Assembly (NCBI GenBank): GCA_003144275.1
Contig: NJBF01000014.1
Coordinates: forward strand, 55,218-87,217
Reading direction: 5' to 3'
DNA: 32,000 nucleotides
Source: Candidatus Heimdallarchaeota archaeon B3_Heim
Lineage (GTDB): Archaea > Asgardarchaeota > Heimdallarchaeia > Hodarchaeales > Hodarchaeaceae
Part shown: positions 1-32,000 of the stretch, in pieces
How the letters are laid out: each line of letters starts with the position of its first letter
Position numbering within the stretch: position 1 is the stretch's first letter
Program-made: the position numbers and the translations under genes
The notes under the pieces: generated by a model
Told to the model about the DNA's origin: nothing
The model's database searches: none
Seen by the model: only the letters and a program-made list of their open reading frames with translations

Positions 1-67
1 GGAACTTGTATTATTCTAAAGGAGAATATTCAATCACTTTGTTACATCTTGCTTAAACAATGTAGAG

Positions 68-367
68 TTGCTAAAAATGAAAACACGACGAGAACAAATT
101 GTAGAATTGTTATCGAAAAATGAAAAAATGACTCTTCAAGAATTAGCTGATTTTACTAAAACATCAGTTAAGACTATAGCTATGGACTTAGATTCAGTCC
201 GAAAAACAATAAAGTACGATAATAAGCGAATTGAGGTAAATCCTGCTTCGTGTGTGGCTTGTGGTTATGTGTTTTTAGGTAGAGGACGAATTAGCGACCC
301 TCATAAATGTCCTGAATGTCATTCAGAAAGGATAAATGCTCAGAAATTTCGTATTGTCTCGATTTGA
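68..367 (+). CDS. Predicted transcriptional regulator, HTH fused to a Zn ribbon
   Basis: N-terminal HTH (MTLQELADFTKTSVKTIAMDL), then CVAC...CPEC. Start is TTG 68 or ATG 77. Confidence 0.85.
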   Translation: MLKMKTRREQIVELLSKNEKMTLQELADFTKTSVKTIAMDLDSVRKTIKYDNKRIEVNPASCVACGYVFLGRGRISDPHKCPECHSERINAQKFRIVSI

Positions 368-396
368 AACAGTAGATATGATTTTCGGTTGAAAAT

Positions 397-816
397 TTAT
401 TCCCCACTACTTCCGAATCCTCCTCCTCTGTCCGATTGATCATCAAGCCATTTAGATTCACTGATTTGCACTTTTACAACTCTGTGAATGATTAATTGAG
501 CTACTCTATGGCCAGGTTGGATTAGATGATCCTCCACCCCTCTGTTGTTCATAACAATCATTATTTCCCCCCTATATCCAGAATCAATTATTCCTGCGGT
601 ACAAAAAACTCCTTTCTTTGCTAGTGAACTTCTACTTTCGATTTTCCCAAAGAAACCAGCTTCAATCTCTAGACATATACCAGTGTGAACAATGTCAGTA
701 CTCCCAGTAGGGAGAGTTAGATCATCAATTGCATATAGATCAAAAGCAGCGTCATTTAAATTATGTTTTGTTGGAATTTGGGCTTTTTTAGACATTTTTT
801 TAACTTTTAACTGCAT
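397..816 (-). CDS. dut: Trimeric dUTP diphosphatase
   Basis: All five dUTPase motifs: AAFDLYA, ESRSSLA, GIIDSGYRGEI, RVAQLI, RGGGFGSSG. Confidence 0.95.
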   Translation of the reverse strand: MQLKVKKMSKKAQIPTKHNLNDAAFDLYAIDDLTLPTGSTDIVHTGICLEIEAGFFGKIESRSSLAKKGVFCTAGIIDSGYRGEIMIVMNNRGVEDHLIQPGHRVAQLIIHRVVKVQISESKWLDDQSDRGGGFGSSGE

Positions 817-909
817 TATTTTTCAATTCCGGTTTACAATCGACTTTAAAGAGATGTGATTGCGTTCTCGCTCATTCTAAATCTGAATAAACCCCCCCTT
901 CTTTTTAAC

Positions 910-2109
910 TCAGGATCCAAGTATCTCTTTAATAATATTCACAGCCCACAGAATTTCTTCCTCTTTGATAACAAGTGGTGGAGCAAATCTGATAGCGTAA
1001 TCATGAGTTTCCTTGGCTAAAATTCCTTTGTCTATTAATTGTTGTGTAAACGGCCGAGCTTTCTCTGTTAATTCGATCGCAATTAATAATCCTTTACCCC
1101 GAACCTCCTTGATTCTAGGGTGTTTAATTTCTTTTAACTTTTGCAGAAATAATTCACCCATAGTCGTGGCCTTTTCATCAAGTTTTTCATCGACAAGAAT
1201 GTCCAAAGCTGCGTCGCCCACTGCGCACGCTAATGGAAAACCACCAAAAGTCGATCCATGTGTACCAGGAGTAAAAACTTTCATAATTTCCTTGCGACTG
1301 ACAACTGCAGAGACAGGTAGCAGACCTCCTCCTAATGCCTTTCCCAAAGTCATGACATCGGGGATAATTCCATCATGTTGATGACAAAACATCTTTCCAG
1401 TCCGACAAAATCCAGTTTGGATTTCGTCTAGAATCATCAGTACATTATTTACTGTGCAGATTTCACGTACTTTCTTTAAATACCCCCCTTTCGGAATCAA
1501 AACCCCCGCTTCACCTTGGATAGGTTCAACCATAAACCCTACAGTATTTGGAGTTATAGCTTTTTCAAGAGCTTCAATATTATCGTAAGGTATTACTTTA
1601 AATCCTGGTGTATATGGTCCGAAACCAGTGTATGCATCTGGGTCAGTAGAAAAGCCAATAATGGTTGTGGTTCGACCATGAAAATTATTTTCACAGACTA
1701 TAATTTCGGCTTTATCTTTCTCAACTCCCTTTTCTTCATAACCCCATTTTCTTGTCATTTTAATTGCAGTTTCGACTGCTTCTGCCCCTGTGTTCATGGG
1801 TAGGGCCATATCGAACCCCTCTCCACAAATATCAAGCAGATGTTTAAGAAAAAGACCCATGCGGTCGTTGTGGAATGCTCGCGAGGTCAATGCGACACAT
1901 TTTAGCTGTTCTTCAAGAGCCTCAACTATTTTCGGGTGTAGGTGGCCCTGATTGACAGCAGAATAAGCCGAAAGGCAATCTAAATATTTTTTTCCTTCAG
2001 GGTCATAAACCCAAACTCCTTTGGCTTTGGTAATTACAACAGGTATGGGATGATAATTATGTGCACCATATTGCACATCAAACTCAATGTATTCTTTAGA
2101 ATTAGGCAT
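910..2109 (-). CDS. rocD: Ornithine--oxo-acid aminotransferase (class III PLP)
   Basis: YGAHNYHPIPVV N-terminus, YSAVNQGHLHP, NTGAEAVETAIK, EPIQGEAGV, DEIQTGFCRTG, PLP lysine in TLGKALGGG. ATG at 2109 preferred over GTG 2118. Confidence 0.92.
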   Translation of the reverse strand: MPNSKEYIEFDVQYGAHNYHPIPVVITKAKGVWVYDPEGKKYLDCLSAYSAVNQGHLHPKIVEALEEQLKCVALTSRAFHNDRMGLFLKHLLDICGEGFDMALPMNTGAEAVETAIKMTRKWGYEEKGVEKDKAEIIVCENNFHGRTTTIIGFSTDPDAYTGFGPYTPGFKVIPYDNIEALEKAITPNTVGFMVEPIQGEAGVLIPKGGYLKKVREICTVNNVLMILDEIQTGFCRTGKMFCHQHDGIIPDVMTLGKALGGGLLPVSAVVSRKEIMKVFTPGTHGSTFGGFPLACAVGDAALDILVDEKLDEKATTMGELFLQKLKEIKHPRIKEVRGKGLLIAIELTEKARPFTQQLIDKGILAKETHDYAIRFAPPLVIKEEEILWAVNIIKEILGS

Positions 2110-2135
2110 AACAATCACATTATCTATACAGATTA

Positions 2136-2150
2136 TCCTTAAAATAAGGA
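2136..2150. promoter_or_regulatory. 15-bp palindrome overlapping the likely TATA box of rocD (candidate operator)
   Basis: TCCTTA-AAA-TAAGGA, perfect 6-bp arms, 27-41 nt upstream of the rocD ATG; minus strand reads TTTTAA within it. Confidence 0.35.
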
Positions 2151-2485
2151 AGAAGTTTATTGTTTAGAGATCTCTGAATGGACAAAATATCAATACGATA
2201 AAAAACTTTCGAATGTAGCAATATTGATCACTAGAATTTCTATATTTTTGTCCATCTTTAATAGTAATTTATGGGGATTGGTCAATTTCAACTGAATTAA
2301 TTTCTTCACAGTCTATTGAATTGTTGAAAACTCTATTGGCTATTCCCAAAATTCATCATAATTATGTAGATTATTGGTAAAATTTCTAATTGGAACGAAT
2401 TAAATACTATATTATTCAAAAAAGTATATTAAGAGAATCCTTACGTATCTTAATGGTCAACTAAAGATTGGGGAGAAAATGATTA

Positions 2486-3217
2486 TCAATCGTTATAGAA
2501 ATCAATATATCGGAAGTGTGGCGGATCATACAGTGATTCATCTTGGAGCACGTTACAAACAAATTCAAAAAGTTTCAAAACTGATTCAGGCTGGTTGGCC
2601 GCACAGCCTAAATTTAATTTTACTGAGAATTGTCTCATTCTATGTTCATCTAAGCTCCCCCCTGTCTCTTTGCCAGTAATCCACCCTCTCCTGATTTTAT
2701 AAATTTCTTTCTCAACAAAATCTGGAGGTTTATTTTTCTTAAAATACTCCAGGTCTTCCTCATCAAACACAGGATCTTGGAAAAATTCGTCTATATCCAC
2801 TGCTACAAAGAAACATCTATTCGAGGAGGGTATATATTGTTCAAAATCAATGTAAACGTTCGTCGACTCTGCCCCTACTAAACTATACAGGATTAAGATT
2901 ATTGAATCCTCGGTAACGTAATCTACTAGCTCCGTATCTCTTATCGTCTTATCTGGTTTACCTTTCTTTCGCATAAGAAGTTTAGAACTAATGGTTTCAT
3001 AATAATGTCTCATAAATATTTCGGTAATTTCTAGCGATGACAGATCACATCCTCGTTGCCGTAATTTCTCAATAAACTTATCCGATTTTATGATTGTTAA
3101 AAAATCTCTAAATCTTTCAAACTTAGAGTCTGGGATTTTTTCTATCTCACTTATCGGGGAAAGAACTACTAGGTTAACCTTATCTAATCCACGAGCACCC
3201 ACTAAATACAACCTCAA
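2486..3217 (-). CDS. Hypothetical protein
   Basis: 243-codon ORF with typical composition filling the gap between rocD and the Lrp gene; no motif recognised; TTG start. Confidence 0.7.
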   Translation of the reverse strand: MRLYLVGARGLDKVNLVVLSPISEIEKIPDSKFERFRDFLTIIKSDKFIEKLRQRGCDLSSLEITEIFMRHYYETISSKLLMRKKGKPDKTIRDTELVDYVTEDSIILILYSLVGAESTNVYIDFEQYIPSSNRCFFVAVDIDEFFQDPVFDEEDLEYFKKNKPPDFVEKEIYKIRRGWITGKETGGSLDEHRMRQFSVKLNLGCAANQPESVLKLFEFVCNVLQDESLYDPPHFRYIDFYND

Positions 3218-3450
3218 AATGATTGCTTGATATTTAATAGTCTACAGTATTTATAATTACCCTATAACTCTATAATCCTACAGCACCTTAAATTCAATGA
3301 TACGTATCGGATATTAAATTCTATAATTCATTCTATACTCCACAACTGGATACCACGTTAAAGGAATACGCGAGTATAAGTTAATTTCAAGTATTAATAA
3401 AAAACATCTTTTTTTTTAGGAGAATTTGATTATTATCTAGATTCATCCAG

Positions 3451-3912
3451 TCAAGTACCATAGTTGAGTATTTGATTTTGTTTTACTTTCCGCAATGTGA
3501 TTGAAGTATAGGTTTTGTTTACCCCTTCAATGAGGGAAATCTGCTTCTCAACAATATCGTGCAAATTATCGATCGAAGCAGCATTTCCAATACATAGAAT
3601 ATCATGAATTCCTGTTGTGATCTTTATTACATGAATTTCTGTTATTCCATCAAGAATCGATATAATATCTTCCATATGACTAGCATCGATATCTAACTCG
3701 CAGATAAATTCTATTTGATAATGAATTTTCGCGGGATCTATATCAATTGTAAATCGTTGAATTACTCCCTGAGTTTCTAGTTTTTTTACCCGATCAGATA
3801 TCGTTTGTGGGGAAACTTTCAATTGGGTTGCAATATCACGATATCTCTTTCTTCCATCCTTACTAAGAGCGTGTAAAATTATGTGATCATTTTCATCCAA
3901 TGCTTTATCCAT
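3451..3912 (-). CDS. Lrp/AsnC family transcriptional regulator
   Basis: LDENDHIILHALSKDGRKRYRDIATQLKVSPQTISDRVKKLETQGVI winged HTH plus a RAM-like C-domain (ITTGIHDIL, IEGVNKTYTSITL). Confidence 0.93.
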   Translation of the reverse strand: MDKALDENDHIILHALSKDGRKRYRDIATQLKVSPQTISDRVKKLETQGVIQRFTIDIDPAKIHYQIEFICELDIDASHMEDIISILDGITEIHVIKITTGIHDILCIGNAASIDNLHDIVEKQISLIEGVNKTYTSITLRKVKQNQILNYGT

Positions 3913-3959
3913 TGACGGATGTCTCCAAATTGTCGGTGATTTTTAATTTTCTTTCTTGT

Positions 3960-4775
3960 TTACGAATTAGAAACTTTTCCTAAGCGCCAAATTAACCAGT
4001 AACGATGGGCAATACTTGCAGGTAGCAAAGCAGGTATTAATACCATGAGACCAAGGACAACTAATGTTCCTAGTTCTAATTTTAAAGTTAAAAGGATCGC
4101 CCAGATTCCACCGGCAAAGATAGCGTAGACTATAATGAATACAACATAGTCTGCCACGGTATCAAACGCCCCTTTAAGAAATCCAAACATGCTATTCAAA
4201 AGCAAGATGCCCAGTTCAATTATTCCTTGAATTATTAGTTTTATAAATTCTAAAAATCCCTGAAATACAGATGCCCCTCCCAAGATAACCGATCGAGCGC
4301 CAGCGAAAATAGAATCCAATCCTAGATATGCACCAGGTATCGCAATAAATAGTGTATAGAGAAAGAGGAAAACTAAAGCTAAAATTTCATTCAAATTGGT
4401 AAATAATATCAGAATTCCTGTCAGAAGTGCAAATGGGGTCATTAAGATAGAAAAACTAACTAAACCATCTATTCCAGGATTCATTTCTTTTTTATCGGGA
4501 TTTTGAGAGAAGAATCGGATCGCTCGATGTGCCTGAGTATAAGTTTTAGTTGGACGTTCTCTACGGGTGAATCGAACATACGATTCATTTTTGGGTCTTT
4601 GAGAAGGTTTGACTATCACATTTCCAAAATCAATGTCAGATATTTCATCTCTGGCGATTTTACCCGCACGTTTCATCTCACGGTTAATTACATTACCTGC
4701 CTCGACAGCTTTCTTTCCAAAAAATCGTCCAAGCTTCTTAGTTGTGGACTCATCTTTTTCACTCATTCTTTTCAA
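3960..4775 (-). CDS. Hypothetical membrane protein (basic N-terminus, ~4-5 hydrophobic segments)
   Basis: 271-codon ORF with several hydrophobic stretches from residue ~105. Start is TTG 4775 or ATG 4766. Confidence 0.75.
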   Translation of the reverse strand: MKRMSEKDESTTKKLGRFFGKKAVEAGNVINREMKRAGKIARDEISDIDFGNVIVKPSQRPKNESYVRFTRRERPTKTYTQAHRAIRFFSQNPDKKEMNPGIDGLVSFSILMTPFALLTGILILFTNLNEILALVFLFLYTLFIAIPGAYLGLDSIFAGARSVILGGASVFQGFLEFIKLIIQGIIELGILLLNSMFGFLKGAFDTVADYVVFIIVYAIFAGGIWAILLTLKLELGTLVVLGLMVLIPALLPASIAHRYWLIWRLGKVSNS

Positions 4776-5027
4776 GCATCCTTTTTAGTAAGTCATTAAA
4801 CTGACCCTTAGATTTTTAAGCATTCTTCTAAAGGTATACAATTTCTCCATCCATTATTATTAGAAAAAAGTTCCGCCTTAATGTGTCAAGAAAAAGAAAA
4901 TAGAATTATCATAGTTCTTGCTATTTTTGTAAGATATCTAAAGAAAAATAAGATAAAGAGTTTATGATTGCTAAACCCTTAAGAATTTCTCTCTTAGCTT
5001 TTAAGTGATTGAATAGAGTGTAATTAC

Positions 5028-5735
5028 TTGATTAGTGAATCGCAGCTTAACACGTTACATAATTTTACTGAACTTCTCCTTAAATGGTTTGAAAAGAACA
5101 GACGTGATTTACCTTGGAGAAAAAAAAGAGATCCTTATCATATTCTTGTGAGCGAAATTATGCTGCAGCAAACCAAAGTGGACCTTGTAATTCCGATCTA
5201 TGAGGAATTTCTAAGAAGATTTCCAACAATAGAGGTTTTAGCAGGTGCTTCTCTAGAGCAAGTACGATTAATAACAGACAAACTTGGGTATACTCGGAGA
5301 AGTAAATTTCTTTTTGAGATTGCAAAAGAACTAAGTGATAGAAGAAAGGGTGTATTTCCCTCCTCTCTTGATGAGTTATTAGAATTGAAAGGTATTGGCC
5401 GATATACTGCAGGAGCTATCCTCAGTTTTGCGTTTGAAAAAAATGATAAGAACGCAGCCATTGTTGATGTGAATGTCGAGAGAGTGATTAGTCGAATCTT
5501 TGGCACTTGGAGAGACGAAAGAAATGCTAAATTTGATAGAAGAATGTGGGCATTTGCAGAAGAATTTATTATAAATGGTAATGTCTGGACAAAAAATCAA
5601 GCGATTATGGATTTAGGAGCTATTCTTTGTGTTTCTTCAAATCCCAGATGCTATATATGTCCTATGAACGTTCTCTGCAAATATTATAAACAGGTAGTTC
5701 CCAAAATAACTCCATTGGATTCCTTTTTTGAATGA
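5028..5735 (+). CDS. mutY: A/G-specific adenine glycosylase, short archaeal MutY type (HhH-GPD with 4Fe-4S), lacking the MutT-like C-domain
   Basis: LPWR, DPYHILVSEIMLQQT, HhH LKGIGRYTAGAI, VDVNVERV, Fe-S motif C-x6-C-x2-C-x5-C (CVSSNPRCYICPMNVLC). Confidence 0.88.
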   Translation: MISESQLNTLHNFTELLLKWFEKNRRDLPWRKKRDPYHILVSEIMLQQTKVDLVIPIYEEFLRRFPTIEVLAGASLEQVRLITDKLGYTRRSKFLFEIAKELSDRRKGVFPSSLDELLELKGIGRYTAGAILSFAFEKNDKNAAIVDVNVERVISRIFGTWRDERNAKFDRRMWAFAEEFIINGNVWTKNQAIMDLGAILCVSSNPRCYICPMNVLCKYYKQVVPKITPLDSFFE

Positions 5736-5753
5736 ATAACAAATGGTGATACT

Positions 5754-8252
5754 TTGAAAAAACAGATCAAAGAGAGAGATCCCTTTCCTGAGTTTATCAA
5801 ACACATCACACCATATATTTATAGCATTATTCGGAAATTGAAAGACTCTAGTGGTACTAATTCAGAATCAGAAGTTTTTTTCGAGAATATATTTCTTTCA
5901 GAAAATGTAAATGCAACAGATCAAAAAATTAATTCAATTTCAACTGTTATGGCGGTTTTGATATATGATTGTCTCTGTATAGGATTAAAGACTCTTAAGA
6001 GGGTCGAATTGCTGGGTGAACATTCGTACTTCAATTCAATTCACATGATATTTGATAGAATTACTGAAAAAAACTTAGATATCCCTCTGTTTCACTCACC
6101 AATATTTCCTCTACACTCTCTTATTGAACTGTTCGTATCTAAACCTTATATTTCAAATGAATGTCTAAAATTCCTTTTAGAAAATACTAGCAATTCAATA
6201 AACTATTCCCAAATGAAGTTCCCTTATTACTATGATAGGAGTATCGGGCAAAATAAAATAAAAAACCAAGGCCAAGTTTTTACTCCGATCTCTGTCATAG
6301 ATTTTATTTTTGATCAGGTGATTGTTCCTGAAACTGAGATAATTCTTGATCCTGCAGCTGGTACTGGTGTTTTTTTACTTCGTGCTTTAGAAAACTTACC
6401 CAAGATTGACCTTTCTGAAGTAATAAAAGTAATTGCAATTGAGAAAGATCCGATACTCAGTCTCATATGTGAGAGCGCATTAAAAGTATTTTGCAAATTA
6501 CAATCACAATCAATCGAATGTCAAGTATATAATCAAGATTTTTTTCAAAGTGCCTCTATTTTAAGTGAGTTACGGTCTGAAAAGCATGGAGTTATTGCTA
6601 TTTTAATGAATCCGCCATATACTCGTCAAGAGCTAATTCCAATTAGGGAAAAAGATTTCATAAGGAATAGAGTTTCTTCTACAAGCGTTATTTCGGATTT
6701 TAAACGGAAATACACTTCTTTTCGAGTTTCAGGTCAATCTAGTTTATATATTTATTTCATCCTTTATATTTCTGAGTTTTTAAACCCCCAAGATCGTTTA
6801 GGATTGATTATTCCTAATTCATGGATGGATGTCAGATATGGTTTAATGCTTCAACTTTTCTTATTAGATCATTACAATATTGAATTAATTGTATCCACTC
6901 GTTTAGAAAAGTTAATTCCCTCAGTAGAGGTTAATACAGTTATTTTGACACTTGAAGTAAAGAGTCACATGCAAAGTCTTGAAGTGAGCTCATCCTCTCA
7001 TGAAGTTAAGTTCATCAGAATAAATTCCAAAGCTGATCTCAAGCTCCTTGCTAATTACGGGATCAAAAAGGCACTTCCAATGATTAAGGATAGTGTGTTT
7101 GCATCTGTTATGGAGAGTAAATTACTTCTAGAACCAAAATGGGGAATATTCGTAAAAGCCCCAAGGTATTTCCTTGATTATCTTGATAATACAAAAGATA
7201 ACATGAAATTTTTAAGAGATTATGCCTCAGTTCGCAGAGGTTTTACTAGTGGCGCAAATGATTTCTTTTATGTTGGAAAACCTGGAAGAATGAATAGGTT
7301 TTTCGTTTCCAGTATAGATTTAAAAGATGGAAGTTTAATTTTAAAACCGCAAAACAATGAAATTTTGCATAGATTACAGGAACAAGGTTTTCTTTTAGAG
7401 GAGGAGTCATTTACCATAGAGAGAGAGTATTGGATGCATTCTGACACGAATAATCATGAATTCCAGAAAGAATCAATCCTATATACTACTCCTTATAATG
7501 AAATATGGATCCCAAACTACCTAATAAAATCACCTAAGGAACTTGAAGGATTCAAAGTTACAAGCGAAAATTTAACTTATGTTGTCATTATAATACCTAA
7601 GAAAAGTTCTCTTAAGCTTAAACCAGGAATTAGAAAATATATTAAATGGGGAGAAACATGGAGGCCCATAAAAGGAAACCCCTATGCCTTAAGGACAACT
7701 TGTGCGAATCGTAAATTTTGGTACTCGCTACCTGACGAGTATTATCATTTTTGTCCAATACTTTGCATAATGACAATAAATGACCGCTATCCATTTTTTT
7801 ATAATCCTCATAATTATTATTTTGATGCTCGGTTATATGGCATTACTCCTCTGAGCGAAATAAAAATAAATGAAGAAGATCTGACTACGTTTCTGTTTCT
7901 ATTTCTGAATACTGTTTTTGTCTCAATTCAGATAGAACTATCAGGACGCGAAAATCTTGGAGAAGGAGGACTGGATGTAAAAGTATATGAATATCAAGAT
8001 ATTAAAATTCCACAATTCAAGTTTCTTGGCAAGAAATCGTTCTTGGCCTCGCTTTTCCAAAAAACATTGCTGTCCAAACCCTCATCATATATAAAAAGTG
8101 AACAACCATCATCTAAACAAGAATTAGACCAATTTCTCAGGGAAATCTACTCACTTTCGGACGAAAAAATAGAAAAAATGCATAAATCATTGCAGAAAAT
8201 TGTCCAAGCTCGCATTGATAAAGCTAAGACAGATTTTTCCTACATTTCATGA
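5754..8252 (+). CDS. Large gamma-class N6-adenine DNA methyltransferase (Eco57I/type IIG-like MTase plus TRD), no evident nuclease domain
   Basis: Motif X GQVFTP, motif I LDPAAGTGVF, motif IV MNPPY, then a TRD-like region (RRGFTSGANDFFY). TTG start preceded by GGTGAT at 5745-5750. Confidence 0.87.
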   Translation: MKKQIKERDPFPEFIKHITPYIYSIIRKLKDSSGTNSESEVFFENIFLSENVNATDQKINSISTVMAVLIYDCLCIGLKTLKRVELLGEHSYFNSIHMIFDRITEKNLDIPLFHSPIFPLHSLIELFVSKPYISNECLKFLLENTSNSINYSQMKFPYYYDRSIGQNKIKNQGQVFTPISVIDFIFDQVIVPETEIILDPAAGTGVFLLRALENLPKIDLSEVIKVIAIEKDPILSLICESALKVFCKLQSQSIECQVYNQDFFQSASILSELRSEKHGVIAILMNPPYTRQELIPIREKDFIRNRVSSTSVISDFKRKYTSFRVSGQSSLYIYFILYISEFLNPQDRLGLIIPNSWMDVRYGLMLQLFLLDHYNIELIVSTRLEKLIPSVEVNTVILTLEVKSHMQSLEVSSSSHEVKFIRINSKADLKLLANYGIKKALPMIKDSVFASVMESKLLLEPKWGIFVKAPRYFLDYLDNTKDNMKFLRDYASVRRGFTSGANDFFYVGKPGRMNRFFVSSIDLKDGSLILKPQNNEILHRLQEQGFLLEEESFTIEREYWMHSDTNNHEFQKESILYTTPYNEIWIPNYLIKSPKELEGFKVTSENLTYVVIIIPKKSSLKLKPGIRKYIKWGETWRPIKGNPYALRTTCANRKFWYSLPDEYYHFCPILCIMTINDRYPFFYNPHNYYFDARLYGITPLSEIKINEEDLTTFLFLFLNTVFVSIQIELSGRENLGEGGLDVKVYEYQDIKIPQFKFLGKKSFLASLFQKTLLSKPSSYIKSEQPSSKQELDQFLREIYSLSDEKIEKMHKSLQKIVQARIDKAKTDFSYIS

Positions 8253-8265
8253 AAATTCAAATTCA

Positions 8266-10866
8266 TTATTTATTTAGGAAGGATTCAATTTCTGAGATTT
8301 CCTTTTTTGTCAGATTGTATAACTGATAGATTACTCGATCAATTTCTTCAATTAAAATATGTTTTTTTTCACTCGGTGAGTTTTGAATTTGTCTTGAAGC
8401 AGTTACTATGTCAATATACTTCTGAGAATCACGGGGTGGTAATACCAGAGGTAGATTTCGAATTTGAAGTGGATAATAATCATACATTCCTCCCAAGTCT
8501 TTAAACATACACCGAGCATAAAACGTAAGTGTTTTTGAATTCAATAAGGCTACTAGGAATAGTAAAGTGTTTGTATCGTTGTAATCTTCGTTAGGGATAA
8601 TCCAAACAACATCCTTTGAGGAAAGACAACCTTGATCATCAATCGCAAAAGTATTCCTCCTTGCTTTGTAGGGGGTAACAATCTTAACTCCTTGCCAATC
8701 CATAGTGTTCCGTTCATCTCCATCTCTCCAGAGGTAATACTTAGTAACTCTACTTCTGTTTAGAAGGTCATCTTTATTATCTTTCAAATACTGATAGGCA
8801 TTCTTTGAATTTCTAATTTGCTCGTGACGAAATTTTGGAGCATATAAGACTTCCATTCCTTCTCGCTTTATGAAAAATGTTTTTATCTCCCCCCCTTTTA
8901 ACCATGGTCTATAGTGAGAGGAATTAAGACGTAAACGCATAGAAAAAAAATAAGGAACTTTGGGAGCAAAAACTTTATCACAACCAGTTTCTATACCTTT
9001 GCTGAGTGATGATATTTCATTTAACCTCCAATTTGACATTCTGATTATTTTTTCAATGGTCTTCTTGGTGTTAAGAGAATACAATGTCCATTTCTCAGAT
9101 TTTAGTCCAATTTGAGATATTTTTTTTCCTTTAATATCCTCAAATTTTGTTTTAGAATACTTATAAGCATGAAGTTCTTCATTAGACGTCCATTTTTTAT
9201 TTTTTAGCAGCATGAAGCAAGTTTTAATATTGATTTGAGGGAAGATAAGCAATTCGTTAAAGTCATGGATTTCAAGGAGAGTTGCTCTACGTATGATAAA
9301 TTCTCTAATTTGCTTAGCATAAACACTGGAAAGAACAGATTTAGGTAAAAGAAATCCTAACACTCCATAGGGACTCAAAATTTGCATCATTCTTTTAGTA
9401 AAGAAGTAGGATAGATCACTGTTTCCGCTATAAATTTCAGGATATATTTTCTTAATCTTTAACCGGGTAACCATTGATAAATCAGTTAACGCTATAAAAG
9501 GAGGATTTCCGATAATAATATGGAATTCTGGGGGAATTTCAGGTTCCTTTATATGATCATTTACAGGAAAACACCAAGGTGTGAGGTCACCAATCAGACT
9601 TTCATTCTTTTGCTGAATTTCGTTGGGAAAGACTATATAAGTATCATTTGATGGACTAAAGTAATCGGATTCTGAAAAATGTACTTTTTTCCTAATGTCC
9701 TCCTCTAAATAGCTCTTACATTCATTCCACTCACGTTTTGTTCCTTCTATAATGAAATAATAAGCATTCATAACTTTGCTAAACTTTCTGTGATAGTCAT
9801 TAATGATTAGAGTTTTTTCATAAAAGGATGATTTAGATGGAAGCTTGTAAACCCCTATTTTCCTATCGAAAGCAGAAGAGTGTTCTTTTCTTGCCTTCGC
9901 TCTGACTTTTGCACTCGACAGTAAGTGATTTTCCCTGTCATTATAACCGAATAAGGAATCTCCTAGATAAATATTGTCAGCTAGATCCCCATACGGCTCG
10001 ATTTCTGACATCCAATCTTCTAATATCCATAATCGTAACTTTATTTTAGTGATGAAGATACCGATAGGATCTTTATCAAACCCATAAAGATTGTGCTCAA
10101 GTATTCTCTTTCGTAGATTAAGAGAGGAGGAATCTAGATCTTTTTTCCTGAAAATACCATACAAAATATTGCCTGCAGCAATTAAAAAGGTGCCTGTTCC
10201 AACAGTAGGATCAAGAAGATATATTTTTTGATTCTTCTTTGTTCTAGTTCCTGATTGTGAATTTATTTTCCACCACTGACCAATTGTCCTTTGGGCTATT
10301 TGCTCAGCGAGGTAATAAGGAGTGTAGACTATTCCATCAATTTTTTTTTCTTCTTCCCCGTATTCTCTTAAAAAATTTGCAATTCTGTCAAAAAGATCAA
10401 AATTTATTGCAGTTAAAGATGAGTCATTTAGACTACTATGATTTTTCTGAAAAAAAGAGTCCTTTAATATCGTTTCAGCATAATCCCCCCAATCTACCGT
10501 CTTTAAAATCTGTAGTTCATTGGCTAGAGGTTTGTTGTAATAGTCAGTAACCTGATCCTGACTTGGTAGAAGAGGAAAATATTTGTTTAATTGAAGGATA
10601 ATGGCATAAGGATCATCAAAATAAGAAAATACCTCTTTCCAGTTCTTAAATTCGTAGTTTAGCGTCTTATTGATATTTTTTATACCAAAGAACATCAGAG
10701 TGATAAAATGAAGAACTAATAAATCCTTAAACCATTGGTTCGAAAAATAGGATACAGAAATTTCAAGATCAAGATGTTTAATTTCTTGGATTAATTGTTT
10801 TATCCTGTTTACAACTGAATTCGACGTTCTCTGTTTTGGATTATATCGCTTCAGCTGAAAAGACAA
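8266..10866 (-). CDS. Second large gamma-class amino-DNA methyltransferase with a TaqI-C-like TRD, no evident nuclease domain
   Basis: GIVYTP, LDPTVGTGTF, IIGNPPF, DLSYFF, KGIETGCDKVF, C-terminal EEIDRVIYQLYNLT. TTG start with GGAGA upstream. Confidence 0.87.
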   Translation of the reverse strand: MSFQLKRYNPKQRTSNSVVNRIKQLIQEIKHLDLEISVSYFSNQWFKDLLVLHFITLMFFGIKNINKTLNYEFKNWKEVFSYFDDPYAIILQLNKYFPLLPSQDQVTDYYNKPLANELQILKTVDWGDYAETILKDSFFQKNHSSLNDSSLTAINFDLFDRIANFLREYGEEEKKIDGIVYTPYYLAEQIAQRTIGQWWKINSQSGTRTKKNQKIYLLDPTVGTGTFLIAAGNILYGIFRKKDLDSSSLNLRKRILEHNLYGFDKDPIGIFITKIKLRLWILEDWMSEIEPYGDLADNIYLGDSLFGYNDRENHLLSSAKVRAKARKEHSSAFDRKIGVYKLPSKSSFYEKTLIINDYHRKFSKVMNAYYFIIEGTKREWNECKSYLEEDIRKKVHFSESDYFSPSNDTYIVFPNEIQQKNESLIGDLTPWCFPVNDHIKEPEIPPEFHIIIGNPPFIALTDLSMVTRLKIKKIYPEIYSGNSDLSYFFTKRMMQILSPYGVLGFLLPKSVLSSVYAKQIREFIIRRATLLEIHDFNELLIFPQINIKTCFMLLKNKKWTSNEELHAYKYSKTKFEDIKGKKISQIGLKSEKWTLYSLNTKKTIEKIIRMSNWRLNEISSLSKGIETGCDKVFAPKVPYFFSMRLRLNSSHYRPWLKGGEIKTFFIKREGMEVLYAPKFRHEQIRNSKNAYQYLKDNKDDLLNRSRVTKYYLWRDGDERNTMDWQGVKIVTPYKARRNTFAIDDQGCLSSKDVVWIIPNEDYNDTNTLLFLVALLNSKTLTFYARCMFKDLGGMYDYYPLQIRNLPLVLPPRDSQKYIDIVTASRQIQNSPSEKKHILIEEIDRVIYQLYNLTKKEISEIESFLNK

Positions 10867-10881
10867 TCTAAATCTCCCGAA

Positions 10882-11286
10882 TCAGCTGTTATTTTTTTCC
10901 TCTATCGGGTTACTTTCCTCTTTTGATAAAGTTTTTTTGATTTTATCGTAGATTGCTACACCAGCCTCTCGCCATTTGCTAGGCTCAGTTTCTTTAACGA
11001 TAATATCTCCTTGTTCAATAAGAGCGATAAATACAGCTGAGATATTTTCTATTATCCATTTTTCAAGTTCACTTTCGTTCATCGATGGAAAAGATGAATT
11101 TGATTGTAGAGCTTGTTCAAAAACCATTTTATGAATCCTACGTGTACTATCCTCTCTAAGATCTTGCCATAATTTTCGAATGAGCTTTCGTTCTCTTACA
11201 CGCAGATCTTCAATTTCCAATAGGCTATTCCAAACATTTGAATTCACATATATGGGGGGTTCTTTTGCTTTTTTTCCTTTACCCAT
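10882..11286 (-). CDS. Hypothetical protein
   Basis: Helical-looking ORF ending 15 nt before the MTase start. ATG 11286 preferred; the ORF track starts at TTG 11310. Confidence 0.65.
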   Translation of the reverse strand: MGKGKKAKEPPIYVNSNVWNSLLEIEDLRVRERKLIRKLWQDLREDSTRRIHKMVFEQALQSNSSFPSMNESELEKWIIENISAVFIALIEQGDIIVKETEPSKWREAGVAIYDKIKKTLSKEESNPIEEKNNS

Positions 11287-11332
11287 TTTACATTCACAAT
11301 CCTTCTGCAAAATTTTGGTTTTTGCCTGATCC

Positions 11333-11593
11333 TCAATACATATAATCCTTTTTACTTTTATGAACTATGAATCGATGAATAATTACAAGCCAAACAAAGC
11401 TCACAATACCCATACCAACAAGTAATAAGGAAATCAAAGTTCTTACCCATGTTGCATCTTGAAATCCTGGAGGACCATCAATATTATCAGGAATGAAATT
11501 TGGAAAAATTAACCCAGCAGAAATCAGCACTATAGCTACTAATAATCCAAGAATTTCGGTGCGAAATTTTTCTAATAGTCGTGAAAGTTGCAT
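11333..11593 (-). CDS. Small two-TM membrane protein
   Basis: Two hydrophobic segments (ILGLLVAIVLISAGLIF; LISLLLVGMGIVSFVWLVII); co-oriented with the two downstream genes. Confidence 0.7.
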   Translation of the reverse strand: MQLSRLLEKFRTEILGLLVAIVLISAGLIFPNFIPDNIDGPPGFQDATWVRTLISLLLVGMGIVSFVWLVIIHRFIVHKSKKDYMY

Positions 11594-12110
11594 AGGATCT
11601 AGACCTCTTTTAAATTCTGGACAAGTCTTATTTAATCACCAAAGTTATACCATTTTTGGCGTTTTATATATGTACTTTCGTAAATAATTGTAATTGTACT
11701 TAATTGTCCTATGGATTTTTAAATCATTCTGGATTCTGGAGCTAATCTCCTTCTTAAAATGGGCCTCTTTATTCAAGGACAGGAGGTATCTTCTGATAGA
11801 TACTCACTTCGTTTTTCTAACAGATCTGTATATCCATATAAGGACTATATAAAGGTAAGGCATTGCCTTTTTAAATACTAAGGCCTGTAAGTACTTTTTT
11901 AAATTGTGTCTACATAGAAGTAATTACGGTTTTCCGTGAAGGGGTTTTTAATTAATTATGATATCTGTAACAAATCCATCTTTAAGAAGAACTGATATCC
12001 AAAATTAAGAAATCAAAAGACTATAATGAAGAAAAAACCAAAAAATGCGATTTTAGATCCATTTTTCCTTTCGTGAAATAGTTGCGTCTTTAAAACTCTG
12101 AGTAGATTCT

Positions 12111-15100
12111 ATGGCAAGTTCAGGACAAGATCGCGGTGTGAGTTTTGGTTATCGTTCATGGTTTAAACCATTTCGATATAATCAACAGCTAATTCAACCC
12201 ATCTTTATTTTGGACTATGAAGCCACTAGTAGAAAAGAAGATGCTTATGAACCTTACTTTGATTCAGAGGATAGTTACGAATCGGGTAGTAAAAAAAGGA
12301 CGATTAATGGTGTTCAGATATATTTTCTTGATGAAGAGCATAACAAACGAAGTGCTTTCTTACGGCACGCACCTTACTTCTATCTGCTAATAACATCTGG
12401 TTTAACGAATAATCAAGTAAATCGCATAATAGCTCGGATTCAGGAGCTGGGGGAGGATAAAATTGTTATGGTCACAAAGGAAAAATGTCACGATGCTGCT
12501 GATCTAACTTTTCTTGTAACTAAGGACTTTCTTAAAGTGACTGTCGATCATCCTAGGTCTGTTCCTAGCTTGAGATCCCAGTGTGAAAAAATAAAAGGTA
12601 TCATTGAATGGAGAGAAGCTGATGTCTTATATAATCATCGAGTAGCTATTGACCATAATATTAGAGTGGGCTCGTGGTATCAAGCTGATATTAATGGAGG
12701 AGAAATTCACAAACTCGATATCTTAAATAATATGGCCCCTCCAGATCTTCAAATTCTTGCTTATGATATAGAAACTGTTTTTGATCAAACTCGTGAACCA
12801 AATCCGAATCGTGATGCAATTTCCATGATTTCATTATTCACGGGCAAGATAAATCATCTGATAATAAATGACGATGTTGTAAACACGAAAGAAGTCTCAG
12901 GCATTGATATCGTGTTGATGCAGAAAGATGAAGATCATTCAAAGCCTTGGGTTGATTGGTGTAAGACGGGCACAACATTTCCTAACTCTTTACTTATTGA
13001 TCGAGTACCAGTAGAGGTACAAGTTTTCAATAATGAACAACAGCTTCTTCATCGATTTTACGAGATAATTGAGGATTACAAACCGGATGTACTGGCTGAT
13101 TTTTTTGGTGATCGTTTTGACATTCCATTTTTAGCTGTTCGCTCATTACTTTACAATATTTCTCTTGAGAGAAGAACTGGTTTTCGTATCAAATTCAAAC
13201 GGGAGTCAACAGGACAAAATACAGGACCCATTGATCTTAGAGAAAACTATTCCCCTGCTAGAATTGATTCAGTGTCGGGAGCAGGAATAATTCATCTTGA
13301 TGCATTTTTATTCAACGAAAAATATAGTTACTTACCTAAAAAAGACTTAGGACTGAAACCGAGTGTTGAAAAGAAGCTTAAGATAATTCCTATTGGTCGG
13401 GAGGCACTTTTTGCAATCGAAGAAAGCCCCGTTGATGCAGTAGGATATGCAGCGTGTGACGGCTATATTACTTACCGGTACGTGAAAGAAATTGTATTAG
13501 ATTTCTTTATTTCCTTGGGACAAATGTTTCCTGTTCCATCGTCAGAATTATTAACACGTCGTGCTGGTTCGCTTGATGATTTGTTAATTGATGCTGAAGG
13601 TCATCATTACAACATAGTTGGAAAACGTCGTATCGATCAAAAACATATTGAGTCTTTCTCTCCTAATATTATGATTGATTCCTTTGCATATACAGGAGGA
13701 CTTGTTGAGGCGAGACGTTCAGGTATTTTTCGAAGTGACATTTATAGGGAAAACAAAACCAATAGAAAAGCATTAACTGAGATCAAATCGCTTATACAGC
13801 AAATTATTGTAAAGAACAGTAAAGATATCGCGAAGAGGGAAATGAAAAACCAATTTGATAGAAAAGTGTTAGAGAAATTTGGTGGTTTATCGATTTCCTA
13901 TTCAGATGACCTAGAACAGTTATTTCAGAATTTTTTCTTAGCTTTACAAGATAAAGGGGTATCTAAATCGCTTTTTGAAGAGAAAAATGATATCTTGCGC
14001 AGTATACTTGAGGATCTTTCCAATATTCGTGTTGAGGGAGTTGAAAAAGTCGTTGAAACTACGCTGAAGCAAGTCGATAAACTTTTGGAAACAACTGGTG
14101 ATGTTCAGCTAAGGGGTGTACATGTAGATGTCACTTCTATGTATCCTTCGCAAATACGTCAATATAAACTTCAGCCTTCAGGTATTGTACCTCTATCAAA
14201 GTGTCAAGTATGTGAATATAGAGAAAATGATGATAGTTGCTTTTTTGAAGGGGACTGGGTAATTAAACTTACCGCTCGTAGACCATGCAAACATAGAGTA
14301 AAGGGATCATCAAAATGTGATCCCTCAATATGTACCACTAAAAATGCATCTTCGTGTAAAGAGTATGAACCAGAACAAGCTACAACTGGGCGAGTTCAGG
14401 AAATATTTTCTTATAATGGTTCTCAAACACAAGCTTATGTGTTGAGAAAAAAGTCAGGATTTGTCAAAATACCGTTAAGTAAATCATATTTAGGTAAAAA
14501 TTTCACCTCTGTTGATCCCTATAATGAAATAACGAAGTGGTTAGAGCATGCAGTAGAAGCAACTCAACTTGGAAGCCATTTAGATAGAAACTTCTTTGAT
14601 ATTTTTGAAGATCAACCAAAATTATTTCAGCTTCCTAAGAATACATATCTAAGTATTGATGTTAGGACAAAAAAGATATCTGTTCTCATTTCTGTTCAAT
14701 CGCGAGTGTGCCAAAAAGCTTTCAATTTTGTAGCCCGAATTATGGATGAATTTTTCAATACACGGGTTAGACATAAATTTGAAGCGCAGCGATTAAAACA
14801 AGTTATCAAACAAAGAAGTGTTAATAATCAGCCAGTTTCACCAGATATGCTTCGTCAACAAAAATTTCATGATAGTACACAGCTAGGCATGAAAGTTCCA
14901 TTAAATAGCATCTATGGTTTATTAGGGATGCGTGGTGGGGTAAGAAATGCCAGCACGCCGTGCGCTGGTATTACTACAAAGTTATCTGCTGATTTAATTC
15001 ATTGGGCTGCAGACCAATTAGAAGATATTGGAAATGTAACAGAGCTAGATACCGATGGAGTTTGGTTATGGGTTCCTAAAGAATTTCCCCTTGATTTTCC

Positions 15101-16535
15101 GGTTACATTGATAAATCCTGTAGAATTAGATGAAAAACTTGAGTTTCGAGTGAGTCTCATTGATAAAATATTAAATGAGAAGGTGTCTAAGGCTGGTTTT
15201 AAAAATGACAACTATTGGATAAACGATGGGGAGAAAATCAAAAAGATCAGTAAAAGTTTAATTCAATTCGAGCAAGATGGACCTTATGATTTTCAATTTG
15301 TCATGGGAAAGAAGAAATATATAGTTTATAATTATCTATCACAGGAGAACAAGTGGGAGGAAGAGGAGATTACAGGGTTGGAATCAAAGAGAGCAGATTT
15401 TTCAAAGTTACAAAAACACTTTCAGGAAGAAGTCATAAAAGCGTATCTAGAGCAGTATGATCCAGTTCATCCCATTGCATTGGAACAGATTTATCAAAAC
15501 GCCTTTAAGGCATCGGATAGAATAAGAAAAGAAGTAATGGATGGGAAAATAGATCCATCATTTTATGTCAAACCTAAGGCTCTTAACAAAGACCTAAAAG
15601 AATATAAGTCAAAATTACCTCAGGTTACTGCAGCCTACATTTTAAAGGATCTTGGTTATTCCATTGATCCAGGAATCCGTATCCAAATGGTTAATATAAA
15701 GGGAAACCACGTTATCCCTGCTCAGGTATTTGATTTTGATTTTAAAAAGGTTAAATCTGTCTTCATTAAACATGGAATATGCACATTAAGTTTTATGCTG
15801 AATGAAATTACCTCGATCGCAGATATCCAACAATTAATCGATACGAAACAGTATTTGAAAGATATTTACGACCCTGGTAGAATTTTTGATCGAATGATAC
15901 AATATCCGATGAAGAATCAACAAATTAAAACAGAAGATCAGCATGTTCTCGATATCCAAGAAATTGAAATCGCCGAGAAAAAGAAAATCCTTGAACAAGA
16001 GTCGGAAGAAATAGGAAAATCACCAGCCAAATCTTCTTCAGTAGAAGGTAAAGTACCACTCCCTCGGCCTGTACATATATCAACCAGATCACGGTTGAAA
16101 AAGTCTAAAAAGAAAAAAGTCAAAACAAAATCTCTTGATACAATTTTTAATTTTCCAAAAGCAGCTAAAGCTCAACCTAGTCAGCGTCGGAAAAAAATTA
16201 TTAAGCCTACTAAGCCTGTAACAAAACCCTCCCTAGGGAATAAGTTAATGAAGACTATACTTCATAATGAAAAGGGGCTAAGTTCTCCTAAATCTGGTTT
16301 GGTAAATTCTAGTAAACAAAAATCAACTTTAGTATCGACTGATGAAATTGAGGAATTAGAAGAAAAAGAGTTGTTTACTAATGGTAATAAAATTGAGGTA
16401 AAATCATCTTTTTCTCAAGTTGATGTGCAAGCGGATGAAGAAATCGTATGTAGCCTGTGTGGGGCTTTCATAAGTCCTACAGAAGTCATTGATGAAGGGT
16501 GTATCTATTGCCATGACCAACCAGTTACTGAATGA
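12111..16535 (+). CDS. polB: Family B DNA polymerase, DNA polymerase epsilon catalytic-subunit-like
   Basis: Pol2-like N-terminus (YFLDEE, PYFYL, HRVAIDHNIRVGSWY); ExoI YDIET, ExoII GDRFDIPF, ExoIII YAACDG; YTGGLVE..SGIFRSD; region II HVDVTSMYPS; region III KVPLNSIYG; region I ELDTDGVW; FEQDGPY; KKKY; CysX cysteines at C698/C701/C710/C867. Confidence 0.93.
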   Translation: MASSGQDRGVSFGYRSWFKPFRYNQQLIQPIFILDYEATSRKEDAYEPYFDSEDSYESGSKKRTINGVQIYFLDEEHNKRSAFLRHAPYFYLLITSGLTNNQVNRIIARIQELGEDKIVMVTKEKCHDAADLTFLVTKDFLKVTVDHPRSVPSLRSQCEKIKGIIEWREADVLYNHRVAIDHNIRVGSWYQADINGGEIHKLDILNNMAPPDLQILAYDIETVFDQTREPNPNRDAISMISLFTGKINHLIINDDVVNTKEVSGIDIVLMQKDEDHSKPWVDWCKTGTTFPNSLLIDRVPVEVQVFNNEQQLLHRFYEIIEDYKPDVLADFFGDRFDIPFLAVRSLLYNISLERRTGFRIKFKRESTGQNTGPIDLRENYSPARIDSVSGAGIIHLDAFLFNEKYSYLPKKDLGLKPSVEKKLKIIPIGREALFAIEESPVDAVGYAACDGYITYRYVKEIVLDFFISLGQMFPVPSSELLTRRAGSLDDLLIDAEGHHYNIVGKRRIDQKHIESFSPNIMIDSFAYTGGLVEARRSGIFRSDIYRENKTNRKALTEIKSLIQQIIVKNSKDIAKREMKNQFDRKVLEKFGGLSISYSDDLEQLFQNFFLALQDKGVSKSLFEEKNDILRSILEDLSNIRVEGVEKVVETTLKQVDKLLETTGDVQLRGVHVDVTSMYPSQIRQYKLQPSGIVPLSKCQVCEYRENDDSCFFEGDWVIKLTARRPCKHRVKGSSKCDPSICTTKNASSCKEYEPEQATTGRVQEIFSYNGSQTQAYVLRKKSGFVKIPLSKSYLGKNFTSVDPYNEITKWLEHAVEATQLGSHLDRNFFDIFEDQPKLFQLPKNTYLSIDVRTKKISVLISVQSRVCQKAFNFVARIMDEFFNTRVRHKFEAQRLKQVIKQRSVNNQPVSPDMLRQQKFHDSTQLGMKVPLNSIYGLLGMRGGVRNASTPCAGITTKLSADLIHWAADQLEDIGNVTELDTDGVWLWVPKEFPLDFPVTLINPVELDEKLEFRVSLIDKILNEKVSKAGFKNDNYWINDGEKIKKISKSLIQFEQDGPYDFQFVMGKKKYIVYNYLSQENKWEEEEITGLESKRADFSKLQKHFQEEVIKAYLEQYDPVHPIALEQIYQNAFKASDRIRKEVMDGKIDPSFYVKPKALNKDLKEYKSKLPQVTAAYILKDLGYSIDPGIRIQMVNIKGNHVIPAQVFDFDFKKVKSVFIKHGICTLSFMLNEITSIADIQQLIDTKQYLKDIYDPGRIFDRMIQYPMKNQQIKTEDQHVLDIQEIEIAEKKKILEQESEEIGKSPAKSSSVEGKVPLPRPVHISTRSRLKKSKKKKVKTKSLDTIFNFPKAAKAQPSQRRKKIIKPTKPVTKPSLGNKLMKTILHNEKGLSSPKSGLVNSSKQKSTLVSTDEIEELEEKELFTNGNKIEVKSSFSQVDVQADEEIVCSLCGAFISPTEVIDEGCIYCHDQPVTE

Positions 16536-16799
16536 AAATATTCAACCTTTTTTACGATAATGTAAAAGTATTATCAAAAACACAAATTTACCTAGAGTGT
16601 AATTAATATAAACTCACCTGTAAGAGAACTCCTTGATGCAAATCCTAAGTGATATTTCGCATCGAATGATAGTAAATAGTATTTATTTTCATTTTTATCC
16701 CTTGACAAAATCAAAAAACCCACTGCAAATTTAGAGGTTTCGATGAGTTTAAGTTTAGAATTTTAGAAATTTTAGTAAGAACCAAGGAAAGATTTTTTT

Positions 16800-19025
16800 A
16801 TGGAAAATATCCAAAAATTACAGAAATATGGCTCATTAGAAAGCTTTGCACTTGATCAAACAGAAGAATTTCTTCGACCAAAGACCCCCCTAGATTATAT
16901 TTTTACTCTTGCACTCATTTTCTGGTGTATTGTAGCTGTGATATTTTCTGGTGATTCACCTATACGAGCAACATTATTTGGACTTGTTCTCATTTTATTT
17001 TTCGTAATTCCTATTTCTAAATTCTTTTCAAATGATGAGAGAGATATTCCTTCCCCACTTAATAGGGCGGTGAAAATACTCATCGGATTTCTCATCATTA
17101 ACATTTTTTCGTCAGCCTCTGTCACTTTTGAACTCTGGGATATGAATTTTCCAGATTTAACGTATTACGAATTTGAATCTTTGATGGCGTGCATTCTCAC
17201 TCCACTAGCAATTATTTGGAATAGATTCGATTTGAAAACCTTACAATTCGGCTATTTTTATTATGTTGGTGAAGTATTCCGTGGTTTTTGGATAGCTACT
17301 ATAGTCATTTTCATATTAAAGGGTTTTTCCATCCCGTTTTTACCTGCAAGTTTCAATTTCGAATTAGAACTATTACTTCTTGCTGCTCTCACATTTAATA
17401 TCCTCGGGATTATTCTGCCTGGTAACTCACCAAGACAAAATGTTTCAATAAATACTCTTCTACGTCAGAATTTTGCACTGAAGAATAGAGTAGAAAGGAT
17501 TCGTGATGGATTCCTCTCTTCATCTGTAATTCTACTGGCATTCTTGTGGCTTGGTTGGATAGTAAACAGAAAAGAAGTCATTCAATATTTAGCGTTTTTC
17601 TTCTTGATAATTGGGGTGTTACTCTTATTGGCACCTCAAAGAAAAAGAACTAATGGGCTAAATTCAGTTCTTAATTCGCTTACAGGTAAGATTGTTGATC
17701 CTAACAGTCAAGTTGGTAGTCGAATTAATGAATTCGCAAGTGCTATTCAGGAAACATCCTTTGAGAAACCTGCACGAGTTTTTACTATCCCAACAGATGA
17801 CATGAAGATAATAAGCAAAGGTAAAACGTCCATTTCAGCTAAAAAAGGGGTAATAGCGGTCCCTACTGTTACAGAAAAAGGAACAACTCTTGTTTTAATG
17901 GGAAAATCTGAGGTATCGACAGAAACAGAAGAACAAGAGGTGTCTACCAAAGAAGTCGATGGCACAACAACAGTCTGGGTTCCACCTGAAGAATGGGATC
18001 AGATTAAACTTCAGCTCCAATCGAAAAATGTCAGTGAACTAACTGAAAATGAGTTAATGTCTGCAGGCCTTGATTCAGCTTCTGAATTATTCACTAATGT
18101 CAAACAAGCAATATCTCAATTAAAAGACTGGAAGGGCCCTCAAGGGATTTTTTCTTCGGTATTTGATACAACTCCATCAAAATATACCATCACAGAAACT
18201 AAAGATTATACATTAGTACGATTACCAGGAATCTTTGTTTTTGAAAAGCTCGGAGTTGAGCTTGTTCAGATATTAGGAGGAGTAGTTCAAGTTGTAGAGA
18301 TAAAAGGGGTAGGAGAATATGTCAAAATTCTCGGAGGGTTGATTACCGTTTTGGAAACTCCCGATTACTCCTTCGTACAAACACCATTTGTGTCTGTATT
18401 GGAAACTCCTGCAGGGGAAATTGTAAAAGTTTTTGGTATACGTATACAAGATGGAGAAAAAATAGATTTGAACAAAGCTCGCAAAGAAATTACGATGGCT
18501 CAAGAAAGGTTTGATAGCCTCTTTACTGCTCAAGTGGAAACTCTTTTCTCAGGCGAAATGCCGAATTTGCTGTTAACAAACTCTGAGGGGGAAAAGGAAG
18601 GTTTCTTAATTGGTGACTCTGAATATCTAAGTGATCAGGATGTACAACCAAAACGAAAAAGCAGAAAAGAAGATACAAAATCAACTTCCTCAAAGAAGAT
18701 AATAGGCCCTTCAGTTTTTACAAAAACAATTACTATAGGACCACAGACTGACCAAAAAACCGAGGAAAAACAAAAAATTCAGCCAGTAGAATATCAGTAT
18801 GATGAGGAGGGTATTCCAATTGATCATCCCGAGCTTTTATCATTGGATAACGATCTAGCTCAAGTTGAGGATTCTTTGGAAAAAGCAGATGAAAAATTTC
18901 TTAATGACGAAGTATCAGATCAAAAACATGAGGAAATCATTAAGCGATTAACACTGAAAAAGTCTAGAATAACAAAAGAACGGGAAAAATTAGTGGAAAA
19001 AATCAGGTTAAGATTTGTTGATTAA
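16800..19025 (+). CDS. Hypothetical membrane protein: ~8 N-terminal TM helices, soluble region with beta-hairpin-like repeats, C-terminal helical hairpin
   Basis: About eight hydrophobic segments in the first ~280 aa, five 16-19 aa repeats at 18198-18456, and a charged helical C-terminus. Confidence 0.8.
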   Translation: MENIQKLQKYGSLESFALDQTEEFLRPKTPLDYIFTLALIFWCIVAVIFSGDSPIRATLFGLVLILFFVIPISKFFSNDERDIPSPLNRAVKILIGFLIINIFSSASVTFELWDMNFPDLTYYEFESLMACILTPLAIIWNRFDLKTLQFGYFYYVGEVFRGFWIATIVIFILKGFSIPFLPASFNFELELLLLAALTFNILGIILPGNSPRQNVSINTLLRQNFALKNRVERIRDGFLSSSVILLAFLWLGWIVNRKEVIQYLAFFFLIIGVLLLLAPQRKRTNGLNSVLNSLTGKIVDPNSQVGSRINEFASAIQETSFEKPARVFTIPTDDMKIISKGKTSISAKKGVIAVPTVTEKGTTLVLMGKSEVSTETEEQEVSTKEVDGTTTVWVPPEEWDQIKLQLQSKNVSELTENELMSAGLDSASELFTNVKQAISQLKDWKGPQGIFSSVFDTTPSKYTITETKDYTLVRLPGIFVFEKLGVELVQILGGVVQVVEIKGVGEYVKILGGLITVLETPDYSFVQTPFVSVLETPAGEIVKVFGIRIQDGEKIDLNKARKEITMAQERFDSLFTAQVETLFSGEMPNLLLTNSEGEKEGFLIGDSEYLSDQDVQPKRKSRKEDTKSTSSKKIIGPSVFTKTITIGPQTDQKTEEKQKIQPVEYQYDEEGIPIDHPELLSLDNDLAQVEDSLEKADEKFLNDEVSDQKHEEIIKRLTLKKSRITKEREKLVEKIRLRFVD

Positions 19026-19059
19026 CATTCTTGAATTTCAACTTTTGTGTTAGAAGTCT

Positions 19060-21000
19060 TTATGAGATGATTAATGCTTTTAGATCTGAAATTATTGCCT
19101 CAATTTGATATTTTGATTCAGCTAAAATGAATAGATCATTTTTCAATTGCAATTTGCGAATTCGATCCCTCAGAACTTTTTGAATTTCGTCCTGGGAGTC
19201 TAATGCGTTATTTTCAGCCCATTCTATTAATAATGTAACTGAACGGGTGAAATATTCTACCGTTTCCCTTTCTTTTTGGTTCATCAGGGATACTAAACCT
19301 GCGTTATGATATATTGTACTACTCCGTCTCCAACTAATCAGTGCGTTGGTCAGAGACCGATTTCTTTGGTTTAAGATAGAATCTGTCTCCTCCATATTTG
19401 ATAAAATTTCAAATGCGGTGTAAAAATTGCTCGCAGCTTCTTCAAAATTTTCTATATTAAAGGAATTGTTTGCAAAGAGAATTAACACAGGAATTAATTC
19501 AGTTGCAGGAGCTTTGGCAATAGTAAGTAGTTTTTTTGATCGGGAGAGACAATCTCTGGATAGTAAATAGTGATTTTTTTCCATTTCAATCCGTCCAATT
19601 TCATAAGTTATCAACCCTAACAATCGTTGTAGAAGTTCATCGCATTGATCTTCAGGAAGGATGGAAGCAGCATTATTTAATAATGATAATTTTGATTCTA
19701 TATTTTTTACCGTTTGAGCACCATCATACAACGTTTTAAGAGCTGATTGGAAATTGTCCACACGTTTAAATAATGAGGAAGCATGTATTACAAGAGTTAT
19801 TCCTTTGTTTTCATTTTCTAAGGAAAAATATACTTTAGCAGCTAGCATTAAAGATGTAGCAGCTTCCTCGAGCCCTTCATCACTCTTTTTAAGGAAATCA
19901 GCAGCTCTGATTCTTTGTTCAGCAGATTTACGCGTCAAGCCGAGGGCATATGCTGGATTTTCTAGTTTTTCCTTTTCCGCTTGGAGCATTAACTTACTGG
20001 CATATGTCGAAGTATATCTTGCCGCAATCTGACTATCAATTTCTTCAATCAACTTTACTGCTTTCTCAAAACATCCGTTTGCTTCTTCAAAATGATTGAG
20101 ATCTTGATATACTAGTGCCATATCATACTGTATTGAAGCTTGCGATTTAGGGTCTTTTATCCAGACAGCTCCACTTTGAAACAATTCAATTGCATGATCA
20201 TTATCACCTAATTGATACGCCATTTTTCCTGCTAAACAGAAAGCCTGTCCTGACTTTTGAAAATCATGAGCTCTAGAGAAAGCATCAGTAGCTTGTTTGA
20301 AAGCATTTTGTGCATCTTGGAAGTTGTTAGCGGCTTGGAAAATGTTCCCAGATAAAATAAATGCTTCACCCGCTGCTTTATCATCAATATTTTCTAACCG
20401 ATTAGCCACTTTCATAGCTGTCCAAAGTTGATTACGATCTTTGAGTTTATACCATGCCTCACTTGCTGTTTGTAAATCTTTAAGGGCACGAGGAATAGCG
20501 TAATCCGAATCTATATCGGTAGGATCAAATTGGGGTTTTTTCAACGGAGGGTCGCTAATTGAATCTGTAATTTTTTGCCATACTAATCTTGCATTAAAGG
20601 CATCTTTTTCTTCCTTTAATATATCTAAATATGTAAAAATATGTGTATCAAGATGTGTATTTAAAAGATTTGCACTGTCGTGTTTACCAATTATAGCTAG
20701 AAAAAATGGTCGTTCTTCTCCACGAATTGAAGGATCAAACCATGCATCAAATGCCACTCGGGCGAGAATATTTTGTCCTAAACTCAACAAAGGAACACTA
20801 AATTCAGTCCTCTGAGATTGGCCATGTTGACCAAAAACTGTTACTGAAGCTAAATATATTTGTAATGCTATTGATTCAGGGTCGTCGAAAGCCAATGGAT
20901 ATAGAGAAATTATCGATGGTCCCGAGATGTCGTCCCATAGAACCGCTAATATCACATGGTTAAACTGCTGCATATCAAAATGAGGTGAGCTTTCGGACAA
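19060..21000 (-). CDS. uDENN/longin-like N-terminal domain fused to alpha-SNAP-like TPR repeats
   Basis: N-terminus ILAVLWDDISGPSIISLYP ... DPSIRGEERPFFLAII, then helical repeats such as AAGEAFILSGNIFQAANNFQDAQNAFKQA. Start is TTG 21000 (abutting the upstream stop) or ATG 20973. Confidence 0.75.
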   Translation of the reverse strand: MSESSPHFDMQQFNHVILAVLWDDISGPSIISLYPLAFDDPESIALQIYLASVTVFGQHGQSQRTEFSVPLLSLGQNILARVAFDAWFDPSIRGEERPFFLAIIGKHDSANLLNTHLDTHIFTYLDILKEEKDAFNARLVWQKITDSISDPPLKKPQFDPTDIDSDYAIPRALKDLQTASEAWYKLKDRNQLWTAMKVANRLENIDDKAAGEAFILSGNIFQAANNFQDAQNAFKQATDAFSRAHDFQKSGQAFCLAGKMAYQLGDNDHAIELFQSGAVWIKDPKSQASIQYDMALVYQDLNHFEEANGCFEKAVKLIEEIDSQIAARYTSTYASKLMLQAEKEKLENPAYALGLTRKSAEQRIRAADFLKKSDEGLEEAATSLMLAAKVYFSLENENKGITLVIHASSLFKRVDNFQSALKTLYDGAQTVKNIESKLSLLNNAASILPEDQCDELLQRLLGLITYEIGRIEMEKNHYLLSRDCLSRSKKLLTIAKAPATELIPVLILFANNSFNIENFEEAASNFYTAFEILSNMEETDSILNQRNRSLTNALISWRRSSTIYHNAGLVSLMNQKERETVEYFTRSVTLLIEWAENNALDSQDEIQKVLRDRIRKLQLKNDLFILAESKYQIEAIISDLKALIIS

Positions 21001-22782
21001 TTAGATAATCTCCATGAATTTAAGTTTAAGATGTCTGATGTCAATTAAAGCCTTTTTAGAATCTGAACTAGTTTCTAGCATTTGGATTTCCTTGACATTC
21101 TTAATCTCAATCGTAGGTGATAGAGGTGTAAATGATTCTTGGCCAGACATACGTATAATTATGAAAATTTTTTCTTTTGACTCCAAATTCCAGGTTAAGA
21201 GAGAATTTGATTTTTCTCGAACTATGGTCGGCCGAAGATGTATTGGATCAACAAGAGATATACTATAATCAAGTGGTATGCGATCAATTAACGTGATTTC
21301 ATTGGTTGACATATTTTCAATTGTATACATCCAAATGTACTCACAATCAAATGAATCTATAAGTGGTTGTGAAATTTTATTACAGGTGAGTTTACCTGGA
21401 TCAGTTTCAACTTCAGTTATATAGTGGCGAGTTAACGGTTTCTCCTTAAAAACATAATTTGAGGAAAAAGTATCACCAGGGGGTAGATTACTAAATATCC
21501 ATCTAAATAAAGTTGAATCATGTGTTGGAATCCTAACAGGACGAATTTTTTGAGGAGAATACGCTTGATTCACAACTAATTCTGGAGGGATAACGTCTTC
21601 AATCAGTATTTCTTGGATAGCTCCTCCTGTTGTATTAACGAAGTTCAATTGAGCCTCTAAATTCTGATGCAAGGAATGGTATAAATTCAAAACTACAACT
21701 TGACGTTCTTTTCGGAGTATGATCGATCTTTCTACTCGTTTACGTAACACATACTCAATGGTGCCTGTTTTTCCTGGGATCAGTTTTTCAGCTTTCCAAG
21801 TGAATACTGTTCCTTCCTTTGTTTTTTTTCTGTTGTTTAATTCAAAATCTGTCTGGAAATCGACTACTTCCCACCTATATGGAATTCGATCTACTACTTC
21901 AATATCTACGAGGTCTTCTTCGTATTCATTTGTAATTTCCGTTTTAGCAGCATATTCGAGGTCTAAAGTGTCAGTAACATTCATACGTTCTGTAGAAGGT
22001 GCTTCATCTTGTAAATGTTCTGTATCTTCAACTTTTGAGTCTAATTTTGACTCCGTTTCTTTATCTGCCTCCTTTACTTTATTGATGCTGATTTTAGGGT
22101 TAATAGATGATCTTGGTGACAAAAATTTTGTTTCTCCCCTTTGATCTTTTACTACAGCATCACTTCTTATTTTCTTGTCTGATTTTTTTCTTACATTTTC
22201 CGAGACTGCAGCTAATACTGCGAAGGAATTCATTTTAGAGGGATCATCAGTCTTTAATTGAGGGACAATAAAATCTTGACGATTGAAATCAATATCAGTA
22301 TTATTCACATAATCACCGTCATCAAGAGGTAATAAATCTTCTTCTTCCTCCAGAGGTAATATCTTGATATCTGGAAGCTCTTCCTCAATATCAGTATGAG
22401 CAGATTCATCCTCTTCCTGAATGTTTTCCTCATCTGCAGATATTTTTCGTTCTAGGGCATTTAATGCCATCTTAAATTGATAAGTTGCAGAAGTAAAACC
22501 ATATTCTTTTCCCTTATCGACAAGAATTTTCGCTGTTTCAATATCTTCAGTCATTAGATGCCTAACGATAGCTTTTCCATAACAACTGGCAGCCTTATCC
22601 ATTTTCTTAATTTCTAGATAGAAATCTCCAGCAATGGTTAGATATTGGCCTGCTTTTCTTCTGTTACCTTTTGAATCGAAGCATTTAGCTGTTGATTCAT
22701 AGATTTCTGCGGCAATCACCAGAGAGTGGCTAGTAGCGGTTTCAGCTTCCGTTGCTAATTGTTCACAACTTATTTCTGTCAT
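21001..22782 (-). CDS. SNAP-like helical N-terminus, acidic disordered linker, three DUF11-like Ig/beta-sandwich domains
   Basis: AAEIYESTAKCF...KAASCYGKAI; a D/E-rich linker; three ~100-aa units marked by IEVVDRIP, ILIEDVIP and ITLIDRIP, each with a downstream F/L-x-W. ATG 22782 preferred over TTG 22812. Confidence 0.75.
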   Translation of the reverse strand: MTEISCEQLATEAETATSHSLVIAAEIYESTAKCFDSKGNRRKAGQYLTIAGDFYLEIKKMDKAASCYGKAIVRHLMTEDIETAKILVDKGKEYGFTSATYQFKMALNALERKISADEENIQEEDESAHTDIEEELPDIKILPLEEEEDLLPLDDGDYVNNTDIDFNRQDFIVPQLKTDDPSKMNSFAVLAAVSENVRKKSDKKIRSDAVVKDQRGETKFLSPRSSINPKISINKVKEADKETESKLDSKVEDTEHLQDEAPSTERMNVTDTLDLEYAAKTEITNEYEEDLVDIEVVDRIPYRWEVVDFQTDFELNNRKKTKEGTVFTWKAEKLIPGKTGTIEYVLRKRVERSIILRKERQVVVLNLYHSLHQNLEAQLNFVNTTGGAIQEILIEDVIPPELVVNQAYSPQKIRPVRIPTHDSTLFRWIFSNLPPGDTFSSNYVFKEKPLTRHYITEVETDPGKLTCNKISQPLIDSFDCEYIWMYTIENMSTNEITLIDRIPLDYSISLVDPIHLRPTIVREKSNSLLTWNLESKEKIFIIIRMSGQESFTPLSPTIEIKNVKEIQMLETSSDSKKALIDIRHLKLKFMEII

Positions 22783-22798
22783 TATTGATTCTCCCAAC

Positions 22799-23182
22799 CT
22801 ATTTAATCGCAACGAAGGTAGATTTTATAATCAACACTTCGGAAACTCGTGGTGTATAGTCATCTAACGGATCTTTATCATCATAAGGAATTTCTTGGAA
22901 TGTACGGGAGAAAATTACCCAGGCAACTCTTTTATTATCACTTGTGACAAATCGTTTTATTTTTTGATACGCATCCTCTGGTTCATCTTGAAAATATTTG
23001 ATAGACAAATCTTTTACTTTTTGCAGAGAGGTTTTTTCCTGATCTTGTGCATATAAATGCATACTTTCTAACAGATCGGCTTCTTTTGGATTTATTTTTT
23101 TTTCTTTTAACATTTCGACTATTAAGGATCGATTTGTTAAAGAATTCTTTGCCTCTGCAAAAGTTACATTGATAAATGGCAT
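22799..23182 (-). CDS. Hypothetical protein, first gene of the three-gene cluster
   Basis: 127-codon ATG ORF ending 16 nt before the next ATG; no motif recognised. Confidence 0.7.
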   Translation of the reverse strand: MPFINVTFAEAKNSLTNRSLIVEMLKEKKINPKEADLLESMHLYAQDQEKTSLQKVKDLSIKYFQDEPEDAYQKIKRFVTSDNKRVAWVIFSRTFQEIPYDDKDPLDDYTPRVSEVLIIKSTFVAIK

Positions 23183-23411
23183 TACATATAACCATTAACT
23201 TCAGGTAATTCCAGCTTGTTAGTTTTATTGAATATTCGTGATGTTTTAACTTGTGATTTATCGTATAAATCAAGAAATCTCTGAATTATATACTTAGCTA
23301 AACCTATCGAATGAAGAGAGAAATATCATGATAGGAAAAACCGTCCAATTTTCAGAAAATTCCAAAAAATGTCTTAAATAAACCCCCAATGGCTATAAAT
23401 AGGAGATTTAT

Positions 23412-24083
23412 TTGTTTAAACTTCCACAATGTCTTCAAGAAATACGTACTGTCCTTCAAAATAATTCACGCAAAGTTCTCGAAGTTCCTCAAGGATATAG
23501 AAGGGCATCTATTCTTATTCCATTATTTCAAGATGAGAATGAGTGGTATATACTCTTTACTCGGAGAACAGACAAAGTATCTCATCATAAAAATGAAATT
23601 TCATTCCCTGGGGGTAGATATGACGAAACTCTTGATGAAAACTTAGTTCAAACTGCAATTCGTGAAGTTCACGAGGAAATTGGATGTGAAGATGTGGAGA
23701 TATTAGGATTATTAGATGATATATTCACGGTAAGTCAGTATATTGTCACCCCAGTAGTGGGTTATATTTCAGAGGATTTTGATATAAATTGTAATAATCA
23801 TAATTCTGATGAGATTGAGTATATTTTGAAGGTCGCACTAAATAGAATCTCCGATTTTAAGCAATATTGGACAGAAGCCGTACCCTATGAAGGAGGAAAA
23901 CTTTTTCATGTTCCATTCTTTAACTATGGAGGAGAAATCATCTGGGGTGCTACTGGAAGAATTCTTGCGAATTTTTTAAATAATCTAACAAAGATGAATC
24001 TCGAGTGTCAATCGCGAATGATTGGTATTGATCAATGGGAAATACAAGAGGATGAAGATTATTCTAATAATAATAAGGAATAA
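23412..24083 (+). CDS. Nudix hydrolase, CoA pyrophosphatase (NudL/PCD1-like)
   Basis: ASILIPL, ILFTRRTDKVSHHKNEISFPGG (CoAse motif), TAIREVHEEIG Nudix box, IWGATGRIL. TTG start preceded by AGGAGA at 23401-23406. Confidence 0.9.
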   Translation: MFKLPQCLQEIRTVLQNNSRKVLEVPQGYRRASILIPLFQDENEWYILFTRRTDKVSHHKNEISFPGGRYDETLDENLVQTAIREVHEEIGCEDVEILGLLDDIFTVSQYIVTPVVGYISEDFDINCNNHNSDEIEYILKVALNRISDFKQYWTEAVPYEGGKLFHVPFFNYGGEIIWGATGRILANFLNNLTKMNLECQSRMIGIDQWEIQEDEDYSNNNKE

Positions 24084-24115
24084 CCTTCGATCCTAAAAGA
24101 AACCTTATAACTAAT

Positions 24116-25429
24116 CTACTTTGTTAATTCTTCATAGATTGATTTTACATTGTCATACGTAACTTTTAAATCCCGGTCAGTAAGAGTATCGATAACCTTA
24201 TCTAATATCTCACCTTTTGCTCCCATAGATGCTGCAAGATTACGTGCATGCAATTTCATATGACCTGCTTGAATACCAACTGATGCCAAAGCTCGAAGAG
24301 CCCCAAAATTTTGTGCTAATCCTACACATGCCATTATTTCAGCTAGTTTTAGCGCTCCACCAGGAATAGTAAGCTTCATGATTTTAAAAGCAATTTGAGC
24401 AATGGGATGAATTTTCGCAACTCCACCCACCAATCCCACGGCTAGAGGTATTTCTATAGTTCCCACGAGGTCACCCACTGCATTTTTCTCCCATGTCGTA
24501 AGTGAAGCATATTTCCCAGGTTCTTTGATAGCAGCATAAGTATGGACCCCTGCTTCGATTGCACGCCAATCTTGAGCAGTTGCTAGCGCGACAGCATCAA
24601 TACCGTTCATAATCCCTTTATTATGGGTTGATGCTCTATATGGATCCGCCTCTGCGAAAGCATAAGCGTTCAAAATTCCATTTACTACCTCTGTACCTGA
24701 TAATTTTTCAGTTTTGAGTTCATCAGCCTTAAAAATAGCTTTTGCACGGACAAGTCTTCGAACTGCAAGGTTAGAAATTATACGTAATAAAGCTCTACCA
24801 CCAGATAATTTTTCTAATAGTGGTGCTACAGCTTCGTTCATAGTATTTACCGCATTAGCACCCATCGCGTCACGTACATCAACTAACAGTTCTAAAACGA
24901 CCATGGGCTCAGTAATTGTATCCATAAGAACTTTTACATTTATCCCCCTGCATCCCCCTCCAAATTTCACCAAAATTGGATCTTGTTCATTTGCTATCTT
25001 GATAATTTCTTCTTCGTACTCTAAAAACAGTTCCCGAACAAAAAAGGGATTTGGTACGTTAATAATCTGGATTTGGCCAATCATTATTGGTGGTGTACTA
25101 CTTGTTGTGAATCCACCTGCAACACGAGTCACTTTGGCTGAATTGGATGCTGCAGCTACCACAGAAGCCTCTTCTACTGACATTGGAACAAGAACATCTT
25201 CACCGTTGATAGTAAAGTTTGTGGCAATTCCTAGAGGAATTTGTTGTACTCCAATCGTATTTTCTATATAAAAACCTTGGCCTGCCTTGTCTAAAGTAGT
25301 CGAAGATTCGATTAAATAATCTAAATCTTCTTGACTTAGCTGACACAATTCCTTTATCTTTTTTTGTCGATCTGACATCGACATTCTGAAGAAACCTGTT
25401 AAACGAGAATTGAATTTATGATCACCCAT
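24116..25429 (-). CDS. mvaA: Class II hydroxymethylglutaryl-CoA reductase
   Basis: ENTIG, VPMSVEEASVVAAAS, DAMGANAVNT, THNKGIMNG, GIQAGHMKLHARN. ATG 25429 with AAGGTG upstream. Confidence 0.93.
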   Translation of the reverse strand: MGDHKFNSRLTGFFRMSMSDRQKKIKELCQLSQEDLDYLIESSTTLDKAGQGFYIENTIGVQQIPLGIATNFTINGEDVLVPMSVEEASVVAAASNSAKVTRVAGGFTTSSTPPIMIGQIQIINVPNPFFVRELFLEYEEEIIKIANEQDPILVKFGGGCRGINVKVLMDTITEPMVVLELLVDVRDAMGANAVNTMNEAVAPLLEKLSGGRALLRIISNLAVRRLVRAKAIFKADELKTEKLSGTEVVNGILNAYAFAEADPYRASTHNKGIMNGIDAVALATAQDWRAIEAGVHTYAAIKEPGKYASLTTWEKNAVGDLVGTIEIPLAVGLVGGVAKIHPIAQIAFKIMKLTIPGGALKLAEIMACVGLAQNFGALRALASVGIQAGHMKLHARNLAASMGAKGEILDKVIDTLTDRDLKVTYDNVKSIYEELTK

Positions 25430-25575
25430 CAAAATACACCTTGTTGAGGTTTAAAGATGAGGAGAAAAGAGTGTTAAAATTGTTTTTATCGCGAAAAAGA
25501 GAGGGTAGTAGTAGCAAATAACGAAGTAGTTGGTTAAAAAAAACTGAAAGCACAAAAATTATGCTTATCAGATCG

Positions 25576-26439
25576 TTACTCGAGGTTTATTCCCAAGAAA
25601 GTGTTTCCAGGACATGTGTAATAGATAGAATAACTTGCAGCGATTGGTATTTCTAGATCATCAAGAGCCTGCACGGAATTCATGTTTGGGGATAAATAAA
25701 TCACAAATATTGGTGTCGCTGTTTTGCAAGTAGCTGTTTTCGTATTTCTTTTAATGGAATATAGTACGATTTTTCCTTCGGTGGCAGCTGATGATGCATG
25801 AAGCATCGTGAGAGTTGTTTCAGATTTAGATGCGGGGTACAAAAGTTTTGCTTTCGAATTTGTCACTTCTGAATCTTCATCTGCAGCAAAATATAAGATT
25901 GAAGTTTCTTTTTCTTCTTTCAGCTCAACACGTTCTTTGGCCTTAACTTCTTTCGGTTTGGTTTTTGAAATTGGTGGAGGAGGAGGGGAAACAGGTTTTA
26001 TTACTTTTTCTCCCTTACTTTTATCCGTAGCTATCTTAGCTTTTTTAGGTTGTGCTGTTTTAGGGGGAGGGGCTATTTCTTTTATAGACGCGGCTTGTAC
26101 TGCAGGTGTTACGTCTAGTAACGAACTAGGGGACACAGGTGACGCTTCTAGCCGTATCATAAAATCTTTGAATTTTATCGTCTCGTTTCCTTGATCTTCA
26201 GTGGAAATTCTATGGGTCATTCCTTTTTCAAGACGCATTTGTCGTGCTATTTGACTAGAGATGAAGCGTTTTCTAACAGATGAATTTTCTCCTGTCCAAA
26301 TATAGATTTGTCTTTTTTCCTCATCAAGAAAGATTAACACTTCTGTGTCTTTTAGATCTTCAGCGCGAGAGGTAAACTTAACAGGAACATATTCCCCATC
26401 CATACTCGGGACGTATACGTGAAATTTGCTTTCAGTCAT
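25576..26439 (-). CDS. Single gelsolin-like domain, Pro/Lys-rich linker and an unknown C-terminal domain
   Basis: LKDTEVLIFLD..IYIWTGENSS...EDQGNETIKF matches the gelsolin repeat pattern; linker contains APPPK and SPPPPP. ATG 26439 preferred (GAAGGA upstream). Confidence 0.82.
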   Translation of the reverse strand: MTESKFHVYVPSMDGEYVPVKFTSRAEDLKDTEVLIFLDEEKRQIYIWTGENSSVRKRFISSQIARQMRLEKGMTHRISTEDQGNETIKFKDFMIRLEASPVSPSSLLDVTPAVQAASIKEIAPPPKTAQPKKAKIATDKSKGEKVIKPVSPPPPPISKTKPKEVKAKERVELKEEKETSILYFAADEDSEVTNSKAKLLYPASKSETTLTMLHASSAATEGKIVLYSIKRNTKTATCKTATPIFVIYLSPNMNSVQALDDLEIPIAASYSIYYTCPGNTFLGINLE

Positions 26440-26747
26440 AAATAATCCTTCTAACATCAAAAACAAGTGCTTCCTCTAAAAACATTTTGAAATATCATAA
26501 TCCTAAATCCGAATCTCAGTTCAATATTGCTTCCTTGTGGACGTATTTCTTAAAATTTTATTTGAAAAGGAGGAAAAACAAAACGCGTTTTGATTATTTT
26601 AGTTTTTACTTGGATTGGGGAAACTACTACTCCATTTCAACGCAAAAAAAATCTATTATCGGAGTATTACAAGAAATTTACCAAAACGAAATAATTTTAA
26701 TTTATCAAGTTTTACTGAATTATTGTCTTTAAGGTGGTTGACTTTAC

Positions 26748-26849
26748 GCGGAGGTACCAAAGGGTTCTTCATTTGTCATGAAGTGCTTGTAGTGGCTATG
26801 GAGCAGCCTGCAAAGCTGTATTACGCGTGTTCGAATCACGCCCTCCGCT
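26748..26849 (+). tRNA. tRNA-Cys(GCA) with a 30-nt intron in the D-loop (26763-26792)
   Basis: Acceptor GCGGAGG/CCTCCGC with U73; anticodon arm GCAGC-CTGCAAA-GCTGT (GCA at 26810-26812); T arm GCGTG-TTCGAAT-CACGC; D arm CCAA-AG|TGGCT-ATGG once the intron is removed. CCA not encoded. Confidence 0.92.
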
Positions 26850-26924
26850 CTACTTACTTTTAACCCCTGAATAACATACTTACCATTAATAAATACCAGA
26901 TTAATTCTAGATTAATACTTATCC

Positions 26925-28745
26925 TTGGAGTTTCTATCTGTGTCTGAATCAGTATTTGATGTTGTAGTTCTTGACACGAACTTTTTCATTTCCTTGTTGA
27001 ATGCGGGTGTATCTGATTCCTTAATGCCAAATCTTCAAAAAATTGGGCAATCTGTAGGGATGGAGATAATGGTACCTGATGAAATCCCGAAATCAGATAT
27101 TCCTGGACGATTCCGGCAATTACGACGACTTATACCAAAGTATATACGTATGGAACCTGTTAAGAGATCCTCGAAACTGTGGAATCGAACAGCAGAATAT
27201 GCTATTCAAGAACGGATGGTACGTGTAAAAGACGATCCTGCAGATATCGATGTTGTAATTTTAGCTAAAAAATTTAGTTTGAAAGATAACAACAAGGTAG
27301 CCTTAGTCTCTGATGACGAAGGTGTTGCTAGAATAGTTAAAGAAAACAAAGTATTCAAAGGGATTGACCATTTATCATGTGGTTCGTTTGTTTCGATCTT
27401 AGCAGCATCCGTATCTGACACGAAGATGCGTAAAATTTTGGATCAGACTGTTGAGAGAGTTTTTCGCGCATCATGGAGTTATAAGAAGAAAACTCGTCGA
27501 TATATTGATGTAGCAATGCTAATTGATGATCTAACCGATACTGCGAGATTTGTCAGGTCAGCAGCTGAAGTGGGGGCCGACAGTAGTCTGGCAGAAATCG
27601 AAAAAGAAATTGTCGCAATCGCCCCAAAACACGAACCCGAAGTGTTAACTCCTGAGGATGGTTTAATTATTGCTCAGCAATTAGTGATAAAAGCCCGTGG
27701 AACCCGAGAAACCTTTCATATTCACAAAGCAGAAGAGGTACTTCTCGAAATTCTAGCAAAAAGCTCCGAATTAATTTATTCTATTGATGGGCTAGAACAA
27801 CGCGTTATAGTAGAGAGAATGCTGAGATCTGAATTATTCGAACACCATAGTTGGTTATTAGATTATAGAATATCACGTAACCAAATTGTAGAAGCATTAG
27901 TACATGCTGAAGCTTGTCGAGTATATATGAACTACATTGCTGTAGGGAGAGAGGCAATAGAAAACTTAATAGCTTTACAAGGTTTACTATACTTACTGTT
28001 AGGGAAGTATGAACGAGCATTAGAACTCTTTAAAGCCGTTCCTCAAATGGATCCAGAACTTTCTTCTACTCAAATACTAGGGTTATCAGTTGCCTTAATA
28101 GCAACTGGTCAACAGAATGAATCAGCTCTGTTGATTAAAAGGAATTCAGATATGATGGAAGGATTAATTTCTTCTATGCATGCCTATGCGAATGATCTTT
28201 ATTCGCATGAACAGCGTGAGTTAGCAATTAATATTTTAAAATTCCTTGTAAAGAATTTTAGTAAGCAAGAGGAGGTAGATCGTTCGGTATATCGTTTATT
28301 TGTTTTGACAAGGCTACGTCAAGATTTAGTTAATAGTGAAGTAAAAATTCAGGGAATCTTTAAGAGAAAATTACCAAATCGGGGGGTAGATGACTCTAAA
28401 AAAGGAATACCTAAAAGGCTACTGAGTAAAGTTCCCATAGTATTGTCAACAAGTGAAGATCCAAAAGAAATTGAACAATTCAAAGGCTTTTACCATATAC
28501 TTGATTTAATAGAGGATCGTGAAAAAGATGAGATTAATGTAGTCGCTTGGAATGAGAGCAATAATTCTACATGGCTATTAATATTTGATTCTGCGTACAA
28601 GCCAGCTTTAGAAGAAAGTGTCAAAATTAGAATTACTAGTGGTGAAATCACAAATATTCGCAAAGCTAAGAGAACTGAACCATTTCGTGCAGCTCTTACT
28701 TTCGAGATCCCAACCATTCAGCCAGAATTAGTAAAACCTTGGTAA
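26925..28745 (+). CDS. PIN-domain protein with central TPR-like helices and a beta-rich C-terminal domain
   Basis: VVVLDTNFFISL, PDEI, DPADIDVVILA and LVSDDEGV give the PIN acidic residues; TPR-like segment QGLLYLLLGKYERALELFKAV. TTG start. Confidence 0.8.
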   Translation: MEFLSVSESVFDVVVLDTNFFISLLNAGVSDSLMPNLQKIGQSVGMEIMVPDEIPKSDIPGRFRQLRRLIPKYIRMEPVKRSSKLWNRTAEYAIQERMVRVKDDPADIDVVILAKKFSLKDNNKVALVSDDEGVARIVKENKVFKGIDHLSCGSFVSILAASVSDTKMRKILDQTVERVFRASWSYKKKTRRYIDVAMLIDDLTDTARFVRSAAEVGADSSLAEIEKEIVAIAPKHEPEVLTPEDGLIIAQQLVIKARGTRETFHIHKAEEVLLEILAKSSELIYSIDGLEQRVIVERMLRSELFEHHSWLLDYRISRNQIVEALVHAEACRVYMNYIAVGREAIENLIALQGLLYLLLGKYERALELFKAVPQMDPELSSTQILGLSVALIATGQQNESALLIKRNSDMMEGLISSMHAYANDLYSHEQRELAINILKFLVKNFSKQEEVDRSVYRLFVLTRLRQDLVNSEVKIQGIFKRKLPNRGVDDSKKGIPKRLLSKVPIVLSTSEDPKEIEQFKGFYHILDLIEDREKDEINVVAWNESNNSTWLLIFDSAYKPALEESVKIRITSGEITNIRKAKRTEPFRAALTFEIPTIQPELVKPW

Positions 28746-28782
28746 TAAATATCATACGAATGGATTACCTTAATCTATCAAT

Positions 28783-29775
28783 TTACACCATTGTGAAATC
28801 TACTTCGTTCCAAATAACCCGTAATTTCTCAATTTGACCTGCCAGTGCACTAGTTTCAATAAATGCGGGTAAATGTTGCTCAATTGGTGTTTTGAAGGTT
28901 TGTTTGTCCATTATTAAAAGCGTAATTAGTTTAGGTGAAACCACTTCGAAATATTTGTTCCAAGTGGTTAAGTTTGGATGTATGATATTTGAAATTTCTT
29001 TTGGATTGCGTTGGGGGATAACTGGATGCCACCCATGATCCTTTTCAATAATTCCTCGCAAACAGATTTTCGCCATTGACGCTGCAACAATAACTTCTTT
29101 TCCTAGTTCACGAAATAGCTTTGCTATTGTTACGGATCCAATTTTGTTTAGAATTTTTCCATTCACTCGTATCATATCAGCACCAAATACTGCTGCTTCT
29201 GCTTGTTGAGCGAATTCATGAATCGCTAAATCAATTCCAAGAACGACGTTTTTAAAGCCGGCATTAGCTAAGGAATAGGCTGTTCGTTCTCCTTCCTTCA
29301 AGGGTCGTGATTCTAAAATATATATGACTTTATCTGTAAATCCTTCACGTGCTAATTGTAAAAGGGCTTTTATAACAGTAGACGAATGAGAGAACGTTAA
29401 AATTGACTTAAATCGTTTTAATGTATTGACCAGTGTCTCTCGTGTCTGTTTTTCACCAATTCGTAATTGTTCGCGTCTGGTTGCGAAGATCATTTCTATC
29501 GCTGGTTTTGAATCACCATTCTCTAAATGAGGGGAGTCTATAAGTTGCACAAGACGGACGTATATTGGTAAAAGTGCGTTTTCGATTGTAGCCATTGGAT
29601 GTGTGTCGAGAAGGAGCTGAATTGCTGTTTTCAAAAACGATCGGGAAAATTGATTCCTTGTTGTCAAACACTCTTGTTTCAAAGCAATTAAGCAGCTTTC
29701 CGCGATCTTAGCTGCTCCACTATGGGTATCATTATGAATTGTTTCTACTTCTTTTAAGAAAGTTCTAGATGGCAC
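28783..29775 (-). CDS. eIF-2B alpha/beta/delta family protein (aIF-2B/R15P isomerase-like fold)
   Basis: HSGAAKIA, ILTFSHSSTV, ESRPLKEG, GADMIRVNGKILNKIGS, RNPKEI...NKYFEVV. Confidence 0.87.
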   Translation of the reverse strand: MPSRTFLKEVETIHNDTHSGAAKIAESCLIALKQECLTTRNQFSRSFLKTAIQLLLDTHPMATIENALLPIYVRLVQLIDSPHLENGDSKPAIEMIFATRREQLRIGEKQTRETLVNTLKRFKSILTFSHSSTVIKALLQLAREGFTDKVIYILESRPLKEGERTAYSLANAGFKNVVLGIDLAIHEFAQQAEAAVFGADMIRVNGKILNKIGSVTIAKLFRELGKEVIVAASMAKICLRGIIEKDHGWHPVIPQRNPKEISNIIHPNLTTWNKYFEVVSPKLITLLIMDKQTFKTPIEQHLPAFIETSALAGQIEKLRVIWNEVDFTMV

Positions 29776-29946
29776 TTTAATTCCAACAACTACTAACGCT
29801 TAAATTTTGAAAGGGTATTTTTTTAACAATATCTATCCTCTGGCTAAGAATATCAGTATGGGGTTGATGTTTTTTTATGAGGTGAACTTCCAATTTCAAC
29901 TCTATTAGTGAATTTGTACTAAATATCGCTGATATAAATGTTCTAA

Positions 29947-30994
29947 CTAACGAGATTCGTATCTCTTATGGATTAAGCGATAGTTATTTGCCAAACGTCC
30001 TAGTTTATGTGCTTCGTCTGGAGTCAAATGATAAGAATTAGATTCTCCATTTTTGTTTGTTGCTTCAATATAAGCGAAGGATGCATTATCAACAAGTATT
30101 TCAGTATTTTTATGATATCCTGTATCACCTGTGAATGCTAGCCATTTTTCACCCTTAAAGTAGATTGCATAACCCAATGACGGAATTGGTGACATTGCTC
30201 CCACTCCGATGATTGACCCCTGATGCTGCATTTGATAGCTTTCAATCTCAACTTAATCAGTAATTTTTACCCTGTCCCCATGAGATAATCTTAATTCTTC
30301 AAATGGGAAAGGAAGTGACGGCTTATACACTGAAAGGAAGGATTCGATAATAGCTTGAATTTCATTGCTCCCTTCTGGTGAATAGACACTTACAACTTGT
30401 CTATGACCAAGCATGCGTAAAAAACCTAGAAAAGTGTACAAACCTCCACAATGATCAAAGTGCCCATGATCATTTTTGTCCGACAATTCCCTAGTTCTCA
30501 TATTCGCTGACCTCTCTCTCTCCCTTACAAACTTAAAAGGCGTCCCTCCTGTACTTCATCAACACCGAGGTGATGACAAAAAAATTTACTTAGCTCCTAG
30601 GTCATATTCCCTTGTAACTTCGTTAGACGAGTTACCCGTCAAAGGCAAGAGAAGAATGACCCAGACTGGTCAAAAAGTTTTGGTGTTTGGGATGTCGCCA
30701 GAAGATCTGATGCAAGTAGTCCCAATGGAAAGCAACAATTCTCTGGTTGCTAACCAGCCGGATAGTGGATGTGTGACTCATCCTGTCCAGAACTATTTTT
30801 CAAATAGTTGTCTGACAAATTTAGTCATGAGAGATTAAAATGTGAACAGGCTTATTTATTGGGAATGCATTCTTATTCTCCACTATATCGCGAAGGGTCC
30901 CACCTCCTATATCTAAGAATAATAAGAAATCCTCATCAGTTACAAGAATAGTTGTAGCAATTCCTGCAATAGAATAAAGAACTTGATGTTCCAT
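29947..30994 (-). pseudogene. Disrupted RNase Z/BN-like MBL-fold metallohydrolase (insertion plus premature stop)
   Basis: ATG 30994 encodes MEHQVLYSIAG...LDIGGGTLRD...HILISH. The frame resumes after the insertion as GHFDHCGGL, has an in-frame TAA at 30253-30255, and continues with QH, GDTG, IEAT, HLT, LIH. Reconstructed length is about 228 codons. Confidence 0.88.
30469..30825. mobile_element. ~357-bp non-autonomous MITE-like insertion
   Basis: Flanked by duplicated CATG(A) at 30465 and 30826; imperfect terminal inverted repeats ATCATTTTTGTCCGACAA / ACTAAATTTGTCAGACAA (13/18 identical). Removing it restores TCT CAT GGG CAC. About 45% G+C by hand count over 30481-30780. Confidence 0.8.
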
Positions 30995-31005
30995 ACGGAT
31001 TTCCC

Positions 31006-32000
31006 TTAATCTGGAAAAGAGTTGTCTTCAAGTAATTTTTCAATTAAATTACTTCGTAATGCAATTTCTCTCTGAATACCTGCCTCACCACCAAATATAT
31101 CCTCCATGTGTTGAATATTCAATATACTCATCAAGATCATTAATGCCAGGTGGAAGTTGATGGGGATATAGTCTTTAGAATAATAATCGGTAATGCTAGA
31201 TTGATTATGGGCTAGAATTTCCTTATAACCTGCTAAGAATGACTTAATATTCATTGCAAGCTTAGTTAACGTCTTGTCCATTCTGTACTGATCCACTGCT
31301 TCTACAGCAAAGAAGTTACAGATATCTTCCAACCGATCATTCTCAGAAGAAATGTCTAGAAACTCAGGATCGATGATATGGGTTTGAATCATTGGATTCC
31401 TCCCAACTCGAATATCAAAGATTAGATTACCAGGATGAAAATCACCAAAGCTAGGACAACCAGAATGTTGTGATGCTTGTTCAGCTAAAGGAAGAACACG
31501 GTTAAAACTTGTTTGTAGTTGCAATTTCTTTTCACCAGAAATAGGTGCGGATTCAAGGCTGCGCGCTAATAATAGCTTATATTTATCAAACCAGACACGA
31601 TTTTTCTGCGCGCCATGGAATGCAGCCAATCCTCGACCTGCATAGCGATATTTTTGTGGTTTGGGAATTTTGGATTCACGAAAAACATCACCCTGAATTC
31701 CTTCCATAATAATTACGCTTCCTGAAAAGAAAATAACTGATGCAGATGCTATTCCCATCTTTGCATAATCAAAAAGACGTTTCTCCAACATATTGATACG
31801 TTTGACTACCTCAAGAGCTTGTTCTGACTTATCATATATTTTTACAGCAATACTCGCATCGTCAGAACCTACTTCAGAATCGAGAGCAACTCTGACAATG
31901 TGTATGCCAGTTGAACCTAATTTCTTTTCTACAGTAATATTTTTTACTTCTATATTACCTGGAGATTTATTGTAAGTTTTTTCTAAGTGAGACGCGAAAT
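31006..32000 (-). CDS. APH/choline-kinase-like phosphotransferase, 5' end beyond the window
   Basis: The frame is open from the window edge (KKLGSTGIHIV, IAVKIY lysine, EQALE) through the catalytic loop GDFHPGNL and IIDPE. The ORF-track ATG at 31791 is internal. Confidence 0.82.
   Translation of the reverse strand, partial: FASHLEKTYNKSPGNIEVKNITVEKKLGSTGIHIVRVALDSEVGSDDASIAVKIYDKSEQALEVVKRINMLEKRLFDYAKMGIASASVIFFSGSVIIMEGIQGDVFRESKIPKPQKYRYAGRGLAAFHGAQKNRVWFDKYKLLLARSLESAPISGEKKLQLQTSFNRVLPLAEQASQHSGCPSFGDFHPGNLIFDIRVGRNPMIQTHIIDPEFLDISSENDRLEDICNFFAVEAVDQYRMDKTLTKLAMNIKSFLAGYKEILAHNQSSITDYYSKDYIPINFHLALMILMSILNIQHMEDIFGGEAGIQREIALRSNLIEKLLEDNSFPD

Follow-up and report, generated by a model that had tools for sequence, protein, structure and literature searches.

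A Hodarchaeales family-B DNA polymerase of group B10, akin to the N-terminal catalytic module of DNA polymerase epsilon

Epsilon-like family-B DNA polymerases (PolBs) of Hodarchaeales have already been described as group B10 (Kazlauskas et al. 2020 NAR, PMC7544198). Eme et al. 2023 reported an epsilon DNA polymerase subunit limited to Hodarchaeales (PMC10307638), a study in Nat Ecol Evol 2025 names the B10 type "PolB1 with Pol-epsilon1 NTD" (PMC12680538), and a bioRxiv preprint (10.1101/2024.04.22.590592) adds to the literature behind this identity. The published features of the group are a Glu in motif C, a C-terminal domain with a single C4 finger, restriction to one order, and a position as sister to the N-terminal module of Pol epsilon. 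The Glu preceding DTDG is considered a synapomorphy of B10, G3 and Pol epsilon (PMC7544198). In Pol epsilon itself, the yeast Pol2 CysX residues (C665/C668/C677/C763, numbering from the PMC7544198 supplement) hold a [4Fe-4S] cluster (PDB 6h1v/6qib titles; PMC7544198). Our literature search found no published metal content, polymerase or exonuclease measurements for any B10 member.

The window analysed here is a 32,000-nucleotide stretch of contig NJBF01000014.1 from Candidatus Heimdallarchaeota archaeon B3_Heim. Positions 12111-16535 of the forward strand translate as one unbroken ORF of 1474 aa (Table 1), and full-length homologues align with 100% of the protein, starting at residue 1. The evidence supports its identification as a Hodarchaeales (Asgard) PolB of group B10. 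Overall, it is best explained as a catalytically competent, proofreading B10 polymerase and, among known prokaryotic proteins, as the closest homologue of the active N-terminal module of Pol epsilon (probability roughly 0.85). The B10 family is already published, and this gene is one more member from which nothing essential differs: it shares 55-95% identity with other Hodarchaeales B10 proteins and 37-42% over its full length with the LC_3 polymerase (P0064) and relatives, and it has all of the published features listed above. Four traits that we did not find stated in published B10 accounts are the invariant CysX cysteines, both Pol-epsilon-type insertions, a second Cys4 cluster and a Phe or Tyr in ExoII. 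A sequence-only reading of this DNA had noted Pol epsilon-like motifs and cysteines, all of which a translation and scripted motif search recovered at the cited positions, and had stated that such genes were reported in some Heimdallarchaeia, correctly so in light of PMC7544198, PMC10307638 and PMC12680538. Its end coordinate for the catalytic core, 15930 (residue 1273), marks the end of that core only; the ORF runs on to 16535.

Table 1 Features of the B10 polymerase gene, in positions of the window
Feature	Coordinates	Strand	Details
B10 polymerase gene, complete	12111..16535	+	single ORF; Pfam PF03104 5.6e-24, PF00136 9.6e-11
3'-5' exonuclease domain	12612..13349	+	aa 168-413 by Pfam
ExoI, AYDIET at residue 217	12759-12776	+	scripted motif search
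ExoII, FFGDRFD at residue 331	13101-13121	+	scripted motif search
ExoIII, YAACD(G) at residue 446	13446-13460	+	just outside Pfam domain; scripted motif search
GIFRSD hairpin at residue 538			scripted motif search
Helical palm insertion	13740..14096	+	between GG/GIFRSD hairpin and motif A; aa ~544-662
Motif A, HVDVTSMYP at residue 671	14121..14147	+	catalytic D673, steric-gate Y678 after M677
CysX cysteines 1-3, C698-x2-C701-x8-C710	14202..14240	+	phmmer-aligned to Pol2 C665/C668/C677, equal spacing
P-domain-position insertion, CysX Cys3 to Cys4	14241..14708	+	aa 711-866
Second cysteine cluster, C726-x9-C736-x4-C741-x7-C749	14286..14357	+	inside P-domain-position insertion
CysX cysteine 4, C867 in RVCQK	14709..14711	+	aligned to Pol2 VCQR, C763
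Motif B, Q924...K928 LNS IYG936	14880..14918	+	alignment
Motif C, ELDTDGVW at residue 978	15042..15065	+	ordinary Asgard PolBs: YGDTDS
KKKY, KKRY-type primer-binding motif of thumb/palm	15309..15320	+
Lys/Ser/Pro-rich low-complexity linker	15931..16448	+
C4 finger, C1447-x2-C1450-x13-C1464-x2-C1467	16449..16511	+	single-motif B10 CTD

All comparisons support placing the protein with the N-terminal catalytic module of Pol epsilon rather than with other archaeal or viral PolBs, as the sequence-only reading had proposed. A phmmer search against the PDB returned Pol epsilon at an E-value of about 8e-58, with the next family, the Thermococcales PolBs, at about 3e-14. The homologue set consisted of 68 Hodarchaeales/Heimdall proteins, including an LC_3 protein annotated 'DNA polymerase', followed by eukaryotic POLE. 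Similarly, a search of 1.84 billion representatives recovered the archaeal family first (full-length matches at E<=1e-178, plus a few fragments), beyond which the matches listed were mostly eukaryote-type proteins of ~2000 aa; the C-terminal half of Pol epsilon was detectable in 87 of the 135 matches listed, and four of five named proteins that we checked are annotated as Pol epsilon. The structural comparison agreed with the sequence searches: for an AF2 model of the protein (pLDDT 86.4, pTM 0.83), the best 36 Foldseek matches were all Pol epsilon (E-values of 1e-61 to 7e-48; TM-scores of 0.64-0.68 query-normalised and mostly 0.69-0.77 target-normalised), compared with 6e-32 for 9N/KOD. VIA-align gave Z-scores of 27-34 (maximum 34.3) over 858-924 residues for the full-length Pol epsilon core chains listed, among them the Fe-S-bearing 6h1v (Z 29.2, 893 aa, 3.8 A), and of 27-29 over 628-688 residues for ordinary archaeal PolBs. 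In the phylogenetic tree, B10 (SH-aLRT 100), Pol epsilon (100) and the two combined (99) were each recovered, split from the other Asgard PolBs, with a very long B10 stem branch of 2.99 substitutions per site.

The likeness extends to the architecture of the catalytic core, even though the protein shares merely 24-29% identity with Pol epsilon (yeast Pol2/human POLE; PDB 6h1v, 4m8o, 9ne6). The two have in common the fold, the ELDTDG and xMYP motifs, the proofreading carboxylates, the CysX pattern C-x2-C-x8-C...C and two palm insertion sites. Ordinary archaeal PolBs (Thermococcales KOD/9N/Tgo and the two that this genome encodes on contigs C57 and C100), so classed by Pfam and fold, share the PolB fold, PF03104, PF00136, DEDDy and DTD with B10, but they carry YGDTDS in place of ELDTDG and lack a P-domain, a full CysX set and a C-terminal linker or finger. 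Two palm insertions at the same sites occur in our comparison set otherwise only in Pol epsilon. The first, the helical insertion after GIFRSD that the earlier reading had pointed out, is present in the AF2 model as helices at 552-590, 601-614, 619-637 and 644-660; the median distance from G530 to D673 is 16 residues for ordinary Asgard PolBs, rising to 83 for Pol epsilon and 142 for B10. The second, between CysX cysteines 3 and 4, has medians of 9, 83 and 156 residues, respectively, and both insertions are ~60-70 residues longer than those of Pol epsilon. The Met before the steric-gate Tyr, likewise singled out earlier, is present but weakly diagnostic, as SMYP/SMFP is shared by several of the ordinary Asgard PolBs.

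The four CysX cysteines bracket the P-domain-position insertion with the spacing seen in yeast Pol2, and their identity with the Pol epsilon pattern was upheld by the phmmer alignment and by their invariance across 47 full-length archaeal homologues and nine eukaryotic POLE proteins (56-sequence alignment). In a 60-sequence alignment, C698, C710 and C867 were invariant and C701 was at least 90% conserved; the AF2 pLDDT is about 91 for the first three cysteines and about 95 for C867. We found no statement in the literature searched that B10 carries all four. By analogy with Pol2, a collar formed by the insertion would carry at its base a [4Fe-4S] cluster bound by CysX or, failing that, some metal. 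The pattern is less exclusive to Pol epsilon than had been proposed: the full set aligns with Pol2, but one clade of ordinary Asgard PolBs, including the C57 copy, has a partial set (C-x5-C following motif A, plus VC where Cys4 would lie), amounting to cysteines at two to three CysX-equivalent positions. This clade could be taken to mean that the conserved cysteines are structural only, as zinc ligands or a disulfide, and that the Fe-S cluster at CysX arose only in eukaryotes. The second cysteine cluster, C-x9-C-x4-C-x7-C, is also unlike the ferredoxin-type CxxCxxC motif, and the PMC7544198 supplement relays a suggestion that the cysteines which B1/B3 polymerases have in the CysX loop matter for thermostability rather than for binding a cluster. 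We nevertheless regard a purely structural role as rather unlikely: four ligands with exact Pol2 spacing are invariant in the 47 archaeal and nine eukaryotic sequences at ~25% identity, the same residues bind [4Fe-4S] in Pol2, and a disulfide, which requires just two cysteines, would be improbable in the cytoplasm of an anaerobe.

Within the P-domain-position insertion, B10 departs from Pol epsilon. Both AF2 models flank it with two 13-residue strands (711-723 and 855-867), but its interior is unalignable by sequence: the phmmer alignment showed no similarity to the Pol2 P-domain across aa 717-850, and a model of the isolated insertion (pLDDT 71) had no significant PDB match, with Pol epsilon chains only at E 0.26-0.33. 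The extra Cys4 cluster lies in a loop-rich region (pLDDT 68-84) and is shared without exception by the aligned archaeal homologues, whereas the aligned eukaryotic sequences have a gap there. We infer that the insertion would encircle the nascent duplex as a P-domain-like collar, giving intrinsic processivity, and that the archaea-only cluster would bind a second metal.

Catalytic competence and proofreading are predicted from sequence, as the polymerase motifs (A, B, C and KKKY) and DEDDy residues are intact and family-invariant, with D219, E221, D337, Y446 and D450 unchanged throughout the 60-sequence alignment. The ExoII Asn, retained in Pol epsilon, is indeed replaced by Phe, as noted earlier, but this is a conserved clade trait rather than a lesion of this gene: of the 47 archaeal homologues, 36 have F at this position, 8 have Y and 3 have N, making F/Y clade-wide (44/47) with the exception of the LC_3 subclade. 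The Phe/Tyr may be a functional substitute that contacts the 3' terminal nucleotide, with proofreading kept.

The protein is not a full Pol epsilon. Pol epsilon continues into an inactive C-terminal PolB module and CysA/CysB fingers; Pfam and the homologue search detected neither the module (PF08490) nor the fingers (PF22912/PF23250) in the B10 protein, where the core is followed only by a disordered linker and a single C4 finger. The finger, which 44 of the 47 full-length homologues possess, is the single-finger CTD described for B10 (PMC7544198). The linker contains a PIP-like TKSLDTIF(NF) at aa 1339-1348, a motif not conserved beyond the nearest subclade (P0001-P0009).

Of 23 further genomes from the order, 22 contain the gene, and none of 376 other Asgard genomes does, with one match per genome save for intein- or contig-split copies; in some homologues, inteins are inserted near motifs B and C. 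The polymerase gene lies 3' of an HhH-GPD glycosylase gene, with restriction-modification genes in between. The confinement to one order and the very long stem branch would fit a history in which Pol epsilon does not descend vertically from this archaeal gene, an argument made in PMC12395588 and, more cautiously, in PMC7544198. Several observations speak against this reading, which we hold to be unlikely: the near-universal presence in the order, flanking genes kept in 13-18 of 22 related loci at 42-60% protein identity, and a GC content resembling the surroundings. In addition, tblastn turned up no relative among 50,697 phage/virus records, an IMG/VR pattern scan found nothing closer than two distant PolBs with MDTDS, and the protein bears no trace of the Pol epsilon C-terminal half, expected had the donor been a eukaryote whose POLE was complete. 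An ancient transfer predating the diversification of the order may be compatible with the distribution, synteny, GC and virus-search evidence.

The presence of other polymerases bears on the role of the enzyme. This genome encodes both PolD subunits, DP2 and DP1, alongside the PolBs on contigs C57 and C100, and 22 of the order's 24 genomes contain DP2; this family of genomes retains PolD (DP2), contrary to the published account of LC3/B3. B10 could accordingly be a specialised or repair polymerase, with PolD performing bulk replication as in most archaea, a view to which the glycosylase gene nearby, albeit separated, the replaced ExoII Asn and a two-hybrid assay with no interaction between the B10 CTD and DP1 (PMC12680538) lend some weight. 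We find such a limited role somewhat doubtful, given that the P-domain-type insertion and intact proofreading residues are traits of a processive, accurate enzyme and that almost every genome of the order has the gene. Moreover, DP2 matches in the LC_3-like family are weak (E 1e-7 to 1e-9) and these genomes are reported to lack an active DP2 (PMC7544198), which suggests that B10 can take over. The B10 enzyme would, in our preferred interpretation, be a core chromosomal replication polymerase of Hodarchaeales alongside PolD.

Scripted inspection of the translated 1474-aa open reading frame found every motif and cysteine cited in the sequence-only reading at its stated residue: AYDIET at residue 217, FFGDRFD at 331, YAACDG at 446, GIFRSD at 538, HVDVTSMYP at 671 and ELDTDGVW at 978, with cysteines at 698, 701, 710 and 867. 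The interval proposed there, 12111-15930, holds the catalytic core but falls short of the end of the gene, as the frame runs on to 16535. Pfam matched both the PolB exonuclease domain (PF03104, 5.6e-24, 85.3 bits) and the polymerase domain (PF00136, 9.6e-11, 41.5 bits) above the cut-off. The protein thus combines the two domains of family B with ExoI-III and motifs A, B and C, whose residues are invariant in the alignment. Within motif C, E978 is invariant across 60 aligned sequences, giving the E-x-DTDG signature of B10, the archaeal PolB group of the Hodarchaeales epsilon-like polymerases; the query reads ELDTDG, versus YGDTDS in other Asgard PolBs. Overall, the observation of a Pol epsilon-type catalytic core in an archaeal gene is confirmed. 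None of the residues for polymerisation or proofreading is missing from the query, and its predicted fold is Pol epsilon-like. The coordinates of the gene and of the features discussed here are collected in the table.

Table. Coordinates of the polymerase gene, its motifs, its neighbours and a related PolB (nucleotide positions in the window unless a contig is named)
Feature	Position	Strand	Details
PolB gene	12111-16535	+	1474 aa, one uninterrupted open reading frame
Second Cys4 cluster	14286-14357		C726-x9-C736-x4-C741-x7-C749, just after the third CysX cysteine
PIP-like motif	16125-16154		TKSLDTIFNF, in the Lys/Ser-rich linker
Terminal C4 finger	16449-16511		C1447-x2-C-x13-C-x2-C1467
Two Eco57I/N6_Mtase-type genes	5754-10866		Convergent; products of 832 aa and 866 aa, with a TaqI_C specificity domain in the latter
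Two small upstream ORFs	10882-11310, 11333-11593		Divergent; one encodes a two-TM membrane protein
Conserved downstream flank	16800-22812		741-aa membrane protein, TPR/SNAP-like protein, 603-aa protein without Pfam match
Ordinary PolB with C-x5-C and VC, own genome (G000)	contig C57, ~28344-31985		852 aa, locus L002; relatives at loci L028, L029 and L031

The kinship with Pol epsilon was evident in the sequence searches. In PDB, the top sequence matches were the catalytic subunits of Pol epsilon from yeast and human (E 8e-58 to 3e-51), followed by the Thermococcales PolB family (3e-14 and weaker), and no match to Pol alpha, delta or zeta was found in PDB at E<=0.01. A collection of 5.8 billion proteins yielded 68 Hodarchaeales/Heimdall proteins, including the "DNA polymerase [Heimdallarchaeota archaeon LC_3]" (P0064), a full-length homologue (E 6.5e-239); eukaryotic POLE came next after the archaeal matches, at 23-29% identity. 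HMMER likewise ranked the archaeal family first among 1.84 billion representatives, with full-length members at E<=1e-178 and a few fragments, and from about 1e-65 the matches were mostly proteins of ~2000 aa. The C-half of Pol epsilon was detectable by BLAST in 87 of 135 of these; four of the five named ones that we looked up are annotated as Pol epsilon, and the fifth is a hypothetical protein of a eukaryotic parasite.

Structure prediction agreed with these results. Residues 1-1200 were modelled with AF2 from a 60-sequence alignment (pLDDT 86.4, pTM 0.83). When the model was compared with PDB by Foldseek, Pol epsilon cores took all of the first 36 places (E 1.6e-61 to 7e-48, query-normalised TM 0.64-0.68), and KOD/9N-type enzymes followed at about 6e-32 and TM 0.49. 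VIA-align placed 858-924 residues on full-length Pol epsilon core chains with Z up to 34.3, and 628-688 residues on ordinary archaeal PolBs with Z of 27-29.7. Together with the tree described next, the sequence rankings and the model support the Pol epsilon-like identity that had been proposed for this polymerase.

For the phylogeny, we built a quick IQ-TREE tree (LG+C20 PMSF, 69 rows, 1146 columns) with SH-aLRT support. To obtain a closer outgroup, we looked for distant relatives of less than 810 aa, bacterial G3 PolBs among them; the search returned just fragments of the same family, and the outgroup was therefore limited to eleven other Asgard PolBs. Against this outgroup, the archaeal group and Pol epsilon were each recovered at 100 and joined to one another at 99, apart from the other Asgard PolBs. 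P0064 fell within the same 100%-supported clade as the query, and the stem branch of B10 was long (2.99 substitutions per site). When Pol epsilon was constrained to group with the LC_3 subclade, which retains the ExoII Asn, the likelihood was 38 lnL units worse and the AU test left the constraint unrejected (p-AU 0.125). In the best tree B10 and Pol epsilon are reciprocally monophyletic, but this arrangement is not secure; Pol epsilon nested within the archaeal group and Pol epsilon as its sister are indistinguishable by the tree and the AU test, a question that bears on the direction of descent.

The polymerase family itself is already known, since B10 was published in the papers cited here. 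The group was defined by Kazlauskas et al. (2020), who found it in Heimdallarchaeota LC3 and B3 and placed it as sister to Pol epsilon's N-terminal module, with a motif C Glu in common, shared also with G3 (PMC7544198). Eme et al. (2023) likewise describe an epsilon DNA polymerase subunit confined to Hodarchaeales (PMC10307638). A 2025 study in Nat Ecol Evol named the polymerase Pol-epsilon1-NTD-containing PolB (PMC12680538), and a 2024 preprint recovered a clade of Pol epsilon and Asgard sequences at 100% (bioRxiv 10.1101/2024.04.22.590592). Forterre favours lateral transfer instead (PMC12395588). The literature that we searched yielded no biochemistry for any B10 member. The present comparison adds points that may still be of use: CysX is invariant, the insertions are shared but enlarged, there is a second Cys4 cluster, and the ExoII substitution extends across the clade.

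The CysX motif, formed in Pol2 by C665, C668, C677 and C763, had been claimed for the archaeal protein and was borne out by the alignments. C698, C701, C710 and C867 align with the Pol2 stretches that hold these residues, and the C-x2-C-x8-C spacing is identical in the query and the aligned Pol2 stretch. All four are invariant in a 56-sequence alignment comprising 47 of 47 full-length archaeal homologues and nine eukaryotic sequences; in a 60-sequence alignment that included 28 eukaryotes, C698, C710 and C867 were invariant and C701 was at least 90% conserved. In both AF2 models, C710 stands directly before one strand (711-723) and C867 ends another (855-867), each of 13 residues, a predicted placement that fits a beta-ribbon base drawing the two cysteines together. 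The four cysteines would bind a [4Fe-4S] cluster at the base of a P-domain-like collar.

Among the cues that had been taken as diagnostic of Pol epsilon, the full four-cysteine pattern combined with an insert stood and is, as far as the compared sequences indicate, specific to B10 and Pol epsilon. The Met before the steric-gate Tyr did not, as SMYP/SMFP occurs in ordinary Asgard PolBs too. Within the literature searched, the sole paper naming both CysX and Asgard describes CysX and the P-domain as "not in other PolBs", that is, in Pol epsilon orthologues only (PMC7544198); its supplement reports cysteines in the same loop of B1/B3 polymerases. Separately, one clade of ordinary Asgard PolBs, to which the genome's own copy on contig C57 belongs, carries C-x5-C downstream of motif A and, where the fourth CysX cysteine would stand, VC, without the P-domain insert. 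This could be a three-cysteine precursor of CysX, or a parallel to it.

We then compared the palm insertions by counting the residues between conserved anchors. From the GG hairpin to motif A, ordinary Asgard PolBs have 16 residues, Pol epsilon 83 and B10 142; from the third to the fourth CysX cysteine, the corresponding lengths are 9, 83 and 156. Both Pol epsilon-specific insertions thus occupy the same sites in B10 and are about 60-70 residues longer. The 156-residue insert, between motifs A and B, lies at the site of the Pol epsilon P-domain; by sequence, its interior could not be aligned to Pol2, and the PDB sequence search found no similarity between it and the Pol2 P-domain. Folding the region alone (aa 664-880, pLDDT 71) gave no significant PDB match with either Foldseek or VIA-align wide, a result that counts neither for nor against a Pol2-like P-domain fold.

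Within this insert, all aligned archaeal homologues share the second Cys4 cluster without variation, in a segment missing from the aligned eukaryotic Pol epsilon sequences. The insert (residues 711-866) would form a P-domain-like collar conferring intrinsic processivity, and the second cluster would bind another metal. A more novel reading, to which we assign a probability of about 0.4, is that an Fe-S-anchored P-domain was already complete in the archaeal polymerase, where eight invariant cysteines would supply two metal centres at the foot of an enlarged P-domain, and that eukaryotes kept only one of them. This reading runs contrary to the published restriction of CysX and the P-domain to Pol epsilon orthologues.

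The exonuclease site differs from that of Pol epsilon at the ExoII Asn, whose replacement by Phe, it had been suggested, could affect proofreading. The substitution is real and extends beyond the query: of the 47 archaeal sequences, 36 have Phe at the position and 8 have Tyr. The other 3, the LC_3 subclade, have Asn, and so do Pol epsilon and most ordinary Asgard PolBs of the outgroup. D219, E221, D337, Y446 and D450 are invariant in the alignments. As for its effect, the conserved aromatic residue and the intact catalytic residues argue, from the alignments, for a site that is altered but functional and not decaying. The clade-wide change from Asn to Phe or Tyr is a natural experiment on proofreading chemistry.

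In contrast to full-length Pol epsilon, the query ends at residue 1474 after a Lys/Ser-rich linker and one C4 finger, and lacks the inactive second module and CysA/CysB. No Pfam match was found in it at E<=0.1 to PF08490/DUF1744, the second inactivated PolB module that the eukaryotic matches carry, nor any Pfam match to the CysA/CysB finger families PF22912 and PF23250. Of 47 full-length homologues, 44 have a C4 motif, in agreement with the single cysteine motif described for the C-terminal domain of B10, a domain that does not cluster with its eukaryotic counterparts (PMC7544198) and showed no DP1 interaction in a two-hybrid assay (PMC12680538). Conservation of the PIP-like motif in the linker, in the form (Q)SLD(T/S)IFNF, is confined to the nearest subclade (P0001-P0009).

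The gene is a consistent feature of its order. In a survey of the phylum that covered 400 GTDB species genomes, 22 of 23 other members of the order had it (20 of 21 in family f1 and both in f2) and none of the 376 others did, a distribution matching the restriction of B10 to the Hodarchaeales/LC3-B3 lineage. The sole genome of the order without the gene is an assembly of 1.4 Mb with 71% completeness. Most of the 22 GTDB loci bear the label Hod- or Heimdallarchaeota, with a few labelled Thor-, Hermod- or Promethearchaeota or unnamed archaeon. The closest public copy (96% identity over the core) is from a MAG labelled Candidatus Heimdallarchaeota, and the next closest (81-85%) are labelled Candidatus Hodarchaeota. 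Several orthologues are split by inteins of the LAGLIDADG type close to motif B (at about aa 932-935) or close to motif C (at about aa 976-981), namely those of genomes G060, G062, G067, G073 and G074 and the proteins P0004, P0028 and P0031; the window's copy has none.

The genomic surroundings also bear on the origin of the gene. The window's own assembly has 3.95 Mb on 103 contigs and is 94% complete. The same flanking genes, namely the two small upstream ORFs and the three downstream genes of the table, accompany the polymerase in 13-18 of 22 related Hodarchaeales loci, at 42-95% protein identity. The neighbours of the gene are of prokaryotic type: a class-III aminotransferase, an AsnC/Lrp regulator, an HhH-GPD glycosylase, two Eco57I/TaqI-like methyltransferases, a NUDIX protein, HMG-CoA reductase and an IF-2B family protein. 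Given these neighbours, the syntenic flanks and the lack of introns, we rejected eukaryotic contamination as the source of the gene. An origin from a virus or mobile element was not supported either: tblastn against 50,697 phage and virus records returned nothing at E<=1e-5, a pattern scan of IMG/VR recovered only two distant PolBs with MDTDS and without the insertions, and the GC content of the gene is unremarkable.

The presence and identity of the upstream methyltransferase genes differ strongly among related loci, so that they look like a variable restriction-modification islet within an otherwise syntenic region. None of the conserved flanking genes had an evident functional link to replication. 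The small upstream ORFs were considered as possible histone-fold partners resembling Dpb3/4; this was dropped, one being a two-TM protein and the other having no Pfam match or obvious histone fold.

The enzyme would act as a core replication polymerase beside PolD. The window's genome also encodes two ordinary PolBs (open frames of 852 and 874 aa), DP1 and a 1128-aa DP2, and 22 of the order's 24 genomes have DP2. With the N-terminal Pfam model of DP2, E values range from 1e-35 to 1e-46 in the family to which the window belongs; matches in the LC_3-like f2 genomes G078 and G079 are only weak (E 2e-7 and 3e-9). This agrees with a 2020 report that LC3 and B3 lack an active DP2 (PMC7544198). The pattern in the LC_3-like genomes is consistent with a degenerate PolD whose role may have passed to B10.

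Few replication proteins are reported to tie eukaryotes specifically to one Asgard order; Pol epsilon is among them, and the gene is therefore used in published work to argue that eukaryotes adjoin Hodarchaeales. A 1474-aa single-module archaeal homologue would offer an easier system for probing the function of the Fe-S cluster that Pol epsilon's catalytic core carries. If the archaeal P-domain is indeed complete and Fe-S-anchored, the Hodarchaeales enzyme would be a simpler, single-module model for that function, and a redox-active replicative polymerase would be older than eukaryotes.

Follow-up and report, generated by a model that had tools for sequence, protein, structure and literature searches.

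A GAP-type longin domain fused to a TPR solenoid in a conserved operon of Heimdall-group archaea

The folliculin, GATOR1 and C9orf72-SMCR8 complexes control nutrient signaling and lysosome-linked trafficking. Eukaryotic longin GAPs act as heterodimers of longins, which are followed by DENN or NPRL C-terminal domains. FLCN-FNIP2 (Lst7-Lst4 in yeast) and the NPRL2-NPRL3 pair of GATOR1 are GAPs for Rag GTPases, with the catalytic arginine in the longin domain. In the Arf GAP C9orf72-SMCR8-WDR41, the longin of SMCR8 has a G-P motif and a hairpin arginine and is followed by a DENN domain; it pairs with the longin of C9orf72, which is the source of the W-D motif. Arg147 of SMCR8 has been visualized as the arginine finger for Arf1 (PMC8213707).

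Longins of the same class have been described from Asgard archaea, as "FLCN/SMCR8-type" GP-motif longins with the GP before strand 2 and a conserved arginine in the beta4-beta5 hairpin (PMC12290439, Traffic 2025), and as "NPRL2-like longin" domains and their fusions (Liu et al., bioRxiv 10.1101/2020.10.19.343400). The published class occurs in the Heimdall group, with relatives that are fused to receiver, PAS, kinase, or GTPase domains. According to PMC12290439, the W-D and G-P residues are essential or signature residues, and the GP motif together with the arginine finger is specific to GAP longins: both are present in Heimdall longins, and both are absent from the longins of adaptins, TRAPP, and DENND proteins.

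Here, we describe an archaeal gene that encodes a longin of the arginine-supplying class (the class of FLCN-FNIP, NPRL2-NPRL3, and C9orf72-SMCR8) fused to a TPR solenoid of 11 hairpins. The longin class is already published, while the TPR fusion and the three-gene operon that encodes it appear to be new. The accessible portions of PMC12290439 and 10.1101/2020.10.19.343400 do not mention a long TPR fusion or this operon. More broadly, we found no description of the fusion, its operon, or an Asgard SNAP homolog in the literature that we searched, which does not prove that there is none. This subfamily also differs from the published descriptions of the class in that every sampled genome of its family has it, in a single copy.

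A conserved gene at the end of a three-gene operon

We analyzed a window of 32,000 nt from the Hodarchaeales archaeon B3_Heim (contig NJBF01000014.1, positions 55,218 to 87,217). The longin-TPR gene is the last of three tightly packed genes, which encode proteins of 127, 593, and 646 amino acids (Table 1). In the ORF listing, its frame is open for 646 codons, counted from a TTG, and all of the peptides that were quoted in the initial annotation are found in its translation. An alternative start, the ATG at 20973, would give a protein of 637 amino acids. We think that the TTG is probably the true start because the 9-residue extension before the internal ATG is retained in close homologs, because the homolog P0010 has no methionine at the aligned position of that ATG, and because there is a GGAG 9 nt upstream of the TTG. 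The TTG follows the upstream gene's stop codon without a gap.

Table 1. Coordinates of the operon and of the parts of the longin-TPR protein (positions within the window)
Feature	Position	Strand	Details
Longin-TPR fusion gene	19060..21000	-	646 aa from TTG at 21000; stop codon 19060-19062; ORF and translation
GAP-type longin domain (FLCN/SMCR8/NPRL2 class), residues ~15-150	20551..20958	-	AlphaFold2 model, Foldseek, VIA, ESM Atlas
W22-D23 and G27-P28 motif (WDDISGP), beta1-beta2 hairpin	20917..20937	-	Translation
Beta4-beta5 hairpin FDAWFDPSIRGEER, with candidate arginine finger R93, then G94	20710..20751	-	R93 codon 20722-20724
Variable, low-confidence linker, residues ~151-168	20497..20550	-	pLDDT about 51-56; poorly conserved columns
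TPR-type alpha-solenoid, residues ~169-646	19063..20496	-	22 helices, 11 hairpins
Operon gene 2, 593 aa from ATG (603 aa from upstream TTG)	21001..22782	-	
Operon gene 1, 127 aa, of no known family	22799..23182	-	No Pfam/NCBIfam match

The longin-TPR gene is a genuine, conserved gene. The protein has 66 full-length homologs (93% to 29% identity), all of them from Hodarchaeales or Heimdall-group Asgard archaea, and the mean column identity over 19 aligned sequences is 54%. It belongs to the core proteins of its Hodarchaeales family: all 16 genomes that we sampled from this family have a single-copy ortholog of about 645 amino acids.

The operon is conserved as well. The trio is found in four other divergent loci of the Heimdall group (L002, L003, L016, and L017), and in L017 the flanking genes are different. 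Using BLASTP, we found orthologs of gene 2 preceding the longin-TPR gene at all four loci. Orthologs of gene 1, of 127-141 amino acids, open the trio in L002 (57% identity), L003 (32%), and L017 (40%), and L016 has a 138-aa gene at this position. Gene 2 encodes a short TPR/SNAP-like helical head (the match to Pfam's SNAP family is weak, E = 0.021), an acidic low-complexity linker, and a beta-rich C-terminal region of about 300 residues. The ESM Atlas models of the two neighbors are of low confidence (pLDDT 0.53 and 0.56) and gave weak leads, namely a SNAP-annotated cluster from Thorarchaeota and DUF11-type sandwiches; the sandwich matches of gene 2 have low TM scores and are leads only.

We found no small-GTPase gene beside the longin-TPR gene, either in the operon or elsewhere in the window; no second gene of the GAP-type longin class in the operon; and no tRNA in a scan of the window. 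The source genome has about 48 matches to small GTPases versus just two loci of the GAP-type longin class, the second of which lies within a giant ORF on a different contig. Among public sequencing runs, the operon is listed in DNA metagenomes only and not in RNA; these metagenomes are from marine sediment and cold seeps, and it accounts for small shares of them.

The longin head and its candidate arginine finger

The head was assigned to its class by structure. Searches of its sequence against Pfam and NCBIfam found no family, and Pfam's models for longin, Folliculin (PF11704), and NPR2 (PF06218) did not match the protein at E up to 0.1. Just 1 of 41 relatives touched PF11704 (E = 0.0013), and comparing a profile of the head's orthologs to PDB sequences gave only noise. 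The AlphaFold2 model of residues 10-160, which was built from an alignment of 17 sequences, has pLDDT 84.4 and pTM 0.80. Its elements run strand-strand-helix-strand-strand-strand-helix-helix (in model numbering, E6-14, E18-25, H32-47, E56-61, E69-79, E87-97, H98-125, and H128-140), which is the order of a longin and bears out the initial annotation's longin-type N-domain.

The closest structures are GAP longins. The best solved match is the longin domain of a Roadblock-Longin protein from Lokiarchaeota (PDB 8yqg; VIA-align Z = 13.9, rmsd 3.0 over 132 residues; Foldseek E = 8e-5), although it is only 13-16% identical to the head and is partnered with a roadblock domain instead of TPRs; the literature that we searched contained no paper on this entry. 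This match is followed by the Lst4 longin (Z = 11.2) and by chains of the FLCN-FNIP2 complex (Z = 10.5), GATOR1 (Z = 10.1), and C9orf72-SMCR8 (Z = 9.6), while roadblock, SNARE-longin, adaptin-sigma, and TRAPP longins score lower (Z = 7-9). Foldseek against the PDB found the same families of GAP longins. The top matches among Swiss-Prot proteins in AFDB were SMCR8, NPRL2, LST7, DENND6, and C9orf72, with SMCR8 first. SMCR8 also led the matches in the ESM Atlas, whose own model of the head has TM scores of 0.66-0.73 to Heimdall clusters annotated as SMCR8-like, NPRL2-like, or Folliculin. Across the structure searches, GAP longins come out ahead of VAMP7, sedlin, sigma-adaptin, and roadblock proteins, and with SMCR8, NPRL2, Lst7, Lst4, FNIP2/FLCN, and C9orf72 at the top, the proposed FLCN/SMCR8 type holds up. 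We also considered that the head might be an adaptin-sigma or COPI-zeta longin and rejected this: those structures reach Z = 7.5-8.9, versus 9.6-13.9 for GAP longins, and such longins lack the GP motif (PMC12290439).

As read from its sequence, W-D, G-P, and the hairpin Arg-Gly, which together form the signature of the class, all lie in this one domain. Among aligned relatives, the W is kept in 191 of 192, the G in 192 of 192, and the P in 176 of 192. In the hairpin, 202 of 206 relatives retain R93, 187 of 209 retain G94, and 192 of 209 retain D85. The hairpin Arg-Gly to which the initial annotation drew attention is the best-conserved feature of the family; W, G, and R are nearly invariant among the 209 relatives. 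In the model, G27-P28 are residues 18-19, which are the first residues of strand 2, and the R93-G94 loop falls between the strands at 69-79 and 87-97.

When we compared a profile of 41 relatives to C9orf72, the match was weak (E = 0.7), but it places W-D and G-P on W33-D34 and G38-P39, and R-G on an N-G of C9orf72. The aligned ranges of the AFDB match put G27-P28 near G68-P69 of SMCR8 and allow R93 to lie at R147. Equating R93 with R147 of SMCR8, R164 of FLCN, and R78 of NPRL2 is thus based on aligned ranges, the position in the hairpin, and the weak alignment to C9orf72. Unlike SMCR8, the archaeal head combines W-D, G-P, and R-G in one domain, and TPRs follow. Also, unlike FLCN-FNIP2 and GATOR1, the archaeal protein has no DENN or NPRL C-terminal domain (there is no Pfam match to DENN, and the core DENN/dDENN and the NPRL2-type C-domain are absent after the head), and no paired longin is evident. 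Co-folding two copies of the head gave a score of 0.01, which is below the mark for a verdict either way.

Most likely, the protein is a scaffold-anchored GAP that supplies an arginine finger to an Arf-related or Rag-like GTPase, or is at least a binder that is specific for one nucleotide state of such a GTPase. For the GAP itself, we would put the chance at somewhat above even. If this is correct, the head would bind the switch face of the GTP-loaded GTPase, and R93 would enter the nucleotide pocket and speed up GTP hydrolysis.

The main alternative, which we consider unlikely, is that the head is a non-catalytic platform, effector, or exchange factor for a GTPase, that the arginine has a structural or binding role, and that the TPRs recruit partners. 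The models for this would be Mon1-Ccz1, TRAPP, the uDENN of DENN proteins, Ragulator, or MglB-type roadblocks, and on this reading the head would bind a small GTPase in a single nucleotide state. In its favor, longin and roadblock domains mostly serve as parts of GEFs or as platforms, and chains of DENND6, AVL9, DENND11, Mon1-Ccz1, roadblock proteins, and MglB are also in our lists of similar structures. Furthermore, the arginine is lost in several fusions of longin and Arf domains (it is replaced by E in P0079, T in P0080, and Q in P0082), yet the longin domain persists. On the other hand, the reported specificity of the GP motif and the hairpin arginine for GAP longins, the near-universal retention of the arginine, and the higher rank of GAP longins over GEF or platform longins in every search all favor a GAP.

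The domain fusions among relatives bear on whether the head acts on GTPases at all. Of 145 representative relatives, 25 combine the longin with an Arf-family GTPase domain in a single chain (we verified ten of the 25 using Pfam), 23 are receiver-longin proteins, and others are longin-PAS proteins or lie within histidine kinases. These fusions to receiver, PAS, and kinase domains show that the longin domain serves in signaling contexts as well. The protein might be a signaling adaptor that is unrelated to small GTPases, with a head that senses a ligand or partner and a generic protein-binding array of TPRs. The absence of a GTPase gene from the operon would fit with this, and so would the LOV and PAS domains among the weaker Foldseek matches of the head. 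However, in nearly all of the histidine-kinase relatives the longin comes right after an Arf domain, and the PAS and LOV domains have TM scores of 0.30-0.37, versus 0.45-0.60 for the GAP longins. We consider this alternative to be improbable, and a little more so than a non-catalytic platform.

The TPR solenoid

The tail is an ordinary TPR scaffold. In the AlphaFold2 model of residues 161-646 (pLDDT 93.9), the 22 helices are arranged in hairpins and form one continuous solenoid. In Pfam, the tail matches TPR_2 (41.2 bits, E = 1e-10) and TPR_12 (37.5 bits, E = 3e-9), and TPR_16 and TPR_8 also score above SNAP. Comparing a profile of the tail to the PDB gave consensus TPR proteins (E = 1e-37). 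Its likeness to SNAPs is no closer than its likeness to LGN/Pins, OGT, SPY, and CTR9. Using VIA-align, Pins has Z = 27.0 and LGN has Z = 25.8, versus 19.6 for gamma-SNAP (rank 6) and 18.6 for Sec17 (rank 11); OGT, SPY, and CTR9 are further structural matches. For all of these proteins, including alpha-SNAP, the likeness is of TPR fold only (10-16% identity), and none of them has an N-terminal longin.

The initial annotation read the tail as alpha-SNAP-like repeats, and if so, the solenoid could be an alpha-SNAP homolog that adapts Heimdall SNARE-like proteins to a Cdc48/NSF-like AAA ATPase. SNAPs are twisted helical sheets with a globular helical bundle at the end. The tail's match to Pfam's SNAP family (PF14938) is above the cut-off (28.9 versus 25 bits) and spans residues 209-345, or profile positions 33-170 (138 of 282). 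Also, alpha-SNAP was the best natural match to the tail's profile in the PDB (E about 5e-7), and Hodarchaeales have SNARE homologs that assemble into complexes in vitro (cited in 10.1101/2024.02.28.582541). But CDC23 and TONSOKU match the profile nearly equally well, generic TPR families score higher in Pfam, there is no SNAP among the top 50 Foldseek matches of the tail model, and the tail is not SNAP-sized: its 22 helices extend over about 480 residues, versus about 290-300 residues for the matched SNAP chains (292-313 for the solved chains). Nothing in our analysis points to a role as an adaptor for AAA ATPases or NSF. As the similarity is to TPRs in general, we set the SNAP reading aside as very improbable. 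Searching with the head and the tail separately supported the original description in part: the head matches GAP longins, while the tail matches generic TPRs no less well than SNAPs.

A possible GTPase-controlled assembly

Our analysis shows the fold, the motifs and their conservation, the Arf fusions of relatives, and the operon; that the longin-TPR protein binds a GTPase, acts as a catalyst on an Arf-related or Rag-like substrate, and forms a complex is what we infer from them. If the protein is a GAP that is anchored to a scaffold, then the TPR solenoid would be a platform for docking and would keep the head within a larger assembly, and the partners would most likely be the two proteins that are co-encoded in the operon. 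Because the source organism is an archaeon, the "host small GTPases" that were originally suggested as targets are its own, or about 48 genes.

A more speculative extension, which we view as a long shot, is that the three proteins form one Heimdall-specific assembly that is controlled by a GTPase and laid out like a coat adaptor. The catalytic longin would sit on an alpha-solenoid trunk; the product of gene 2 would add a beta-sandwich "appendage" that a flexible acidic hinge links to a small solenoid head; and the 127-aa subunit would complete the set. In this scenario, the longin would represent the undivided, possibly homodimeric, ancestral state of the heterodimeric longin GAPs of eukaryotes. 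We propose this because it has both the W-D of the C9orf72 type and the G-P and arginine finger of the SMCR8/FLCN/NPRL2 type in a single domain. It would act on Arf-related GTPases at membranes.

The longin-TPR gene is a concrete, single-copy candidate. A single domain holds all of the known catalytic signatures, the scaffold is part of the protein itself, and the operon supplies two conserved candidate partners. Because the proteins to be tried are a defined set (the candidate GAP, its two partners from the operon, and the limited number of GTPases in one genome), the idea that Asgard longins are GAPs for Arf-related or Rag GTPases becomes testable. If the protein is only a TPR adaptor, then it would be an ordinary, lineage-specific scaffold. 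The group of archaea that it comes from is often placed closest to the eukaryotes, and if GAP activity is shown, then switching off GTPases by longin domains would predate eukaryogenesis.

The longin-TPR protein and its two domains

The reading frame proposed in the initial annotation is open over 646 codons. Searches with its protein gave 66 full-length homologs, with identities from 93% down to ~30%, which their sources name as Hodarchaeales, Hodarchaeota or Heimdallarchaeota (Heimdallarchaeota LC_3 among them). In an alignment of 19 sequences, the mean column identity was 54%, and the first ~100 residues were the most conserved block. We took the TTG at 21000 as residue 1, since it comes directly after the upstream gene's TAA, since a GGAG stands 9 nt before it, and since the short N-terminal extension is retained in close homologs, one of which has no Met at the internal position. 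The source genome is 3.9 Mb, 94% complete, and ~35% G+C (the window is G000:C23:55218-87217). The genes around it are of archaeal type and encode HMG-CoA reductase, an Lrp/AsnC regulator, and a DNA polymerase of family B. Together with the names of the homologs, this makes the organism a Heimdall-group Asgard archaeon and not a eukaryote.

Sequence models of the head gave no matches to Pfam or NCBIfam and no significant match to the PDB. An AF2 model of residues 10-160 (pLDDT 84.4, pTM 0.80) has the element order of a longin. Foldseek's top match in the PDB was 8yqg (E = 8e-5), the longin domain of a Roadblock-Longin protein from Lokiarchaeota; other top matches were the Lst4 longin and chains from GATOR1, from FLCN-FNIP2, and from the FLCN complex in its active form. 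VIA-align scored 8yqg at Z = 13.9, Lst4 at 11.2, FLCN-FNIP2 at 10.5, GATOR1 at 10.1, and C9orf72-SMCR8 at 9.6, with Z = 7-9 for VAMP7, roadblock, MglB, sedlin, and sigma-adaptin. The AFDB Swiss-Prot list was led by SMCR8, NPRL2, LST7, DENND6, and C9orf72. ESM Atlas's own model of the protein led to these families again, with TM 0.71 to an SMCR8-like match, TM 0.67 to an NPRL2-like one, and TM 0.73 to a Heimdall cluster that is partly annotated as Folliculin. The FLCN/SMCR8-like longin that was proposed initially thus agrees with the model and its neighbors, and the head is predicted to be a GAP-type longin (the FLCN/SMCR8/NPRL2 class).

The repeats had been described as alpha-SNAP-like. In its TPR-like hairpins the tail does resemble alpha-SNAP, but the resemblance is not specific. 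The tail (residues 161-646) is modeled as 22 helices (pLDDT 93.9). Pfam's SNAP model scores 28.9 bits (vs. a cutoff of 25) with half of the model covered, but TPR_2, TPR_12, TPR_16, and TPR_8 all outscore it. In a profile search of the PDB, designed consensus TPRs ranked first and alpha-SNAP came next (E ~5e-7), on a par with CDC23 and TONSOKU. Foldseek matches included CTR9, SPY, TONSOKU, OGT, and LGN/Pins, and SNAP was absent from the top 50. VIA-align preferred Pins (Z = 27.0) and LGN (25.8) to gamma-SNAP (19.6, rank 6) and Sec17 (18.6, rank 11), and AFDB matches were TTC28, kinesin-light-chain-related proteins, and OGT. We class the tail as a generic TPR solenoid, and it is very improbable that the protein is a SNAP-like SNARE/AAA adaptor.

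Signature residues and GTPase fusions

A profile search over 1.84 billion representatives yielded 184 relatives. When 41 diverse ones were aligned, no positions other than W, D, G, D, R, and G were invariant or nearly so. Across 209 family members, the conserved residue was present at W22 in 191/192, at G27 in 192/192, at P28 in 176/192, at D85 in 192/209, at R93 in 202/206, and at G94 in 187/209. In the model, strand 2 begins with G27-P28, and the loop between beta4 and beta5 holds R93-G94. According to PMC12290439, just this pair, a GP motif and an arginine finger, is specific to FLCN, NPRL2, SMCR8, and C9orf72 and is lacking in other longins; that paper also reports the pair for Heimdall longins and names W33-D34 of C9orf72 as essential. 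Against C9orf72, the 41-sequence profile places W-D on W33-D34, G-P on G38-P39, and R-G on N-G, in a non-significant match (E = 0.7) that indicates the register only. Arg147 of SMCR8 was observed pointing at BeF3 in Arf1 (PMC8213707), and the aligned ranges from the AFDB Swiss-Prot match are compatible with the candidate finger R93 superposing on eukaryotic arginine fingers. With W-D, G-P, and R-G in one domain, a single archaeal chain unites residues that are divided between two subunits in the eukaryotic C9orf72-SMCR8.

We counted architectures for 145 representative relatives and checked ten of them with Pfam. An Arf-family GTPase domain is in the same chain in 25 relatives, mostly as Arf-longin, and in many cases PAS and histidine-kinase modules come next in the chain; another 23 are receiver-longin and 17 are longin-TPR. 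These architectures match the 'NPRL2-like longin' fusions of Liu et al. (bioRxiv 10.1101/2020.10.19.343400). In three relatives with the longin N-terminal to the Arf domain (P0079, P0080, and P0082), the conserved Arg is replaced by E, T or Q; Arf-longin-PAS-kinase relatives keep it.

The window's genome has ~48 small-GTPase matches and only two loci of the GAP-type longin class: this gene and a domain inside an 8821-codon open frame on another contig, whose giant product carries a longin module of the GAP type.

A conserved three-gene operon

The longin-TPR gene is the third of three tightly packed genes, all on the minus strand. The same order (small gene, large gene, longin-TPR gene) is present in four other loci, with BLASTP checks: L002 (a closed Hodarchaeales-type genome), L003 (Heimdall LC_3, with a transposase between genes 2 and 3), L016, and L017, where the flanking genes differ. 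Gene 1 is always first (32-57% identity in L002, L003, and L017), and its product is poorly modeled in ESM Atlas (pLDDT 0.53). The product of gene 2 starts with a helical head of ~120 residues that is SNAP/TPR-like (Pfam SNAP, E = 0.021), continues with a linker that is acidic and of low complexity, and has a ~300-aa beta-rich C-terminal region. Its head and tail are kept down to ~31-35% identity and its middle varies, so that total length ranges from ~590 to 1067 aa (the latter in L017). A ~645-aa ortholog of the longin-TPR protein is present in 16/16 sampled genomes of the window's family. None was found at E = 1e-10 or better in other sampled families of the class, and weaker matches in another family have other architectures.

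As for the surroundings, a family-B DNA polymerase gene (~1430-1570 aa) adjoins the trio in 4 of the 5 loci, convergent with the longin-TPR gene, and the L002 locus is flanked by a gene similar to the window's methylases. No Arf-family GTPase gene lies near the trio in the window; the divergent locus L016 has one ~2.2 kb upstream, with two unrelated genes intervening.

Coordinates of the operon, its surroundings, and related features
Feature	Location	Strand	Remarks
Gene 1, 127 aa	window 22799-23182	-	no known family; ends at 22799
Gene 2, 593 aa	window 21001-22782	-	start 22782; stop 21001-21003 abuts the TTG
Longin-TPR gene (gene 3)	window 19060-21000	-	646 codons
~740-750-aa gene	window 16800-19025		between polymerase and longin-TPR gene, also in L002; N-terminal half hydrophobic
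Family-B DNA polymerase	window 12111-16535	+
Family-B DNA polymerase	L002 12367-16650
Family-B DNA polymerase	L003 9917-14638
Family-B DNA polymerase	L016 7977-12389
Restriction-modification methylase	window 5754-8252	+	Eco57I/N6_Mtase type; convergent pair with next
Restriction-modification methylase	window 8266-10866	-	Eco57I/N6_Mtase type
DDE transposase	L003 6653-7843	opposite to trio	inserted between gene 2 and longin-TPR gene
Arf-family GTPase, 183 aa	L016 602-1153		upstream of trio
Second GAP-type longin match	G000:C87:16437-16826 (L005), outside window		E 9e-5; in the 8821-codon frame

Proposed function

This class of longin has already been published, as has a likely role as a GAP (PMC12290439; Liu et al.). 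In the literature that we searched, we did not find the TPR fusion of a GAP-type longin, the universal presence of the longin-TPR gene among the genomes sampled from a Hodarchaeales family, the union of W-D, G-P, and R-G in one longin domain, or the conserved three-gene operon.

The protein has a longin fold, its signature residues are under strong constraint, relatives have Arf-domain fusions, and the operon is conserved. We consider it unlikely that the head is a non-catalytic platform or has a GEF role. A signaling adaptor that acts independently of GTPases seems somewhat less likely again. The mechanism that we lean towards, by a modest degree, is one of GTPase regulation: the longin head would engage a GTP-bound Arf-related or Rag-like GTPase, R93 would serve as the arginine finger, and the TPR region may dock the operon partners or other proteins, thereby localizing or gating the activity.

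Follow-up and report, generated by a model that had tools for sequence, protein, structure and literature searches.

A conserved Hodarchaeales operon encoding a longin-TPR protein and two partner proteins, a candidate archaeal regulator of small GTPases

Analysis of a 32,000-nucleotide stretch of the B3_Heim genome (the window) reveals three adjacent genes, here termed A, B and C, which are one conserved operon of the order Hodarchaeales and of which we found no description in the literature searched. Among the nearest known systems are the longin GTPase-activating (GAP) complexes of eukaryotes. Our preferred interpretation, to which we give a little short of an even chance, is that A, B and C act together in the cytosol as a soluble complex, through which the longin domain of C regulates a small GTPase of Asgard type; the triad is a testable candidate for an archaeal GTPase-regulator complex.

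All three genes lie on the minus strand. Gene A (22799-23182; ORF P0003), with which the triad starts, encodes a soluble protein of 127 residues, gene B (21001-22782; ORF P0002) a modular scaffold of 593 residues, and gene C (19060-21000; ORF P0001) a longin-TPR protein of 646 residues. A first-pass annotation of this DNA described three co-oriented genes with gaps of 16 and 0 nt, the second formed by a TAA and then a TTG, and our reading of the sequence agrees: a 16-nt spacer (22783-22798) separates the TAG of A (22801-22799) from the ATG of B at 22782, and the TAA of B (21003-21001) is directly followed by the TTG of C at 21000, with stop and start (20998-21003) in one reading frame. This in-frame arrangement of B and C, with an open spacer, is present in six of the seven loci read. 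The TTG start of C is supported by close orthologues, whose first codon is in register with it (MSE...); M10, an ATG located nine codons further downstream, is a possible alternative. At one locus of the LC_3 type, a transposase gene lies between B and C, both of which are intact.

Synteny and co-occurrence, proposed in the first-pass annotation as a check on the module, bear out the grouping: A, B and C are each single-copy, adjacent and on one contig in 23 of 24 Hodarchaeales species genomes, of which 21 represent a single genus that contributes much of the synteny evidence, and the remaining genome, which is 74% complete, lacks A, B and C alike. The triad lies between NUDIX and a 753-aa ORF followed by PolB in one type of locus, between TiaS and PolB in a second, and between Methylase_S and a PK_C-like gene in a third, with a fourth type comprising B and C followed by isochorismatase. 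The convergent multi-pass membrane protein that neighbours the triad does so in close relatives only, the flanks being different elsewhere. Because the flanking genes vary among lineages, the triad is the conserved unit. That the three genes are no more than conserved neighbours, held together by inherited synteny in a narrow lineage with no shared function or complex, appears improbable to us. The predominance of one genus in the sample, the synteny that close relatives show all the way from IF-2B to PolB, and the transposase at the LC_3-type locus are all as such an explanation would have it, but the triad is intact where the flanks differ, its gene order is kept in distant orthologues at ~30% identity, the presence and absence of A, B and C coincide exactly, and the gaps are 0-16 nt, with B and C sharing a frame in most genomes.

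C (72 homologues; mean pLDDT of the AlphaFold2 model 86) had been proposed to be a longin/DENN regulator, of which the longin part stands, whereas the place of the DENN module is taken by a TPR solenoid. The longin domain (residues 12-148; 20557-20967, minus strand), as assigned from its strand-strand-helix-strand-strand-strand-helix-helix topology, Atlas matches and conservation, is modelled with strands at residues 15-23 and 27-34, a helix at 41-56, strands at 65-70, 78-88 and 96-106, and helices at 107-134 and 137-148 (AlphaFold2, pLDDT 76-90), and is conserved more strongly than the rest of C (62%, versus 40-52% for the TPR region). Structural comparison of residues 1-150, which employed the Atlas's own model and so sets predictions against predictions, gave TM scores (by query) of 0.72 for a Folliculin-bearing archaeal cluster, 0.72 for SMCR8-like, 0.66 for NPRL2-like, 0.68 for Avl9 and 0.64 for DENND11 proteins, with Asgard longin-GTPase fusions also among the matches, all of which fall at TM 0.64-0.73. 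These models support assignment of the predicted N-terminal domain to the folliculin/SMCR8/NPRL2/C9orf72 class of longins. Residues 1-160 gave no Pfam or NCBIfam match in any of 35 orthologues, the Folliculin, NPR2 and C9orf72-like models included.

The WD and GP motifs of C (residues 22-28, WDDISGP; 20917-20937, minus strand), located by conservation and alignment, lie at the turn between strands 1 and 2, with W22, G27 and P28 invariant in the 35 orthologues and W22, D23 and G27 invariant across paralogous Asgard longins. Such motifs have been defined for GAP-type longins, in which the GP opens strand 2 (PMC12290439), as it does in the C model. When compared with the PDB, a wider Asgard longin profile gave a whole-domain alignment to human C9orf72 that is non-significant (E 0.7), and which sets WD-x3-GP on W33-D34 and G38-P39 of C9orf72 (WDNILGP). 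Conservation also marks a candidate catalytic arginine in the loop between strands 4 and 5, i.e. R93-G94 (20719-20724, minus strand), which is invariant both in the C orthologues and in the paralogous longins. Judged by its conservation, R93 may be equivalent to the arginine finger of folliculin, SMCR8 and NPRL2 (R164, R147 and R78, respectively); C9orf72, the only solved chain aligning to the longin profile, has no arginine at the R93 column. An alternative arginine, R81, is not conserved in the paralogues. The remainder of C (residues 169-645; 19066-20496, minus strand) is a TPR solenoid of ~24 helices according to the model, Pfam TPR and SNAP matches, and Foldseek, for which the PDB matches are OGT, SPY, LGN and other TPR proteins.

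Other Asgard genomes encode fusions of Arf-like GTPases with paralogues of the C longin, and in a genome of the same genus a receiver-longin paralogue adjoins a gene for a Ras/Rab-like GTPase; neither the operon nor the window contains a GTPase gene. Longins of 'FLCN/SMCR8-type' or 'NPRL2-like' character have already been noted in Asgard archaea (PMC12290439; 10.1101/2020.10.19.343400), and the paralogues of the C longin have ties to Arf-like or Ras-like GTPases and to two-component domains, in line with the description by Liu et al. We infer that a GTPase is the client of the A-B-C complex and that the activity exerted on it is that of a GAP, rather than that of a GEF or simple binding. C would be the active subunit, its longin pocket carrying the WD and GP motifs and the invariant Arg-Gly serving as a possible arginine finger, while the TPR solenoid of C, the TPR and Ig-like sandwiches of B, and A would be the scaffold that holds the complex together and binds partners. 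A, B and C would be expected to bind one another, a stoichiometric complex being suggested by gene order alone. The earlier placing of the module at membranes finds no counterpart in the proteins, with A, B and C all being devoid of membrane-spanning segments.

A scaffold or assembly factor based on TPRs, with no GTPase role and with the longin as a dimerisation or docking platform, e.g. in protein folding, turnover or cytoskeleton attachment, is a less likely explanation, though one that we take seriously. Longin and roadblock domains widely serve as platforms, most residues of B and C belong to generic interaction modules (TPRs and Ig-like sandwiches), and the operon has no linked GTPase gene. 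It is harder to reconcile with the longin being the most conserved part of C, with its retention of precisely those WD, GP and RG positions that are associated with the pockets of GAPs, and with the occurrence of its paralogues fused to, or beside, GTPases.

Longins of the folliculin class form the catalytic pocket of the eukaryotic folliculin, GATOR1 and C9orf72-SMCR8 GTPase-activating complexes, in which two longins pair as a heterodimer and a DENN module or its equivalent follows each of them. C has the same longin fold as the components of FLCN-FNIP, GATOR1 NPRL2-NPRL3 and C9orf72-SMCR8-WDR41 (TM 0.64-0.73), as well as the WD-x3-GP turn and, as a possible counterpart of the arginine finger, a conserved Arg-Gly, but has ~480 residues of TPR solenoid where the eukaryotic proteins have a DENN or NPRL2-specific C-terminal module. 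In contrast to the eukaryotic heterodimers, the operon has one recognisable longin, with none recognised in A or B and no other family member in the B3_Heim genome, and its partner proteins, i.e. the TPR-plus-DUF11-sandwich protein and the 127-residue protein, are without counterpart in the eukaryotic complexes; GAP activity is here a prediction. A bolder proposal, which we regard as rather doubtful, sees in the triad an archaeal forerunner, with a single longin, of the longin GAP complexes of eukaryotes, one that silences an Arf-related or Rag-like GTPase. A C9orf72-type WD-GP face and an SMCR8/FLCN-type arginine would then be combined on one polypeptide, presumably a homodimer, and assembled on TPR and Ig-like scaffolds, with DENN modules being swapped in later by eukaryotes; with B and C separated by a lone in-frame stop, a B-C fusion protein might also be made occasionally. 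Hodarchaeales are the archaeal order nearest to eukaryotes in some phylogenies, and, were the forerunner proposal true, a complex that switches off a GTPase would be present in that order.

B (71 homologues; mean pLDDT of the AlphaFold2 model 74) begins with a five-helix TPR of SNAP/HAP40-like appearance (residues 1-119; 22426-22782, minus strand; from the model, with C34, C67 and R74 invariant), which is followed by an acidic disordered linker (residues 120-163) and a small alpha/beta element (residues 164-231), as assigned from pLDDT and secondary structure (together 22090-22425, minus strand); conservation in these two parts is 37% and 46%, respectively, and an Atlas search with residues 120-231 returned nothing usable. 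The model, Foldseek and the Atlas then indicate three Ig-like beta-sandwiches of DUF11/CARDB type (residues 276-577; 21052-21957, minus strand). Foldseek comparison of the sandwiches with AFDB clusters gave many DUF11 proteins (E 5e-9 to 1e-5, probability 0.97-1.0), and the Atlas gave rows with DUF11 or CARDB in 86-100% of members at a low whole-model TM of 0.17-0.27; a PF01345 sequence match is present in one of 40 B orthologues (E 8e-4). The three sandwiches have the same fold as DUF11/CARDB proteins such as chlamydial OmcB, AF_2028 and MJ1393, with patterns including I-x-D-x-I-P, but whereas those proteins are typically secreted or located at the surface, B has neither a signal peptide nor a membrane segment, and its sandwiches are fused to a cytosolic TPR.

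Comparison of B with Swiss-Prot models turned up OmcB and also TRAPPC8/10/11/13, which raises the question of whether the operon encodes a TRAPP-like tether or exchange factor, in which B would be the counterpart of the large subunits specific to TRAPP and the C longin would dock on a solenoid as do TRAPPC2/TRAPPC2L. As in TRAPPC8/9/10/11/13, whose Ig-like domains are of ASH type, a helical repeat in B precedes several Ig-like beta-sandwiches, and the B gene adjoins one for a longin-bearing protein; longin subunits bind large-subunit solenoids in TRAPPIII (PMC8204870), and Foldseek aligns the TPR and beta region of B to TRAPPC8, C10, C11 and C13 (probability 0.57-0.75), and to yeast TRAPPII (7u05_A, probability 0.14). 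We consider this the least probable of the explanations weighed, and a very unlikely one: the TM scores are 0.10-0.14, with DUF11 proteins scoring better, the solenoid of B has only five helices, the C longin is of folliculin/NPRL2 rather than sedlin type, no gene of the Bet3 or sedlin families, which make up the TRAPP core, lies in the operon or among its neighbours, and ten distant B-profile matches that were examined gave no TRAPP family, the three with an organism name being from Asgard archaea. The likeness of the B model to TRAPPC8/10/11/13 appears to be weak and architectural, and the description of B as adaptor-like is not sustained, its beta domains being nearer to prokaryotic DUF11/CARDB domains than to any coat or TRAPP part.

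The first-pass annotation also held that two of the genes share SNAP-like repeats. C does score above the cut-off of the Pfam SNAP model (PF14938; 28.9 bits versus 25, residues 209-345), but B is sub-threshold (15.1 bits, E 0.016), and residues 18-69 of B align only weakly with residues 224-275 of C (hhalign probability 38%, E 3e-4). A weak SNAP match is present in 39 of 40 B orthologues, and the best VIA-align matches of the B N-terminus are HAP40, Sec17 and gamma-SNAP, at Z 11.9-13.6, which falls within the noise range quoted by the tool for helical repeats. The N-terminal helices of B and residues 209-345 of C resemble the TPR sheet of alpha/gamma-SNAP and HAP40, but coverage is partial, with C matching model positions 33-170 of 282 and B positions 33-83, and the whole SNAP architecture (a nine-helix sheet plus a C-terminal bundle, ~290 residues) is absent from both B, with its five helices, and C, where it is partial. 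The model is unspecific in prokaryotes, firing in four of 14 control genomes (in two of them above the cut-off) and at eight places in the B3_Heim genome. The 'SNAP-like' label of B and C mostly reflects a generic TPR signal.

According to a preprint in which SNAP is not mentioned (10.64898/2026.10.19.760048), SNARE-like proteins are encoded in Heimdallarchaeia, Hodarchaeales among them, and murine NSF fails to disassemble the complexes that they form. A sub-threshold SNARE-like ORF is present in the B3_Heim genome. These observations, with the C score and the B alignments to HAP40, Sec17 and gamma-SNAP, would fit a role for the B and C TPRs as SNAP-like adaptors that bring in a Cdc48-type ATPase for the disassembly of SNARE bundles. 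Such a role is in our judgement very improbable, given the unspecific model, the partial coverage and the Z-scores inside the noise range; moreover, SNARE-like genes are reported in three Heimdallarchaeial groups (10.64898/2026.10.19.760048). With the C longin profile, strong matches within an open frame of ~646 residues were confined to the C family among the 201 Asgard genomes sampled, those elsewhere being weak and longin-only.

Protein A, which gave no match to Pfam, NCBIfam or the Atlas, had been regarded as an orphan, a description that no longer applies, with 68 homologous clusters found and A present in 23 of the 24 genomes of the order. Its conserved motifs are MPFIN, KINPKE, V(S/A)WV(I/L)FSR and NPLxxYxPR, and the alignment (A4) has 17 invariant columns.

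The three genes of the operon, A, B and C, are co-oriented and tightly spaced, as the first-pass annotation had described, and lie on the minus strand. A (22799-23182) encodes 127 aa, B (21001-22782) encodes 593 aa counted from its ATG, and C (19060-21000) encodes 646 aa. The TAG of A is separated from the ATG of B by 16 nt, and the TTG start of C directly abuts the TAA of B, with which it shares a frame. Use of the TTG is supported by the close orthologues of C, which start (MSE...) at the identical position in the alignment; an ATG nine codons downstream is a possible alternative start. No membrane-spanning segments were found in A, B or C. The B-C junction (window 20998-21003) contains a single in-frame stop, as do the junctions at loci L003, L005, L007, L008 and L009, and a fully open spacer with a single in-frame stop was observed at six of the seven loci read. 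By coordinate arithmetic, 18 of 22 Hodarchaeales genomes have the same in-frame arrangement with spacers of differing length; as these genomes are closely related, the count does not amount to a test. The in-frame stop may be the trace of a single gene that split long ago, or it may be leaky. A true B-C fusion, suggested by long 'open frames', was rejected because a real stop codon is present in the loci. In an LC_3-type genome (L002:4653-5843) the B and C orthologues, both intact, are separated by a DDE transposase gene that runs in the other direction.

Each of the three genes is present in single copy, on one shared contig, in 23 of the 24 species genomes of Hodarchaeales, and the sole exception in the order, a genome with a completeness of 74%, has none of them. 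The nearest homologues of A, B and C carry the name Candidatus Hodarchaeales archaeon, with consecutive NCBI locus tags in several genomes, and metagenomes from marine sediment and cold seeps contain near-identical DNA. With ~70 homologous clusters, as for B and for C, and its presence throughout nearly all of the order, A is not the orphan it had been taken for. The counts for A and B apply within Hodarchaeales, the profile survey of 201 sampled Asgard genomes being of the C longin domain; in that survey, strong matches to the C N-terminal longin profile in a ~646-aa open frame were confined to the window's own family. The flanks of the triad vary between lineages (NUDIX/ABC/753-aa membrane ORF/PolB in close relatives; TiaS/ABC/PolB in LC_3-type genomes; Methylase_S/ABC/PK_C-like gene in another lineage; BC/isochorismatase in a fourth) and the A and B orthologues of distant lineages are still recognizable at ~30% identity, implying that the triad is a conserved unit. 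Close relatives do have flanks in common, yet the triad holds together despite the changes elsewhere, and inherited synteny as the only cause of the gene order is improbable. The ORF at window 16800-19025 (+), which is convergent with C, encodes a 741-aa protein that matches no Pfam family and combines 7-8 hydrophobic segments with a large soluble C-terminal part; the ORF is kept as a neighbour in close relatives only, and was rejected as a fourth member of the triad because it is missing from LC_3-type and other distant loci.

The AlphaFold2 model of C (mean pLDDT 86) comprises longin elements, a disordered linker and a TPR solenoid of about 24 helices. Residues 12-148 follow the longin order, i.e. 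strand-strand-helix-strand-strand-strand-helix-helix, and the DENN module with which C had been credited is absent, the longin being followed by the solenoid. The TPR parts dominate the comparisons of the whole B and C models by Foldseek and VIA-align, and for C the Foldseek matches are all TPR proteins. Structurally, the longin was tested on a single model, the Atlas's own for residues 1-150, and this model matches clusters of Folliculin, SMCR8, NPR2, Avl9 and DENND11 with TM scores of 0.64-0.73 by query, a range within which Asgard longin-GTPase fusions are likewise matched. The longin is the best conserved part of C, with a mean identity of 62% versus 40-52% for the TPR region, and has 26 invariant columns in the orthologue alignment. 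None of the Pfam and NCBIfam models detects it, and a profile of the C N terminus (A3) gave only chance matches to PDB sequences.

The W22-D23 and G27-P28 motifs of C are located where strand 1 turns into strand 2. A profile built from C orthologues and paralogous Asgard longins aligns to human C9orf72 over the full length of the domain, at an E-value of only 0.7, and in this alignment WD-x3-GP coincides exactly with W33-D34 and G38-P39 of C9orf72. Residues W22, D23, G27, P35, G57, F84, D85, D89 and R93-G94 are invariant across paralogues; R93, in the modelled loop between strands 4 and 5, is a candidate catalytic arginine. A 2025 survey (PMC12290439) reports an essential WD in C9orf72 immediately before the GP motif, and that the GP motif and an arginine finger are common to Heimdallarchaeial longins; Asgard longins with both motifs were proposed as possible relatives of eukaryotic GAP longins, with possible GAP activity, partners or clients not being named (PMC12290439). 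The longin class is already published for Asgard archaea; in the literature searched, with journals partly covered, we found no description of the longin-TPR solenoid fusion or of the three-gene operon.

The main link of this longin class to GTPases is indirect and comes from its fusions and neighbours. In genomes of the same genus (L010, L011) proteins of ~300 aa have a response-regulator receiver domain followed by a paralogue of the C longin, and in one of these genomes the receiver-longin gene (L010:1052-1948, minus) and a Ras/Rab-like GTPase gene (L010:234-947, plus) converge. In another Asgard family (L013, L014, L015) large proteins combine an Arf-like GTPase, a longin of this type placed behind it, PAS domains and a histidine-kinase ATPase. 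These receiver and GTPase fusions fit the 'NPRL2-like longin' fusions described by Liu et al. No other longin-family members were found in the window's genome, which is 94% complete. We tentatively favour, at somewhat less than even confidence, a soluble A-B-C complex in which the C longin would act on a small GTPase, GAP activity being the likeliest mode, while the repeats and sandwiches would serve as scaffold. The observations extend to the operon, folds and motifs; that the three proteins bind one another, that they have a GTPase client and what they do to it is inference. That the proteins instead form a scaffold unrelated to GTPases, a reading with which the TPR-dominated matches of whole C agree and to which the conserved longin motifs and the GTPase fusions stand opposed, is unlikely, if still credible.

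The B model (mean pLDDT 74) opens with five helices of TPR type (1-119), which an acidic disordered stretch separates from a small alpha/beta element (164-231). After a further disordered segment come three beta sandwiches, ~300 residues in all, and a short terminal helix. For the N terminus the best alignments are with HAP40, Sec17 and gamma-SNAP, at Z scores of 11.9-13.6, which according to the tool's own warning helical repeats often reach. The beta region, which was searched within the whole model by Foldseek and the Atlas and lies outside the VIA-align coverage, clearly matches DUF11/CARDB repeat proteins among AFDB clusters (E down to 5e-9) and Atlas clusters with DUF11 in 86-100% of members. 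Swiss-Prot models of TRAPPC8, C10, C11 and C13 align over both the TPR and the sandwiches of B (probability 0.57-0.75, TM 0.10-0.14); this is a likeness of shared architecture by which homology is not shown, and a TRAPP-like assembly is the faintest of prospects. A profile of the beta region returned 161 matches from 1.84 billion proteins, including, beyond orthologues, proteins with lengths of ~520-550 aa and ~650-1,000 aa. Of ten that we inspected, the three with an organism name are all Lokiarchaeota or Promethearchaeota, none has a eukaryotic name (the searched library carries no names, so eukaryotic relatives may be among the matches), and Pfam matches are sub-threshold only (TPR, SNAP, MarR and a glycoside-hydrolase model). 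Residues 164-231 were considered as a cryptic second longin or roadblock, and an Atlas search of 136-245 gave unrelated folds only (TM ~0.3). In another Asgard lineage (L017:1711-5328) the gene for a B-like protein of 548 aa precedes that for a TPR protein of 643 aa, for which BLAST shows no relation to C; both ends of the TPR protein appeared roadblock- or longin-like by eye, and Pfam and hhalign gave nothing. Two ~235-nt contigs lie inside gene B, from a run labelled metatranscriptomic yet flagged 'probably DNA', and are not evidence of expression; no RNA data set is listed as containing this stretch.

The claim that two of the proteins share SNAP-like repeats survives in part, in that C scores above the Pfam cut-off for SNAP and B 18-69 aligns weakly with C 224-275; B misses the cut-off, and the SNAP model also matches control prokaryotes and eight places in the window's genome. 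'SNAP-like' therefore denotes little more than TPR of a certain spacing. The Pfam score of C notwithstanding, it is highly improbable that the proteins are SNAP-like adaptors for Heimdallarchaeial SNARE-like proteins. Elsewhere in the genome, a 240-aa open frame has a sub-threshold SNARE-motif match (G000:C38:42990-43142; 23.2 bits versus a cut-off of 26.8), in line with reports of SNARE-like genes in Hodarchaeales.

A has 17 invariant alignment columns and no Pfam or NCBIfam family; in the Atlas it has no usable feature match, a poor model of its own (pLDDT 0.53) and structural rows at TM 0.29-0.43. This pattern of conservation with neither a family nor a confident model is probably a common one for small obligate subunits. 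A complex prediction with alignments for C 1-640, B 1-230 and A, run without the B beta region or controls, gave ipSAE values of 0.13 and 0.00 (mark 0.32) and informs neither way.

In eukaryotes, Folliculin, GATOR1 and C9orf72-SMCR8 are lysosome-linked switches controlling Rag and Arf GTPases, the origin of which is unclear. With the operon, three co-inherited proteins that almost all sampled genomes of Hodarchaeales encode become available as a defined set for co-expression and for assays with the small GTPases of the organism. Were an effect on these GTPases to be confirmed, it would reveal an archaeal GAP-type longin in action and its attachments before DENN modules; were a GTPase role to prove false, the longin class would have uses beyond GTPase control. 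Elsewhere in the window, a 296-aa ORF (25576-26466, minus) has a weak Gelsolin-repeat match below the cut-off (E 0.003), and two large Eco57I/N6_Mtase-type restriction-modification methylase genes are convergent (5754-8252, plus; 8266-10866, minus), the latter additionally having a TaqI-like specificity domain.

Follow-up and report, generated by a model that had tools for sequence, protein, structure and literature searches.

In a window of 32,000 nucleotides from the Asgard archaeon Candidatus Heimdallarchaeota archaeon B3_Heim, a member of the Hodarchaeales (Heimdallarchaeia), three tightly packed and co-oriented ORFs, here termed P1, P2 and P3, lie on the (-) strand. As they had been predicted to form an undescribed trafficking and GTPase-regulatory module, we were interested whether the three genes belong together, which proteins they encode and whether a small GTPase is a plausible client.

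Organization of the locus

The locus comprises the following features:

22799-23182, (-) strand: P1, whole gene, 127 aa, ATG start
22783-22798, (-) strand: P1-P2 spacer of 16 nt with a GGGAG Shine-Dalgarno-like motif, read from the sequence
21001-22782, (-) strand: P2, whole gene, 593 aa counted from ATG
19060-21000, (-) strand: P3, whole gene, 646 aa counted from TTG, with an alternative ATG at 20973
23183-23411, no strand assigned: divergent intergenic region between P1 and a NUDIX gene, from the gene map

The predicted arrangement of three co-oriented genes with 16-nt and 0-nt gaps was borne out by the ORFs. The TAG stop of P1 is followed by 16 nt including GGGAG and then by the ATG of P2, and the TAA stop of P2 (21001-21003) is followed immediately by the TTG of P3. 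The true start of P3 may instead be the ATG at 20973, which would widen the P2-P3 gap to 27 nt; distant P3 orthologues start at this position, and in the nine extra codons between TTG and ATG three of four changes against a relative were non-synonymous. An upstream in-frame TTG at 22812 would extend P2 into P1, but the alignment does not favour it, as P2 orthologues begin near the ATG. An overlap of the P1 stop with the P2 start was seen in several orthologues. The alignments (A1-A3) show that P1, P2 and P3 are all real, conserved genes, and the region 23183-23411 is presumed, from the gene map, to hold the promoter of the unit. No TM segment was detected in any of the three proteins and nothing else places them at membranes, where the module had been expected to act.

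P3 carries a longin domain followed by a TPR solenoid

The following features were assigned to P3:

20551-20958, (-) strand: residues 15-150, longin domain of the FLCN/SMCR8/NPRL2 type (AF2, VIA, Foldseek, atlas)
20917-20937, (-) strand: W22-D23-x3-G27-P28, WD and GP motifs in the beta1/beta2 turn (alignment)
20710-20724, (-) strand: R93-G94...R97 in the beta4/beta5 loop (alignment, AF2 model)
19063-20478, (-) strand: residues ~175-646, TPR solenoid (Pfam, PDB profile search, alignment)

The AF2 model of the N-terminal domain (pLDDT 80.7) has the beta-beta-alpha-beta-beta-beta-alpha-alpha topology of longins, with DSSP strands at 15-23, 27-34, 65-70, 78-88 and 96-106 and helices at 41-59, 107-134 and 137-149. 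Its best structural match was a Lokiarchaeial longin (8yqg; VIA Z 13.6 over 131 aa, rmsd 2.8 Å; Foldseek E 9e-5), and the closest solved eukaryotic folds were Lst4 (Z 11.1, 123 aa), the FLCN/FNIP2 complex (Z 10.7, 129 aa), GATOR1 (Z 9.6) and C9orf72 (Z 9.1). Foldseek returned the same families as VIA, and the atlas agreed. Eukaryotic GAP longins outranked the SNARE, TRAPP and AP longins, and Roadblock domains reached a Z of 7-8 only. At the sequence level, the only plausible PDB match was the C9orf72 longin, which is non-significant (E 0.08-0.18) and spans the entire domain with the motif in register; the Pfam models Folliculin, NPR2 and C9orf72-like gave no match to P3 at E up to 1. P3 was the sole member of its longin family found in the host genome, and two tandem longin-TPR genes were detected in a distant lineage.

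According to PMC12290439, GAP longins are specifically marked by a GP motif where beta2 begins, together with a WD motif and an arginine, and Heimdallarchaeial longins also have these motifs. The WD-x3-GP pattern of P3 was invariant in all 24 sequences of alignment A5 and in all 19 P3-like cluster representatives, and it aligns in register and with equal spacing with W33-D34...G38-P39 of C9orf72. R93 was also invariant in the 19 representatives and is kept in >90% of the wider longin family. Going by the sheet order of the AF2 model, its loop lies beside the beta1/beta2 turn, and R93 is a candidate arginine finger. The arginine fingers of longin GAPs are R164 in FLCN, R78 in NPRL2 and R147 in SMCR8.

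Downstream of the longin domain, Pfam TPR_2, TPR_12 and SNAP matched residues 207-405, a PDB profile search led to TPR proteins only (profile positions 192-352), and the remainder of the C-terminal part consists of helical repeats according to the alignment. P3 had been proposed as a longin/DENN regulator. The longin part of this assignment holds, with an N-terminal longin of the GTPase-regulator type, but the DENN part does not, as TPR repeats and not cDENN/dDENN follow the longin, no DENN family matched and DENND1 was low-ranked in the fold searches.

P2 and its predicted interaction with P1

For P2, three regions could be distinguished:

22402-22782, (-) strand: residues 1-127, six-helix SNAP/Sec17-like domain of TPR type (AF2 model, VIA, Pfam)
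22090-22401, (-) strand: residues 128-231, acidic linker and small alpha/beta unit (alignment, AF2 model)
21055-21957, (-) strand: residues 276-576, three DUF11-like beta-sandwiches (AF2 model, Pfam, atlas)

The N-terminal domain matched Sec17 (VIA Z 15.9) and gamma-SNAP (Z 15.8) ahead of generic TPRs (Z 10-13), and residues 1-120 superposed on the N-terminal hairpins of both with an rmsd down to 1.5 Å over 92 residues. Pfam SNAP (PF14938) was matched by 19 of 31 P2 family members (best E 2.4e-5). The original prediction had ascribed SNAP-like repeats to two of the proteins; P3 reaches 28.9 bits (cut-off 25; profile positions 33-170 of 282) with generic TPR models scoring higher, whereas P2 stays below the cut-off with 15.1 bits (positions 33-83), though its structure is Sec17/gamma-SNAP-like. 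The linker is rich in acidic residues (21 D/E in 48) with a conserved LPDIxILP motif; residues 128-231 lie within the conserved core of the family, and the HMM matches of Lokiarchaeial P2 homologues begin in this region. No longin profile similarity was found in the central region of P2.

The beta-sandwiches of P2 resemble DUF11/CARDB repeats in motif pattern and predicted fold, and their atlas neighbours are DUF11/CARDB. The DUF11 model (PF01345) was matched by three of the 31 family members, all distant ones (best E 6.5e-7), and not by the P2 of this window; homologues of the beta-sandwiches occur across the class. DUF11 repeats are typical of surface proteins, whereas neither a signal peptide nor a TM segment was found in P2. 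As the VIA lists for P2 were taken up by the N-terminal helical domain, structural matches of the beta region come from Foldseek, with weak rows for delta-COP and the AP-4 mu MHD (E ~1e-2, probability 0.63-0.77). Weak fold matches of this kind are all that speaks for the earlier description of P2 as adaptor-like, and its beta part looks DUF11-like. The 76 database homologues of P2 are all unnamed 'hypothetical proteins'.

P1 had been regarded as an orphan. It indeed has no family match in Pfam, PDB or the atlas, but 16 orthologues (34-94% identity, 17 invariant residues) are present throughout the Hodarchaeales, the order to which P1 is restricted. Complex prediction, which had been proposed as a check, yielded a P1-P2 interface with clean controls (ipSAE 0.70, best control 0.00), with at least 87% of the contacts common to three runs and a partner pLDDT of at least 80. 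Of 80 solved complexes 58 attained this mark, as did 2 of 110 mismatched pairs, counts that are only a rough calibration for P1-P2 because this was a three-chain job with custom alignments. In the predicted complex the second and third beta-sandwiches of P2 touch P1, and P1 is predicted to be a soluble accessory subunit that binds P2.

Conservation of the unit and linkage to small GTPases

A comparison of synteny across Asgard genomes, also proposed beforehand, supported the three genes as a conserved unit. About 20 of 21 genomes of the genus have the three genes side by side in unchanged order, as does a second family of the order, and the triad is also found, behind different upstream neighbours, in a more divergent lineage (L074); in one genome (G023) P3 is separated from P1-P2. 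Throughout the genus the order is gelsolin-like gene, HMG-CoA reductase, NUDIX, triad, TM protein and PolB. The convergent 8-TM gene adjoins the module within the genus only and was missing beside it in G022, G023 and L074. A pair of P2-like and P3-like genes recurs in distant lineages. In Ca. Lokiarchaeum ossiferum, genes for a P2-like protein (847 aa, E 2e-39), a P3-like protein (684 aa) and, directly after the pair, an Arf-family GTPase (166 aa, Pfam Arf 91 bits) share a strand and are separated by 40 and 25 nt. Other pairs were detected in L058, L065 and L066, and L053/L063 have a 2+2 cluster. The Heimdallarchaeial families f3-f5 contain P2-like genes, but their searched members yielded no full-length P3-like gene.

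The postulated GTPase-regulatory link is in line with the regulator type of the longin and with the gene neighbours of the module's relatives, several of which adjoin Arf/Rag-like GTPase genes. In addition to the operon of Ca. Lokiarchaeum ossiferum, an HTH-Arf/RagA GTPase gene lies convergent to one P3-like gene (L052), one P3-like gene adjoins three GTPase genes, and the longin type of P3 is fused to Arf-like GTPases in the atlas (TM 0.72). No GTPase gene was found in the window or beside the triad in the Hodarchaeales loci examined, with L074 as a partial exception (Arf-like GTPase gene ~2.2 kb upstream). The nearest GTPase gene on the contig is ~22 kb from the triad, and the host genome encodes ~50 Arf/Rag-family small GTPase candidates.

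The missing GTPase neighbour in Hodarchaeales could also be explained by a GTPase-independent scaffold or adaptor, in which P2 and P3 would use their TPR/SNAP-like surfaces to capture helical or acidic peptides as clients, co-chaperone-like or as a SNAP-type adaptor for AAA+ ATPases, and the longin is only a dimerization or docking unit. SNAP and TPR are the only family matches at the sequence level, Sec17/gamma-SNAP is closest to the P2 N-terminal domain and the conserved acidic linear motif of P2 is of a kind bound by TPR domains. We nevertheless consider this explanation rather unlikely, as P2 matches just the first third of SNAP (residues 1 to ~130) and scores below the Pfam cut-off, and as the module has no linked AAA+ or SNARE-like gene. 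The C-terminal bundle engaging NSF is absent, as is a SNARE or NSF context, and the full profile of ~280 residues is covered by neither P2 nor P3. The invariant WD-GP and arginine motifs and the recurrent Arf/Rag GTPase neighbours and fusions would also be left unexplained. A somewhat smaller chance is given to the longin-like domain being the sensor or output of a two-component-type pathway, with P3 as its TPR scaffold and no GTPase action. The commonest architecture of the family is REC plus longin (~290-305 aa) beside histidine kinase genes, and because this longin type thus serves as a response-regulator output domain, it may in some cases have a partner other than a GTPase. PAS/LOV domains do appear lower in the P3 fold search, but with a TM of only 0.25-0.3 against longin Z values of 9-13.6, and the triad has neither a kinase nor a REC gene nearby. 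Furthermore, as one REC-longin paralogue adjoins a RagA/Arf-like GTPase gene, REC fusions may simply put a GTPase regulator under phosphorelay control. That the three genes are mere neighbours without common function is very improbable: synteny at the genus level proves little because the entire neighbourhood is syntenic there, but the triad is retained in G022 and L074 although the flanking genes differ, the P2/P3 pair persists even between Asgard classes, spacers are typically 0 to 40 nt with stop/start overlaps common, and the complex prediction gives P1 and P2 an interface while the controls stay at 0.00.

Comparison with known longin systems

FLCN-FNIP (Lst7-Lst4), GATOR1 NPRL2-NPRL3 and C9orf72-SMCR8-WDR41 share with P3 the longin fold (Z 9-11, top eukaryotic matches) as well as WD/GP motifs ahead of beta2 and, in a neighbouring loop, a conserved arginine (PMC12290439). 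Their clients are Arf/Rag-family GTPases, to whose genes P3-like genes are linked by genomic position. In contrast to these systems, a TPR solenoid without DENN follows the longin of P3, it is accompanied by a beta-sandwich protein and a small protein specific to its lineage, and the sequence similarity is non-significant. A GAP activity of P3 on a Rag or Arf GTPase is suggested by genomic association; the low similarity speaks against a GAP complex. So does the operon, which holds no second longin subunit. To our knowledge, every longin GAP described so far works with two longins as a heterodimer, and the majority of longin complexes are GEFs and not GAPs.

Heimdallarchaeial longins carrying the GP motif were pointed out in 2025 (Traffic, PMC12290439), and P3 shares domain class and motifs with these 'FLCN/SMCR8-type' longins. 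It also belongs to the domain class of the Lokiarchaeial Roadblock-Longin protein (PDB 8yqg), and a Heimdallarchaeial atlas cluster with Folliculin annotation resembles its longin (TM 0.72). The reports on the GP-motif longins and 8yqg concern single longin-domain proteins, whereas P3 is a longin-TPR fusion with partners. In the literature open to search we found neither the operon, the P2-like partner, P1 and the longin-TPR fusion nor the operon with an Arf-like GTPase; 'undescribed' is therefore appropriate for the operon and its partners, but not for the longin class.

Proposed function and significance

From the fold and motifs of P3, the gene conservation and the GTPase neighbours, we see about an even chance that the locus encodes a longin complex conserved among Asgard archaea and that this complex controls a small GTPase, in the probable role of a GAP. 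The odds are similarly balanced for P1-P2-P3 being the Hodarchaeales version of a two-protein Asgard module of P2 beta-sandwich protein and P3 longin-TPR protein. In such a regulatory complex the P3 longin, whose class provides the catalytic platform in FLCN-FNIP, GATOR1 (NPRL2-NPRL3) and C9orf72-SMCR8, would dock on a small GTPase of the Arf/Rag family whose gene lies elsewhere in the host genome, and GTP hydrolysis would most likely be accelerated by Arg93, adjacent to the WD-GP turn. Scaffolding or cargo binding would fall to the TPR solenoid and P2, and P1 would clamp the SNAP-like head of P2 onto its beta-sandwiches. The P2-P3 binding, the identity of the client, the action as a GAP rather than a GEF and any link to membranes are steps that we infer. 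More tentatively, and with the odds against it, the P2-like/longin-TPR pair (with P1 in Hodarchaeales) could be the native GAP complex for an Arf-family GTPase in Asgard archaea and an archaeal forerunner of the FLCN-FNIP/GATOR1/C9orf72-SMCR8 platform, in which a single longin would bear both the C9orf72-type WD-GP and the SMCR8/FLCN-type arginine and TPR would replace DENN.

The Arf-, Rag- and Rab-like GTPases of Asgard archaea number in the dozens. According to a recent experimental study, the proteins that natively regulate Asgard Arf have yet to be identified (PMC11914678). With its GAP-longin motif signature and conserved partners, the P3 module is a concrete candidate for the native control of Arf/Rag-like GTPases in Asgard archaea, and as the operon of Ca. 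Lokiarchaeum ossiferum, which is in culture, points to the likely client GTPase, three recombinant proteins would allow a test at the bench. If true, the module would show lysosome-linked eukaryotic GAP platforms before DENN domains and longin heterodimers arose, and would place such a platform in the Hodarchaeales, which are among the closest relatives of eukaryotes in recent phylogenies.

Gene organization of P1-P2-P3

The three genes of the triad, P1, P2 and P3, lie co-oriented on the minus strand in the place originally given for a trafficking module, and no transmembrane segments or other signs of membrane association were detected in any of their products.

22799-23182, minus strand: P1, 127 aa
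21001-22782, minus strand: P2, 593 aa
19060-21000, minus strand: P3, 646 aa

In the source genome (3.9 Mb, 94% complete), P1 and P2 are separated by 16 nt, with GGGAG between the P1 stop and the P2 ATG. The TAA of P2 directly abuts a TTG, the first option for the P3 start, and an alternative ATG lies 27 nt downstream; the 16-nt gap of the original prediction was thus found, and its 0-nt gap holds only for the TTG start and becomes 27 nt for the ATG. Distant P3 orthologues begin at the downstream ATG, and the nine additional codons show mostly non-synonymous changes relative to a close relative, suggesting that P3 may start there. With either start the packing is operon-like. A 141-aa open reading frame antisense within P2 (21719-22144, plus strand) recurs in close relatives and is most likely a shadow ORF, as its conservation mirrors that of P2.

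Names on near-identical proteins place the genome in Hodarchaeales (Heimdallarchaeia, Asgard), in the genus that includes Ca. Hodarchaeum mangrovi. Of 21 genomes in this genus, about 20 carry orthologues of all three proteins, at 45-93% identity, and two genera from another family of Hodarchaeales have them at 25-44%.

The longin domain of P3

Pfam and PDB profile searches of P3 gave TPR repeats from about residue 200 as the sole signal. Structure prediction of the first 170 residues, based on an alignment of orthologues and paralogues, led to a model (pLDDT 80.7) with the longin topology bb-a-bbb-aa. In Foldseek a Roadblock-Longin protein from Lokiarchaeia gave the best match through its longin domain (8yqg; E 9e-5), followed by GATOR1, the SEA complex, FLCN-FNIP2 and Lst4. 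An independent structure search with VIA also ranked 8yqg first (Z 13.6; 131 residues, rmsd 2.8 A), with Lst4 (11.1), the FLCN complex (10.7), GATOR1 (9.6), the SEA complex (9.3) and C9orf72 (9.1) behind it; the longins of SNARE, TRAPP and AP type scored lower, at about 8, as did roadblock domains at 7-8. Nearest in the ESM Atlas was a Heimdallarchaeial cluster partly annotated as Folliculin (TM 0.72), along with Asgard longin-Arf GTPase fusions (0.72), eukaryotic SMCR8 (0.71) and NPRL2 (0.67). The longin part of the proposed longin/DENN regulator is supported by the fold, and the DENN assignment was rejected because TPR repeats come after the longin domain.

Two motifs are invariant in P3: the beta1/beta2 turn has W22-D23-x3-G27-P28, and the beta4/beta5 loop has R93-G94. 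When 1.84 billion representatives were searched exhaustively with a profile, 320 relatives emerged. The W, D, G, P and R93 positions are 100% conserved in all 19 full-length P3-like representatives and 90-100% conserved in the wider family, except for D23 in two groups (83-85%); a word-indexed search for short longin-domain relatives returned only fragments of P3 orthologues. These positions correspond to the reported signature of longin GAPs, in which a GP motif precedes beta2 and is joined by the WD motif known from C9orf72 and by an arginine finger close by; this signature is missing in longins outside the GAP class but occurs in one class of Heimdallarchaeial longins (PMC12290439, 2025); P3 shares the GP motif, the WD motif and a candidate arginine. 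When the family profile was compared with 177,635 PDB sequences, the only plausible match, non-significant at E 0.08-0.18, was the longin domain of C9orf72, aligned over its whole length with WD-x3-GP in register and an Asn at the position of R93, so that P3 would, judged from sequence, combine a C9orf72-type WD-GP turn with an SMCR8/FLCN-type candidate arginine in one longin. No significant sequence similarity of the P3 longin to eukaryotic longin GAP families was detected. The same GP-type longin also forms the N-terminus of open frames of about 1125-1146 aa in several Lokiarchaeial genomes (e.g. G301:C208:15668-16081 and G197:C107:4056-4481), a third architecture of the family.

P2 and its predicted complex with P1

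The AF2 model of P2 (pLDDT 76.5) shows five parts.

Residues 1-127: six helices
Linker: very acidic, with a conserved LPDIxILP motif
Residues 164-229: small alpha/beta unit
Residues 232-273: disordered
About 300 residues: beta-sandwich, with a helix at the end

The helical head best matches Sec17 and gamma-SNAP (Z 15-16, compared with 10-13 for generic TPRs) and covers only the first third of SNAP; weak Pfam SNAP matches were obtained for 19 of 31 P2 family members. The beta part looks DUF11-like because of Pfam matches in three distant members (E 6.5e-7), with which the atlas neighbours agree. No clear fold emerged for the beta region from the full-length model: Foldseek rows were weak and mixed (E 1e-3 to 1e-2; ribophorin, integrin legs, TRAPPII large subunits and MHDs, the mu-homology matches being weak), and matches to the helical head took up both VIA lists. 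The central alpha/beta unit was considered as a hidden second longin and rejected, as it has no profile similarity to longins. All 76 P2 homologues in a collection of 5.8 billion proteins are unnamed.

P1 could not be assigned to a family by Pfam, PDB profile search or atlas, in agreement with its description as an orphan, which it is not in the strict sense, having orthologues in Hodarchaeales, the only order in which it occurs. A relationship to the proteins of about 200 aa encoded in front of P2-like genes elsewhere in Heimdallarchaeia was dismissed (hhalign probability 0.2%); these resemble the N-terminal domain of P2 itself (probability 94%).

P1 was scored in a three-chain prediction with P2 and the P3 longin domain (three runs, three controls), which led to an ipSAE of 0.70 (runs 0.69, 0.78 and 0.70) compared with 0.00 for the best control. 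Among 80 solved complexes 58 attain this ipSAE mark, against 2 among 110 mismatched pairs, counts that hold only roughly here because the job had three chains and custom alignments. At least 87% of contacts are common to the runs, and P1 has a pLDDT of at least 80. C-terminal strands of P1 are predicted to pair with P2 strand 451-459 and to touch residues 563-584, and its helices to contact the SNAP-like head, so that P1 would hold both ends of P2 together as a clamp. No contacts of P1 with the P3 longin chain were listed, which gives no verdict on P1-P3. The P1-P2 portion of the proposed complex is therefore backed by a predicted interface.

Gene neighbourhoods in other Asgard genomes

P2-like proteins are found throughout Heimdallarchaeia with lengths of 520-556 aa and mostly follow the ~200-aa protein. 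As TPR matches dominated when the full-length P3 profile was run against the phylum, only matches spanning longin and TPR were counted. Full-length P3-like proteins were found outside Heimdallarchaeia, again with a P2-like gene just upstream. In Ca. Lokiarchaeum ossiferum (CP104013.1), a P2-like protein (847 aa, E 2e-39), a P3-like protein (684 aa) and an Arf-family GTPase (166 aa; Pfam Arf, 91 bits) are encoded in that order on the same strand, 40 and 25 nt apart. Locus L058 carries P2-like, P3-like and Rce1-like protease genes and a convergent Arf-domain gene, L065 and L066 carry P2-like/P3-like pairs, and in L052 a P3-like gene lies against an HTH-Arf/RagA GTPase gene; another lies beside three GTPase genes. 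In L067, L069, L070 and L071 a TPR-only relative is paired with a P2-like gene, two of them with a GTPase gene 1.4-3.7 kb away. In L053/L063 (one four-gene 2+2 cluster, L053:1-8073, GCA_048941265.1) a pair of P2-like genes precedes a pair of longin-TPR genes, an arrangement that would supply a longin heterodimer of the kind used by known longin GAPs; the P1-P2-P3 operon holds no second longin.

The genome of the window has 51 GTPase genes in 3.9 Mb, and about 5% of its positions are within 1.5 kb of one. Against this background the three immediate GTPase neighbours among about eight distant loci, a small and non-independent sample, are suggestive. The window itself contains no GTPase gene, the nearest on the contig being about 22 kb off, and for this reason the client in Hodarchaeales would be encoded elsewhere in the genome. 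A TPR/SNAP-like scaffold working independently of any GTPase would fit this local absence and the TPR and SNAP signals; given the invariant WD-GP-Arg positions and the GTPase neighbours at distant loci, we regard it as unlikely.

The commonest longin-domain relatives are REC + longin response regulators adjoining histidine kinase genes, and this use of the same longin type in two-component systems counts against a GTPase regulator. That the domain of P3 serves in signalling is somewhat less probable than the scaffold. The genome of the window has no REC-longin response regulator. In relatives of the same genus, such regulators of about 295-310 aa have the WD-GP-Arg longin as output (L033:2469-3350, L035:1752-3623 and L036:1168-3042) and adjoin histidine kinase genes, that of L033 also a 462-aa RagA/Arf-like GTPase gene, an arrangement suggesting that a phosphorelay controls a GTPase regulator.

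The order P1-P2-P3 is constant across the genus and the two genera of the other family. Genus-wide synteny extends over genes for a gelsolin-like protein, HMG-CoA reductase, NUDIX, the triad, a 741-aa membrane protein and PolB; at this level it says little about the triad, because the whole neighbourhood is syntenic. Synteny across Asgard genomes, originally proposed as a check, was recovered in the P2-like/P3-like pairs beyond Heimdallarchaeia and in the metagenomic contig L074, where a more divergent triad (P1 138 aa, P2 666 aa, P3 644 aa) follows upstream genes that differ from those in the genus, and that the three genes are merely neighbours is accordingly very improbable. In genome G022 a nucleotidyl transferase gene comes after P2-P3 in place of the membrane protein, and in G023 P1-P2 are adjacent with P3 on a separate contig. 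The convergent 8-TM gene, which encodes the 741-aa membrane protein and was originally considered as a partner of the module, adjoins the triad only in the genus and is unsupported as a component beyond it.

Several features nearby were also recorded. In the 741-aa protein (16800-19025, plus strand) about eight hydrophobic segments fall within the first 280 residues and the large C-terminal part is soluble; its only Pfam matches are weak (DUF4131 and TgpA_N). In a family-B DNA polymerase of 1474 aa (12111-16535, plus strand), also convergent after the triad in L074, the exonuclease and polymerase Pfam matches lie about 630 residues apart, and the stretch between them may be inserted sequence or a diverged intein; intein families gave no match at E up to 0.01. 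Convergent genes for 832 aa (5754-8252, plus strand) and 866 aa (8266-10866, minus strand) both encode Eco57I/N6-DNA-methylase domains, one with a TaqI-like specificity domain, and look like a type IIG-like restriction-modification pair. Rce1-like CAAX protease genes lie two genes upstream of P1-P2 in G023 (L030:698-1588) and directly after the P3-like gene in Lokiarchaeial L058 (11192-12067), before the Arf-domain gene, possibly by chance since the family is widespread. A 296-aa protein (25576-26466, minus strand), 2.4 kb upstream of P1 and syntenic in the genus, has a weak gelsolin-repeat match (E 0.0028), and the P2-like protein of L. ossiferum (L057:6417-8960) a weak gelsolin-like N-terminus (E 0.025); a link of the module to the actin system is possible.

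Interpretation

From the longin fold, the predicted P1-P2 interface, the conserved gene order and the GTPase neighbours, the best-supported reading is that P1-P2-P3 would form a conserved Asgard longin complex regulating an Arf/Rag-family GTPase, and the WD-GP-Arg signature points to a putative function as GAP. Neither the longin domain class nor its motifs are new, and both were pointed out in Heimdallarchaeia in 2025; the longin-TPR architecture with its conserved beta-sandwich partner, the Hodarchaeales-specific P1 and the operon of L. ossiferum that includes an Arf-like GTPase gene were not found in the literature available. As regulators of Asgard Arf proteins are still to be identified (PMC11914678, a 2025 experimental paper), the module is worth testing at the bench, for which the cultured L. 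ossiferum would be the easiest entry point.

Follow-up and report, generated by a model that had tools for sequence, protein, structure and literature searches.

A candidate intron at position 15/16 in the D-loop of the tRNA-Cys gene of a Hodarchaeales archaeon

Which gene provides the tRNA-Cys of this Hodarchaeales genome? ARAGORN with default settings found no tRNA gene (0) in the whole window, the stretch of 32,000 nucleotides that was analyzed, and Rfam gave no match at gathering score at the locus described here. Together, these two tools leave the genome without any tRNA-Cys, so that a Hodarchaeales genome annotated with them would look unable to decode Cys codons. Traces of a tRNA appeared when the searches were relaxed. 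Rfam with relaxed thresholds gave a partial tRNA match of 22.5 bits, covering the 3' part only, and ARAGORN with introns permitted miscalled the locus as tRNA-Asp(GUC), because the hairpin of the intron resembles an anticodon arm. The host assembly comprises 3.95 Mb in 103 contigs, with 94% completeness and around 35% G+C, and in the window the locus is surrounded by genes encoding HMG-CoA reductase, a family B DNA polymerase, and an aIF-2B-family protein.

Re-reading the window, we found a tRNA-Cys(GCA) gene at positions 26748-26849 of the forward strand, split by a 30-nt insert in the D-loop, with the coordinates and sequence described in the initial annotation. The 5' exon (26748-26762, +; GCGGAGGUACCAAAG) corresponds to tRNA positions 1-15 and comprises the 5' strand of the acceptor stem (GCGGAGG), U8 and A9, the 5' strand of the D-stem (CCAA), and A14 and G15; it shows no difference among all 19 orthologues of the genus. 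The insert (26763-26792, +; GGUUCUUCAUUUGUCAUGAAGUGCUUGUAG) lies at 15/16. The 3' exon (26793-26849, +; UGGCUAUGGAGCAGCCUGCAAAGCUGUAUUACGCGUGUUCGAAUCACGCCCUCCGCU) corresponds to positions 16-73 and has a T-loop reading UUCGAAU, and the CCA end is not encoded. The anticodon GCA (26810-26812, +) and the discriminator U (U73; 26849, +), which we take to be identity elements for CysRS, are invariant in the 19 orthologues. It had been claimed that taking out 26763-26792 leaves a 72-nt cloverleaf, and this was borne out by ARAGORN, which called the gene spliced in silico as a clean 72-nt tRNA-Cys(GCA) with discriminator U. The cloverleaf of the spliced form, with a 7-bp acceptor stem and D, anticodon, and T arms, lies at most 1 kcal/mol from the minimum-free-energy fold. 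An oligo-T run (26858-26861, +) starts 9 nt past the gene and is likely an archaeal terminator signal. The stretch ctacttactttta is kept in three relatives (G013, G003, and G018).

The comparison with relatives places the junction. When the locus was searched by BLAST against 40 related genomes, the 3' exon was matched in most genomes of the genus, with the similarity beginning at the predicted 3' splice site. Five of these genomes (G001, G010, G015, G016, and G019) carry an uninterrupted orthologue reading ...CCAAAG|UGGCUAUGG..., which is the junction predicted for the window gene. The continuation after this junction is TGGCTATGG, replaced by TGGTTATGG in G001 and G016. The earlier claim on the junction formed by removal of the 30 nt thus matches five intron-free syntenic orthologues exactly. 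The genes of these five genomes, and those of the three genomes with the insert (see below), are all found 1-1.5 kb from the HMG-CoA reductase gene, and they can therefore be regarded as positional orthologues. We built a covariance model, R1, from only the five intron-free orthologues. It aligned to the window gene over positions 1-72 with 81.2 bits and a single D-loop insertion of about 30 nt.

The same insert is present at the same site in three other genomes (G013, G003, and G018), with a length of 30 or 31 nt, and a pattern scan of public metagenome contigs revealed two further carriers (L124 and L125). In addition, an identical tRNA-Cys gene including the insert is present on a DNA contig of a separate cold-seep sample, and the insert is therefore not an assembly artefact. 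Across the five distinct carrier copies, one of the 72 exon columns is variable, compared with 17 of the 31 columns of the insert. When only the carrier genomes are considered, the variable columns are 0/72 in the exons and 11/31 in the intron (Fisher test; P = 4e-7), and the exons are the same in four genomes despite diverged introns and flanks. The bases of the insert that do not change are the pair closing its hairpin (G17-C40), the UUG that contributes to the central helix, and the base with which the 3' triplet begins; these are the parts that the predicted splice motif would need. One of the metagenome copies (L125:1514-1615) has an A instead of C72, so that its acceptor stem contains a G1-A72 mismatch, together with the central helix strand UUGA; an error in sequencing or an allele in decay might explain this variant.

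We estimate at about 88% the probability that this locus is a functional single-copy tRNA-Cys(GCA) gene whose 15/16 intron is removed by a protein enzyme, with cleavage and ligation inferred from sequence. In the precursor, the D-stem strand CCAA, which is paired with AUGG in the mature tRNA, would pair with the UUGU of the intron (UUGG in relatives). The resulting 4-bp central helix would stack on the 9-bp hairpin of the intron across a 3-nt bulge bearing the 5' cut, with the 3' cut located two bases beyond the central helix, within the junction loop. Both triplets would be cut after their second base by an (alpha-beta)2 EndA with a crenarchaeal-type specificity loop on its catalytic subunit, and RtcB would ligate the exons. 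The D-stem would form once the exons are joined, after which the addition of CCA and charging by CysRS would yield a functional 72-nt tRNA.

The proteins implicated in this pathway are encoded in the genome. There are two genes with an EndA domain, both on contig C57 (alpha at 43111-43659 and beta at 84383-85030). The product of the first (alpha; 182 aa) has its best match (8.5e-43) in the catalytic subunit of Aeropyrum pernix, with no gap in the alignment, and its triad Y120, H128, and K159 corresponds to Y125, H133, and K164 of A. pernix. Its residues K39 and K41 correspond to K44 and R46 of the specificity loop of A. pernix, a loop specific to Crenarchaea. This loop, and K44 especially, permits the cutting of D-loop introns and of bulge-helix-loop (BHL) substrates (Hirata et al. 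2011, PMC3241643). The product of the second gene (beta; 215 aa) has an Ala at the position of the catalytic His of Methanocaldococcus jannaschii EndA and looks like a structural, noncatalytic subunit. With the triad and the basic pair of the specificity loop conserved in one subunit, and the catalytic His missing in the other, the host splicing endonuclease is predicted to be of the (alpha-beta)2 type. Genes encoding RtcB and a full-length CysRS are also present in the genome.

The RNA contigs from two metatranscriptome runs cover just the genes neighboring tRNA-Cys. One low-depth contig (run X19; window 26850-27006) starts right after the discriminator and enters the downstream open reading frame. 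A longer transcript cut by RNase Z might give such a start at 26850, but contigs cannot show RNA ends, and this one is not counted as evidence.

The 30 nt could also be retained, the tRNA working with a 37-nt D-loop bearing an extra hairpin. What speaks for retention is that removal is deduced from sequence data and that the motif of the window genome is relaxed. We nonetheless consider it very unlikely, since the insert evolves at about the rate of the flanks, whereas the exons are frozen, and close relatives with near-identical tRNAs lack the insert altogether. Moreover, the invariant bases of the insert coincide with the splice motif (G17-C40, UUG, and the first bulge base), and a retained hairpin would part G15 from G18/G19 in the D-loop. 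Parting these residues would be expected to impair tRNA function.

Very little probability is likewise left to the window copy being a decaying pseudogene, with a working tRNA-Cys hidden in the 6% of the genome that was not assembled. In favor of this reading, the completeness is 94%, in 103 contigs, and one pair of the central helix is lost in the window copy. Against this, the exons are identical in four genomes in which introns and flanks have diverged, and in each genome of the genus that gave a tRNA-Cys match, the syntenic locus was the sole one. Among these is a genome assembled in one contig of 4.9 Mb (G009), whose sole tRNA-Cys copy has a D-arm intron. In the window genome, the R1 model identified the tRNA-Cys locus as the only strong match, the next ones being other tRNAs with at most 46 bits, and a scan of the genome for GCA anticodon arms gave no candidate beyond this locus. 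Neither search thus revealed another tRNA-Cys in the 94% complete genome.

The initial annotation had proposed that the precursor folds as a relaxed bulge-helix-bulge, and the parts drawn there were recognized in the sequence. The exon strand of the central helix H is CCAA (positions 10-13; 26757-26760, +), and it pairs with the intron strand UUGU (26787-26790, +), which is UUGG in G003, G018, and L124, and UUGA in L125. The 5' bulge, A G/G (26761-26763, +), would be cut after its second base, with the junction set by the intron-free orthologues. It is followed by the intron hairpin h' (26764-26786, +; GUUCUUCAU / loop UUGUC / AUGAAGUGC), in which 8 of the 9 pairs are formed, and the 3' splice-site triplet, A G/U (26791-26793, +), lies in a loop where a closed bulge is absent. 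The central helix of the window gene has three of its four pairs, with C10 opposite U. The pairs C11-G, A12-U, and A13-U are constant in the carriers, and C10-G is formed in three of the five distinct copies, so that the helix has 4/4 pairs in G003, G018, and L124, and 3/4 in the window gene, G013, and L125 (where C10 is opposite A). The outer helix was described as weak, and indeed it consists of just G6-U, G7-C, and U8-G, behind an A-G mismatch, and the acceptor stem competes with it. Because of this weakness, the 3' site is in a loop instead of a true bulge. The predicted motif is of the relaxed HBh', or bulge-helix-loop (BHL), type of the bulge-helix-bulge.

In a bulge-helix-bulge, each cut falls after the second base of the bulge, as at the canonical position 37/38. 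Cuts placed after the second base of each triplet regenerate here an intact tRNA with the sequence of the five intron-free orthologues. The sequence of the window gene equally allows cuts at 14/15, since G26762 is identical to G26792 and the mature tRNA would be the same either way. The site claimed at the outset, 15/16, therefore gains its support from the relatives G003 and G018 and from the geometry of the motif. Cuts at 14/15 would leave the central helix without any of its four pairs (0/4). The last base of the intron is A, C, U, and U in G003, G018, L124, and L125, respectively, and only cuts at 15/16 restore the sequence of the orthologues. Splicing at 14/15 is hence extremely unlikely.

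Pairing in H and h' was conserved across the five copies (93.5% of cells paired, and 95% in h'), compared with 13-45% when the partners were slid, and two pairs of the hairpin were changed on both strands (C-G to G-U and A-U to G-C). We made dinucleotide shuffles of the intron as a control (n = 5000, exact boundary). At least three central pairs were formed in 9.6% of them, and these plus the two closing pairs in 1.4%, while none (0/5000) also matched the energy of the hairpin. A perfect central helix of 4/4 pairs arose in about 1% of the shuffles, and together with the hairpin in 0.02%. The strand UUGU alone is unspecific, fitting 21 of 58 alternative positions, compared with 2 of 58 for the UUGG of the relatives. 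Minimum-free-energy folding of the precursor did not return the splice motif, and the fold bearing it lies above the predicted minimum by 6.3 kcal/mol in the window gene and 2.6 kcal/mol in G018. In the window genome, the motif alone is weak evidence, and it is the comparison with orthologues that carries the case.

The tRNA-Asp(GUC) with an 18-nt intron in the anticodon loop and a long extra arm, reported by ARAGORN when introns are permitted, deserves practically no credence, since its D-arm has one pair, the true anticodon arm is used as a variable arm, its putative anticodon loop differs among relatives (UUGUC, AUAUC, AUGCC, and another in L124), and the GCA arm and the discriminator U never vary. 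This model is an artefact, ruled out by the orthologue comparison.

The locus is in different states within the genus. Besides the intron-free genes and those carrying the candidate 15/16 intron, nine genomes (G012, G009, G002, G011, G008, G014, G017, G021, and G007) have a different intron of 30 nt at 23/24 (L005-L013, e.g., L006:1501-1602), placed by the same cut rule as the one at 15/16. Its central helix is made by GGCU, which is self-complementary, with GGCU or AGCU, and has 4/4 pairs in nine of the nine genomes. The bulges are AU/N, and AA/G or AU/G. The intron strand is AGCU in G002 and G007, where a U-G pair becomes U-A. A direct repeat, GGCTA[T/A] (GGCUA[U/A] in the RNA), is found at the end of exon 1 and at the end of this intron. 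Finally, the gene of G005 is interrupted at the canonical position 37/38, by an intron of 30 nt (L019:1506-1607). One syntenic locus in one genus thus shows four states: intron-free, 15/16, 23/24, and 37/38.

We placed the clades with a tree of HMG-CoA reductase, a single gene, which makes the placement provisional. In this tree, the carriers of the 15/16 intron form a clade (support of 100/100) that is sister to the intron-free G001 and G016. One further genome, G020, falls within the 15/16 clade, and its tRNA locus runs past the end of the contig. Eight of the nine carriers of the 23/24 intron group in a clade of their own. The tRNA-Cys of other families of the class is either uninterrupted or split at another site (at 37/38 in some, and by 30 nt in the T-arm in G079). 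From this distribution, we interpret the 15/16 intron as derived, gained in a single clade within the genus. A search of the genome for a second copy of this intron using blastn-short gave chance-level matches only, and there is therefore no sign of its transposition from another tRNA gene.

The introns of tRNA-Cys in the class have 29-31 nt at four positions: 15/16, 23/24, 37/38, and, in G079, the T-arm (loci L019 in G005, and L110, L111, and L112 in G081, G039, and G079, respectively). This could be either the usual size of introns in these lineages or a clue to their origin. The introns of about 30 nt at 15/16, 23/24, and 37/38, together with the one in the T-arm of a neighboring family, might be one intron or module relocating within and between tRNA genes, which we regard as improbable. 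The only hints in this direction are the recurring length and the direct repeat GGCUA[U/A] at the borders of the 23/24 intron. No likeness between the sequences of the introns at these positions, including the T-arm, was seen by eye; at saturated neutral divergence between the clades, no similarity between introns would be expected to survive. If relocation were true, the locus would give a tractable natural system to study the route by which archaeal tRNA introns arrive.

Interrupted tRNA genes are common in Asgard archaea. In three complete Asgard genomes, 92-95% of the tRNA genes were found to have introns, frequently at noncanonical positions (Valentin-Alvarado et al. 2024, PMC11291895). 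A more recent study (Goswami et al. 2026, bioRxiv 10.64898/2026.10.13.758758) reported that around 30% of the inserts in its three focal families escape tRNAscan-SE, and that half of these lie in the D-arm. It also reported that the inserts have bulge-helix-bulge boundaries, that gains are frequent and recent, and that most Asgard genomes encode two EndA paralogues (bioRxiv 10.64898/2026.10.13.758758). D-arm introns missed by annotators are thus already known in Asgard tRNA genes, and tRNA-Cys with an intron at 15/16 is one more case. It resembles them in the Asgard host, in the short insert (median of 22-23 nt there and 30 nt here), in the D-arm site missed by tRNAscan-type tools there, and in boundaries obtained from compact relatives. 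The compatibility of these boundaries with a bulge-helix-bulge, the two EndA paralogues, and the recent, clade-restricted gains are further common points. Those studies differ in their focus on Atabeyarchaeia and on Jordiarchaeia/Freyarchaeia, with Heimdallarchaeia reported as less interrupted, while we describe four states of one syntenic locus in a single genus. Neither of them mentions Hodarchaeales or tRNA-Cys (PMC11291895; bioRxiv 10.64898/2026.10.13.758758). Position 15/16 is absent from those named in PMC4090602 (3/4, 20/21, 22/23, 25/26, and others), and a text search of the literature for positions 15 and 16 gave nothing relevant, slash notation not being searchable.

Outside Asgard archaea, the closest likeness is with the pre-tRNA-Thr(UGU) of A. 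pernix, which also has an intron in the D-loop, where it is cut by a heterotetrameric EndA (APE-EndA; PMC3241643). In that enzyme, K44 and R46 allow nonstandard positions and BHL substrates, and the alpha subunit described here keeps both basic residues. The A. pernix intron is described as a canonical bulge-helix-bulge and was cleaved in vitro, whereas the motif proposed here is relaxed (3/4 pairs and a looped 3' site) and is known from its sequence. Thermoproteales share with these lineages the many intron positions, the relaxed motifs, the (alpha-beta)2 EndA, and the lineage-specific gains (Sugahara 2008 and Fujishima 2010, via PMC4090602 and PMC4033280). Similar introns recur there across different tRNAs, as a result of transposition, whereas the 15/16 intron is single-copy in its genome. 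The pre-tRNA introns of eukaryotic bulge-helix-loop type are alike in having one well-formed bulge and helix with the other site looped, and those of Cyanidioschyzon merolae and of nucleomorphs are also located in the D-arm (PMC3728597, PMC4090602). Those eukaryotic-type systems use Sen complexes, whereas the enzyme here would be archaeal and made of two subunits.

The case of tRNA-Cys leaves the knowledge of how such introns work unchanged. What is most interesting in it is that one locus is polymorphic, with four states, and has introns of equal length at different positions. Alleles that are intron-free or interrupted at 15/16, 23/24, or 37/38 in the same context make this a compact case to study how tRNA introns are gained and lost, within the archaea that are considered the nearest to eukaryotes. 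The candidate intron also provides a concrete relaxed substrate, with a looped 3' site and a dispensable fourth central pair, for the range of an Asgard (alpha-beta)2 EndA. Measurement of the substrate range of Asgard EndA has been named as missing (bioRxiv 10.64898/2026.10.13.758758).

Other tRNA genes of the genome are long as well. A rough scan of our own gave 38 tRNA-like genes, 25 of which have at least 90 nt. Many have 100-200 nt, with inserts visibly beginning in the D arm (in contigs C57, C80, and C88; e.g., C80:39579-39743 and C88:42048-42231). Among the genes that could be aligned to the Rfam tRNA model, one clear D-loop insertion was read, with 33 extra nt (L069; C57:155338-155442); this general model fails to align most of the interrupted tRNA genes.

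The genome also contains a family of repeats of about 160 nt, starting with GGATGAGTCACACATCC and ending with ...GGGTAACTCGTCT[A/C], which is found in the window at around 30624-30783 (-) and in about 20 more places. The ends of the repeat look like an acceptor stem. Rfam gave no match to it at gathering score, and it may represent a MITE or an RNA associated with a transposon. The open reading frame of the family B DNA polymerase (12111-16535, +) has 1474 aa, with the exonuclease at 168-413 and the polymerase domain at 1046-1200, and the gap of about 600 aa between them suggests one or more inteins. Two large convergent genes (5754-8252, +, and 8266-10866, -) encode Eco57I / N6-methylase domains, one of them with a TaqI-like specificity domain, and look like type IIG-like restriction-modification genes.
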